Source: Vulcanimicrobiales bacterium (GTDB taxonomy: Bacteria > Vulcanimicrobiota > Vulcanimicrobiia > Vulcanimicrobiales > Vulcanimicrobiaceae). From it: a stretch of DNA of 57,001 bases. The position numbers and the translations under genes are program-made. Under the pieces are notes generated by a model. That model had not been told where the DNA came from. It ran no database searches and worked only from the letters and a program-made list of their open reading frames with translations. Location: assembly GCA_038231455.1 (NCBI GenBank), contig JBBRLI010000019.1, positions 1 through 57,001 of the forward strand. Reading direction: 5' to 3'. Positions 1 to 57,001 of this stretch are shown piece after piece (positions within the stretch are counted from its first letter, which is position 1; each line of letters starts with the position of its first letter).

Positions 1-335
1 CAGTTTTGGTATAGTGGAATTCGCCATCGAGTCGCCTTCACGTTGGTTTAAGAGGTTGACATGAAGTTGGCTCGGTGGCTCTTCGCTATCCTCGAAGGAT
101 CAGCTCAGCCCCGAAGTACACACGCGTCTGGACTCGGCCCGAAGCGTTCAAAAAATGTTACGACGCGCCCTGAGAACGATAGGATTTTCGAGGGCTCTTT
201 TTCACTTGTTGAACCAGTTTCCGTTTGTATCTCCATAGTCCAATTAAATCACTATTTTGTTACAAGCAGGTATTCTTGGAAAATCCACTGCCCTCCCTGC
301 AGCTACCAACGCAAACCATATCTTATCCATAGACA

Positions 336-968
336 CTATCCTAAGAATCCATCCCTGAGCTCATAACGGACGGACGCAAGAGCGGACAAAGCGTCCGTTT
401 GTTGATCGGTGACGATCACGGCGGTGCCGCGTTCGGCGCACTCGGCGATGAGCCCGACCATGCTCGCGAGCGCTCGCGGATCGAGGCCTTCCGTCGGTTC
501 ATCGAGCAAGAGGACACGCGGATTGCCGACCAGAGCGCGGGCGAGAAGGACGATTTGCGTCTCGCCGCCCGAGAGCGTTCCCGCGCGTTGATCGAAACGT
601 TCCTCAAGCATGCCGAAGCGGGAGCGTAGCGTGTCGATATCCCACGGTCCTTTTCCTCGATTACGCACCGCAAGCGCAATGTTCTCACCCACGCTAAGTG
701 ATGGAAAGACGCGATGACCTTGCGGCATAAAACAGACACCGCGTTCGAATCGCTGTTCGGGTGTCAAGTTGCCGATCGACAAGTCGTCGAGCGAAAGTGC
801 ATCCGCTCGCGTTGGAACAAGGCCAGCGATCGCACGGAGTAAGGTCGACTTCCCCGCTCCATTCCGGCCCGCAATCTGGACGATGTCTCCGCCCGCAACG
901 CGCAGCTCCACCCCGTGAAGTATTTCGCGCCCGTCGTAGGCAGCACGAAGGTCACGCAGGACGAGCAC
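336..968 (-). CDS. Branched-chain/HAAT-type ABC transporter ATP-binding subunit (LivF-like)
   Basis: Walker A GRNGAGKST, signature LSGGE, Walker B LLLDEPTEG. Start placed at GTG (VLVLRDL), overlapping the upstream gene end; the track start at 1085 is too long. Confidence 0.9.
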   Translation of the reverse strand: MLVLRDLRAAYDGREILHGVELRVAGGDIVQIAGRNGAGKSTLLRAIAGLVPTRADALSLDDLSIGNLTPEQRFERGVCFMPQGHRVFPSLSVGENIALAVRNRGKGPWDIDTLRSRFGMLEERFDQRAGTLSGGETQIVLLARALVGNPRVLLLDEPTEGLDPRALASMVGLIAECAERGTAVIVTDQQTDALSALASVRYELRDGFLG

Positions 969-2577
969 GGCTGTCGCCTCCGAGAACGGTGGTCGTCGAA
1001 CACAGACGCGATGCGACCGCCGCGTCGTGCTCGATAACCAAGAGCGCGACGTCCCGCGGCAAGGCTTCGATCGCATCCAAAACATCGGCTATCTCGTGTC
1101 GCTCGAGGCCCGCCGTCGGTTCATCTAAGAGCACGAGCCGCGGATTCGTCGCGAACGCGACCGCGATCTCAACGCGCCTACGCGTCCCGTACGCGATCTC
1201 TGCGACGAGCGAATCGGCGATATCCGCGATCCCGAAACGTTGAAGCGACGCGCGCACGGCGCTCAAGACGCGCCTGTCGCCGAGGAGCGGAGTTGCAAGC
1301 AATGATTCTCCCGCTGCAGCATGCGCGACGGCGAGATTTTCCCAGACCGTGCGCTCGTCGAAGAGCGATCCGAATTGGTACGTGCGACCGATCCCCGCGC
1401 GTGCACGCTGTGCGGTTTTTTGCATCGTCACGTCGATTCCGGCAAGCCGGATCGTTCCGCGATCCACCCGCCGGTCGCCACCAATGAGCGCGAAGAGCGT
1501 CGATTTTCCAACCCCGTTTGGGCCCACGATTGCGTGGCGCTCCCCGGCAGCAATGGATAGCGAGAAGTCGTTGAAAAGCACGCGATCGCCAATTGAATAG
1601 TCGAGATGTTCGATTTCCAAGATCGAACCGACGAGAGGCGTCGTCCCTGAAGCGTTCGATGGTCCACTTGGGAGCGAGCGACTACGCGCGCGAATGATGC
1701 CAGCGGGAAGTGCGATCGCGACGATCGCCATAAGCGCACCCAAAAGCAGTTGCCAGCGACCGGTGAGATCGCCAAGGAGTGTCTCCGCTAGCACGAGGAT
1801 AAGTGCGCCCAGCGCCGGACCAAACGCGGTTCGCGAACCGCCGAGTAGTGCCGCGATCAGAACGGTCGCGCTCGTCGGCCAATCGATGTCGCTTGGTGAG
1901 ACCGACCCGCGCAACTGCGCGCTCATGACGCCGGCAAGCGCGCACAGCGCACCGGAGAGCGCAAAGGCAATGATGCGCGGCCGGACGATCGAGAGGCCAA
2001 GAGCCCGCGCGCGTCCTTCGTTTATCGCCGTTGCTGCGATTAATAATCCGTACGTCGAGCTCCACGTCAGCCATGCGACCGCTCCGCCGAGCGCAGCGAG
2101 CAGAACGATCACGGCACTCGAGCGCGGATCGGCGATCGCGAGCGGCAACGCACGGGTAATGCCGGTGATCCCCGTATCGCCTTGCGTGAGCGCGACGTTT
2201 TGCGAGGTGAGCCCCCACAGACTTTGAGCGAGCGTCAGCGTCAGTAAGAGCGTATAGACTCCGCGGACGCGGGCGGTGAAAACACCGAACACCGCGCCGA
2301 GTGCCAACCCCGACACGACGGCGAGCGGCATCACGACGTACCACGGTGCACCGTACTGCGCGCCCGCGATACCCGCGGTGTAGGCACCGAGACCGTAAAA
2401 CGCCGCATTCCCGAGTGACGAGATCCCGGCCAGACCGAAGACGATATTGAACCCCACCGCAAAGAGTCCGGCGATTGCGATGCGTTCGATCAAAAACCGG
2501 ACGTATGGCGGAACGATAGTAGCGATCGCGGCAAGAGCGATCGCGGCGATTGCATACGCAAGTGCCTTACGCGGCAC
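952..2577 (-). CDS. Fused HAAT ABC permease (LivM-like) and ATPase (LivG-like)
   Basis: N-terminal hydrophobic permease (GISSLGNAAFYGLGAY, LTQGDTG) followed by GPNGVGKST and LLDEPTAG. Start placed at GTG (VPRKAL). Confidence 0.88.
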   Translation of the reverse strand: MPRKALAYAIAAIALAAIATIVPPYVRFLIERIAIAGLFAVGFNIVFGLAGISSLGNAAFYGLGAYTAGIAGAQYGAPWYVVMPLAVVSGLALGAVFGVFTARVRGVYTLLLTLTLAQSLWGLTSQNVALTQGDTGITGITRALPLAIADPRSSAVIVLLAALGGAVAWLTWSSTYGLLIAATAINEGRARALGLSIVRPRIIAFALSGALCALAGVMSAQLRGSVSPSDIDWPTSATVLIAALLGGSRTAFGPALGALILVLAETLLGDLTGRWQLLLGALMAIVAIALPAGIIRARSRSLPSGPSNASGTTPLVGSILEIEHLDYSIGDRVLFNDFSLSIAAGERHAIVGPNGVGKSTLFALIGGDRRVDRGTIRLAGIDVTMQKTAQRARAGIGRTYQFGSLFDERTVWENLAVAHAAAGESLLATPLLGDRRVLSAVRASLQRFGIADIADSLVAEIAYGTRRRVEIAVAFATNPRLVLLDEPTAGLERHEIADVLDAIEALPRDVALLVIEHDAAVASRLCSTTTVLGGDSRARPA

Positions 2578-3376
2578 CGAGCAGTCCTCGCGGCCGAAAT
2601 GCAAGGATGACCGCAACGGGTAGGTACGTCGCAAAAAGCGCGTAGGCGGGGAAGTAGACCGTCCCAAATTGCACGACCGCGCCAATCGCGATGGCTGCAA
2701 CGAACGCGCCACGGATCGATCCGAGTCCACCGGCGACGACGACCGCGAGCGCAAGGATGAGCATACTAAAACCGCTCTGCGGTTCGAGACCCGTAAACAC
2801 GCTCCCGATGACGCCCGCAAATGCGGCCAAGGCCGCACCGGCGGTGAAGACGAGCGTAAAGAGGCGCGGCACCGCAATGCCGATCGAGCGAGCCATCTCG
2901 CGGTCGTCGATCGCCGCGCGAATCTGCAAACCGATCGGCGTCCGGGTGAAGAGTGTCTCGAGTCCAAGAAACACGACGATGCCGCAAACAACTAGCGCCA
3001 GCCGAAAAGCGGGATATGACGCGCCGCCGAGCGTGACGACACCCTCAAGATGCGGCGGTCGCATCGGCGAGATCGGTGCACCGCCGGCTAACGCGACGAT
3101 CGCATCACCGACGATATATGCAACACCGACCGTCAGCAATATTTGGGGCAGTTCCCGTTGGGCGACACGCCGCAAGAGGAGCCACTCCAAAAGAGCTGCG
3201 AAGCCCGCGACGGTCACGACCGCGATGACGAGCGCGCCATACCACGGAACGACGAGGTGCACGAGCGCATACGCGATGTACCCTCCCGCGACGTAAAAGG
3301 CCCCGTGCGCGAGATTGACCACGCGCAGGAGGCCGAACGTCACCGTGAGTCCGCAGCCGACGAGGAAAAGCAGCAT
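2567..3376 (-). CDS. HAAT ABC permease (LivH-like)
   Basis: GLTVTFGLLRVVNLAHGAFY and VVVAGGLGSIRGA motifs. Family-like sequence extends upstream to an ATA at 3412. Confidence 0.9.
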   Translation of the reverse strand: MLLFLVGCGLTVTFGLLRVVNLAHGAFYVAGGYIAYALVHLVVPWYGALVIAVVTVAGFAALLEWLLLRRVAQRELPQILLTVGVAYIVGDAIVALAGGAPISPMRPPHLEGVVTLGGASYPAFRLALVVCGIVVFLGLETLFTRTPIGLQIRAAIDDREMARSIGIAVPRLFTLVFTAGAALAAFAGVIGSVFTGLEPQSGFSMLILALAVVVAGGLGSIRGAFVAAIAIGAVVQFGTVYFPAYALFATYLPVAVILAFRPRGLLGAA

Positions 3377-3408
3377 TCCATACGCCAGTGCGTTGAGGGA
3401 GATGACGA

Positions 3409-4632
3409 CTATGGCTTAGCCCATGTTCCCTTGCGCTTCGCATATGGGTCGCCTGCAAGATACGCGCGGGGATCGTAGCGTCCGAACTGAGTCACGTCGA
3501 GATACGTTGTGAGTAGCGCGTTCTCGTATCCGGTCTTTGTCTTTTGCACGCGCCGGACGTAGACGTTGTAGATCGCTTGGCCGCGCGAATCGAAACGGAG
3601 CGGCCCACGTGGTGCATCGACGCGCGCGCTACGCAACGCCGCTTCGAACGCGTCGGGGTTAACCGTACCTGCAGGCAGTTTCGCAAGCGCCGCTTCGATC
3701 ACTTGTGCCGCAGCATAGCCGTCCTCGACATACTGCGAGACGAGTTTATGCGTTGCTGCTTCGTAATCGCGCTTGAACCGCATGTTGACGGAGTTGGGCA
3801 ACACGGCGGAATAGTGCAACGTTGTCACGATGCCCTCAGCGTTCTTCCCTTCGGCGCCCAGAATCTGCTCGTCGGTGAGCGCGCCGTGCCCGACGATCGG
3901 CGCGGTTATACCGAAATCGTGATACGCCGAGAGGAACCGAATCGAATCGGCACCCGCAATCGCCGCGTAGACGACCGATGCACTCTTGTCGATACGCGAG
4001 ACGAACGGCGCCCAGTCTTGCGTCCCGAGTGGCGCGTAAATTTCTTGCACGACGCGACAGCCGCTATCGGTATACGTGCGAGCGAAACCACCAACAGCTT
4101 CCCAACCAAAGGCGTAGTCGAGCCCCACGACAACCGCCGTTTTCTTCTTAAGGCGGTTGCACGCATAGTCGCCCATCGGCATCGCGTCTTGCGAACTCGT
4201 ATAGCTGATGCGAAAGGTTGATGGGTTGGCTTTGCCCTGCGTGAGACCGTCGGCCCCGGCAACGGTGAGAATCAGCGGCGTCTTCTGCCGGTCAACGTAA
4301 TCGCTAATTCCGTAGGCAACAGCCGAGTTAACGATGCCGACAATCGCGTTGACGTGATCTTGTTCGATAAACTCGTGCGCTTTGGCGAGCGCCGCGTCGG
4401 TCGAATTCGCCTCATCGCCAACTTTCGTTGCGATGCGAAATCCCGCGAGCATTCCGCTATGACGATCGAGATAAAACTGAAATCCGGCGTTAACATCGCT
4501 TCCAAGCGCGGCGAACGGTCCCGTCGATGGATTGAGAAGGCCGACAGTAAACGTGCCGCGCGTCGGCGCGGTGGCTAGGGCGGGCGCGGTGATGCAAAGT
4601 AGAGCAATGAGGGCAGATAAACGACGAATCAT
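3409..4632 (-). CDS. HAAT ABC substrate-binding protein (LivK/PBP1 type)
   Basis: Signal peptide, VGLLNPSTGPFAALG, DYAFGWE, DAPRGPLRFD; first gene of the ABC operon. Confidence 0.9.
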   Translation of the reverse strand: MIRRLSALIALLCITAPALATAPTRGTFTVGLLNPSTGPFAALGSDVNAGFQFYLDRHSGMLAGFRIATKVGDEANSTDAALAKAHEFIEQDHVNAIVGIVNSAVAYGISDYVDRQKTPLILTVAGADGLTQGKANPSTFRISYTSSQDAMPMGDYACNRLKKKTAVVVGLDYAFGWEAVGGFARTYTDSGCRVVQEIYAPLGTQDWAPFVSRIDKSASVVYAAIAGADSIRFLSAYHDFGITAPIVGHGALTDEQILGAEGKNAEGIVTTLHYSAVLPNSVNMRFKRDYEAATHKLVSQYVEDGYAAAQVIEAALAKLPAGTVNPDAFEAALRSARVDAPRGPLRFDSRGQAIYNVYVRRVQKTKTGYENALLTTYLDVTQFGRYDPRAYLAGDPYAKRKGTWAKP

Positions 4633-4680
4633 CAGATATCAATTCGCCGTTGCGTTTCTGAACCTGCTCGAATTCGTCTT

Positions 4681-4704
4681 ATAATACTTGAAACGTTCGT
4701 TTCA
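4681..4704. repeat. 24-bp direct repeat copy 1 containing palindromic operator TGAAACGTTCGTTTCA
   Basis: ATAATACTTGAAACGTTCGTTTCA; 23/24 identical to 8533-8556; contains the TGA stop of the TetR at 4702. Confidence 0.85.
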
Positions 4705-5313
4705 TCTTCCAAACGAACCAAGATACATTGTCAAGACGGACTTGAGTTCTCGAATCACCGCGGGTCGCGTCCGCTTTGGTGAACCAGCTAGAAGGCGCAC
4801 TCCGCTGCGGACGATTTCCATCGTCAGACGCACGACGACCAGCCGCTCGGACGTCGCGAGTTTCGGTGCGCGCTCGCTCATGATCGCATCAAGCCGTTGC
4901 ATGATTTCGTTATCAATCGACGGGTTGAGTTTGATGACGCGCCCCATCAGTTCCGGCAATTCGGGGTGCCGCTCGGCGAAGGCGGCTAACGTGTCCGTGA
5001 GCCCGCCAACGAACAGTTCGATCGGCAAGCCTGCGCGAGATGGCTTAAACACCAAGCCTGGCAGTTCGCGCAGGCTATTCGCAACACGCTCGACGAGTGC
5101 ATCGACGAGTTGTTCTTTGTTCGAAAAGAAGTGATACAGCGACCCAATCCCGGAGCCCGAGCGCTCGGCAACGTCGGTCAGCGTGAGCGCGTCGTATCCG
5201 ACTTCCGCCAATAACTCCGCTGCAGCCTCAAGTAAGGCCCCGACTCGCCGTTCGCTGCGAGCCTGGACAGGAGTGCGCCGCTGAGGGCTCGAGCGTGAGT
5301 TCGAATCAGGCAT
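4702..5313 (-). CDS. TetR/AcrR family transcriptional regulator
   Basis: PVQARS... GYDALTLTDVAERSGSGIGSLYHFFSNKEQL HTH; divergent from the MFS gene. Confidence 0.92.
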   Translation of the reverse strand: MPDSNSRSSPQRRTPVQARSERRVGALLEAAAELLAEVGYDALTLTDVAERSGSGIGSLYHFFSNKEQLVDALVERVANSLRELPGLVFKPSRAGLPIELFVGGLTDTLAAFAERHPELPELMGRVIKLNPSIDNEIMQRLDAIMSERAPKLATSERLVVVRLTMEIVRSGVRLLAGSPKRTRPAVIRELKSVLTMYLGSFGR

Positions 5314-5375
5314 TGACAAACTTTAGGATACCCTCTATTCTTACGGCAGTCAAATTTGAGGGACTCCTAAAATTT
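5313..5375. promoter_or_regulatory. Divergent sigma70-type promoters with two inverted TetR operator copies
   Basis: + strand TTGACA(5313)-17-TATTCT(5336); - strand TTGACT(5353)-17-TATCCT(5330). AAACTTTAGGATACCCTC (5318-5335) recurs inverted in AAATTTGAGGGACTCCTAAAATTT (5352-5375). Confidence 0.7.
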
Positions 5376-5397
5376 ATCCTTGGAGATTGCCGACGCA

Positions 5398-6942
5398 ATG
5401 AGTAGCCTAGTCGCAGAGGCCACATCTGAGACCTCCCGTATCGAGCACGGCTGGCGACTCGCTATTATTGCGATCGGCGTGATCCTTGCAACGCTTCTCG
5501 AGATGATCGACACCACGATCGTCAATGTCGCCTTACCGAACATCCAAGGCAACCTCGGCGCGACGATCGATGAAGGCACGTACATCATCACCGGGTACAT
5601 CATCGCGAACGTCATCATCGTTCCGCTTACGCCGTGGCTTCAGGCGCGGTTCGGTCTCAAGCGCTACTATCTCGCCTCGATTCTTCTCTTTACGTTTGCC
5701 TCCGTGATGTGCGGGGTATCGGGCTCGTTCGTCGAGCTCGTGATCTGGCGAATCGTGCAAGGTGTCGGCGGCGGCGGTTTGATATCAAGCTCACAAACGA
5801 TTCTCCATGATATTTTTCCGGCGGATAAGCAAGGCGCAGCGCAAGGCATTTTTGCCGGCGGCGTCATTATCGGTCCAACGCTCGGACCGTTGATCGGCGG
5901 CTATATCACCGATAATCTCGACTGGCGCTGGTGCTTTTTTGTCAACGTGCCGATCGCCATCGTTGCTGCGACGACTCTTCTTCTCGTAATGCGTCAAGTC
6001 GAGAAACCTCGCAACATGACGATCGACGGCATTGGGGTCGCGCTCCTCGCGACGGGGCTTGGATCCATGCAGTTCGTACTCGATCAAGGAAATCGTAAGG
6101 ACTGGTTTAGCGACGCCGCTATCTGCGAGTTCTCCGGGCTTGCTGTGCTCGGTCTTCTTGCGTTCGTGTTTTGGGAATTGCGGGCGCAAACGCCGATCAT
6201 CGATTTACGCGTGCTGCGCTATCCCGGTGTCTGGGCGGGTAGCCTACTCGGTGGAACGCTCGGACTCGCACTTTTCGGAAGCCTCGTTGTCCTACCGCAG
6301 TATGCGCAGAGCCAGCTCGGCTTCACAGCGTTCCTGTCCGGACAACTTCTCTCGGTCCGGGCCGTTGCAATGGCACTCTTCCTACCGTTCGGTGCGCGGC
6401 TTGCGACGGGCGGCCGAGTTGACCCGCGCGTGCAAATTGGTATCGGCATGGTCTTGCTCGGATTATCGAGTTTGATGCTCGCATCGGTGACGACAGCAGA
6501 TACGCCTTTTGCAGCGATGATACCATCGCTCATCGTCGCCGGTTTGGGACTTTCCCAGGTGTTCGTTCCGCTGCAGCTCTCCGTCTTCGCCGGACTGAAG
6601 CAGTCCGATGTCCCCAAAGCCGCGTCGTTCTTTAATCTAGCGCGCCAGCTTGGCGGGAGCATCGCGACCGCTTTGCTTGTAACGTTGCTCAGCCGAACGA
6701 CAGCGCAGCATCAGCACGCACTTGCGGGAACCTTAACGCTTGCCTCTTCTTCCATCAACAATTTTCTTCAGCACCACGGCGGTGCTACACCGACGAACTT
6801 GCAGCAGCTAAATCAGATCGTTGCATCGCAAGCATCGGCTCTCAGTTATGCCGACGTCGCGCGGATCTCCGGATACACCACGCTCGTCCTGGCGCCGTTC
6901 GCCCTCGTACTTCGCCGCTCGTCCACACACGCTGACACCTAG
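5398..6942 (+). CDS. DHA2 (EmrB/QacA) family MFS efflux transporter
   Basis: IDTTIVNVALP, WRWCFFVNVPI, VLDQGNRKDWF, LARQLGGSI; about 14 hydrophobic segments; GGAG upstream. Confidence 0.93.
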   Translation: MSSLVAEATSETSRIEHGWRLAIIAIGVILATLLEMIDTTIVNVALPNIQGNLGATIDEGTYIITGYIIANVIIVPLTPWLQARFGLKRYYLASILLFTFASVMCGVSGSFVELVIWRIVQGVGGGGLISSSQTILHDIFPADKQGAAQGIFAGGVIIGPTLGPLIGGYITDNLDWRWCFFVNVPIAIVAATTLLLVMRQVEKPRNMTIDGIGVALLATGLGSMQFVLDQGNRKDWFSDAAICEFSGLAVLGLLAFVFWELRAQTPIIDLRVLRYPGVWAGSLLGGTLGLALFGSLVVLPQYAQSQLGFTAFLSGQLLSVRAVAMALFLPFGARLATGGRVDPRVQIGIGMVLLGLSSLMLASVTTADTPFAAMIPSLIVAGLGLSQVFVPLQLSVFAGLKQSDVPKAASFFNLARQLGGSIATALLVTLLSRTTAQHQHALAGTLTLASSSINNFLQHHGGATPTNLQQLNQIVASQASALSYADVARISGYTTLVLAPFALVLRRSSTHADT

Positions 6943-6956
6943 AGGATCGGACACGA

Positions 6957-8536
6957 ATGCACAACCTGAAAAGTACGCCCATCCTTATCGTCGGCGCAGG
7001 TCCAACCGGGTTGGTCCTTGCCTTAAGTCTCGCGCGCCGAGGCGTGGCGTTCCGAATTATCGACGAACACGACGGACCTGGCACGGAGTCGCGTGCAATG
7101 GGCGTTCAAGCCCGCACGCTGGAATTCTATGCGCAGTTTGGATTTGCGGATGAAGTCGTCTCCCAAGGAATTCCCGCCGACAAGGTCCACTTGCGGCATC
7201 ACGGGCATGACAATAAAGATCACGAATCCGCTATTTTTCGTCTCAAAAATATGGGCGAAGGCCTCACTCCGTTTCCTTTTATGCTCACCTATCCGCAAGA
7301 CGTACACGAACGTTTTCTTGAGAGCAAGCTTGCGGATCTAGGCATCGCCATTGAGCGCAACACAACATTATCCGCTCTGTCCCAAGACGCGAACGGCGTC
7401 CGGGCGACGGTGCAGAATGGTGGGGAATCGGAGACGATTCTCTCAGATACGTCGTGGGCTGCGACGGCGCGAGGAGCCGTGTCCGCGAAGAACTTCAGCT
7501 CGGATTCTCCGGCGGCACCTACAAGCAGCTCTTCTACGTAGCCGACGTGAAGATCGACCGCGGCTTTGACAAGGACATCTACCTCAACCTCGGTGCCAAC
7601 AGCTTTGTCATCATGATGCCCGTTCGCGCAAGCGGAATGCAGCGACTTATCGGTTTGGTTCCTATCGACCTCGACGGCCGCAAGGACGTTACATTCGAGG
7701 ACTTCCGCGGCGGCGTCGAGGGATTGATGGAACTCCGTGTGACCGAAGTGAATTGGTTCTCGACGTACCGGGTTCACCATCGCGTCGCCGACCATTTTCG
7801 GGTCGGGCGCGCCTTCATCGCGGGCGACGCGGGCCATCTTCATAGCCCGGCGGGAGGCCAAGGTATGAACACCGGTATCGCCGATGCCATCAATCTCGGT
7901 TGGAAGATTGCCGATGTCGTGCGTGGTCGCGCGAATCCCGTAATTCTGAACAGCTACGAGTCCGAGCGGATACCATTTGCACGGCGGCTTGTCGCGACCA
8001 CCGACCGCGCTTTCGGCGCAATGGTCACGGGCGGACTGTATGGCGACATTTTCCGGAACTGGGTAGCGCCGAACTTCATCGGGGCGGCCATGCAGTTTGA
8101 AGCAACGCGCCATGCCGCGTTCCGCGCGCTTTCACAAATCGCCATTAGCTATCCGGAGAGTATGCTGAGCATCGGCGAGGCGGGACTTCGCGCCGGCGAT
8201 CGATTGCCTTGGGTTTGCGATGGCGAGCGCGACAACTTCGAGCTACTCACCTCGCTTGATTGGCAAGTGCACGTCTATGGCGAGCCCGAGAGCGGACTCG
8301 GTCAGACGTGCCAAGGACTTGGCGTAGCACTCCATATTTTGCCCTGGAGCAATACGGCTCAGCATGCGGGCGTGCAGCGGAACGCGACTTATCTGATCCG
8401 ACCGGATGGCTACGTCGCGCTCGCCTCGCATACGAAGACGCCTGCAAAGTTGCAGGCCTATGCAGCGCGATTTTTTCTCACGATGGCCGAGCCGACCGAC
8501 CAGCCCACAAGAGCTAGTGGGCGCGCTACGAAATAA
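6957..8536 (+). pseudogene. FAD-dependent monooxygenase (PheA/TfdB-like) interrupted by a one-base frameshift near 7440-7450
   Basis: GAGPTG dinucleotide fold in the 6957 frame. YVVGCDGARS and GDAGHLHSPAGGQGMNTGI continue in the 7454-8536 frame. Real lesion or sequencing error cannot be distinguished. Confidence 0.82.
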
Positions 8537-8557
8537 TACTTGAAACGATCGTTTCAA
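8533..8557. repeat. 24-bp direct repeat copy 2 containing perfect 18-bp palindrome TTGAAACGATCGTTTCAA (candidate TetR operator over a -35)
   Basis: Perfect palindrome at 8540-8557; TTGAAA-17-TACGAT(8563) promoter just before ATG 8578; contains the monooxygenase TAA stop. Confidence 0.85.
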
Positions 8558-8577
8558 CCTGATACGATCGGCGAGCG

Positions 8578-9165
8578 ATGCCGCGCGCTATCGATGGACA
8601 AATCCGCGAGGACCTACTCGAAGCGATCGTCCATGCCGTCGACAATCTTGGGCTGGCGGATTTTTCGCTGCGCCCGCTCGCGGAAGCGATCGGGTCGAGC
8701 CCTCGCACCATTCTCTATCATTTTGGTTCAAAGGAGCAATTGATAGCCGAGATCATCGCGTTCGGTCGCAAGCGGCTGGAGACGCTGTTCTTCGATTGGG
8801 CCCGTGCGAGCGACGGCTACGACCTCCGTGACGCGCTGCGCCGCGTGTGGAGCTGGCTAACAGCCTCGCGACGCCGGGCCTTCATCAAGCTATTTTTCGA
8901 ATTCACGACGGTCGGCATGCGCGACCCGCGTGGACACGGACGAGCCGTCGGCCAGCTTTACGCCGGGTGGCGCGAGCTCTTCGAGCTAGAATTCACGCGC
9001 CGCGGCTTGAGTCGCGAACGCGCAACACTCCTGGCTTCGCTCGTGCTCGCAACGATTCACGGGTTATTACTGGATTTGATCACGACCGGCGACCGCGCAC
9101 GTGTCGATCGCGCGTTCGCCTCGTTTATCGCCGCTATCGAGCTGCCGGTTACGAAAACGCGTTAA
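8578..9165 (+). CDS. TetR/AcrR family transcriptional regulator
   Basis: FSLRPLAEAIGSSPRTILYHFGSKEQL HTH; probably near-leaderless. Confidence 0.92.
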   Translation: MPRAIDGQIREDLLEAIVHAVDNLGLADFSLRPLAEAIGSSPRTILYHFGSKEQLIAEIIAFGRKRLETLFFDWARASDGYDLRDALRRVWSWLTASRRRAFIKLFFEFTTVGMRDPRGHGRAVGQLYAGWRELFELEFTRRGLSRERATLLASLVLATIHGLLLDLITTGDRARVDRAFASFIAAIELPVTKTR

Positions 9166-10330
9166 TGCCGGTAAGCGCCTGACCTAGCACCAGCATGTGC
9201 ACTTCGCTTGTGCCCTCGTACGTAAGAACGGTCTCGAGATTCGCCATATGGCGCATCACGGGGTAGTTCGTCGTGATGCCGTTCCCGCCGAGGATCGTTC
9301 GCGACTCCCGCGCGATGGCGATGGCGTCGCGCACGTTGTTGAGTTTGCCGAAACTCACTTGCTCGGGTTTAAGGCCCGTCGCGTCTTTCGTGCGGCCGAG
9401 GTGCATGGCGACGAGAAGCGCCTTCTCGTAGGCAACTTGCATGTTGGCGAGCTTCTCTTGCGTGAGCTGGAAAGCGGCAAGCGGCTTATTGAATTGTTTG
9501 CGCGTGGTCGCGTAATCGAGCGCCGTTTCGATGCACGTGCGCGCGGCGCCGACGACGCCCCAGATGATCCCGTAGCGAGCTTCGTTCAAACACGAGAGCG
9601 GCCCGCGCAAGCTCTTCACGCCCGGCAGCACCGCATCCGCCGGAAGCCGCACGTCGTGCAATTCATATTCTGATGAAACCGACGCGCGCAGCGAGAGCTT
9701 ATTATCGATGCCTCGCACCTCGAACCCGGGACTGTCGGTCGGCACGATGAAGCCGCGAATGCCGTCATCCGTTTTCGCCCACACGATCGCGATCTGAGCG
9801 ATTCCCGCGTTCGTGCTCCAGCGTTTGTAGCCGTCGAGAATCCAGTCGTTGCCGTCCCGTCGTGCGCGTGTCGTCATCGCGCCGGGATCGCTTCCGGCCT
9901 CCGGTTCGGTCAAACCGAAGCAGCCGATGATCTCGCCGCGCGCCATCGCCGGCAGATAGTGGTTCTTCTGCTCTTCGCTTCCGAACGCGTGAATGGCGGT
10001 CATCGCAAGCGACCCTTGCACCGAAGCAAAACTCCGAACGCCAGAGTCGCACGCTTCGAGTTCCATGCAAACGATGCCGTAGTCGACCGCGCTCTGACCG
10101 GGGCACCCGTAGCCCGCAAGATGCGTCCCAAGCAAACCCCGCTTCCCGAATTCCGTCGCCAGTTCGCTCGGAAAGACACCGCGCGCATACCAGTCTTCGA
10201 TGCGCGGGCTAAGGGACGAACGCACGAATCCGCGGACCCGGTCGCGCAGCGCGCGCTCCTCCGTTGAAAGCAAACCCTCAAGGCCGAGGATACTCGGGTC
10301 AGCGTGGGTGGGCGTCGTGAGGGTCGTCAT
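9149..10330 (-). CDS. gcdH: Acyl-CoA dehydrogenase, glutaryl-CoA dehydrogenase type
   Basis: DSGVRSFASVQGSL, GCFGLTEPEAGSDPGAM, LGGNGI, TYEGT catalytic motif; start at MTTLTT. Confidence 0.8.
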   Translation of the reverse strand: MTTLTTPTHADPSILGLEGLLSTEERALRDRVRGFVRSSLSPRIEDWYARGVFPSELATEFGKRGLLGTHLAGYGCPGQSAVDYGIVCMELEACDSGVRSFASVQGSLAMTAIHAFGSEEQKNHYLPAMARGEIIGCFGLTEPEAGSDPGAMTTRARRDGNDWILDGYKRWSTNAGIAQIAIVWAKTDDGIRGFIVPTDSPGFEVRGIDNKLSLRASVSSEYELHDVRLPADAVLPGVKSLRGPLSCLNEARYGIIWGVVGAARTCIETALDYATTRKQFNKPLAAFQLTQEKLANMQVAYEKALLVAMHLGRTKDATGLKPEQVSFGKLNNVRDAIAIARESRTILGGNGITTNYPVMRHMANLETVLTYEGTSEVHMLVLGQALTGINAFS

Positions 10331-10474
10331 AGGCGGCTCTTCGCTATCGAACGGCTCCACCTCTAGTCCCAAGCAGGACCGATTGCCGAGGGGAATCGTT
10401 CTCCTGAGCAAAGGCGTCTATTGTTTCATGGGGGTGTCATGTTCTCTGCGCGGTTTTTTGTGCGTTCACGGTCG

Positions 10475-12566
10475 ATGCGATCACTTTTCCGATTTATAGC
10501 GCTTGCGGCGATCCTGCTGAGCGCTCGGGCGATTCCGGCGGCGGCGGCGGTTAACGCCTCCGCCGCATTCGTGGGCGCGACAACGAGCGCCGCGCCGCCG
10601 ACAACGGGATCGCTCGATGATCTCACATCGCCCCTTTGGCAAAAGGCGCTGCGCGCATCGTCGTTTCAGAATTTCACCACGCGCATGGGTACCGATGAAA
10701 CCGAGGTCTCACTCGTCTTCGGGCCGGATTCGATTTACTGCGCGTTCGTGGTGCACCAGTCCCACGAATCCACTTGCCAAACAAACGACCAACGGTGTGG
10801 GTCTGGGTCTCGACGACTACGTCGCGATCATGTTCGACACGAGCGGCAACGGGACCAATCAATACTTCTTCGAATCGACGCCGGCCGGCGTGCGGTATCA
10901 ATCCGCGAGCGAGTCGACGCGCTACAATCCGCAATGGACGGCATTTGCAAACATCGATGGCGATCGCTGGCTTGCCGAACTCGTCGTCCCGTATCGATTC
11001 ATGCGCGGAAACGAAAGCACGTGGCGCGTGAATTTCGCCCGCTGGAGCGCGAAGACGCTTCAACTTACCACCTGGGCTTACGACCGCAACATGGACACCC
11101 CGTTCGATGAGACATTTTGGCCCAAGGTCTCAAACGGCCCGGCGCTTGCCCATCAAATCGCCCGACCGACGGCGCAGATTTACGGTTTGAGCTCGAGCGG
11201 TCGGGATGCCCGCGTGTTCGAGGGTTCTGCCGGAGAACTCAAATCGCTTCAGGGCCGCACCGTTGGAATCGATGCGAAAATTCCCATTACCTCGGGCCTC
11301 AACTTCGATGGGACGTTGAACCCCGACTTTTCGAATCTCGAGAACGATCAGCAGATCATCGCACCGCAAGAATTCCGGTATCAGTATTCGGAGTACCGGC
11401 CGTTCTTCACCCAAGGCGCGAACTATTTGCCCGCTAGCGATGTCTTCTACTCGCCGAGCATCGGCGTCTTCGATCACGGCGAAAAGATCGAAGGGCAAAT
11501 CGGCCATTACGGCCTCGGGGTGCTCAACGTCGGTCGCTTTGGTTCATCAGACCGGGCCTATTCGCTCGCCTACACCGCGGCGAATCAGGAGACGACGGTC
11601 TCCTTTACCGGCGCCCAAGCCGTGCGACCGAACGGCACCGACACCGTCAACGAAATTTCGCTCTTCAATCAGAATCTCGCATCGCAAATCGGATACGGCG
11701 CGACAACGGCAATTGAGTCGGGAGCGCTGACGAGCGATTCCGCACAAGCCCGCAAGTCGACTGCATATGCTAGCGTGAATAAGGCGAACTACTACGCCGG
11801 CGTCACGTATACACACGTCGGTCCCGATTTCAATCCAACCGACGCATTCACCCAGCAATCCGACGTACGCGGACCGTCGATCTATGGCGGTCTCACATCG
11901 ACGCCGAATACGAAGGCGTCAATTCGAAACATGTCCATCGGCGCCTACGGGGACCGCTATATCGATCGGTCAGGCGCCGTTCGAGAATCCGACGCTAGCC
12001 TTTACGGCAGTTTGACGTTCAAGAACCGATTGAGCTTCGGATTCTCGCAATCGACAAGCACGCTGCGGTCATACACCGATTATTATCCAATATATAGCGA
12101 TGGAACGACCTCGCCGTATAACCAAACCAGTGTTTCGACATCTTATCGAAGCGGCACGCCCGACAATGCGAGCCTTGCTTATTCGTGGGGCAACTTTTCC
12201 TCGATGTACGTGCAGCAACTACGCGCTTCGGTAAGCCACCAATTTAGTCAGCGCTATAGCGCGAACGTTGTCTACAACCAAGTTGACGAACGCAGTTTCG
12301 TGGGCCTCGCCGATGGTCAGATTCTTCGCCGTATCTCGCTGCGCGGCGCGCTCGCGCGCGATCAAACGCTCGACGTCGCCTATCGAACGATCGTCGGTAC
12401 CGGCGGGTTCTCTCGGCCCGGACAAAATTTTGCTCTAGGCTATTTTCGACGATTTAAAAGCGGGAGCACGTTACAAGCGGAGATCGGCAGCCCGGCGGCA
12501 TCGCACACACTCGATCGCTACGTTCTTAAATACGTGCTCTTTCTCGGTTCAGGCGCTGGTCAGTAG
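10475..12566 (+). pseudogene. DUF5916/CBM9-like outer-membrane protein with a frameshift near 10760-10775
   Basis: Signal peptide and CBM9-like start (TEVSLVFGPDSIYCAF) in one frame. DDYVAIMFD and NPDFSNLENDQQ...EYRPFFTQG plus alternating beta-strand pattern in the next frame. Confidence 0.72.
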
Positions 12567-12634
12567 CGCAACGAGGAAACCGCTCTCGTACACGCAACGA
12601 CGCTGACAAAGCCGCTTCTTCGAGAGGGTGATCG

Positions 12635-13357
12635 ATGCGCTTCCTCGTTTCTGTTGTCGCGTGTGTTGTCGTCATGAGCGCGAGCGCAAGTGCGCAGCCG
12701 GTACCGATGACGTCGGCCCCACTGCCGGCGCCCAGCCCCGGCATGTATGTGCGACAGACAAGCACGATTCTTCCGCTCCTTCAAATCACGGTCCAAGGCC
12801 GCTCCGTCCTGCGCGTACCGGCCGATGGCGTCCGAGTCGAGGCGTTTGTCAACGGCATCTCCGACGCTGCGGATGAGGATACGATTGTCGCGCGTCTCCG
12901 AGCGGGCGGACTGGAGTCGCCGCAGATCCTCACGCCATCGTATTTTGGGAATCAAAATTCACCGACGATCGTGCGCGCGCTTCTGCGCCGACCGACGCCA
13001 CAGCGTATCGACGCTCTTGCGAAGCTGGCGGCATCGATCCTTGCCGAGCGCCCGGGGCTCAAACTGCAAAACGGCAACTTGGTTCCGTTCCTCGACGATT
13101 GCAACGGTGCTGAATCAAAGCTCCGACGCGCAGCAATCGACGACGCACGCCGCAGGGCGCTCGAAATCGCGCAAGCCGCGTCAGTTACGCTCGGTCAGAT
13201 TACTAGCGTCAACGAACTCACGCCGCCATTTTGTCCGACGGGTTCGCCGGTATCCAATACCTTCGGCGGCGGCGGAGGCGGCGTCGGCGGAATCGAACGC
13301 GAGCCCGCCGTTTACTTAAATATGAGCGAGAGCGTCACGTTTTCGATCTTGCGATAG
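12635..13357 (+). CDS. SIMPL (DUF541)-domain exported protein
   Basis: Signal peptide, ITVQGRSVLRVPAD, AAIDDARRRALEIAQAASVTLGQITSVNE, terminal VTFSI. Confidence 0.8.
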   Translation: MRFLVSVVACVVVMSASASAQPVPMTSAPLPAPSPGMYVRQTSTILPLLQITVQGRSVLRVPADGVRVEAFVNGISDAADEDTIVARLRAGGLESPQILTPSYFGNQNSPTIVRALLRRPTPQRIDALAKLAASILAERPGLKLQNGNLVPFLDDCNGAESKLRRAAIDDARRRALEIAQAASVTLGQITSVNELTPPFCPTGSPVSNTFGGGGGGVGGIEREPAVYLNMSESVTFSILR

Positions 13358-13456
13358 CGCGAGACGAGCGCCCGAAAGCAAGGACTTTCACAGCACCGGT
13401 CATTTGCGATGCACGCCGCGCGACGTCTTGCGCGACGTAACGTGCAGCGAGATCGG

Positions 13457-13882
13457 CTACCGTTTGAGGACGCGCGTCATTTTTTCGAAGAGTCCGTCGA
13501 TCGCGCGTTCGTGCTGATCCTGAATGCGCTTCCAAAACATGCGCCCTTCGAGATCCGATAGCGTGGCGACAACCCGATGCGTGATCACCGTTTTTTTGCC
13601 GTCGATGCTCAAGTAAAAACCGTGCGTGCCGTCGACGCCTTCGTTGTCGATGCGCCACACGATCTTCTCTTCAGGCACGACTTCATCGAGCACGGCGTGG
13701 ACACCCAAGTGCCACTCTTCGGTCTTCCCCGGATCGAGCGGCCCCGCGGAGCGCATGAACGGCTGTGAGGCGAACGGCCAGACGGCATCGCCCGAGGTTC
13801 CCATCTCAGAGAGTAACTGGAATATGCGGCGGGGGGTCCCGCTCAGCGTGCGTGTCATTGCGACATCGATCGGTATCGGCAT
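13457..13882 (-). CDS. SRPBCC/START-like domain protein
   Basis: 141 aa; EVVPEEKIVW, beta-rich core and C-terminal amphipathic helix. Confidence 0.65.
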   Translation of the reverse strand: MPIPIDVAMTRTLSGTPRRIFQLLSEMGTSGDAVWPFASQPFMRSAGPLDPGKTEEWHLGVHAVLDEVVPEEKIVWRIDNEGVDGTHGFYLSIDGKKTVITHRVVATLSDLEGRMFWKRIQDQHERAIDGLFEKMTRVLKR

Positions 13883-13974
13883 GGCGCATGGTTCTTACCA
13901 AGCCAACGGATGCATCCCCTCGCACGACGAGATTAATGGAAAATTAGTGCTGGGGAGACGGGATGGGCAAGGGC

Positions 13975-14003
13975 TTGCAGAAGCAAGTCGGGCGTGGTAA
14001 TCT
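13975..14003 (+). promoter_or_regulatory. sigma70-type promoter for the 85-aa ORF
   Basis: TTGCAG-17-TAATCT with extended TG. Confidence 0.55.
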
Positions 14004-14038
14004 TCTCGCAACTAAAGAATTAGTATCTGGAGGCCAGC

Positions 14039-14296
14039 GTGAGGCGTCTCGCTATCGGCGGACTTGTAGCACTCGAGTTGTTGCTCTTCATCGCGATCGT
14101 CAAGACTTCGGTTCTCGCCGTTTTCCCGCACCACCAGGCCTCGCTCGCCGCCACTCGGGCGATCGAGTTCACGATCCCCGGACCCCGCGTTGCGTATCGC
14201 GTCTGCCTCTTCTGCACGAGCAGCGAGATCGACGGCGCGCCGCTTGTCGGACGACATAAAATCTTGCTCATCGCGCCGCTTCGCGATTCGAGTTAG
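14039..14296 (+). CDS. Small membrane-anchored hypothetical protein with CxxC
   Basis: GGAGG before GTG, promoter upstream, N-terminal TM helix, CLFC motif. Confidence 0.6.
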   Translation: MRRLAIGGLVALELLLFIAIVKTSVLAVFPHHQASLAATRAIEFTIPGPRVAYRVCLFCTSSEIDGAPLVGRHKILLIAPLRDSS

Positions 14297-14299
14297 CTT

Positions 14300-14866
14300 C
14301 TAAGGTCGGTTCGCGAACTGATCCACGGCGTCATGTAGCGCGTTTTCCATAAGCTGCGTCATGCCGGCTGCAACGTTCGTGCCGTGGTGGACTTTGTTTG
14401 ACGTCGTGTACGTATGCCACGCAACGTGACCACTGCAATCGATCAAGTAGAGCTTGAGCCGCGCGCGCAGCGGCGATGCATCGAACGCCCCGGACGCTGA
14501 GACAACGCCGCCGATCACCGGGATAAAACCCGTGAGATTGCGTTCCTTACTCTGCTCGAATTTGAATTGACCGACGATGACGCCGTCGCCGTGGTACTGC
14601 GCGCAGAGTTTACTCGCCGAACCGACCGCTTCGATCGCGTCGATCGGGGTCGATACCGCCGAGCGAATGCGTCGTTCGGAGAGATTGTTCGTCAGATCCG
14701 TCGTCGCGTCGCGCGAGAGCGGATCGGTATCGCCCGGTTCGCCGAACGGGACGACGACATAGAGCGGTGACTCATTAAACGCGCGCACCGGCTCGCAGAC
14801 GCCCATCCAAGCAGCGATTGCGATAAGCGCGAAAGCAAGAGATCGAACGAGCGTTTGCGGCCCCAT
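14300..14866 (-). CDS. Hypothetical exported protein
   Basis: AGGA before ATG (MGPQTLV), signal-like segment, YVVVPF, LYLIDCSGHVAW; loosely CsgG/LpoB-like alpha/beta pattern. Confidence 0.65.
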   Translation of the reverse strand: MGPQTLVRSLAFALIAIAAWMGVCEPVRAFNESPLYVVVPFGEPGDTDPLSRDATTDLTNNLSERRIRSAVSTPIDAIEAVGSASKLCAQYHGDGVIVGQFKFEQSKERNLTGFIPVIGGVVSASGAFDASPLRARLKLYLIDCSGHVAWHTYTTSNKVHHGTNVAAGMTQLMENALHDAVDQFANRP

Positions 14867-15039
14867 GTGTTTCCTAAACGTACGCCCTCGAGCGCTCGTT
14901 CCCATGTGCGAATGAAGGCAGCGAACCCGTACCCACAAGGTCCCATGGGGAAAGGGATTACTTGGTTCGCGGCTACACGTAATGGTTGCCTCGTACAGCA
15001 GTTGAGGCACCGCCGTGAACGCCACGGAAGGGACACGAT

Positions 15040-15408
15040 ATGAAGAAATTATTCGCCCTTGGATTCTCTGCGCTCCTTAGCATGGTTTGCTTTAGCCAAC
15101 CCGCCCAGGCCGCCGGTACAATGACCGTGGTCAACAATTCCAAGTACGATCTGACCGGAAGCATCAGCTACCACACGGCGCTCTGCAAAGACGACAAAAT
15201 CCACATTGCGGGACGCGGTAAGTGGACCGTCAAATCCGGCCTCTGCGCCGTGAAAGGTTCGTCTTTCTCACTGAAGGACGCACAAGGTGTCGATCATGCT
15301 TGCGCGTATGGAACTTCGTCGAGAACGGCATCGAACTTTGCGCTCTACCATCGGACGACCATCCCGAACGCGTTCTGCGAAGTCAAAAACGACCGCCCGA
15401 ACTTCTAA
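15040..15408 (+). CDS. Small secreted beta-rich protein with four mature Cys
   Basis: MKK-hydrophobic-AQA signal peptide, GAAGGGA SD, terminator downstream. Confidence 0.75.
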   Translation: MKKLFALGFSALLSMVCFSQPAQAAGTMTVVNNSKYDLTGSISYHTALCKDDKIHIAGRGKWTVKSGLCAVKGSSFSLKDAQGVDHACAYGTSSRTASNFALYHRTTIPNAFCEVKNDRPNF

Positions 15409-15418
15409 GGCAGAACAG

Positions 15419-15449
15419 AAAAGAGCCGCCCCAGAGGGCGACTCTTTTT
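15419..15449. terminator. Bidirectional intrinsic terminator (ends the str operon after rpsJ)
   Basis: AAAAGAGCCGCCC-CAGA-GGGCGACTCTTTTT. Confidence 0.8.
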
Positions 15450-15468
15450 CTTTGCGCTGAACCGCGAG

Positions 15469-15777
15469 TTAGGCTTTGAGTTCGATGTCGACGCCGGCCG
15501 GGAGATCGAGGTGCATGAGCGCATCCATCGTCTTCGGTGAAGCCTGGAGTATGTCGATCAGGCGCTTATGCGTGCGCATTTCGAAATGCTCGCGGCTCTT
15601 CTTGTCGACGTGCGGCGAACGCAGCACGCAGACCCGGTTGATTTCCGTCGGCAAGGGCACGGGACCGCTCACGAATGCGCCGGTGCGCTTCGCCGTATCC
15701 ACGATCCGCTCGGCACTCTGATCGAGTACGCGATGATCGTAGGCCTTGAGTCGGATCCGGATCTTCTGCTTCGCCAT
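15469..15777 (-). CDS. rpsJ: 30S ribosomal protein S10 (uS10)
   Basis: [22 protein letters not shown]...[23 protein letters not shown]. Confidence 0.99.
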
Positions 15778-15790
15778 GGTTTGCTTTCTA

Positions 15791-16993
<1,203 letters not shown>

Positions 16994-17050
16994 TTGTTAC
17001 TGTCGCTGTTCCTTTGGTTTGCTTTTGCGTTTTTAAGGCGCTAGTGCGCC

Positions 17051-17070
17051 CCCCACGCAAAAGCGTGGGG
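17051..17070. other. Hairpin in the fusA-tuf spacer
   Basis: CCCCACGC-AAAA-GCGTGGGG; no U-tract on the - strand, so possibly a stability or processing element. Confidence 0.5.
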
Positions 17071-17094
17071 CGAGGGGTCACTGGGAGCCGAGGT

Positions 17095-19212
<2,118 letters not shown>

Positions 19213-19218
19213 AATCTC

Positions 19219-19689
19219 TTACCAGCGGTAGTGGGCGAAGGCTTTGTTGGCTTCCGCCATCTTGTGCGTGTCGTCGCGCTTCTTCACCGAAGCGCCCAAG
19301 TTGTTCGCAGCGTCCATCAGTTCGCCCGCGAGCTTCTCTTCCATCGAACGGCCGGGACGTTTGCGCGCGAAATTGATCAGCCAGCGCATCGCCATCGCCT
19401 GACGACGATCGGGACGGACTTCCATCGGAACCTGATAGGTGGCACCACCGACGCGGCGGGGGCGCACTTCGACCAGGGGCATCGCGTTGCCAAGTGCTTG
19501 GGTGAAGACGTCCATCGGGTCGCGGCTCATCTTCGTTTCGATGATGGCGAGGGCATCATAGGTGATGCGTTCCGCAGTGGACTTCTTGCCCATGAGCATC
19601 ACCTTATTGATGAAGCGCGAGAGCACTTTCGAATTAAACTTCGGATCCGGGAGAATGGGTCGCTTTGCGACGGGTCCCTTACGCGGCAT
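19219..19689 (-). CDS. rpsG: 30S ribosomal protein S7 (uS7)
   Basis: [10 protein letters not shown]...[11 protein letters not shown]...[13 protein letters not shown]. Confidence 0.99.
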
Positions 19690-19700
19690 GGACGTCTACC

Positions 19701-20141
<441 letters not shown>

Positions 20142-20198
20142 GCAGTCTCTCTTCCACACACAAAATGGGCCACACCATCGGTGGGCCGGAACCTTCGC

Positions 20199-20228
20199 AG
20201 TATAGCAATCTTTGGGGTCCGCCGTCAA
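20199..20228 (-). promoter_or_regulatory. str operon promoter
   Basis: TTGACG-18-TATACT with extended TG. Confidence 0.7.
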
Positions 20229-20241
20229 CGGCAGGGCTACC

Positions 20242-20513
20242 TTACGGGATGGCTTGCTTCTTCACACATCGCTGATGGATGGCGAGAAACTGCCGGGCGA
20301 CCACGTTCTCGCTCGCGCGAACCCCGTATGCGAGGCGCTCGGCAAGCGAAATGCGTTGCTCTCCGTGAAACGCCGTCGTTGGCTGAGCGTCGTCGGCTTT
20401 GCGATCGCGTGGACGCGGCCAATCTCGGGGAAGTCGCTGGGAGCGGGCGTCGGCGTCTCGGGCGCTCCCGCAAGCAGCATCGCGAGAATCGGTACGGCGA
20501 ACCCGACACCCAC
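20242..20513 (-). pseudogene. Internally deleted, frameshifted third paralog of the PEIGRV secreted family
   Basis: Signal plus DFPEIGRVHAI in one frame. The shifted frame reads [30 protein letters not shown], matching the paralog C-termini (QLAAGVKANEEVVAKTFYGIARSCQGK). Confidence 0.75.
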
Positions 20514-20517
20514 TAGG

Positions 20518-21190
20518 TCACTTTCCTTGGCAGCTCCGTGCAATTCCGTAGAACGTCTTCGCAACCACTTCTTCGTTCGCTTTTACGCCCGCAGCGAGTT
20601 GGCCGGTCCAATCCTGGATAGTGGCCACGTCCGCGAGCGGGATCTTTCCGCGGATGGCCGGCATCCCCGGCGGCGGCTCGTCCGACCGGCCGCCCTGAGC
20701 GGATCTCAAGACACCCATGGCCTTGATTTCCTCGCGCATGACGAATTGGTTGAGGAGCGCTGCGCGGTTGATCTGCGAGTCGTAGAGCGATTGGAGCTGA
20801 GCACGCTCGGCCCGCACGCTAGGATCGGGAATATCGGAGGCGAATCGCGGGTCGCCGAGGGCATCGGCGATCACTTTGGCGTGCTGAAGCAGCTTCGTTT
20901 TGTCCTGGCCAAGCTTACTCAGGAGATATCTGCGCTTTGCGTCCGAATCCGGCTGCGCATCGCTTTCGTCGTCTTTCCCGCCCACGTAGCCGGTCAAGTT
21001 CTTCGACGCCGCAGCGAACTGCCGATCGGCGGCGCGCGCGGCGGTAAACGCGGGAATCGCAAGGTCGCGCATGACCGCGCAGGACGGGCTCATCGCCCGG
21101 ACCCGTCCGATCTCCGGGAAATCCAATGGGGCTGGCTGTAACATCAGCCGGCCCGGCAAAGATCAGCAAGAGGGCAAGCGCACCGATCAT
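20518..21190 (-). pseudogene. PEIGRV-family secreted protein, paralog 2 (frameshift near 21135-21155 between signal peptide and body)
   Basis: MIGALALLLIFAGPA starts at 21190. The body LQPAPLDFPEIGRVRAMSPSC... is in another frame and is collinear with 21197-21922. Confidence 0.75.
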
Positions 21191-21196
21191 CCGGGC

Positions 21197-21922
21197 CTAC
21201 TTTGCCTGGCAGTTCTTGGCGATCGAAAAGAACGTTCGGGACACGGCCTCTTCGTTCGATTTGACGGAGGCCGAAATCTGGCCGGTCCAATCGCGAATCG
21301 ACTCCGCGTCCGCATAGCCGATCCGGCCGTTCAGTTTGGGCATGCCAAGGGGCGTTGTCGTCTCGCGCGGCTCGGGAGTCTGGAGCGGCTGACCGCCACG
21401 GCGGCCCTTGAAGGCGTCCGTGTCCCCGACTCCGCGTAGTGCGACCGTGTTCTGCTCGCGCATAACGAACTGGTTGAGCTCACTTGCTCGGGTGATTTGC
21501 GATTCGTACAGCGCCTCGAGTTGCTTGCGCTCCGCAATCACCGCGATATCCGATGTGTCGGCGAGACGCCGGTCGCCAAGCGCGTCGGCGATGACCTTGG
21601 CGTTCTGCAGCATCTTCGTATTATCCATGCTCAGCTTCGCTAGACGAAACTCCCGAATGGCCGGTGGCTCGGGGTTGTATTTGCTGTCGTCGGCGATCGC
21701 CTTAACATACTCCGGCAAATTCTTCGAGACGTTATCGAAGTGGCCATCCGCCTCTTTTGCCGCCTTGAACGCGGGAATCACCAGATCGCGCATCGCGCCA
21801 CAGGCCGGCGAGATCGCGCGAACCCGACCGATTTCGGGGATATTGCTCGACGCTTGCGGTTGCGGGCTCGTATCCGGCATCGGCGGAGCAAAGGCGAGGA
21901 GAAGGGCAAGAAGGGCTACCAT
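21197..21922 (-). CDS. PEIGRV-family secreted helical protein, paralog 1
   Basis: Signal peptide, Pro-rich linker, NIPEIGRVRAISPAC, helical body, C-terminal KNC. Confidence 0.85.
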   Translation of the reverse strand: MVALLALLLAFAPPMPDTSPQPQASSNIPEIGRVRAISPACGAMRDLVIPAFKAAKEADGHFDNVSKNLPEYVKAIADDSKYNPEPPAIREFRLAKLSMDNTKMLQNAKVIADALGDRRLADTSDIAVIAERKQLEALYESQITRASELNQFVMREQNTVALRGVGDTDAFKGRRGGQPLQTPEPRETTTPLGMPKLNGRIGYADAESIRDWTGQISASVKSNEEAVSRTFFSIAKNCQAK

Positions 21923-21976
21923 GACGGCACAAATTCGCGTCCGGTCCGGTAGCCCCTAGAAACGCAAGCGCCGCGC

Positions 21977-22165
21977 TTAGTGGCGGCGGCTCGGATCGAC
22001 CAAATGGAGCGCGCGTTTGGCAGCGACTTCCATCTCGGCCTGCGTCCAGTTCTTGTTTCCGTCGATGCCGGTGCCCATGTCCGAGAGATCGTTGCCGACT
22101 TCGAGATCGACGGTCACGGCGACCGGAAAACCATCGATTCGTGCGGCGGGTGCGTGCAAATCCAC
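21977..22165 (-). CDS. Small hypothetical protein (62 aa)
   Basis: Strong TAAGGAG SD before GTG. Confidence 0.55.
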   Translation of the reverse strand: MDLHAPAARIDGFPVAVTVDLEVGNDLSDMGTGIDGNKNWTQAEMEVAAKRALHLVDPSRRH

Positions 22166-22284
22166 GTGTACTCCTTACAATGGGGTATTTTACGCGATCT
22201 TCTTCTCGCACGCCAAATCCCCCGGCGTGAATCATTTGCCACGCCGTGCGGTATATCGGGCATCACCGCTCGGAGGGAACTACC

Positions 22285-22701
22285 TTGCGTCGTCCGATTC
22301 TCACCACCCGATTCGCCTGGATCATTGCCGCAGTCGTCGGCATCTTGGCCGTCGCCCACATCGACCATCACGGCGCGAACGCGCAGACCATCACGATCTC
22401 GTCAGCCGACTCCGATGCGATTCGCGAAGCGGCTCGCGATACCGCGCGCGAACAAACCGATTCTCTGCGGTCTGCGGCGCAAGACCGTGTCGATGCCGCG
22501 CGCGAAGCCGCTGATGCGGCGCGCGAACAAGCAGAAGCCTTTCGCGATCAAGCGCGCGACAACGCTGAGGCAATGCGCGAGGCGGCTCGCGCCGAACGCG
22601 ATGCCCTGCGCGAAGAGGCGCGTGCGCTGCGCGACGCACACCGTGCGCCGCACATCCGCATCACGATTCCATCGACGATCGACATCGACACGAATTCGTA
22701 G
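22285..22701 (+). CDS. Membrane-anchored/exported protein with Ala/Arg/Glu-rich coiled coil
   Basis: GGAGGG SD, TTG start, TM segment, repeated AREAARD/AREQA units. Confidence 0.7.
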   Translation: MRRPILTTRFAWIIAAVVGILAVAHIDHHGANAQTITISSADSDAIREAARDTAREQTDSLRSAAQDRVDAAREAADAAREQAEAFRDQARDNAEAMREAARAERDALREEARALRDAHRAPHIRITIPSTIDIDTNS

Positions 22702-22725
22702 CCGCGATTTCGCACGATCCGGGCT

Positions 22726-23325
22726 TTATCGCGCGATGCCGTAGTCGATCGGCTTAAACGCATAGTTGTTGGACTGTTCGGCAGAACACGCCGTCAGTCC
22801 AATAATTAAGTCCATCTCCGCACGCAGGACGATGCGCTCGCCCGCGCGCGAGAGCGGCGGACGAACGATGAGCGCTCCGCTCGCGTCGATTTCGACGTTC
22901 ATGAAGAGATTGAACGTGGAGGGAATCGCATCCGGCGCGATCCCGAACGGTTGCAAGTGCTCGCAGAGGTTCTCAAAACAGCTCGGATGCGGCCCGTGCT
23001 CGCCATAGATGATGGCAAACGTCTCGCGGCTGCAAGGCGTAAGCAAGAAATCGTGTCGCCCGACGTCATCGCGGAGAATCGTGAACATCGGCGTGCTTCG
23101 ATTCGAGTACAACACATGCCCCGTTGTCAGCGCGATCGTGCTTGCATAATCGATCGATCGACCGGAGGACAGCACCGCTCGCGGGTCGGCGCGATCGAAC
23201 GCGATGAGGTCGGCAACTTGTTCGCCCATCGGGTCGACGACGTGCAATTCTTCACCGCGTGCTAGCAAAAATGCCGTGCCGGACTGCGGCGCGATGCGGC
23301 TTAGGGACGGCGAGAGAACGGACAT
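22726..23325 (-). CDS. DUF1989 (urea carboxylase-associated / carboxyguanidine deiminase-like) protein
   Basis: VVDPMGEQVAD, LYSN, GRHDFLLTPCS, CFENL, NLFMNV, LRAEMDLIIGLTACS. Confidence 0.9.
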   Translation of the reverse strand: MSVLSPSLSRIAPQSGTAFLLARGEELHVVDPMGEQVADLIAFDRADPRAVLSSGRSIDYASTIALTTGHVLYSNRSTPMFTILRDDVGRHDFLLTPCSRETFAIIYGEHGPHPSCFENLCEHLQPFGIAPDAIPSTFNLFMNVEIDASGALIVRPPLSRAGERIVLRAEMDLIIGLTACSAEQSNNYAFKPIDYGIAR

Positions 23326-24104
23326 GCCCAGTCATCCTCCACCGGACGCCCCGAATATTGACGCGCCTCCGAACGTTCGCCAAAATTCGCTAAGTTGGCG
23401 TTGATCGAACCATCGAGTTCGGTTTCACGCGATCGAATCTGTCGCTGCAGACCCGCGAATTGCCCTTTATCGCGCAGATTTTCAAATTGCTCGTGCGCGT
23501 TGAAAACGAGCGTCGGCCAGGCAAATCGGCGCGCGCTGCGTGTCGCCAGTGGATGCATTCCCACGATGAAAAACGCCTGACCGGCAATGCTAAATGAGAA
23601 ATCGCCGTCGTGCGGATCGTCTGAAACGCGCTCGTCCCAGGAATGATGCGGTCGATCGAGCGCGTGCAACAACTCGAGTTGACGCCACAACTGTTCTTCG
23701 AAGGCCGCTTCCCCCGCAATCGAGCGATCGCGGAAGATCGCAACGAACGTTGTGAAGTCACCTTCGAATCCCCGGCGCTCTTCAGCAAAGGCATACAGGT
23801 CGCGCGCGAGGCCTTCGCTTACGGCGGGATCGGCAAGCGATTCATACACGCCGACGCGATACGTCCCGCGCCGAATGGCGGCCTTTGCACCCAGACACGA
23901 AAATCGCTCATCGAGTACGAACGTGCGAAACGCCGCGTGGGCGACGCGAGCAAACGGCGAGACGGGCGCCGTTTCGAGCAGGCGCACGAGTTCACCGGAT
24001 GTAGCGCCGCTATAGCTTGAGTGCGCGCGGGCGGCGTCGCTGCCAAATGGGTTGCTCGACCAAACGGATTGCAAGTATTCGAGCGCGGAGGTTCCAGAAT
24101 TCAC
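23301..24104 (-). CDS. YqcI/YcgG family heme-dependent guanidino N-hydroxylase-like protein (GntA/DcsA-like)
   Basis: FSCLGAKAA, FEEQLWRQL, FSFSIAGQAFFIVGMHP, RRF, VFNAHEQF, SEARQYSGR, WACPF. Confidence 0.85.
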   Translation of the reverse strand: MNSGTSALEYLQSVWSSNPFGSDAARAHSSYSGATSGELVRLLETAPVSPFARVAHAAFRTFVLDERFSCLGAKAAIRRGTYRVGVYESLADPAVSEGLARDLYAFAEERRGFEGDFTTFVAIFRDRSIAGEAAFEEQLWRQLELLHALDRPHHSWDERVSDDPHDGDFSFSIAGQAFFIVGMHPLATRSARRFAWPTLVFNAHEQFENLRDKGQFAGLQRQIRSRETELDGSINANLANFGERSEARQYSGRPVEDDWACPFSRRP

Positions 24105-24184
24105 CCAATAGTTCTACCCCGCTCTCGTCCGTCCAATCCTCCGATGTAGCAGGGCTTTGTTCGGGTGCTTTCAAGTCCCCATTC

Positions 24185-24577
24185 GTGGAATTACGACTGC
24201 TTGACGAAATATTTGCAATCGTGCGGATGGGAGCCGGTCAACCGGTCCCACCCTGGGTCGGCGGTACGGATTTGCTTGCGGTTGTCCGCACACGGCGCGA
24301 GCTTTCGATCGTCTGCCGTGATGATGCCGTGCCGGCGACGCACACCGAAGTCCAGCGCAATTTCCGCGGGCTCGCGGTCACCGGGACGCTGGATTTCACG
24401 TTGACCGGCATCATCGCCGATCTCGCGCGCCCCCTCGCCGATGCGGGCATCTCGATCTTCGGCATCTCGACGTACGACACCGACCATATCCTCGTGCGCG
24501 CCGACCAGCTCGAACACGCGCAAGCCGCTCTGCGCGCGGCCGGACACACGTTTCGTGAGGACCGGACGCCCGCTTAA
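24185..24577 (+). CDS. Tandem ACT-domain protein (DUF2241/ACT_7 type)
   Basis: VRTRRELSIVC, GTLDFTLTGIIA, LADAGISIFGISTYDTDHILV. Confidence 0.88.
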   Translation: MELRLLDEIFAIVRMGAGQPVPPWVGGTDLLAVVRTRRELSIVCRDDAVPATHTEVQRNFRGLAVTGTLDFTLTGIIADLARPLADAGISIFGISTYDTDHILVRADQLEHAQAALRAAGHTFREDRTPA

Positions 24578-25401
24578 AAGCGAGCGATCAATTCTGCAAC
24601 TTCGTCGGGTGCCTCAACGGGCAGATTGTGACCGACGCCGCGCAACCCGACGAAGAGCGCACCGCGAATGGGCTCGACGACATCGCGACGTAGTCGAGCA
24701 GGCGGTGCGAGCGGATCGCCATCGGCACCCATCACGGCGGTCGGTAAGGTGATCGCACCAAGACGGTCGCTAAAGTCTGCCGCTCGACCGCGGTCGTACC
24801 ATCCAAACCACGCTTCCCGCTGGGCGAGAAGTGCATCTTCGGTGAGGCGGAGCATCGTATCTTGTGCGACTGCGCGTACCATTGCCGCGCGCTGGAAACG
24901 TTCGATGCGAAGGCGCGATCCGAACGCCTCCTCGGCGAGCGCGCGATGCTTCGGATTCATTGCAAACGCACGCGCACTGCCGGGAGCCAGCAACACGAGT
25001 CGCTGAAGGTTTCCCGGCGGATCGAGAGCCACGAACTGCGCCACCTTACCACCCATCGAATGCGCGACGATCGTCACCGGCGCATCGATGCTCGCGAGCA
25101 CGGCGCGTAGATCGGCAGCGTACCCATCGAGGTCGTGTCCATCGAGCGGACGATCGCTGATGCCGACCCCCCGAAAATCCATCGCGTGAATCGTGAAACG
25201 ATCGAGATCGATGCGATCCATGACGTCGTACCACATCCGGCGCGAACTGATCCAGCCGTGCACGAAGAGCAGTGCCGCAGCACCCCGGCCGCGGGTTTCG
25301 ACGGCGAGGATCACGCCGTCGTTGTCAACGAATCGCGCGTAGACGGGGAGTTCGCGATGCGGCGTTGCGGTGAGCTCGGGATCGGGCCGAAGGCGGACCA
25401 T
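24574..25401 (-). CDS. Alpha/beta fold hydrolase
   Basis: FVHGW, DFRGVG, AHSMGG nucleophile elbow, DPL, GHNLPVEAP. Confidence 0.9.
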   Translation of the reverse strand: MVRLRPDPELTATPHRELPVYARFVDNDGVILAVETRGRGAAALLFVHGWISSRRMWYDVMDRIDLDRFTIHAMDFRGVGISDRPLDGHDLDGYAADLRAVLASIDAPVTIVAHSMGGKVAQFVALDPPGNLQRLVLLAPGSARAFAMNPKHRALAEEAFGSRLRIERFQRAAMVRAVAQDTMLRLTEDALLAQREAWFGWYDRGRAADFSDRLGAITLPTAVMGADGDPLAPPARLRRDVVEPIRGALFVGLRGVGHNLPVEAPDEVAELIARF

Positions 25402-25465
25402 CAGCGGACGCGAGCCGGTCGCGTGAATTCATCATCCACGTTGAAGTCCTCAAAAGAGTACGGCA

Positions 25466-26209
25466 TTAGACGGGAGCCAACCCCACCGTCCGACCGCCAT
25501 CCGCACAGATCACCTGGCCCGTCAGGTAACTTGAATCGGCGGATGCAAGAAAGAGTGCGACGCTCGCGATTTCTTCCGGCTTCCCCGTACGCTTGAGCGG
25601 CGTCTGTTCGATCGCGCGATCGCGGAGTTTATCGGGGACCACGCTCGTCATCGGCGTTTCGATGAAGCCCGGCGCAATCGCATTGACGCGGATGCCACGC
25701 TTGCCAAGTTCCAATGCAAGGGTCCGCGTCAAGCTAACGACGCCTCCTTTGGAGGCCGCGTAGTTGGCTTGACCGATGTTCCCAAAATACGAGCGCGAAG
25801 ACGTCAGCACGATCGCGCCGCCGTCGCGCATCGCAGGCGCAACCGCTTGGGCGACCACGAACGTTCCCGTCAAATTGACGTGGATAACCGCGGTCCAATC
25901 CTCGAGAGACATTTTTTGATAGAGCGCGTCTTTCGTGATTCCCGCGAAGTGCGCCAAGATATCGATGCCCCCGTGCGTTTTGAGGGCGAACGCAACGAGT
26001 GCCGCCATCGCGTCTGGATCGCAGATGTCCGCCGGGTAGGCGCTCGCGCGGTCGCCGAACGTCGCAATCGCGCCGCGCACCGCCTCAGCATCGCGATCCA
26101 CGGCGACAACGTGTGCACCCTCCGCAATAAAACGAGCAAGGGTCGCTCGACCGATGCCACTAGCGGCTCCGGTGACGATTGCGGTTGATCCTACCAGGCG
26201 ATCGGACAT
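25466..26209 (-). CDS. Short-chain dehydrogenase/reductase, FabG-like
   Basis: TGAASGIG, GNIGQANYAASKGG, VNAIAPGFIET. Confidence 0.92.
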   Translation of the reverse strand: MSDRLVGSTAIVTGAASGIGRATLARFIAEGAHVVAVDRDAEAVRGAIATFGDRASAYPADICDPDAMAALVAFALKTHGGIDILAHFAGITKDALYQKMSLEDWTAVIHVNLTGTFVVAQAVAPAMRDGGAIVLTSSRSYFGNIGQANYAASKGGVVSLTRTLALELGKRGIRVNAIAPGFIETPMTSVVPDKLRDRAIEQTPLKRTGKPEEIASVALFLASADSSYLTGQVICADGGRTVGLAPV

Positions 26210-26267
26210 CTTTCTCTCCCCGATTACTTCGACCCGGCTTCATTCGCAGTCCCTTGCAAGCTTCTTT

Positions 26268-29200
26268 TCAGACAAGCGCAGCTTCGTGTACCGATTGCCT
26301 GCCGGCTTCGACGAGTCGCGCGAGCGCATTCACGAGTTGCATCTGATCGACCGTCGTACAGCGAATCTGTAAGAGCGCCGGCGAGTAGACGACCGTCGCG
26401 ATCGCCCGAGCACGGGAGATCGCGACGTTGAGGCGATTGCGGTCGAAGAGAAATTCCAGATCGCGGGGGACATCATCGCCGCTCGAGGTCGTCATCGAGT
26501 AGAGAACGACGGCGGCTTCCTGGCCCTGAAACGTATCGACGGTTCCCACCCGGACACGTTCGAGACCACGCGCGGCAAGCGTCATCCGTAGGCGTGCGAC
26601 CTGCGCGTTGTAGGGCGCGACGACGAGCACGTCGCGCTCGAGATCGAGCGCGCGCTCTTCGCCGAAGCGATCGATCAATCGCGCACGTGCCAGTTGCGCG
26701 ATCTCATCCGCGATTCGCGCCGCTTCGGCCGGCGAATCGGACGAGCAGTGCACGTGCTCCACGGGGATCGCGCGCAATCCGGAGCCCGCAATCGCGCCGG
26801 GCGCGATGATGCGCTGAAGCGCGCACGACGGGTCGCTGCGAAGCCGACCGTCGTACATCATCTCGGAGACGAAGTCTCCGATCTCCGGATGCATCCGGTA
26901 CGATGTCGAGAGAAACACCCCGCGCCGCACGTCGATCGTGCGTGCATCGCCGAGCATCTGCTCGAGAATCGAGCGATCCGCGCCTTCGGGGTGCGTTCCC
27001 GTCGACACGTGCGCGAGTTGCGCGGGATCGCCAAGCAAGAGCGCGCTTCGCGCCGCCCCCATCATGACGACGGCGTCGGCAAGCGACACTTGGCCCGCCT
27101 CATCGATCACCAGGACGTCGAGCGAATCGACCATGTCGGCGCGGGCGAACAGCCACGCGGTACCGGCGATCAAGCGAACCTCGGCGCTGGGCGGGAAAGC
27201 ATCGCTTGCCGATTCACTGCCGATTGCACCGCTCAGCGAGAGATACGCGGACTCCGGCTCGCCGGCCGTCGACTTTTTCAGACCGGCGAACGTCACGCCC
27301 GCATCGCGCGCAACCGATTCGACTTCGCGCAGCATGTTGTGAATCGCCTTATGCGTTTGAGCAGCGACGCCGACTCGTCGGCCGCGGCGAAGTAGTTCGA
27401 CGATCGCCCGCGCACCGGTGTACGTCTTGCCCGTGCCGGGCGGGCCTTGCACGACGAGCGTACTTTCATCGAGATCGTCGACCAGCTCACCGACATCCGT
27501 CTCGGCACCGCGATCGACGATCGAACGCGGCGTCCGGAACCGCGTCGGCGCGGCCGTCAAGATGTCGCGAATCGCACGGAACGATCCCTCATTGGCGACA
27601 AGCGAACGCGCGATCCGTTTGATCGCCGCACGCTGTTCTTTATCGCCGATGGGTTTGGTCGGGATCAGCGCACGGGGGAGCGCCGTCGTAAGGAGTGAGG
27701 GTCCGCGTTTGAGAACGAGGCGACCGCGCGTCGCATCGATTTCCTCGATCGAGAGAATCTCACCGGCGTTCTTGCGCGTGATGGGGTCGAGGGCGCTTTT
27801 CCCCGCGCGAAACTTATGGCGTTGAAGTGGAAAATCGAGCGTATGTGCTAGCGATTTCTTCTCCGCCCGGGGTTCAATCGTCGTCTCCAGCAGATCGCCG
27901 ATCGATTCCGAATCATCCACTAAATCGGTTGGCAGGACGCTGCAGCGTTCGAAAAACGCGCGCCACTCGGGCTTTGCTTCGCGCCGGTGGTAATCGAGCA
28001 ACGCACCGATCAAACGTTTCGCTCGCTCCAGGGGTGTTGCCGTCGAATCAATTTCGGTATCGCAGCCGAGTTCCGTGCGTAAGGCATCGATCGCTTCGCG
28101 TTCTTCGATCTGTTCTGGCGATTCCTCGCGGCTTTCGTCAGCGGGCTCGGCATAGAGGGCACCCTCGCGTTCGGCCTCGGCCTTGCGTTCGAGCAGCCAC
28201 GCGTGCAACTGCAACGTGGAGTCGCAGTCGTCTTTATTATACGCTTCGATTTCGTCGAGCACGTGCTGGGCACGTGTCTTGCGGTAGGTCTCGTACGCCA
28301 CAACCGAGCCCATCGCGGTTGTAACGTCCGCAGACCGGTTGCGGTCGAGATAAAACTTCTCGACCGCTTTGATCGAGTAGCTCGGTGTCGAAAGGCGCAG
28401 CGATTGGGTGACGACGCGGTACAGATCGACGAAGACGCCTGACCGCAGCAGCGCATCGACGATCGGCTCGTGCGCGGTCGCATCACCCATGCGCGCGATC
28501 GCCGTCGTCTCGTATGGCGCGTAGTGGTATACGTGTGCATCCGGATAGCGCTCGAGTCGCGCACGCACAAAATCGATGAATTCCTCGAACGCGGCGCGCT
28601 CCGATTCGCGCGTATGGCCCCAAAATGCGCGGAACGTTGGGGATCCGGTGTCATCACGATACGTCACACCCCAGAGATACTCAAGCGATCCGCCCTCGAA
28701 CCACGGATCGCCCTCCATGTCGAAGTACAAGTCGCCAGCGGAAGGCGGCGGCAACAGCCCAAACCCGCGTCCGGCGATGAGCGGAAGCAGTTCGTATTCT
28801 AAGCCGTTGCCAGCCCGCGAATATGCTTGCAAGCGCGCCTGAGCGCGCAGCGTTTGCCAGGTCGAATCGGCCATTGCCGGAGGCCGGTCCTCATTGCCTG
28901 CCGCTCCGAGCGATGCGAGCGTTGCGATCCCAACGGCACGCAGTTTCGCAATTTGTTCGCGGCGGATCCCGGCGACTAGACTCAAATGATCTTCTTCATC
29001 GCGTTGTTTCGCACAGGCATCGGACCAGCGGCAGGTGGCACATGCGCCGATTTTTTCCGGCGTGGTTGCGGGAACTCGGCCGAGCGCCGTTACGAACCGC
29101 ACTCGGAGGGCGCGAAAGTACGCTTCGAATTCGACGTAACGATACGACTCGCGTCGTCCGTCGCCAAGGATGACGTGCATTTCAAGCGGCACGATCCCTT

Positions 29201-29681
29201 GCACGCGCGCGAGTGCTTCGCTGTACGCGCAGAGCTGCACGATTGCGCCCGGTTTCGCGCGACGTGCGAGCTTGATATCCGCGACTTCATACGACCAGCC
29301 GCGGCCAGGCGCCGGGCGCTCCCGACGTTCCAGCACATCGGCGATTCCGACAAAGTCGCCCTCGACGAACGTCGCCCCGACGATCGCATCGACGCCGGCA
29401 TCGATTGCTGCAAGCGTCTCACGCGCCGCGCGCATGTACCCCTGCGCACCGACCGGACGCGCGATCTCGATCGTGCTCCTGCCCGCAGCACGCATATCCG
29501 CCAATTGCTCGGATTCGTGGAGCCGCCCACGTTCGAAGATCATGTCGTCCTCGGCGGTCAGCGGAGGACGTGTGAGAACGCGTTCGGCGACGGCGCGTTC
29601 CAGCGATGAGAGATGCTCGCACGTCAGGAAATCGACAAGATCGGTCGCCGAATAGGCCAAGCGGCCATCGATACGCTCCAT
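26268..29681 (-). CDS. TM0106-family RecB/Cas4-like nuclease fused to RNase H-like domain and Upf1/Dna2-like SF1 helicase
   Basis: SATDL..FLTCEH, GIADVL, EVADIKLA, QLCAYS, CATCRWSDAC, YFDMEGDP, VYHYAPYE, YNKDDC, QGPPGTGKT, IDEAGQ, GDPAQL, YRMHP, TVDTFQGQEA, NRLNVAISRA. Confidence 0.9.
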   Translation of the reverse strand: MERIDGRLAYSATDLVDFLTCEHLSSLERAVAERVLTRPPLTAEDDMIFERGRLHESEQLADMRAAGRSTIEIARPVGAQGYMRAARETLAAIDAGVDAIVGATFVEGDFVGIADVLERRERPAPGRGWSYEVADIKLARRAKPGAIVQLCAYSEALARVQGIVPLEMHVILGDGRRESYRYVEFEAYFRALRVRFVTALGRVPATTPEKIGACATCRWSDACAKQRDEEDHLSLVAGIRREQIAKLRAVGIATLASLGAAGNEDRPPAMADSTWQTLRAQARLQAYSRAGNGLEYELLPLIAGRGFGLLPPPSAGDLYFDMEGDPWFEGGSLEYLWGVTYRDDTGSPTFRAFWGHTRESERAAFEEFIDFVRARLERYPDAHVYHYAPYETTAIARMGDATAHEPIVDALLRSGVFVDLYRVVTQSLRLSTPSYSIKAVEKFYLDRNRSADVTTAMGSVVAYETYRKTRAQHVLDEIEAYNKDDCDSTLQLHAWLLERKAEAEREGALYAEPADESREESPEQIEEREAIDALRTELGCDTEIDSTATPLERAKRLIGALLDYHRREAKPEWRAFFERCSVLPTDLVDDSESIGDLLETTIEPRAEKKSLAHTLDFPLQRHKFRAGKSALDPITRKNAGEILSIEEIDATRGRLVLKRGPSLLTTALPRALIPTKPIGDKEQRAAIKRIARSLVANEGSFRAIRDILTAAPTRFRTPRSIVDRGAETDVGELVDDLDESTLVVQGPPGTGKTYTGARAIVELLRRGRRVGVAAQTHKAIHNMLREVESVARDAGVTFAGLKKSTAGEPESAYLSLSGAIGSESASDAFPPSAEVRLIAGTAWLFARADMVDSLDVLVIDEAGQVSLADAVVMMGAARSALLLGDPAQLAHVSTGTHPEGADRSILEQMLGDARTIDVRRGVFLSTSYRMHPEIGDFVSEMMYDGRLRSDPSCALQRIIAPGAIAGSGLRAIPVEHVHCSSDSPAEAARIADEIAQLARARLIDRFGEERALDLERDVLVVAPYNAQVARLRMTLAARGLERVRVGTVDTFQGQEAAVVLYSMTTSSGDDVPRDLEFLFDRNRLNVAISRARAIATVVYSPALLQIRCTTVDQMQLVNALARLVEAGRQSVHEAALV

Positions 29682-29728
29682 CTCGCTACGATACGACACG
29701 GGCGTGACAGATGGCTGGCATTCCATAG

Positions 29729-31246
29729 CTAGGTTCGAATGGGTTTCCCCGAGACGGTAAGCGCGGCGATGAGGGCGCTGAGTGCACACCCGATCGACGC
29801 CACGATCATGACGACACGAAAGCCGGCCAGAAAGCCCTCGCGGAGCGCGTCGTCCGTTGCCGCACGATCCGCGGCCGGGATCTCGGGGGGAACGCTACCG
29901 GCGGCAAACGCCGTGTGATGATCGCGCGCGAACGACTGCGTCTGGACGCTGACGTGCGCATGCGCGAGTCGGTGGTCAAACGATCGCTGGAACGTCGCCG
30001 TCAAGACGATTCCGAGCACGGCAACGGCGATGAGCCCGGCCGTTCGCGCGACGGCATTATTGACACCCGATGCGATACCGGAGTGACCCGCCGGTGCAGC
30101 GTCGAGCACGACGGTCGTGAGCGGAGCAACGAAGAGCGCACCGCCGATCCCGAGCGCAACGCTCGCGGGGAAATAGGTCACCCAGTATGACCCGCCGATT
30201 CCCGGGATGGCGAAGAGTGCAAAGGCAAGGGCCGCGACGAGCGCGCCGAGGACCAGCGGCGTGCGCGCACCGATGCGCGAGACGAGCCCGCCCGACCAGC
30301 GTGAGAACAAGAACTGGATGAAGACGAACGGTAGGAACGACGCCCCTGCGGCGACCGCCGTGTAATGTTGCACGTCAATGAGCGTAAACGGTAAAAAATA
30401 GAGACTTCCGCCGAGCGCGGCGTAGAGAACAAACGTGTAGATGTTGGCGCCGGTGAACGTGCGCGAGGCGAAGAGGCTTGGCGGCAGCATCGGATCTTTT
30501 ACCCGCCGTTCGACAACCACGAATGCCGCGAGCAGCACCGCTCCGAGGGCAAGCGTCGCAAGCCCAACGGGGTCGTTGTTGCGCGCCTGAATGCGGATCA
30601 GTCCGAACACGAGGGTGCCAAGACCAAAGGTGGCAAGCAACGCACCGCGGACATCGAGCGACCGCGGTGCGGTTTCATCGCGACTCTCGGGCACGCGTAG
30701 CGCGCACACCGCAAGCACGACGAGTGCAAGCGGAAGATTGATCAAAAAGACCCAGCGCCACGAAAACGTCTGCGCGAGCCACCCCCCAAGGACCGGTCCA
30801 CCGGCAGCCGTGATCGACGCGAAGCCGCTCCACGTGCCGATCGCGCGACCGCGCGATGCCCCGCTAAAGTTCGCGCTGATGAGCGCGAGGCTGCCGGGCG
30901 TCGCAAGCGCCCCTCCACAACCTTGCAGGCAGCGGGCAGCAACCAGCACGTCGACGTTCTGCGCGAGCGCGCACGCAAGCGACGCGAGGGCAAACACACT
31001 TACTCCGACGGCGAAAATCAATCGGCGGCCGAAACGATCGCCAAGCGACCCACCGATGAGGATGAGCGCGGAGAGAAAGAGTGCGTAGCCTTCCACGACC
31101 CATTGGAGTTGCGTCGAATCGGCGTGCAAATCGCGCTGCAAAATGGGCAGCGCAACATTTACCGCCGAGCCGTCGATGAAGCTCATGCTCGAGCCCACGA
31201 TTGCAGCGACGAGCACCCAGGTCTGCGCGCGATCGTTCGGCTTCAC
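29729..31246 (-). CDS. DHA2-type MFS transporter
   Basis: IDGSAVNVALP, GGSLGDRFGRR, WRWVFLINLP; start placed at GTG (VKPNDR). Confidence 0.92.
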   Translation of the reverse strand: MKPNDRAQTWVLVAAIVGSSMSFIDGSAVNVALPILQRDLHADSTQLQWVVEGYALFLSALILIGGSLGDRFGRRLIFAVGVSVFALASLACALAQNVDVLVAARCLQGCGGALATPGSLALISANFSGASRGRAIGTWSGFASITAAGGPVLGGWLAQTFSWRWVFLINLPLALVVLAVCALRVPESRDETAPRSLDVRGALLATFGLGTLVFGLIRIQARNNDPVGLATLALGAVLLAAFVVVERRVKDPMLPPSLFASRTFTGANIYTFVLYAALGGSLYFLPFTLIDVQHYTAVAAGASFLPFVFIQFLFSRWSGGLVSRIGARTPLVLGALVAALAFALFAIPGIGGSYWVTYFPASVALGIGGALFVAPLTTVVLDAAPAGHSGIASGVNNAVARTAGLIAVAVLGIVLTATFQRSFDHRLAHAHVSVQTQSFARDHHTAFAAGSVPPEIPAADRAATDDALREGFLAGFRVVMIVASIGCALSALIAALTVSGKPIRT

Positions 31247-31318
31247 CCGGAGTTGGTGCAACGCAAAGGCTCCGCCCCCTCCGTGCGGTAGTTCTGGAGC
31301 ACCGCGAGGAGGTCCGAC

Positions 31319-31909
31319 GTGGCAAAAGCAGCCGCCGAAAAATCCGCCAAACCCAAGTCCGAACCCGCGCCCAAGGCACCGAAGGCAACACCGCAGGAGC
31401 GCATCCCGCGCCGCGTCGAGAATCCAACCGTCGACGATCTGCTCGCGATCGTCACCCGCGCGATTTTTCAAGCGGGCATGAGTTGGGCGGCGATCGATGC
31501 GCGCTGGGAGACGTTCCGCTCGGCCTTTGCCGAGTTCAAGGCGCGTGAAGTGGCGGCGTTCGGCGACTTTGAAACCGAGGAACTGATGCTGCGTGAGGGC
31601 ATCATTCACTCGCGAAAAAAAATCGTCGGCACGATTGCAAACGCCCGCGCCCTGCTCGAGATCGAACGCGAATTCGGCAGTTTTCACGCCTACGTCGGCG
31701 GGTTCGATTCATACGCGAGACTTGCGGCCGATCTCAAGAAACGGATCGCGTATCTTGGCGACTTGAGCGTTTACTATCTGCTGTTCCGCTCGGGCGAGCC
31801 CGTGCCGCGTTTTGAGGACTGGGAGAAAACGATCGAGGGCGATCACCCACGCATGCGTGAGATGATCGCCCTCGGGCGTTCGCTTGGAAAGACGAGCGAG
31901 GTGGTTTAG
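31319..31909 (+). CDS. tag: DNA-3-methyladenine glycosylase I-like protein
   Basis: FQAGMSWAAI, FRSAFAEF, GIIHSRKKI..TIANARA, EFGSF; GAGGAGG SD; Lys/Pro/Ala-rich N-terminus. Confidence 0.75.
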   Translation: MAKAAAEKSAKPKSEPAPKAPKATPQERIPRRVENPTVDDLLAIVTRAIFQAGMSWAAIDARWETFRSAFAEFKAREVAAFGDFETEELMLREGIIHSRKKIVGTIANARALLEIEREFGSFHAYVGGFDSYARLAADLKKRIAYLGDLSVYYLLFRSGEPVPRFEDWEKTIEGDHPRMREMIALGRSLGKTSEVV

Positions 31910-32532
31910 CCGGCAGACTGCCAGGCGTGGAGGACGTTCTCCTTGGCTTGCCAGTCGATCGTCGTATCGACGTCTTCACCATCGAGCACGAGCTCGTTAA
32001 CGACGACGGTCGGGATGGATTTGCTGATCGCCATGATGCATTCCGCATAGTCTTTGAGGAAGCGTTTAGCAAGATCGGCCGTGGTGCGGTCGCGCATCGA
32101 GAGCGCGGTTGCGTGCAGCAATTCGTAGCTCACGGTTGCGAGGCTCATCGCGGTTGAGTCATCGCGCAGGTCCTTGGTGACTTTGGTTTTGCGCGTTGCG
32201 TCGATCGCCGCTGCGAAGACACCGGCCACGGCGCTGACGCCTTCCTTCACCGGTGATGCCGCATGGCCGCCCAACGCTTGGAGATGCGATTCGAGCGCTG
32301 CGATGTGCGCGTCGTTAATGCCCTTGATACGCGAGACGATGCTCAAGGCTTCGGGAAATTTCTTGAGGTCATCGTCGCTCGTCTGTTTATTGAGCGGCTG
32401 ACCGATGTGCTTTTCGAGAGCGAGCATGTCGCTCACGTACGTGCGCAGCGACTTGAGGTTATTCTCTGTGATCTGGGTGGTCGAACCCGAGTCGTAACGG
32501 ATGGATTGTTGGCTGCTGGTCGTGTCGTTCAT
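31906..32532 (-). CDS. Ferritin-like (DUF892-related) stress protein
   Basis: YVSDMLALEKH, HIAALE, KDLRDD, SYELLH four-helix pattern. Confidence 0.7.
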   Translation of the reverse strand: MNDTTSSQQSIRYDSGSTTQITENNLKSLRTYVSDMLALEKHIGQPLNKQTSDDDLKKFPEALSIVSRIKGINDAHIAALESHLQALGGHAASPVKEGVSAVAGVFAAAIDATRKTKVTKDLRDDSTAMSLATVSYELLHATALSMRDRTTADLAKRFLKDYAECIMAISKSIPTVVVNELVLDGEDVDTTIDWQAKENVLHAWQSAG

Positions 32533-32585
32533 GGTCGACTCGTACCCCGGCCGAACCCAAACCATGAGGGCGGTCGATGGAGTGC

Positions 32586-34883
32586 TTACTTGCCTGTTAG
32601 TGTCGCCCGTGCCGCGTCGATCTGCGTCCGGTAAGCAAGCAGGGATTGTGCAACCGTCGCGATCCCGGCGCGCGCTTCGTCCCAGTTGCGCTGTTCGATC
32701 GCCTCGCGAATATACGGCATCGTCTTGACGCCGTAGCCGGTATAGAATCCCGGCGCGTAAAGTTGGTGGCGATACCACGGACGACGGGGCAATCCGGTCG
32801 GCGTTGTAAGCGCGTGTTCGGCTGCAAGCAAGGCGAGATCGGTTTTGGCCGCAGATTCCGGCACGGTCGTCCCCGCAAGTGCGAGGTTGAGCGCATCGTC
32901 GTAGGCCTTCGCGCTGCTTTGCAACGCTGCGACGGCGTCATTTAGCGCGTTAAAGTCGAGCCCCGGAACGGCGTCGCGCTTCGTCGGCGGGACGAACGTC
33001 TGCATCGGGTCGGCCGCATCCGTAAAGGCGCCCGAATCGATCAGGGCGTTGCGCTTGAGCGTTGCCTTGCGTTCGTCATCGGCGAGTTTGCCAACTTCGC
33101 GCGCATATTTTGCAATCGTCTGCGCTGAGGGTCCGAACGCATACGGCAACACGTCGCTATCGGCGAAACGTAGCACGATGCGCCCGGCCGTCTTGGCGAG
33201 CGCAATGCCGTAAGCGAACGTCGGATCTTTGAAACGTGTGAACTCATCGAACGAATCAAAGATCGAATGATACGAGCCGTTACCCGACTCACCACCGAAG
33301 CCGAGATTCATCGATGCAACGCCGACATGCTGGACGAACGGCGTGTAGTCCGATCCCGAACCGAGCGCATCGAGATGAAATGCCGTTCCCGGCTCCTCGG
33401 GCGCCGCGACGTCTGCGCCGCCTTCGTCGCTTGATTGCGCATCGGCATAGCCATCAAGGCGCAGTTTCTGCGCGGCGAGCTGACGGCGAGCGATGTCAAC
33501 ACCGCGTTCGGGATCGATGACTTCGCTTGCGATATCGCCCACCATCCGCTCGAGCGAATGCGAGCCCTGCGCGAAGAGAAAGCCGCGACTGTTGCCGTCG
33601 CTGTTGACATAAATCGTGGCGTGGTCGCGTAGTTCGCTTTCGTGCGCCTCCGCCCACGAACTCGATCCGAGCAAACCCGGCTCTTCGCCGTCCCACAGGC
33701 AATAGACGAGCGTCCGTTTGGGTTTCCAGCCGGTTTTCGCAAGTGTTGCGATGGCTTTTGCTTCTTCCATGACTGCGACGGCGCCCGAGAGCGGATCGGC
33801 CGCTCCATTTACCCAGCCGTCATGATGGTTGCCGCGCACGATCCACTCGCCCGGCCGCTCCGAACCCGCCATCTTTGCGATGATGTCGTACGCCGTGACG
33901 TAGTGGAAATCCACAGCAAGCTTGAGATGCACGCGCGCGGGGCCGACACCGAGATGGTACGTGATCGGAAGCGCACCGCGCCAAGCGGCCGGGGCGACGG
34001 GACCGCCGAGCGAGCGCAGGAACGGCAATGCATCGGTGTACGAAATTGGGAGTACCGGAATTTTTGTGAGCGTCGGAATGTCTTTGACCGCGAGGCGCCT
34101 CGCGCCGGGAATCGGCGCTTCGCCGCCGGTCGACGGATCACCGGAATACGTCGGAATGTCGGCGACCGAACCGCGCTGGGCGCTTGTTGCGTTTCTGTAC
34201 GTCCCGTTCGGATAGGCGTCACCGCCCCAATATCCGTCGTCGCGCGGATCGGAATAGATAATGCAGCCGACCGCGCCATGCTCTGCGGCAACTTTGGGTT
34301 TAATACCACGCCACGAACCGCCATAGCGTGCGATCACGATCTTGCCTTTGACATCGATACCGTGCTGCGCGAGCACGTCGTAATCGGCGGGAATGCCGTA
34401 GTTGACGTACACGAGCGGGGCCGTAACGTCGCCGCCGATCGAATAGGCATTGTACGTCGGAAGCTGCTCGCTCGTTTGATTTGATGTGTGGTCTTCTTTG
34501 AGCGGCTTCTCTTGCAGCGAAGCGACGAACGGCGCCGGTCCCAGGAGTTCGAGTTTGCGGTCTTTTGGCGTCGAGAAGAGCACTTGGAACGTCTCGAGTT
34601 TCGCATCCCAGCCCCAGCTCTTGAACTGCGTGACGAGCCACGCTGCGTTATTTTTATCGTACGGCGATCCGAGATGGTGCGGACGTGCCGAGAGCCTTCG
34701 CAGCCACGCTTTCATCTCCGGTGCACTCAGGCTCGCATCGAAGGTGGTCTCCGATGCGCGTTCGGCCGCTGCGTGATCGCGAATGTAGCCGACGATCGGG
34801 CCGGGAGGCGCGACCGGCGAGAGGGCAAGAAGCGGCGCGGCAAGCGAAACGGCAGCGAGCGCACAAAGCAAACGGCGTGTCAT
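32586..34883 (-). CDS. M28 family glutamate carboxypeptidase II-like peptidase (PA and transferrin-receptor dimerisation domains)
   Basis: PHHLGS, YVNYG, IARYG, QRGSV, GNHHDGW, GAADPLSG, WDGEEPGLLGS, GSGSDY, YHS, RPWYRH. Confidence 0.93.
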   Translation of the reverse strand: MTRRLLCALAAVSLAAPLLALSPVAPPGPIVGYIRDHAAAERASETTFDASLSAPEMKAWLRRLSARPHHLGSPYDKNNAAWLVTQFKSWGWDAKLETFQVLFSTPKDRKLELLGPAPFVASLQEKPLKEDHTSNQTSEQLPTYNAYSIGGDVTAPLVYVNYGIPADYDVLAQHGIDVKGKIVIARYGGSWRGIKPKVAAEHGAVGCIIYSDPRDDGYWGGDAYPNGTYRNATSAQRGSVADIPTYSGDPSTGGEAPIPGARRLAVKDIPTLTKIPVLPISYTDALPFLRSLGGPVAPAAWRGALPITYHLGVGPARVHLKLAVDFHYVTAYDIIAKMAGSERPGEWIVRGNHHDGWVNGAADPLSGAVAVMEEAKAIATLAKTGWKPKRTLVYCLWDGEEPGLLGSSSWAEAHESELRDHATIYVNSDGNSRGFLFAQGSHSLERMVGDIASEVIDPERGVDIARRQLAAQKLRLDGYADAQSSDEGGADVAAPEEPGTAFHLDALGSGSDYTPFVQHVGVASMNLGFGGESGNGSYHSIFDSFDEFTRFKDPTFAYGIALAKTAGRIVLRFADSDVLPYAFGPSAQTIAKYAREVGKLADDERKATLKRNALIDSGAFTDAADPMQTFVPPTKRDAVPGLDFNALNDAVAALQSSAKAYDDALNLALAGTTVPESAAKTDLALLAAEHALTTPTGLPRRPWYRHQLYAPGFYTGYGVKTMPYIREAIEQRNWDEARAGIATVAQSLLAYRTQIDAARATLTGK

Positions 34884-34900
34884 ACGCCCGGGTACTCCGC

Positions 34901-36292
34901 TTAGGCCGAAACCGCCTCGCGCGAGCGATCTTCGACGTGGACTGCCGGAAGCACGATTGCAAACACCGTGCCCGACGCATCGCTCGAACGGAGTTCCAGT
35001 TTGCCGCCGCTGCGCTCGACCGCGCGCTTGGCGATTGCAAGGCCGAGACCCGAACCCTCGACATCGCCGCGTGAGAGTCCGCGATAGAATCGGTCGTAGA
35101 TGAACGGCTGATCGGCAAGAGCGATACCGGGTCCGCCGTCGCTCACGAGCACTTCGACGCCTTCGCCAGAACGTTTAAGCGCCACGACAATCGGCGCGCC
35201 GGGCGCATACTTTATCGCATTTTCAACGAGATTTCCAACGGCTTCGTGCATCTCGAATCGATCCGCCGAGACGGTTGCCTCAATATCGAGCGCCAGAACG
35301 ACTGGCGTTGCGGGCGCGAGTTGGCGGCGAGACTCGACAACCTGACGCACGAGCTCGCCTAAACTGATGCGATCGGGGGGGCGCTCTTCAACGGCGTCGA
35401 GCTGCGTGAGCAGCATCAGGTTATCGATGAGCGTGCGCATCCGATGGCTTTCGAGCGCGATAAGTTCGAAGATACGCGGCGTGCGCGCGTCGTCTTGCGG
35501 GATGCGCTTCTTGAGCACATCGATAAAACCCATGACGACCGTGAGCGGCGTGCGCAGCTCGTGTCCGGCATCGGCGACGAATTGGCGCATCTGCGCTTCT
35601 GCTGCTTCGCGTTCGGCAAAGGCCGATGCGACCTGCTGCGCCGCGCCGTTGTACGCGCGTGCGAGCGCGGCAAACTCGTTCTTGCCGACGGTATCGATCG
35701 GGCGCGGTGTGAAGTCGCCGGCGGCAAAGCGCTCGAGCGAGTCGGTCACATCGATGAGTGGCCGGAGCGCTTGACTCGTAATCACACGACCGAGAATCCA
35801 CGCCAAAAGTGCCGCAATGAGCCCGAGCGGCACGACCCCAACGAGATAGGCGGTAAGAACTTGTGCGATTCGGTCCGGCGTTTCGAAGATGAATACGCGG
35901 CCACCGAGGAACGGGACGCGTGCGCCTTTGACGCCGATGAGGCTATCGAAGGCGTAAAGCGCACGCGCTCGGCCGTCGGTCGGCGGAATCGGATGCGAGT
36001 CGCGGATACGCTTGTCATCGCGTACGCCGGGCGGAATGATGCGCACGCGCAGACCCGGTCGGTCGAGACGCGAGAGCAACACCTTGCTCGCCGAATCAAA
36101 CGATTGATGGCGATTGCGTGCACGCGCCTCGTAATCGCGGGCGACGCGGGCGCCGGAATCCGCCGCCTCGTTGGTCGCGCGGGCGAAGAGCGTGAAGGCA
36201 AAGACGCTCGATGCGCCCACAACGAGTGCGAGCAAGAGCATCGCCACAAACACGTACCACGCGGTGAGGCGTTTCGCGAGCGATGCAAACAT
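34901..36292 (-). CDS. Sensor histidine kinase (2 TM, HAMP, HisKA, HATPase)
   Basis: FVADAGHELRTPLT, NLVENAIKY, DGGPG, GSGLGLAI. Confidence 0.95.
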   Translation of the reverse strand: MFASLAKRLTAWYVFVAMLLLALVVGASSVFAFTLFARATNEAADSGARVARDYEARARNRHQSFDSASKVLLSRLDRPGLRVRIIPPGVRDDKRIRDSHPIPPTDGRARALYAFDSLIGVKGARVPFLGGRVFIFETPDRIAQVLTAYLVGVVPLGLIAALLAWILGRVITSQALRPLIDVTDSLERFAAGDFTPRPIDTVGKNEFAALARAYNGAAQQVASAFAEREAAEAQMRQFVADAGHELRTPLTVVMGFIDVLKKRIPQDDARTPRIFELIALESHRMRTLIDNLMLLTQLDAVEERPPDRISLGELVRQVVESRRQLAPATPVVLALDIEATVSADRFEMHEAVGNLVENAIKYAPGAPIVVALKRSGEGVEVLVSDGGPGIALADQPFIYDRFYRGLSRGDVEGSGLGLAIAKRAVERSGGKLELRSSDASGTVFAIVLPAVHVEDRSREAVSA

Positions 36293-36296
36293 CGGC

Positions 36297-36980
36297 TTAG
36301 TCGGCGCGCAGGGCGTAGCCCGCGCCTCGAACCGTGCGAATCAGACGCGGTTCGAATCCATTGTCGATCTTTGCGCGTAGGTACGAGACATAGGTCTCGA
36401 CGGCACCCGGACCGACTTCGCGATCCGATCCCCAGACCAGATCTAACAGTTGATCGCGCGTGAAAACACGCTCGGGATTCCGGACGAGCGTAACGAGGAG
36501 TTGAAATTCGCGCGCGGAGAGATCGATACGAACGCTGCCGCGCTTGACTTCGCGCCGGTCGAGATCCACGGAAATGTCGGCGTACGTGAGCACGTCGCGA
36601 TGCTCGAGACGCGGACGACGCAGCGCCGTGTGCAAGCGCACGACGAGTTCGGCGACTTCAAACGGCTTCGCGAGGTAGTCATCGGCGCCGCTCTCGAGGC
36701 CGCGGATCTTCGCGTCGACGTCGCCTTTGGCGCTGAGCATGACGATCGGCGCTTCGGTAATTCGGCGCATCATCGGCAAGAGTTCGATACCGCTGATCTG
36801 CGGCAACATTACATCGAGCACGATCGCATCAGGTCGCCAGTCTTTGACGAGCGTGAGGCCGCTCCGACCATCGGCAGCGGACCGGACTTCAAATCCGTCT
36901 TCGCCGAGCGCGATTTCGAGCAGTTCGCGGAGATGGCGTTCGTCGTCGATGACCGCGATGCGGGGATGCGTCATCTGCAT
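36297..36980 (-). CDS. OmpR-family response regulator (MprA-like)
   Basis: VIDDE, LDVMLP, GADDYLAKPF, VETYVSYLRAKID, IRTVRGAGY; ATG overlaps the upstream TAA (TAATG). Confidence 0.95.
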   Translation of the reverse strand: MQMTHPRIAVIDDERHLRELLEIALGEDGFEVRSAADGRSGLTLVKDWRPDAIVLDVMLPQISGIELLPMMRRITEAPIVMLSAKGDVDAKIRGLESGADDYLAKPFEVAELVVRLHTALRRPRLEHRDVLTYADISVDLDRREVKRGSVRIDLSAREFQLLVTLVRNPERVFTRDQLLDLVWGSDREVGPGAVETYVSYLRAKIDNGFEPRLIRTVRGAGYALRAD

Positions 36981-39900
36981 TACTTCACGCTTCCCCCACC
37001 GGTGCCTAGTGTGGGCGGCTGCGCGAAGAACAAACCAAGTCCCGGGGCATACCCAAAGCCCGGCTGTGCGAACACGAAGCCTTTGGCAACCGCTTCTTCG
37101 TGTTTGAGTGCGGTGATGTAGCTGCACGACACAAACGATCGAATCGTCGCGATGCGTTTGAGCGCCTCCGGGGAGGGTGACGCGCCTGCCCCCGGTTGCT
37201 GCTGACCGCCTGCGGGGGCCTGGCGCACGATCAGCGGACCGCCGCCCTCGCCTTCGCCGCGAGCTCCGCCGCCCGGCGGTGGCCCTTGCGGAGAGCCCGG
37301 AGCTTGGTTACCGAAACGACCGCCGCCCCCGCCCGGGAACTGCGGGCGAACTTCGAGATACCAGGCCGCCGTCTTGGGATCGCCGTGACCGCTCACCGCA
37401 AAATCGGGCGTTTGCGGAATGGGCTGACCGGCGACATAGGCTGCCGCATCGGCACGAATCGCGGACAGCAGCGGCGTTGCGAGTGGTTGGAACTCGGCCG
37501 TGCACTCCTCGCGCGTGGTCGCGAGCGCGAGCGGATCGACGCCGGCCGGCGGCGGCACGAAGCGGAAGCGTCCGCGCACCTGATTGCCGTTCGCATTGCC
37601 GCCACCACCCGGCGCCGCGTCCGCACCGCCACCCGTTGCGGTGCCTGCCGCCGCGCCGCGTCCAGCGCCGCCGCTACTTCCGCGACCGGCATTGCCGAAC
37701 GCCCGTGGGAGCGCTTTATTTCCGGTGTTGAACGAAAACGTCGCCGTATACTGTCGCGGGGTGTTCGGGTTTCCGGCGAGCAGCAATTGACCGCCGCCGT
37801 TGAGCGTCTCCGGCTGGGCGTACGCGAGCGTGGAAAACGCCCCGACTTCCGTGTTGAAGAGATTCGATGCGAAGAACGTCAACCGTCCCGCGCCAAGCGG
37901 ATGCGAGAGCCCGGCATTAACGATTACATAAGGCGAAATGTGCTGGCCGTTGTTCGTGCCGGTGTACTGGGCGTTTGCAAGAAATTCCGTATTGAAATGC
38001 GTTGCGAGCGCGTCGACCGTCAGGCCGCCGCGATGAACGGGCCGGCCCGGGATTTGCGCGCCGATGACGGTCGTTGAGTAGAGCCCGTTCAGCCGTGCGT
38101 CGGCAGCGGTTACGACGGCGCTATTCACCGAGTACGTCGGGAAGATCGAGACGTTCTTGCCCAGCGCGAAGCGCCCGCTGAAATCGAAACCTTGGTACTG
38201 ACGCGTCGTATTGCCGATTGGCTCGCCGACGTAGAGCGTCGGCGCGGCAGCGTTCGCTCCGCAGACGAAAGGCGAATTCCAGTACCCGTTGACGAGTTGC
38301 GTGTAACCACTCGGAATATACCCCGCCGGTTCGCTCGATGCCAGCACTTGCGCGTTAATGAGCTGGCCGGCTTGCGTTTGGCGATACGTGCTGAACGAAA
38401 ACGCGCCGCGCGCGACCTGATGGGTCCACGACAGATCGTAGTTGATCGACGACTGTTTTGCAGGCAAATCGCCCGGGCCACTCACGGTTGCCGTATCAGC
38501 GTAGCAGTTGAAACGCGCCGACGCCGGATCGCTGAGCGTGCGCACGAGTCCGGCGCCCGGTTGCGACGATCCAACCGCAATCGATGCGCTGTAACCGTTG
38601 ACCGAAGTGGGGCGCCAGCCTGCGCTGACGCCGCCCAAAAACGAACGTCCGACACCGACGGTCGTTGCGTACGAGACGTTTTCACCCAGGGTCACTTTAT
38701 CGCTCGCTTTGATCGAGTCGCTGATCTGATACTGCTGCGAGGCGGTTGAGGTGTTCGATGGGATGACGAATTGATTCGTGACGATCGGGGAGAACGTCGT
38801 CTTGCTCGCATACGTCGAACCGCCGGCGACCACCGTATGCCGACCCGGTGAAATCGTGGCGCTAAAGGCGATTCCGCGGCCGAGTGTATCGAAGTCCGAC
38901 GCCGACGGCGAGGACGTACCGTTGACGAAACGGTTGATGTTATCGGAGAACTGATGCTGCGATGAGGTGTATGCCGTCGCGTTGAGCGAGACTTCGCCGA
39001 CGAGGGTCTGAAGCGATCCGTACGTGTACCCAAACTTGCCGTGGCTCGTGTTACCCGGCCCGATGCCGCACGGCAAAAGCGTGACGTACTGCGTGCAGAG
39101 GGAAACGGAATTGGTGTTATTCTGAATCGCCGTGAACTGCAGTGTCGTGCGATCGCCTAGCGAGTAGCGCAATTTTGCGAAATCGCCAAGCGCCACCGAC
39201 TCGCCGCCGTGCGGATACGTAATGCCGCTCGAATCTTTATAGTCTTGGAATGTGAGTTGGTTATTGCCGCCGCGATCGGAATGCAGCGCAGCGATACCGA
39301 GCTTCCCAAAACTGCCGGTGACGCCGAGTTGATAGTTGTACTTATCGTAGGTGCCGTAGGAAACGTTATAGCGCTCTTGCCACGTTTGCGTCGGCTGCAA
39401 CGTGCGGAAATTGACGCCGCCGCCCAGGCCGCCGGCGGTCGGTGAGAAACTCGTGCTCGCCCCGGAGAACAAGTCGGTATTGAGCGAACGTAAATTGGTC
39501 GCCGCACCCGGCGCACCGAGCGGAATGCCATCCAGTGTGACCGATGTCTGCGATTCGTCTTTGCCGCGCAGCGAGATTGTTTGCGCGGCGTCCGGATCGT
39601 TGCTGTCGCTGTTAACGCTGACGCCCGCGATTTTGCCGAGCGCATCGGTGAGCGAATCGGAGATCTTGCGGATGGCGCTGTTCTCATCGACGTCGCGTGA
39701 GGTGATACCGATGCTCGGACGCGCGACCACGCTGCCGATCGTCTTGATGCCGGGCAGCGTCGTCGATCCCAGTTCGATCGCGACGTCCACCTCGCGATTA
39801 TTCGAGACCTGGAATTCTTCGCTTGTTGCCGCGGTAAAGTCACGTTTGACGACGCGAATCCGATAGATCCCCGAGGGGACGTCGGTATACTTGACGATCC

Positions 39901-40105
39901 CGCTTTTGGTCGTGAGAGCACTCGCGATCGTCGGCCCGAGCAAGAGCACGCGCGCATCAGAGAGCGGCAAATGACCGGCTGTATCTTTCACGGTGACCGC
40001 AATTGTACCGACTTCGTTCGATTGCGCCCCCGCGGGGACAACAAAACAGGCCACGAGTAGCAAGGCAATTGCGGCGGAGAACGCGCGCTTCCAGATCTGA
40101 TCCAT
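36980..40105 (-). CDS. TonB-dependent receptor with N-terminal carboxypeptidase-regulatory-like domain and long C-terminal extension
   Basis: Signal peptide, Ig-like domain, plug (DALGKIAGV, ISLRG, VTLDGIPL, GGLGGGVNFRT), barrel ending SNLFN...PRQYTATFSF, then about 246 extra residues. Confidence 0.85.
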   Translation of the reverse strand: MDQIWKRAFSAAIALLLVACFVVPAGAQSNEVGTIAVTVKDTAGHLPLSDARVLLLGPTIASALTTKSGIVKYTDVPSGIYRIRVVKRDFTAATSEEFQVSNNREVDVAIELGSTTLPGIKTIGSVVARPSIGITSRDVDENSAIRKISDSLTDALGKIAGVSVNSDSNDPDAAQTISLRGKDESQTSVTLDGIPLGAPGAATNLRSLNTDLFSGASTSFSPTAGGLGGGVNFRTLQPTQTWQERYNVSYGTYDKYNYQLGVTGSFGKLGIAALHSDRGGNNQLTFQDYKDSSGITYPHGGESVALGDFAKLRYSLGDRTTLQFTAIQNNTNSVSLCTQYVTLLPCGIGPGNTSHGKFGYTYGSLQTLVGEVSLNATAYTSSQHQFSDNINRFVNGTSSPSASDFDTLGRGIAFSATISPGRHTVVAGGSTYASKTTFSPIVTNQFVIPSNTSTASQQYQISDSIKASDKVTLGENVSYATTVGVGRSFLGGVSAGWRPTSVNGYSASIAVGSSQPGAGLVRTLSDPASARFNCYADTATVSGPGDLPAKQSSINYDLSWTHQVARGAFSFSTYRQTQAGQLINAQVLASSEPAGYIPSGYTQLVNGYWNSPFVCGANAAAPTLYVGEPIGNTTRQYQGFDFSGRFALGKNVSIFPTYSVNSAVVTAADARLNGLYSTTVIGAQIPGRPVHRGGLTVDALATHFNTEFLANAQYTGTNNGQHISPYVIVNAGLSHPLGAGRLTFFASNLFNTEVGAFSTLAYAQPETLNGGGQLLLAGNPNTPRQYTATFSFNTGNKALPRAFGNAGRGSSGGAGRGAAAGTATGGGADAAPGGGGNANGNQVRGRFRFVPPPAGVDPLALATTREECTAEFQPLATPLLSAIRADAAAYVAGQPIPQTPDFAVSGHGDPKTAAWYLEVRPQFPGGGGGRFGNQAPGSPQGPPPGGGARGEGEGGGPLIVRQAPAGGQQQPGAGASPSPEALKRIATIRSFVSCSYITALKHEEAVAKGFVFAQPGFGYAPGLGLFFAQPPTLGTGGGSVK

Positions 40106-40128
40106 CAGTCTACGAGTACCACAGTGCC

Positions 40129-40145
40129 CTTAGACCAATCTTGGG
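40129..40145 (-). promoter_or_regulatory. Candidate OmpR-family direct-repeat box upstream of the receptor-RR-HK operon
   Basis: CCCAAG-N5-TCTAAG (11-bp period) followed by TGGTACT shortly before the ATG. Confidence 0.4.
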
Positions 40146-40204
40146 CTCGGAGAGCGGCGCACCACCTGCAACTTCCGCAGCAAGACGAGCGTTCAACCGA
40201 TTCC

Positions 40205-41068
40205 ATGAATCATCGCAGCGTCGCGCGCCTCGTCCAAGCCGAAGCCACAACCGAGGGCGCGGGTTTCCAAATCAATCGCCCCTTCCCCACGCGCGCCCTC
40301 GGCGAAATCGACCCGTTTCTGCTTTTTGATGAAATGGGCCCGATGGACGTTGGTCCCGGTGAGGCCAAAGGGGCACCCGACCATCCGCACCGTGGCTTTG
40401 AAACGATCTCGTACGTTCTCTCGGGTGAGATGGTGCATACCGACTCGCATGGCAACGTCGGCGTGATCGGCGGCGGCGACGTCCAGTGGATGACCGCCGG
40501 CGCCGGCGTGATCCATTCGGAGATGCCGGGCGAGGCAATCATGCGTCAGGGTGGCCGCATGCACGGATTTCAAATTTGGGTCAATCTCCCCGCCAGCGAC
40601 AAAATGACCGCACAACGCTACCAAGACATCGCAGCCGCCGACATTCCGACGTTCGCATCGTCAGACGGAAAAACGCGCGTGCGCGTGATCGCCGGTTCGA
40701 CGAATGGCGTCCGCGGCGCGGTCGAAACGCACACCCCAATTCACTACCTGCACGCGACACTGGCACCCGGCGCCGTTTGGACGCATGACGTCCCCGCTGC
40801 GATGAACGCGATGGCCTACGTGATCGATGGAGCGGTTCGCATCGAGCGCACGGAGGGACGCCGCGGCCAACTCTTCGTCTTTGGCCGCGACGGCGATGGA
40901 ATCGAAGTGCACAACACCGGCACGACCGATGCCGAGATCCTGTTCCTTGCGGGCGAGCCGATCGGCGAACCGATCGCGCGCTACGGACCGTTCGTGATGA
41001 ACACGCGCGAAGAACTCGTCCAGGCCTTCGAGGACTACAACGCCGGGCGATTCGGCGTCATCGCATAA
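40205..41068 (+). CDS. Pirin family protein
   Basis: DPFLLFDEMGP, DHPHRGFET, QWMTAGAGVIHSE, FQIWVNLP, GPFVMNT. Confidence 0.95.
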   Translation: MNHRSVARLVQAEATTEGAGFQINRPFPTRALGEIDPFLLFDEMGPMDVGPGEAKGAPDHPHRGFETISYVLSGEMVHTDSHGNVGVIGGGDVQWMTAGAGVIHSEMPGEAIMRQGGRMHGFQIWVNLPASDKMTAQRYQDIAAADIPTFASSDGKTRVRVIAGSTNGVRGAVETHTPIHYLHATLAPGAVWTHDVPAAMNAMAYVIDGAVRIERTEGRRGQLFVFGRDGDGIEVHNTGTTDAEILFLAGEPIGEPIARYGPFVMNTREELVQAFEDYNAGRFGVIA

Positions 41069-41070
41069 CG

Positions 41071-42924
41071 CTACGCGGGGCTGTGCTCCGCGATGGCCCC
41101 AAGAAAGAGCTCGCCAAAATCGGCGAGCTTTTTATCGCCGACACCGCTGATCGAGCGCATTTGCGCGAGCGTTCGCGGGACCTCGCGCGCCATCGCGCGC
41201 AGCACTGCATCGGAAAAGATAACGAACGCCGGCACGTCCCGCGTGTCGGCGAGATCCTTTCGCACTGCGCGCAAACGCCGGAACAGATCGTCATCAAAGT
41301 TCGCGTCCGCTTCGACCGGCGCGCGCGAACCTTTCTTGCCGCGCGTCTTCGTCAGGCGGGCGCTGGGCGCGCGCATCTGAATCGGTCCTCGTTCGACGAG
41401 CGCTGTACGGCCGAGCGGCGTGAGGCTTACGACGTTGTATCGCGCAGCGTCCTGCTCGATATATTGCTGACGAATGAGTTCGTCGGCGATATGGCGCCAC
41501 GTTTGCCGGTCGGTGTCTTTGCCGATGCCGTACGTCGATAGACTCGCATGACCGTATCGATAGATCTTATCGTTGTCCTCGCCGAGTAAGACGTCGATCG
41601 CGTGAGTGATGCCGAGCGCAAAACCCGACGCTTCGCGGATACGGTAGACGCACGAGAGCAGTTTCTGCGCGTTCGTCGTGGCATCGACGATGGGGCGAGG
41701 CTCCAGGCAATTATCGCATGCACCACAGTTTTCATCAGCCCATGTCTCGCCAAAGTATGCGAGCAACTCGCGCCTGCGGCAGCCCGCCGCATACGCGTAG
41801 CGCGTCATCTGCTCGAGTTGGGCGCGCGCGACGGCTTGTTCGTCCGCATCGTCTTTTTCGAGGATGAAACGCTCGTATTTATTGACATCGCCATGACTGA
41901 AAAAGAGCAGACAGTCGGCGGGCAGTCCGTCACGTCCGGCGCGGCCGGTTTCTTGGTAATAGCCTTCGATATTTTTCGGCAAATCGTAGTGGATGACGAA
42001 GCGCACGTTCGACTTATCGATTCCCATCCCGAAGGCGATCGTCGCGCAGATTACGCGCACGTTGTCGCGCAAAAACTTCTCTTGATTGCGCGCGCGGACG
42101 CGCACGTCAAGACCCGCGTGATAGGGAAGCGCAGGGATGCCGGCGGAACTGAGGCGTTCGGCGAGGGCGTCGGCGCCCGCGCGGCTCTGAACGTAGATGA
42201 TCCCCGCATCGTCGGGTCGCGCCTTGAGCAAAGAAACGATCGCATCGCTTGCGCGCTGTTTATCGGCGATCCGATAGGTGAGATTGGGGCGATTGAAACT
42301 TGCCACGTAGCGCCGCGGCTCGCGCAGCGCTAAGAGCGAGACGATATCGTCGCGCACGCGCGAGGTGGCGGTCGCCGTGAGTGCGATGACCGGCAAGTCC
42401 GGAAACGACTCGCGGAGTTCGGCGATCCGGCGGTATTCCGGGCGGAAGTCGTGACCCCACTCGCTGATGCAGTGCGCTTCATCGACGGCAATCCGCGCGA
42501 GATTCCAGCGCCGAAGATCGGCGATGAAGTTCGGATTGACAAGTCGCTCCGGAGCAACGTAAAGCAGCTTGTAGGCGCCGCGATCGAGGTCACGCGTGCG
42601 CTCGCGGATCTCTTCATAGTCGAGCGATGAATTGAGAAACGTCGCTGCGATCCCGGTCGTGCGCATCGCATCGACTTGATCTTTCATTAGCGCGATCAGC
42701 GGCGAGACGACGAGCGTCAGTCCTTCGGTAAGAATCGCCGGGAGCTGATAGCAGAGCGACTTCCCGCCGCCGGTCGGCAAGAGGGCGAAGACATCGCGGT
42801 CCGCGAGGACGTCGGTGACGATTTCTTCTTGTAAGGGGCGAAACGCGTCGAATCCGAACGCGCGCTTGAGCGCGTCGCGGAGGACGGCCGGCGAAGGCGA
42901 GAGGGCGGCCACGGTCTCCATCAT
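41071..42924 (-). CDS. recQ: ATP-dependent DNA helicase RecQ (with RQC and HRDC)
   Basis: FRPLQ, PTGGGKSLCYQLP, DEAHCISEWGHDFRPEY, ATIAFGMGIDK, QETGRAGRDG, CRR..CGACDNC, HRDC. Confidence 0.97.
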   Translation of the reverse strand: MMETVAALSPSPAVLRDALKRAFGFDAFRPLQEEIVTDVLADRDVFALLPTGGGKSLCYQLPAILTEGLTLVVSPLIALMKDQVDAMRTTGIAATFLNSSLDYEEIRERTRDLDRGAYKLLYVAPERLVNPNFIADLRRWNLARIAVDEAHCISEWGHDFRPEYRRIAELRESFPDLPVIALTATATSRVRDDIVSLLALREPRRYVASFNRPNLTYRIADKQRASDAIVSLLKARPDDAGIIYVQSRAGADALAERLSSAGIPALPYHAGLDVRVRARNQEKFLRDNVRVICATIAFGMGIDKSNVRFVIHYDLPKNIEGYYQETGRAGRDGLPADCLLFFSHGDVNKYERFILEKDDADEQAVARAQLEQMTRYAYAAGCRRRELLAYFGETWADENCGACDNCLEPRPIVDATTNAQKLLSCVYRIREASGFALGITHAIDVLLGEDNDKIYRYGHASLSTYGIGKDTDRQTWRHIADELIRQQYIEQDAARYNVVSLTPLGRTALVERGPIQMRAPSARLTKTRGKKGSRAPVEADANFDDDLFRRLRAVRKDLADTRDVPAFVIFSDAVLRAMAREVPRTLAQMRSISGVGDKKLADFGELFLGAIAEHSPA

Positions 42925-43035
42925 CGCGATCCATCTGCGACGTTCCCCCCGCCCGCCTAGCTTCCGGAGGTGAATCCCTTACGCGGCTTGATGTTTACTT
43001 AGTCGCATGAGCGCGATCTTGCGTGGCCCGGCAGC

Positions 43036-43313
43036 CTGGTCAATTCGCCAAGCGCCCTCCGCGCCGCATTCCTACCGCCGATCGATTTGAATTCGGGACG
43101 TGCCTTCGCTGCCGGACTGATCGATATCGAAGGCGATATCGTTACGCGGTCGACACGATCGGACGGGCGCTCGGCGCACCGCCGAGGCTGGCAATCCCCG
43201 CCATTTTTGCAAGCCTGCTGCGCTTAGCGAAACCGTCGCCGATTGTTGTGCCGGGAGCGTTCAAACTTGGCGGCCGGCCGCATTCGCGCGAACGCGACGC
43301 CGCCGCCGTCAGG
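43036..43313 (+). pseudogene. Remnant of cyclopropane-fatty-acyl-phospholipid synthase (Cfa) N-terminal region
   Basis: LVNSPSALRAAFLPPIDLNSGRAFAAGLIDIEGDI, a frameshift near 43140, then ...LLRLAKP...GRPHSRERDAAAVR; breaks off just before the expected HYD motif. Confidence 0.65.
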
Positions 43314-43419
43314 GATTCTCGATCGGTCGGATGGGGCTCTTTCAGTCGCTTCTTGCGCGGCCGTTGACGGACGGTCGAATCGACGACCTTCCGGCGACGC
43401 GCGCCGAGTTATATGCTCG

Positions 43420-43701
43420 CTACTGATGCATGTCCACGAGCATCATGAACGTCGATGCAACGGCTTTGCATTCGTCGGTCGCTGACTTATAGGTCGTCGA
43501 GTGGGCGGCTTTCATTGCGGCACCATCGAGACTCGATCCGGCCGACTTCACCACGGATGTCTTCGTGACTTTGCCTTTTTCATCGAGCTCGACTTTGATC
43601 ATCGCGGTGCCTTCTTGATGCATCTGTTTGGCAATATCCGGGATGTCGACAGGAGCGCGTTCGATGATAGCGGCGGGGGTCGGAGGGCAGCTGGCGGCCA
43701 T
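43420..43701 (-). CDS. Stand-alone TonB C-terminal domain protein lacking a membrane anchor or signal peptide
   Basis: P.IAKQ..EGTAMIKVELDEKGKV...VVKSAG..LDGAAMKAA; AAAGGA SD before ATG. Confidence 0.8.
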   Translation of the reverse strand: MAASCPPTPAAIIERAPVDIPDIAKQMHQEGTAMIKVELDEKGKVTKTSVVKSAGSSLDGAAMKAAHSTTYKSATDECKAVASTFMMLVDMHQ

Positions 43702-43722
43702 GGGAGTCGGTCCTTTCAGACG

Positions 43723-45729
43723 TTAGACGCCGACCAGAACGGCCGGCAGATGCGTGGTTTCAGGGGTATCGCTGGTACGGAAACCATCGACGAGTGAGAG
43801 CAGGTTCGAGGCGCTGGCTTCAACGTCGCGTGTCGCTCCGTTGACGTTGCTTGCACTCTCGGCATTCGCGCGGGCAACCGTATGAATGAGATCCATTGCG
43901 CTCGTGGCCTCGTGGACGGCGGCGAGCTGTTCGTGAACGGCTTCGCTGACGCGCTCTTGCACGTGGCGCATGGTGTCGATGGAGACGCGCATTTTCTCTG
44001 TACCGGCTTGTTGACGCACGAGCGTCTCGGAGGCTTGACCCGCAGCCGCACTCATGCGGCTGGCGGCATCGGCGACGGCGCGGGTCGAATCGGCTTGTTC
44101 GCGCGCGGCGCGCGAAATGTGATCGATCAGGTCGCTCGACTGCGCGATGGCTTCGGTCGAACGGTGGATCGCTTCGATCGCCTCATCGGCGGCCCGCAGC
44201 GTCTCAATGGATTTATCGGCAGCTCCGGTTGCTTCCGATACCGTCACATCTGTACGCTTGCGCACTTCGGTAACCAGCCCGCTGATCTCACGGGTCGAGC
44301 GGGCAGACATTTCGGCGAGCTTGCGAATTTCATCGGCGACGACCGCGAAGCCCCGGCCATTCTCGCCGGCGCGGGCCGCTTCAATCGCGGCGTTGAGCGC
44401 GAGCAAATTCGTTTGGTCGGCGATCGAGTCGATCGTCTCGACGATGCCGCCGATTTGCTGGCCGACTTCACCGAGGAGCGCGACGGATTTCGCAACCGAC
44501 CCGAGCACTTCGGCGACGCCGCGCGACGCTTCGGCAAGACGCGTCACGGCCTGCACGCCCTGGAGGCTGTTCTCGTTTGCAACGCGGCCGCTCTTCGCGG
44601 CCTCGCCCGCGGCGCGGGCGACTTCACCAACGGATTGGTCGATCTCTTGGAAGGCGACGACGGTGCCTTCGACATCGACCGAAAGGCGTGCGACGCTCTG
44701 GGAGACGGTCGCAAGCGCTCCGACGAGTTCGGTCGTCATGGTGCCGGCGTGAGCGACGGCAGAATCGAGATCCCGCTGTCCGTCCGCGACGCGGCTAACG
44801 CTATTGGAGATCTGTCCGACCGAAACGATCGCGCTATCGATCGCGCGATTTTGCTCGCCGAGACCCGAATCAAGACCGCGGTACGAGATCACGAGACGTT
44901 CGGCGGCGGTGCCAAGCGTCTTCGAGGAGCGGCGCGTATCATCAACGATCCGCTGCAAATTGGAGACGAAGGCATTGAAGCCGGCGGCGAGCTGACCGAT
45001 GCTGTCGTGCGTTGCGACTTCGATGCGCGCGCTCAGGTCGGCGTCACCCTCGGCGAGTTCGTGCAGACGTTTTGCAACGGCGAGAATCGGCTTGTTCACA
45101 AAGCTGATCGTAATGAAGACGATAATAAGCGCGGCGATGACCGATCCGATCGTGATCGCGGCGGTCGTGAATGCGGCAATTTTGGCCGTCGAGAGCACGG
45201 ATGCTTGCGCTGTCGTGATCTTGTCTTCTTCCGTTTTTCCAACCGCGGTCAGCGCCGCGGCGAGTTGCACGTAGAATGAATTTTCGTTCGAAACGATCTT
45301 GGCGATCGCGGCCTTATCGCTCTTTTTTGCCGCCTCTTCCATTTTTTTCGAGTCGTCGCGGAACTGCTCGACCGACGTCAAGACCGTTTCCCACTGCGTC
45401 CGCAGCGACTTGTCGGTCGTGGTTTTCAGGAGCGAATCAGAGGCCGTATCGAAACGCGCAAATGCGTCTTTGGTGACGGCGAGTTCGACGGGATCGTTGC
45501 TGGATGCGTATGCGATCTGCGATGCACGGATCTCAACGACGGCTTGCGAAGCGCGTGCGGCCGATTGATACACCGGGAATGCGTTCTTCGAAATATCGTT
45601 CAACGCGTTTTGGGTGATCGTCGATTGGTAGAGCGACGTACCCGCGATCGCAAGGATCAGAACGACGAGCGACCCGAGTCCAAGACCGAGGCGCGCGTTG
45701 AGCGATTGGAAATTGAGTCGAAAACGCAT
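43723..45729 (-). CDS. Methyl-accepting chemotaxis protein (helical sensor, HAMP, MA domain)
   Basis: Two TM segments; [38 protein letters not shown]. Confidence 0.96.
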
Positions 45730-45965
45730 GTAATCGTTGGCCCTTTATAAAGCTGCGGGTCATAGTGCAGCCAATTCAAACTATCGACCAAGGGGCGGTA
45801 AAAATTTAGTTAACGTCACATCTTTTGGAACTTTCGCGGCGTCACGGGCGTCCGTCGCCGCTTTCCAAGCGCAAGTGTGCCGAAAAAAGAGGGGGGCAGC
45901 GAAAATTGCGTGCACCCTCTTTTTGCGAAATGGTTCGTGTCGGCGATTGGGTACTTGGGCACCAC

Positions 45966-47126
45966 GTGATCTCTTTGGTCTTCAGCATCATCGCGATAAT
46001 GCAAATCGTTTTCGCCGCACTGGTCCTCGTGCGCATGGCACGCACCGCTCGAGGGCTTACGCTCGATCGGGCGCGGAGTGTTGACGAACCTGGTGCGATT
46101 GCGATCGTCGTCCCCGTGCTCGATGAAGAGCACCGCCTCGGCCGATGTCTCGAGGGCCTCATCGCTCACGGACCGACGGTCGCAGAGATTCTCGTTGTTG
46201 ACGGAGGATCTCGTGATGGTACGCGTGCGCTAATCGCAAGGTACGCCGCTCGCGATGCGCGGGTGCGACTCATTGCGGCCGATCCAATCCCGTCGGGTTG
46301 GAACGGCAAGGCATGGGGACTCGAGTGCGGCCTGCGCGCAAGCGATCCCGGCGCTACCTGGGTTCTTACCGTCGACGCCGATATCGCGCCGGATCCCCGT
46401 CTTGCCGAGGCGCTGCTCGGACACGCGCGATTCACCGGCGTTCCGGCCCTCAGTATCGCAACACGTCAGGAACTCGGCGATCTTGGCGAGGGCCTCTTGC
46501 ACCCCGCGATGCTCAACACGCTCGTGTACCGGTACGGTCTGCCGGGGCACGCCTTCACCGATCCCGACCGCGTCCAAGCAAACGGCCAATGTTTTCTTGC
46601 CCGCCGCGACGTCCTAATCGCAACCGACGCCTTCGCGATCGCCAAAGACTCGCGCTGCGAAGACGTTACGACCGCGCGCGCGCTCGCACGCGCCGGCTAC
46701 GCGGTGGGCTTCTACGAAGCGGGCGATTTGGTGGTGGTGCGAATGCACGCGAACTGGCGCGAGACGTGGGTCAATTGGCCGCGGTCGCTGACGCTCCGCG
46801 ATCGATTTACGCGGCGTCAAAGCGTGCGTGGTCTGCTCGAAATCGTATTCGTTCAGGCGCTTCCGCTTCCGCTCTGGATCGGGCTTACCCTCGCCCACAT
46901 CGGCAGCTGGGAAGCCCAGACGCTCGCTGCGGTGAATATGGTTCTTGTCATGATGCGGCTCGGCACGCTCGCCGGGACGTTCCGGGCCTACGCGCACCCG
47001 CCGTGGACCTACTGGCTTTCGCCGCTCGTCGATGTTCCCGTAACCCTCGCCCTCATTGCAAGCGCCATCCGCCGGACACACATCTGGCGGGGCCGCACCC
47101 TCGTACCTCAAGGACGAATTTCGTGA
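45966..47126 (+). CDS. Family 2 glycosyltransferase, carotenoid glycosyltransferase (CruG-like)
   Basis: IVVPVLDE, VDGGSRDGT, PSGWNGK, VDAD, ANGQC, EDV, NWPRSL, WRGR; alternative ATG at 45930. Confidence 0.8.
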   Translation: MISLVFSIIAIMQIVFAALVLVRMARTARGLTLDRARSVDEPGAIAIVVPVLDEEHRLGRCLEGLIAHGPTVAEILVVDGGSRDGTRALIARYAARDARVRLIAADPIPSGWNGKAWGLECGLRASDPGATWVLTVDADIAPDPRLAEALLGHARFTGVPALSIATRQELGDLGEGLLHPAMLNTLVYRYGLPGHAFTDPDRVQANGQCFLARRDVLIATDAFAIAKDSRCEDVTTARALARAGYAVGFYEAGDLVVVRMHANWRETWVNWPRSLTLRDRFTRRQSVRGLLEIVFVQALPLPLWIGLTLAHIGSWEAQTLAAVNMVLVMMRLGTLAGTFRAYAHPPWTYWLSPLVDVPVTLALIASAIRRTHIWRGRTLVPQGRIS

Positions 47127-47971
47127 AAATTGCCTGGTCCTTCGTTGGATTGCACGCGCTGGCACTGACCCTCGGACTCTTTGGGATGCTAATCGCCATC
47201 CCGCACCCGCAGTTGTGGTCGCACAACCCGGGCGACATCGCGTTCTTCTCCTTCGCGATGAACAAGACGGGCGGCACGGGCCTCGTACTCGGAACGCTTG
47301 CGATGCTGGCTTTCGGGATCGCCCAGCTCGGCTGGCGCCGGACGACGCTCTTTTTTCTCGCCTCCGTGCTGATCTCGGCGAGCGCCGAGCTGACTGGGAC
47401 CAAGACCGGCTGGCCCTTCGGCGGATACGAATACACCGATTTCTTGGGCTATAAACTCCTGGGGCGCGTGCCCTACAGCGTCCCGCTCTCGTGGTTCTAC
47501 ATGGGCTTCGCATCGTTTCTGCTCGCGGATACCATCGCGGCCGTGCGCGGATGGAAAAACCGGACGTTTGGCGCGATCGTCCTCGGCGCATGGCTCCTTA
47601 TGGCGTGGGACCTGGTCCTCGATCCCTCGATGGCCGCGCCGCAGCTGCAATACATTCACTTCTGGATCTGGAAAGAAACCGGCCCCTACTTCGGGATGCC
47701 GCTGCGCAACCTCGTCGGTTGGTTCGGGACAGGTATCGTCTTTATTGCGGTCGGACGACTACTTTGGGGCCGCGCGAACCGCGCAGCCGTCGCTCCCGCG
47801 CTGCCCTTCGCGGTCTATGCGATCAACGTCGTATGGTCGATGATTTTGAGCGTGAGCGCCGGCATGTGGCCAACCGCCCTTGCCGCGATCGTCTTTAGCT
47901 TGATCCCCGCGGCCCTCGCGCTCGTTCCCGCGCGCGATCAGCGGCGTCCGATGCGCATCGCAGAGGCCTAA
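47123..47971 (+). CDS. cruF: Carotenoid 1',2'-hydratase CruF-like (DUF422) membrane protein
   Basis: ELTGTKTGWPFGGYEY..LG, VPYSVPLSWF, WDLVLDP, PYFGMPLRNLVGW; GTGA overlap with the upstream gene. Confidence 0.8.
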   Translation: MKIAWSFVGLHALALTLGLFGMLIAIPHPQLWSHNPGDIAFFSFAMNKTGGTGLVLGTLAMLAFGIAQLGWRRTTLFFLASVLISASAELTGTKTGWPFGGYEYTDFLGYKLLGRVPYSVPLSWFYMGFASFLLADTIAAVRGWKNRTFGAIVLGAWLLMAWDLVLDPSMAAPQLQYIHFWIWKETGPYFGMPLRNLVGWFGTGIVFIAVGRLLWGRANRAAVAPALPFAVYAINVVWSMILSVSAGMWPTALAAIVFSLIPAALALVPARDQRRPMRIAEA

Positions 47972-47997
47972 TCGCGGCTACGTATCCGCCGTGGGGC

Positions 47998-48639
47998 ATG
48001 CTCGGCCCGCGTGCGATCTCGATGTGGGGTATGCGCACGCAGGTCGCGACATCGCGCGTCGAGGGGCTCGAACACATCCCACCGAGCGGCCCGCTCATGC
48101 TTATCGGTCGTCACTACCACCATCTCCTTGACGGATCGATGCTCGTCACACGCGTGGGGAGGCCGCTCCATATCGTGGTCGGCCTCGATTGGGCCGGTCC
48201 CGCGCGCTCGACCGTTGAGTGGGCGTGTCGATCCGCTGAATATCCGATCCTCCTGCGCACTGGCAACGTCGACTCCGGCGAACAACTGCGCTATCTGCGA
48301 ACCGCGTTTCGCGAAACGACGCGACTGCTTGTCGAGGGTCGCGCGCTCGTCGTCTTTCCCGAAGGGTATCCAACTATCGATCCAACGTTTACGCCTAAGC
48401 AAACCGACGATGAATTCTTGCCGTTCGCGAGCGGTTTTCTGCGCATGGCGCAGCTAGCGGAGCGTGCCGGCTCGGGTCCCGTCGCGCTCGTTCCCGTCGG
48501 CTTCTCATACGCACGCACCGACAAGAAGTGGTCGATCGTGATGCGTTTCGGCGCCGCCTGCACGCGCGCCGAGATCCCGAGCGGAGACGCGGGTGCCGCA
48601 GCGATGCAAACGCGCGTGCGTGAGCTCTCGCATGCCTAA
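47998..48639 (+). CDS. Lysophospholipid/glycerolipid acyltransferase family protein
   Basis: VEGLEHIPPSGP, HYHHLLDG (HxxxxD), VVFPEG, ALVPVG. Confidence 0.85.
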   Translation: MLGPRAISMWGMRTQVATSRVEGLEHIPPSGPLMLIGRHYHHLLDGSMLVTRVGRPLHIVVGLDWAGPARSTVEWACRSAEYPILLRTGNVDSGEQLRYLRTAFRETTRLLVEGRALVVFPEGYPTIDPTFTPKQTDDEFLPFASGFLRMAQLAERAGSGPVALVPVGFSYARTDKKWSIVMRFGAACTRAEIPSGDAGAAAMQTRVRELSHA

Positions 48640-49795
48640 GCTGCTGGCAAACATCATCGCGTTTTTCTTTGCAATCGTCGGCTTTGCCGCCGCAGTGTGG
48701 ATCGTCGTGCCCGGTCCGTCGCTGCCCACGTTTGCAGCTGCGGTCGCTGCGCCTGAAGCCGCACCGTATCTGATTCTTTTCAACATCATCGGACTGGCCG
48801 TCGCGTGGCGCATCGCGCGCGGACTCGCGCGTGAGATTACGGCGACGCTCCTCGCGCTGAGTTTAGGCCTTAGTGCAATCCCATTCGTTCTGCTCGGCCC
48901 AACGATCGCCGCCGCCAATAAAGAACTCGCGCGCGCGACCGAACGCGGTGCAATCGCGACCTCCGAACGCGTGAGTTACAATCCGCTGCAATCGTTCTTC
49001 CCACTAAATAACTCTGCGATCGTTCGCACCCGCATAGGCGATGCGGTCGTCGATCCGAAAACGAAGACAACACTTGCGATGGACGTCTATGACGCGCCGC
49101 AAGCCGGCATTCGTCCAACGGTGATCGTGATTTACGGCGGCGCGTGGATCTTCGGTGAACTCTTACAAACCGAAGCGCTGGATCGATCGCTTGCGGCGAG
49201 CGGCTACACCGTGATCGCGATCGACTACCGTCACGCACCGCAGTTCCGCTTTCCAACCCAACTCGGCGACGTGTTCGGCGCGATGCGCTTCATTCGCGCA
49301 AACGCGGCTCGATTGAATGTCGACCTAAACCGCGTTGCAATCCTCGGCCGCTCGGCCGGTGGGGAACTCGCGCTCGTCACCGGTTACCATCCCGGACCGA
49401 TCGCTTTTCGTGCGGTCATCGGCTACTACTCGCCGACCGATTTGACGCGCGGCTGGAACGAACCACCAAGACCCGATCCGGCGGGCGTACGCCGGATTCT
49501 CTCCGCGTATCTTGGCGCAGGACCGAATCTCATACCCGGCTCGTATCGCGCCGCATCGCCGATCAGCTATGTCGTGCCGCATCTCCCGCCAACACTGCTC
49601 ATCGGCGGGGACCGCGACGAGTTGGTGAAGATCGACTTTCAACGCACGATGACGGCAAACTTACGCGCCGCGGGCGATACTGTTGCATCGATTGAGATTC
49701 CGTGGAGCAATCACGCCTTCGATTCGCTCCCAACGGGACTCGGCGGACAAATCGCGCTAGGCGCCGTGCGCCGCTTTCTCGCCGCGTATTTGTAA
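48632..49795 (+). CDS. Membrane-anchored alpha/beta hydrolase (HSL-like esterase)
   Basis: Three N-terminal hydrophobic segments, IYGGAW, IDYRHAP, GRSAGG, DELV, NHAFD. Confidence 0.88.
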   Translation: MPKLLANIIAFFFAIVGFAAAVWIVVPGPSLPTFAAAVAAPEAAPYLILFNIIGLAVAWRIARGLAREITATLLALSLGLSAIPFVLLGPTIAAANKELARATERGAIATSERVSYNPLQSFFPLNNSAIVRTRIGDAVVDPKTKTTLAMDVYDAPQAGIRPTVIVIYGGAWIFGELLQTEALDRSLAASGYTVIAIDYRHAPQFRFPTQLGDVFGAMRFIRANAARLNVDLNRVAILGRSAGGELALVTGYHPGPIAFRAVIGYYSPTDLTRGWNEPPRPDPAGVRRILSAYLGAGPNLIPGSYRAASPISYVVPHLPPTLLIGGDRDELVKIDFQRTMTANLRAAGDTVASIEIPWSNHAFDSLPTGLGGQIALGAVRRFLAAYL

Positions 49796-49797
49796 GG

Positions 49798-51174
49798 TTA
49801 TCCGGTGCGTTGAAAGACGATGGCTTTACCGTCTCTTCCAAATACATAGGAATAAACGAGTGTTGCTTTGGCAAATGCGACGCGGTAGCGATACGTCGTA
49901 AGGTCTCCCGCGCGGTCGCGATCCATGTAGGAAATGCTCGCGATCGGTCCGAGCGACGCAAACTGCGTTGAAGCCGTTGCCACCAGTGCATCGCTCAATG
50001 CCGTATTGGCATCTTCGGTAAAGAGACTGCGATCAAGATGTCCGGCAATGAAACCGTCCAGAATCCTTCGAAAACGCCGCGTCACCTCAAGGTTCTCGGC
50101 GGTCGCGATATCGGGCTGATAGAGCGCGCGAATGACGTTTGCATTTACACGCGCCGTCGCAAAATCGCTTGCGTTCGCGAGAACGACGATCGCGAGTCCG
50201 TCGCTTTCAATGATTTCATCTTCCGCGACAAATCCGGGAACGCCACCGTGGTGCCCGACGAAGCGTTTTCCGCGCGCATCCAATACGGTGAAGCCCAAAC
50301 CCCATTTTGCGCCAAACTCGGGCGCGTCGACCGCGTCCGTTTGTGCGAGCGCAAAGGACTTCGCCGACACGAGTTTTCCGCTCATAAGCGCGAGATCGAA
50401 GAGAGCGATATCGGTGGCAGTCGAGACGATATCGCCATCCGCGTAGGCCCACGAGGGATCGTAATCATAGGCGCGTGAACTCTGCGCCCCGCTCAAAAAC
50501 CCCGCCGCGACCGGAATGCTATCGCCCGGGTTGCCAAATGTCGTTTGCGTCATGCCAGCAACCGAGAAAATTGCTTGCCGTTCGTATACCGCAAGTGAGC
50601 GACCGGAGACGCTCTCGACGATCTGCCCGAGGACGACGTAACCCGAATTGGTGTACGAAAAGCGGGTGCCGGGCGACGATGCGAGCGGTCGAGCAGTGAC
50701 GAGCTCCAAAATCTTTTGCGGTGTCGTCGGCGTCTTGTTCGCACCCGTCGTAAATCCATCGTCTGCGTAATTATAGAGACCCGAAGTGTGATTCAAGAGT
50801 TGACGCACCGTGATCTGATCCGCGTAAGGCGCATCCGGCAGATACGTGCGGACGCGGTCATCGAGTTTGATGCGACCGCGTTCGACAAGTTGTAAAACGG
50901 AGACGGCCGTCATCATCTTCGTAAGCGAAGCAATTGGAAAACGTGTCTGATCGTTCGCTGTCCCAAATGACCTCGCATACGCAATCGCACCATGCTGTAC
51001 GATCGCAACGGAGAGCGCCGATGCGTTGCCGGCATCCGGACCACTCAGCGGTTTCAGCACCTCATCGAGTTTCTGAGCGACCAGAGCGCTAATCGGAATG
51101 GCCGTGGGCGCGGGCGCCGCGCTTGGCGCAAGCGACGTTACGGCGGAAAAAAGGACGGCAAGTAAGCACACCAC
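49798..51174 (-). CDS. Serine hydrolase, beta-lactamase class C/AmpC-like family
   Basis: Signal peptide, ASLTK (SxxK), LLNHTSG, FSYTN, GHHGG. Confidence 0.9.
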   Translation of the reverse strand: MVCLLAVLFSAVTSLAPSAAPAPTAIPISALVAQKLDEVLKPLSGPDAGNASALSVAIVQHGAIAYARSFGTANDQTRFPIASLTKMMTAVSVLQLVERGRIKLDDRVRTYLPDAPYADQITVRQLLNHTSGLYNYADDGFTTGANKTPTTPQKILELVTARPLASSPGTRFSYTNSGYVVLGQIVESVSGRSLAVYERQAIFSVAGMTQTTFGNPGDSIPVAAGFLSGAQSSRAYDYDPSWAYADGDIVSTATDIALFDLALMSGKLVSAKSFALAQTDAVDAPEFGAKWGLGFTVLDARGKRFVGHHGGVPGFVAEDEIIESDGLAIVVLANASDFATARVNANVIRALYQPDIATAENLEVTRRFRRILDGFIAGHLDRSLFTEDANTALSDALVATASTQFASLGPIASISYMDRDRAGDLTTYRYRVAFAKATLVYSYVFGRDGKAIVFQRTG

Positions 51175-51290
51175 TTGCCCGGCGTTCCGCTTTTTGCGGT
51201 TTTCGCCTCGTCATCGTATTCGGTTCGAACCGGCGTATTCGGGAAAAGAGTCAAAGCAGTTACGTCGTTTTCTTCTGGAGCATTGCACAC

Positions 51291-51833
51291 ATGATCCGCG
51301 ATCTTGCACTTCTCGCCGCTCGTGTTGCCGTCGGCGGCGGCATCGCCGCACATGGAGCGCAAAAGGCGTTCGGTTCGTTTGAGGGTCCGGGGCCACAGGG
51401 CGCTGCCGGGTTCATGGATAGCCTCGGATTTCGCCCAGGCACAACGTTTGCAACGGCCGCATCATCCACCGAAATCGCCGCCGGTGCACTGATCGCACTC
51501 GGACTCGGCGGACCCATCGGGCCGGCGCTCCTAGGCTCAACGATGATCGTCGCTGGGAGCTCGGTTCACTGGAAGAACGGCTTTTTCGCTCAGAAGAATG
51601 GGGTCGAACTCAGCACCCTGTACGCCGCTGCGGGACTCGCATTTGCAGGCGGTGGCTACGGAGCGCTCTCGCTTGATGCGGCACTCGATATCAAGGCGCT
51701 GCGTTCGCAAACCTTCACGGGCCTGGCACTGAGCGCCGGCATCCTCGGCGCGATCGCGATGCTTGCGGCGCGCACGGCGGACGCTGCGCCGCCCGATCCC
51801 GAACACGCGCAGCGCGAACCTTCCGCCGCATAA
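51291..51833 (+). CDS. DoxX family membrane protein
   Basis: HGAQKAFG.F.GPG, EIAAG, VHWKNGFF..KNGVE, GYGALSLD; GGAG SD. Confidence 0.9.
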   Translation: MIRDLALLAARVAVGGGIAAHGAQKAFGSFEGPGPQGAAGFMDSLGFRPGTTFATAASSTEIAAGALIALGLGGPIGPALLGSTMIVAGSSVHWKNGFFAQKNGVELSTLYAAAGLAFAGGGYGALSLDAALDIKALRSQTFTGLALSAGILGAIAMLAARTADAAPPDPEHAQREPSAA

Positions 51834-51857
51834 TCGTCGCGAGCCCCGCGGTAAAAG

Positions 51858-51891
51858 AAAAACGGCGCCCCCCGTGAGGGACGCCGTTTTT
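51858..51891. terminator. Bidirectional intrinsic terminator
   Basis: AAAAACGGCGCCC...GGGACGCCGTTTTT between convergent genes. Confidence 0.8.
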
Positions 51892-51926
51892 CGTGTCTCG
51901 TCAGTCGCGTGAGCGACTAGCGGGAT

Positions 51927-52289
51927 TTACCGGTACGAGCTACGCGACTGGAAGCAGTCGCGGCAGTAAACCGGCTTGTCGCCGCGGGGTTGGAACGGGA
52001 CTTGGGCAACTTGGCCGCACTGGCTGCAGGTGGCCGAGAACATCTCGCGCGCACGTCCGCCGCCGGCACCACCGCCGTAGCCGCCGCCGCCGCCGGAACC
52101 GCCGGAAGCATAGCCACCGCCGCCGCCGCCGCCGCCCGAACCACGCTGCGCTTTACGCGCCGCACGGCAATCGGGGCAACGATTGGGCTTGTTGGTGAAG
52201 CCCTTCGATGCGAAAAATTCTTGCTCTCCAGCACTAAACGTGAACTGGGCGTTGCAGTCAACGCACGAGAGTGTTTCATCAGTATACAA
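51927..52289 (-). CDS. Double zinc-ribbon protein (zf-trcl plus CxxC-x17-CxxC) with Gly/Tyr-rich linker
   Basis: CVDC...FSAGEQEFF...PNRCPDCR; CSQCG..VPFQPRGDKPVYCRDCF; TTG start after GGAG. Confidence 0.9.
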   Translation of the reverse strand: MYTDETLSCVDCNAQFTFSAGEQEFFASKGFTNKPNRCPDCRAARKAQRGSGGGGGGGGYASGGSGGGGGYGGGAGGGRAREMFSATCSQCGQVAQVPFQPRGDKPVYCRDCFQSRSSYR

Positions 52290-52599
52290 GGTTCTAAACT
52301 CCAGGTTTATTCTTAAAGCGTCTGTGTTCAACTAGATACGACCTGGGTTTGAAGCCTTGACTTGCATGAACCGCGCGGACCGTCCCGTTTTGAGGAGGGG
52401 CCCGACGCCGACAGCCACTCCTACGCGCATCCTAACACAACTCAGTCCGGAATGGTTCTCTTTTGGGGACCAAAATGCAGAAAAAGTCGCATTTAGCCGT
52501 CCGACTGGTAGGGGACCTAGCAGCCCTGTGTGGCAAGGCGACAGAACGCGGGGAGTGAACGTCAACGCGAACTCGTTCAATGTGATCGGGGGGCTTTTC

Positions 52600-53154
52600 G
52601 TGCACCTGGAAGTCTGGAACACGGTCGCTACGGTTGGCACGTTCGTCGTCGTCCTGCTCACCGGGGGAGCAGCCCTCGTTCAACTGCGCCACCTGCGCGT
52701 CAACAATCAACTCCACGCATTACTTGCCATCCTAAGCATGCCGATGGAACAGCGGCTCGCAGAGGCCTTCGAATTCGTGACGGGCGACTTTCGCACGTCC
52801 ATCAACGACGAAACGTTTCGCGCCCAGCTAGCCGATTCGGTGGCCCCCGATCGGCGCGCGCATAAAGAACTGCGCGTCTGCGATTATTACGAACGTCTCG
52901 GTTCGTGCATCAAACTCGGGCTGATCCCCGAGCGGCTCTATTTCGATAACAGTTCGCCCGAGCGATTTTGGGAAATCCTCGAACCCGCAATCGCTCTCTA
53001 TCGAATCAAACGCGGCCCCGTTGCCTACGAAAATTTCGAGTACCTCGTGATGCGTTCACGCGAATGGGACCGCAAAAACCCGTACGGCTCGTATCCGGCA
53101 GGCATGCCGCGCGCGACCCTCCCGCCCGTCGATTCCGGCTCCGGTCAGTCTTAA
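52600..53154 (+). CDS. Hypothetical protein with N-terminal TM helix (DUF4760-like)
   Basis: WNTVATVGTFVVV...ALVQLRHLR..NQL, DYYERLG, YENFEYL; start uncertain (GTG 52582 or 52600). Confidence 0.65.
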   Translation: MHLEVWNTVATVGTFVVVLLTGGAALVQLRHLRVNNQLHALLAILSMPMEQRLAEAFEFVTGDFRTSINDETFRAQLADSVAPDRRAHKELRVCDYYERLGSCIKLGLIPERLYFDNSSPERFWEILEPAIALYRIKRGPVAYENFEYLVMRSREWDRKNPYGSYPAGMPRATLPPVDSGSGQS

Positions 53155-53191
53155 AAAAAAAGCCCCGCGATTTTTTCGCGGGGCTTTTTTT
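53153..53191. terminator. Bidirectional intrinsic terminator downstream of rpoC
   Basis: AAAAAAAAAGCCCCGCGA-TTTTT-TCGCGGGGCTTTTTTT. Confidence 0.9.
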
Positions 53192-53196
53192 CTTGC

Positions 53197-56988
<3,792 letters not shown>

Positions 56989-57001
56989 GCTGAATTTTGC
57001 C

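Follow-up and report, generated by a model that had tools for sequence, protein, structure and literature searches.

TonB-dependent transducers, such as FecA, FpvA, HasR, and FoxA, carry an N-terminal STN domain and have an anti-sigma factor and an ECF sigma factor as partners. In Pseudomonas aeruginosa, the PfeA-PfeS/PfeR and PirA-PirS/PirR systems comprise siderophore receptors adjacent to an inducing OmpR-family regulator and kinase. The extra domains of the CarboxypepD_reg (Oar/SusC-like) receptors are N-terminal, and, to our knowledge, so are all of the accessory domains described for TonB-dependent receptors; OmpA combines an 8-strand barrel with a peptidoglycan-binding OmpA_C domain. 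Here, we analyzed a predicted TonB-dependent receptor with a C-terminal tail, encoded in the window (the whole stretch of DNA analyzed, 57,001 nucleotides) together with a regulator and a kinase, all three genes being on the minus strand:

40106..40146, minus strand: promoter/operator-like block GCCCAAGATTGGTCTAAGGGCACTGTGGTACTCGTAGACTG, directly 5' of the receptor ATG
36980..40105, minus strand: gene for the TonB-dependent receptor with the C-terminal tail (1041 aa plus stop)
36297..36980, minus strand: OmpR/PhoB-family response regulator (227 aa; Response_reg and Trans_reg_C by Pfam)
34901..36292, minus strand: sensor histidine kinase (463 aa; TM1 at about residues 11-36, periplasmic loop at about 37-146 (35855-36184), TM2, HAMP, HisKA, and HATPase_c)

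The transmembrane limits of the kinase were read from the sequence, and its HAMP, HisKA, and HATPase_c domains were assigned by Pfam. The receptor/regulator junction (...GTGAAGTAATGCAGATG) reads TAATG, with one A common to the TAA and the ATG, and at the regulator/kinase junction (GACTAAGCCGATG) 4 nt separate the regulator stop from the kinase ATG; both junctions, as reported in the initial annotation, were thus read directly. No NCBIfam equivalog reached its cut-off for the regulator/kinase pair, and its subfamily is therefore unnamed. The genes for a pirin and recQ are located upstream of the receptor, and an M28 peptidase gene follows the regulator and kinase downstream; no anti-sigma factor or ECF sigma genes were found among the receptor's neighbors.

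We identified the product of the first gene as a TonB-dependent receptor with a plug and a modeled 22-strand barrel, on the basis of the following features:

40022..40105, minus strand: signal peptide (approximately residues 1-28, ...VPAGA|QS; read from the sequence, with a predicted cleavage site)
39770..40006, minus strand: CarboxypepD_reg-like N-terminal domain (residues 34-112; Pfam 31.8 bits, slightly below the 32.3 cut-off)
39470..39661, minus strand: core of the Plug domain (residues 149-212; PF07715 at 33.5 bits, cut-off 23.9)
37727..39379, minus strand: 22-strand beta-barrel (residues 243-793; strand list of the AlphaFold model and Foldseek)

The N-terminus with the signal peptide is kept among the homologs, PF13620 was present in the precomputed annotation of 18/18 receptor homologs, and the PF07715 plug domain was present in 17 of these 18, with an invariant DESQT...LDGIPL. 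A strand N-terminal to the plug, KTIGSVVAR, is a candidate TonB box and belongs to a conserved strand-like segment (LKxIGxVxAR), and the source genome has seven TonB_C and three ExbD matches. The Pfam barrel model did not match the window receptor, and no STN domain was detected in it by the Pfam scan (E<=0.01). With the receptor model, Foldseek retrieved Cir, BtuB, FrpB, FpvA, and PfeA at E values of 1e-20 to 1e-17 over approximately 580-660 columns, and FecA and PirA were also among the structural matches. In the AlphaFold model, the last long barrel strand comprises residues 785-793, in the PRQYTATFSF region where the barrel had previously been proposed to end. The receptor does not end with this strand and continues for 249 more residues; the C-terminal extension that had been noted is thus real, but its length is approximately 249 aa (residues 793/794-1041) and not 246 aa. 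Among the 11 Plug-domain frames of the source genome, only one showed a tail-type extension, and the other 10 end strand-like.

The tail was divided into five parts:

37568..37726, minus strand: disordered Gly/Ala/Pro-rich linker (residues 794-846; pLDDT <50; variable in length and sequence in homologs)
37340..37567, minus strand: tail domain, first half (residues 847-922; PPPAGVDPL segment, invariant C868, a helix, and a beta-hairpin with a near-invariant His)
37175..37339, minus strand: disordered Gly/Pro/Gln loop inside the tail domain (residues 923-977; low pLDDT; length varies among homologs)
37010..37174, minus strand: tail domain, second half (residues 978-1032; a helix ending at invariant C994, a strand, a short helix, and a terminal beta-hairpin)
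36983..37009, minus strand: conserved C-terminal motif LGTGGGSVK, whose codons (GGTGGGGGAAGC...) at the same time make up a stretch rich in purines, 9 nt upstream of the regulator ATG

The folded domain comprises approximately 190 aa with two invariant Cys, and its core, including the first half, was predicted at pLDDT >90 in the tail-only model. The topology of the modeled barrel places this compact alpha/beta domain in the periplasm, as had been proposed. The Gly/Ala linker, the two Cys (EEC, C868; VSC, C994), and the Gly/Pro/Gln stretch of the initial annotation are all present; in the model, however, the "hydrophobic tail" is no membrane segment but forms the domain's final beta-hairpin, after which comes LGTGGGSVK. 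This motif is retained as GGGSLK also in the absence of a downstream regulator gene. The tail showed no match to any Pfam family or solved fold in our searches: Pfam detected no family, including PF00691 and other OmpA or LysM/peptidoglycan-binding families, in the tail part of 63 tails at E<=1, the best E values were 2.3 for Foldseek against the PDB with the tail-only model and 0.68 for a PDB profile search, and VIA-align of this model against 48,161 chains gave nothing at Z>=5 (best Z 3.4, for a faint resemblance to the heads of type IV pilins). In the ESM Atlas, the best score was 0.88, and the clusters matched had no names.

We then determined the distribution of the tail. It was present in 60 of the 62 related loci with a readable 3' end, all from Vulcanimicrobiota/Eremiobacterota records, and in 18/18 database homologs (1003-1120 aa) from several sources; a stop after the barrel, which had been named as the sign of a fusion artefact, was thus not what the homologs showed. 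Only 35 matches at E<=0.001 were obtained when 1.84 billion representatives were searched with the tail, and tail-bearing genomes accounted for 75/401 genomes of the phylum, 73/296 of the window's family, and 0/100 in 19 other families. A paralog (L047) has lost the tail and kept the regulator and kinase, and the tail domain also occurs by itself, in secreted proteins (P0023 and P0028) for which the metagenome scan found no genomic context. A short-frame candidate for a further stand-alone tail, in G174, was rejected as a frameshifted second copy of the receptor. In these sequence comparisons, the tail is a lineage-restricted, conserved, and separable module.

The regulator gene adjoins the receptor gene in 35 of the 54 informative loci, where the offset between receptor stop and regulator start is -10 to +47 nt, and this translational coupling of the receptor and the pair is conserved across many genera. 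Tail-bearing receptors unlinked to two-component genes had been named as a sign against the proposed circuit. Receptors of this kind do occur, which weakens that proposal: in 6/54 loci the pair was 0.5-3.2 kb away, and in 13/54 it was absent from the fetched flank. In five genomes without an adjacent pair, a related pair was observed 31 kb away or on other contigs. The receptor-adjacent regulators group in a single clade (SH-aLRT 95), and a single clade likewise contains 34/35 of the receptors with an adjacent regulator; because the adjacency was also observed at L051, on the opposite side of the receptor tree, the linkage of receptor and pair may be ancestral. In clade B, small ORFs lying between the receptor and regulator genes (four, including those of L053, L068, and L063) were considered as tail homologs and rejected, as they matched neither the tail HMM nor Pfam. 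Three of these four (L053, L068, and L063) are Arg-rich antisense-type frames.

The PhoB pho box is a class II activator site in place of the -35 element. Like the pho box, the block upstream of the window receptor has two direct repeats approximately 11 nt apart (CCCAAG and TCTAAG, 11 nt apart) immediately 5' of a -10 element, here TGT and GGTACT (extended -10-like), and the box overlaps the -35 position of this extended -10-like promoter. Unlike the pho box, this putative site has repeats of the TCyCAG type, and only 9-11 nt lie between promoter and start codon (9 nt in the window, with no Shine-Dalgarno). The family consensus is tTCyCAGG-n4-tCnnAG-n8-TGnCAGGAT-n9-11-ATG, and a box of at least 13 bits was found at a fixed distance in 68/81 receptor upstream regions from both clades, as scored by a seeded EM model trained on the same receptor sites that it describes. 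Regulator genes lying apart from a receptor also carry the box: in 10/14 of them it ends 0-22 nt upstream of the gene start (scores 7.5-17.2, the 99th percentile of the null being 4.9), and the other 4/14 have no box site. Genome-wide, the box is rare, with 18 matches of at least 16 bits in 7.4 million positions. The candidate OmpR box proposed for the window corresponds to an upstream direct repeat that does exist, but the window copy is a diverged version of the consensus (6.5-7.4 bits, with a spacer 3 nt shorter). When the window's own genome was scanned for the regulon with a two-block form of the box, the low score of the window site (7.4 bits) made the outcome uninformative. The occurrence of the box upstream of both the receptor and the non-adjacent regulator genes supports an autoregulated regulon, and the proposal of positive autoregulation is fitted by the direct repeat at both places; the regulator itself would bind this box, judging from geometry and footprinting only.

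What the tail does was considered against several explanations. That the extension is an artefact, arising from an overlooked stop or a frameshift or from a chimeric assembly that joined the receptor to a separate downstream gene, is highly improbable: frameshifted copies do occur in related long-read assemblies (L003, L035, L064, L077, and L104), but the uninterrupted receptor-tail architecture was observed in 56 independent loci in addition to the 18 database proteins, and a second data set, which may be the source sample, contains 98% of the sampled words of the stretch. The tail might instead be a structural envelope element without a role in sensing or substrate passage, such as a handle for assembly or quality control or a tether linking the outer membrane with peptidoglycan or the inner membrane. 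The succession of a barrel, a Pro/Gly/Ala hinge, and a small alpha/beta domain, periplasmic and bearing a Cys pair, resembles that of OmpA, and the tail is retained whatever the gene neighbors; however, OmpA, LysM, and other peptidoglycan-binding families matched 0/63 tails and no such fold appeared among the structure matches, the genome has a separate OmpA-domain gene, and the receptor was found in only 58 of the 151 family genomes that are at least 90% complete, which is a poor fit to a core envelope tether. We consider this explanation improbable.

A direct link to the kinase deserves closer weighing, in which the tethered tail would report the state of the transporter (substrate loading or TonB action) to the kinase sensor domain. 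The periplasmic position of the tail suits this proposal, and the disordered linker (approximately 53 residues) could be long enough to reach across most of this space; the receptor/regulator stop/start overlap is conserved in 35 loci, the adjacency at L051 extends the linkage across the receptor tree, and the sole tailed frame among the 11 Plug-domain frames lies in the regulator-kinase operon. Genomes in which receptor and pair are unlinked do not exclude a functional pair, because both genes keep the same promoter box. On the other side, the kinase periplasmic loop is poorly conserved, with only three conserved positions (R78, G80, and G131) and a Pro-rich insert of variable length. Of all parts of the system, this loop evolves fastest (mean pairwise difference: kinase sensor, 0.65; tail core, 0.46; cytoplasmic part of the kinase, 0.36). 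The distance correlation between tail and sensor (r 0.864) was not above that between tail and cytoplasmic part (r 0.868), a mirror-tree style comparison that is uninformative because all of the parts share one phylogeny. The regulator and kinase are kept beside the tail-less L047, tails occur as secreted proteins of their own (P0023 and P0028), and 13/54 loci lack the pair in the fetched flank. The predicted complex of kinase residues 34-150 with tail residues 50-249 scored 0.01 against a mark of 0.32 and counts neither way. We regard such direct reporting as unlikely, and it is equally doubtful that the new-fold C-terminal tail constitutes a second, independently evolved route of receptor-to-cytoplasm signaling in which receptor, regulator, and kinase form one autoregulated module with a common box.

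The reading that we favor, to which we give roughly an even chance, is a lineage-specific TonB-dependent transporter under the control of its own two-component system and equipped with a new periplasmic accessory domain. The kinase would sense a periplasmic cue tied to the substrate of the transporter, as in PfeS/PfeR-PfeA, and the phosphorylated regulator would bind the box and activate the receptor and its own operon, in a positive autoregulation suggested by the pho-box geometry. The tail may work on behalf of the transporter, with a conserved ligand or partner in the periplasm to which it binds, because its core is far better conserved than the kinase sensor and persists once the kinase genes have moved away; this accessory role in transport is argued by exclusion, and communication between tail and kinase would account equally well for the TAATG coupling and for the fact that tail and box occur together in every clade.

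Vulcanimicrobiota/Eremiobacterota is an uncultured soil phylum with almost no experimental biology, and this operon provides a compact system (one receptor, one regulator, one kinase, and one box) for asking whether outer-membrane transport can be wired to two-component signaling, with the tail-less paralog and the stand-alone tail proteins at hand as natural controls. Because, as far as we know and in our full-text search, the accessory domains described so far are all N-terminal, the tail, which is confidently folded and has no family or fold match, represents a new building block for a well-studied transporter class, and a receptor with a C-terminal domain in a two-component operon is an arrangement not described for this class. 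Like the Oar/SusC-like CarboxypepD_reg receptors, the window receptor has a carboxypeptidase-regulatory-like domain N-terminal to the plug; unlike that group, it has a C-terminal domain, and our full-text literature search found no counterpart, that is, no C-terminal accessory domain of a TonB-dependent receptor. It resembles OmpA-type proteins in its succession of barrel, flexible hinge, and small periplasmic C-terminal domain, but its barrel has 22 strands and its tail matches no OmpA family. As in the PfeA and PirA systems, whose receptors are among its structural matches, the receptor gene adjoins those of an OmpR-family regulator and a sensor kinase; in PfeA and PirA, however, nothing follows the barrel, and no upstream translational coupling of their genes to the regulator is known, whereas the operon here opens with the gene for the window receptor, which has the tail in addition. 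Finally, it shares with the TonB-dependent transducers an extra periplasmic domain and a location beside genes that would regulate its own expression, but here the extra domain is C-terminal and of an unmatched fold, with no STN domain, and the neighbors are a response regulator and a histidine kinase.

The C-terminal tail of the receptor is real, conserved and modular, and it is carried by a protein whose fold and parts list make it a TonB-dependent transporter, encoded as follows:

36980..40105, minus strand: receptor open reading frame of 1041 aa; all three operon genes lie on the same strand

As the initial annotation had claimed, the stop of the receptor and the start of the regulator overlap in TAATG, and the kinase ATG comes 4 nt after the regulator ends. 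Pfam identified Response_reg and Trans_reg_C domains in the regulator, HAMP, HisKA and HATPase_c domains in the kinase, and a CarboxypepD_reg-like domain (residues 34-112) and a Plug (residues 149-212) in the receptor; the receptor barrel is too diverged to be matched by the barrel models of Pfam or NCBIfam. In an AlphaFold model that drew on 19 members of the family, 22 long strands lay at residues 243-793, and its nearest solved structures were Cir, BtuB, FrpB, FpvA and PfeA (Foldseek, E 1e-20 to 1e-17). The last strand, at residues 785-793, agreed with the proposed barrel end before an extension; the extension was present, but it runs 249 rather than 246 residues past this strand. Because the strand number is even, so that both barrel ends face the periplasm, we infer from the modelled topology that these residues would be periplasmic. 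Plug domains occur in 11 frames of this genome; ten of these end in a strand-like C-terminus, only the receptor frame runs on beyond it, and the genome has one copy of the tail.

A word-indexed protein search with residues 780-1041 recovered 18 proteins of 1003-1120 aa, all of which matched the query in part or whole (28-100% covered, 100% in 12 of them). Their alignment showed PPPxGxDPL and an invariant Cys (C868) ahead of a helix, then a His that is nearly invariant and a loop rich in Gly and Pro that varies; another invariant Cys (C994) lies within FxSCxY, and the terminal motif is LGTGGGSVK. This bore out the earlier description of two Cys split by a Gly/Pro/Gln stretch. Scanning a single genome for each species yielded 80 loci, nearly all labelled Vulcanimicrobiota, Eremiobacterota or WPS-2. 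The tail was kept in 60 of the 62 loci with a readable receptor 3' end, with one ambiguous case (L058) and one clear loss (L047); we consider it highly improbable that the extension is an artefact. L047, a paralog in the same genome as L026 (68% identity over 803 residues), terminates 14 residues past the last strand, and thus the model placed the module boundary correctly. A tail-only model built on 63 sequences reached pLDDT >90 in two stretches, ~55-130 and ~185-240 in tail numbering, on either side of a disordered loop; its elements run helix, hairpin, loop, helix, strand, helix, hairpin.

Two observations concern the receptor 3' end. The GGGSVK codons GGTGGGGGAAGCGTGAAG (36983-37003, minus strand) also form a purine-rich stretch 9 nt ahead of the regulator ATG; the peptide motif persists as GGGSLK at receptor ends not followed by the regulator gene, and the constraint is therefore not only at the nucleotide level. 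In L104 (G174:C1:2822000-2834000), from a single-contig genome, a second receptor copy (5804-8728, minus strand) is split into three frames, the N-terminal part, barrel and tail; it represents a pseudogene or else a frameshift error from long reads.

An exhaustive phmmer search of 1.84 billion representatives returned 35 proteins matching the tail at E<=0.001; of the eight fetched, six were receptor-family fragments and two, P0023 (233 aa) and P0028 (213 aa), consisted of a signal peptide and the tail domain and nothing else, and therefore the domain can exist as a free secreted protein. None of 63 tails had a Pfam match, a PDB profile search found no relative, the best Foldseek E was only 2.3, an all-against-representatives structural search gave at best Z 3.4 with a weak pilin-head likeness, and all ESM Atlas scores were below 0.9. 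In these searches, the tail thus matched no known family or fold. It was matched in 75 of 401 sampled phylum genomes (including 3 marked unpublished), namely in 73 of 296 from the window's family and in 0 of 100 from 19 other families; the family profile matched 58 of the 151 genomes with a completeness of 90% or more (including 2 unpublished), in 29 of 55 genera. No other result draws on the unpublished genomes. Nine contigs (L008, L023, L039, L042, L044, L048, L051, L073, L074) are filed under record titles of other groups (Limnocylindrales, Armatimonadota, Acidiferrales, Limnocylindria, Janthinobacterium, Rhodospirillales, Binatia, Alphaproteobacteria); they are probably mis-binned, because the receptor, regulator and recQ genes on them fall within the Vulcanimicrobiota sequences.

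We assigned linkage classes to all 80 loci. In 35, the regulator start lay between -10 and +47 nt relative to the receptor stop, with the kinase next; the pair lay 0.5-3.2 kb downstream, beyond unrelated genes (PhzF-like, dehydrogenase), in 6; and 13 had no related regulator in the fetched locus, with downstream flanks of 5.2-6.0 kb, but 2.7 kb in L078. Contig ends made 24 uninformative, L064 was broken up by frameshifts, and tail-less L047 had the pair 322 nt downstream. The neighbourhood of tail homologs and regulator-kinase pairs, which the initial annotation had proposed to check, was thus not consistent: tail-bearing receptors without a pair nearby do exist. A tree of 72 receptor cores built with FastTree (rooted at the midpoint, shown without support values) had one clade with 34 of the 35 loci of the adjacent class; the separated and absent loci, with adjacent L051 among them, fell in the other. 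In each of five absent-class genomes there was one tail-bearing receptor, and related regulator-kinase pairs (57-69% identity) lay 31 kb off or on other contigs. In a quick regulator tree, three distant regulators grouped with the nearby ones (SH-aLRT 91) and the adjacent regulators formed their own clade (SH-aLRT 95); these supports are for each group by itself, not for the branching order of the two clades and a 63% paralog in the window's genome. From the locus classes and both trees, we therefore concluded that receptor-pair coupling is old and widespread, yet dispensable, and that the tail outlasts uncoupling.

The same block stood at a fixed distance upstream of the receptor start in 68 of 81 regions: tTCyCAGG, 4 bases, tCnnAG, 8 bases, TGnCAGGAT and 9-11 bases to the ATG, without a Shine-Dalgarno. 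These very sites served to train the model, which makes the description circular. The candidate OmpR box previously proposed for the operon is consistent with this block, but the window's copy, shared with its closest relative L001, is diverged:

40106-40146, minus strand: the window's own box, with repeats CCCAAG and TCTAAG, a spacer 3 nt shorter, and a score of 6.5 bits

As an independent test, 14 regulator genes not abutting a receptor were scanned; in 10, a site of 7.5-17.2 bits ended 0-22 nt before the estimated start (null 99th percentile 4.9 bits, true receptor sites still included), and 4 had no site. This block is no general promoter: across the 7.4 million positions of the genome that contains the window, a two-block version gave 18 matches of at least 16 bits. 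PhoB/OmpR-type activators use a pair of repeats spaced by 11 nt that directly adjoins an extended -10. The block has this geometry, and by analogy the box-binding protein is putatively the encoded regulator. A -10-like hexamer ends 9-11 nt before the start codon without a Shine-Dalgarno (40103-40146, minus strand; same place in L001-L080), which suggests that receptor and separated regulator mRNAs may be leaderless or near-leaderless.

Several neighbouring genes were also recorded. Upstream, recQ directly precedes the receptor on the same strand in 48 related loci; only in the window and L001 is a divergent pirin gene (40124-41068, plus strand) inserted between the receptor and recQ (41071-42924, minus strand). 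Past recQ, 3.3 kb upstream of the receptor, a 93-aa frame (43420-43701, minus strand) made up of TonB_C alone (46.9 bits) is immediately downstream of the gene for a methyl-accepting chemotaxis protein (43723-45729, minus strand; MCPsignal and HAMP). A conserved 290-aa protein without Pfam match (31906-32778, minus strand) follows the kinase in 17 related loci, directly in most; in the window, the gene for an M28/PA/TFR-dimer peptidase (32586-34883, minus strand), present in 4 loci, lies between. In loci whose receptor and pair are not contiguous, a conserved gene without Pfam match is divergent from the regulator:

L082:997-1362 and L044:9304-9684, both minus strand: ~120-aa gene, also in L033, L053, L063, L068 and L083

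Two compared copies were 34% identical (E 3e-14), four loci had its own direct-repeat box upstream, and tblastn did not find it in the window's genome.

We favoured a transporter under two-component control in which the tail would act for the transporter, a reading to which we give about an even chance. The earlier proposal, that the tail contacts the kinase and signals to it directly, is compatible with the periplasmic location of the tail, its long disordered linker, the overlap of receptor stop and regulator start, and the joint occurrence of tail and box in all clades. However, the periplasmic loop of the kinase keeps just three conserved positions and contains a Pro-rich insert that varies; with a mean difference of 0.65, it also changes faster than the tail core (0.46) and the cytoplasmic part of the kinase (0.36). 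Also against the proposal, the many invariant polar and aromatic tail residues suggest a conserved partner or ligand. Direct signalling therefore appears unlikely, and the tail serving the transporter is preferred because the kinase loop is variable, the tail core is conserved, L047 keeps the pair without a tail, and free-standing tails exist. That the tail is a structural element of the envelope we regard as less probable still.

FecA-type transducers are defined by an STN domain and by anti-sigma/ECF neighbours; the window receptor lacks the former (Pfam) and has none of the latter beside it. PfeA is a receptor regulated by the two-component system PfeS/PfeR, and the regulatory logic of the operon is closest to such receptors. 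OmpA-type proteins likewise join a barrel to a periplasmic domain, but their domain is missing from the tail (Pfam, 63 tails). A C-terminal periplasmic domain on a TonB-dependent receptor was not found in full-text literature listings; the matching passage of PMC10404256 concerns the lipoprotein BtuG, not the transporter. Seven papers name both Eremiobacterota and TonB. We rate as new here a novel domain on a known transporter class, inside a conserved regulatory module.
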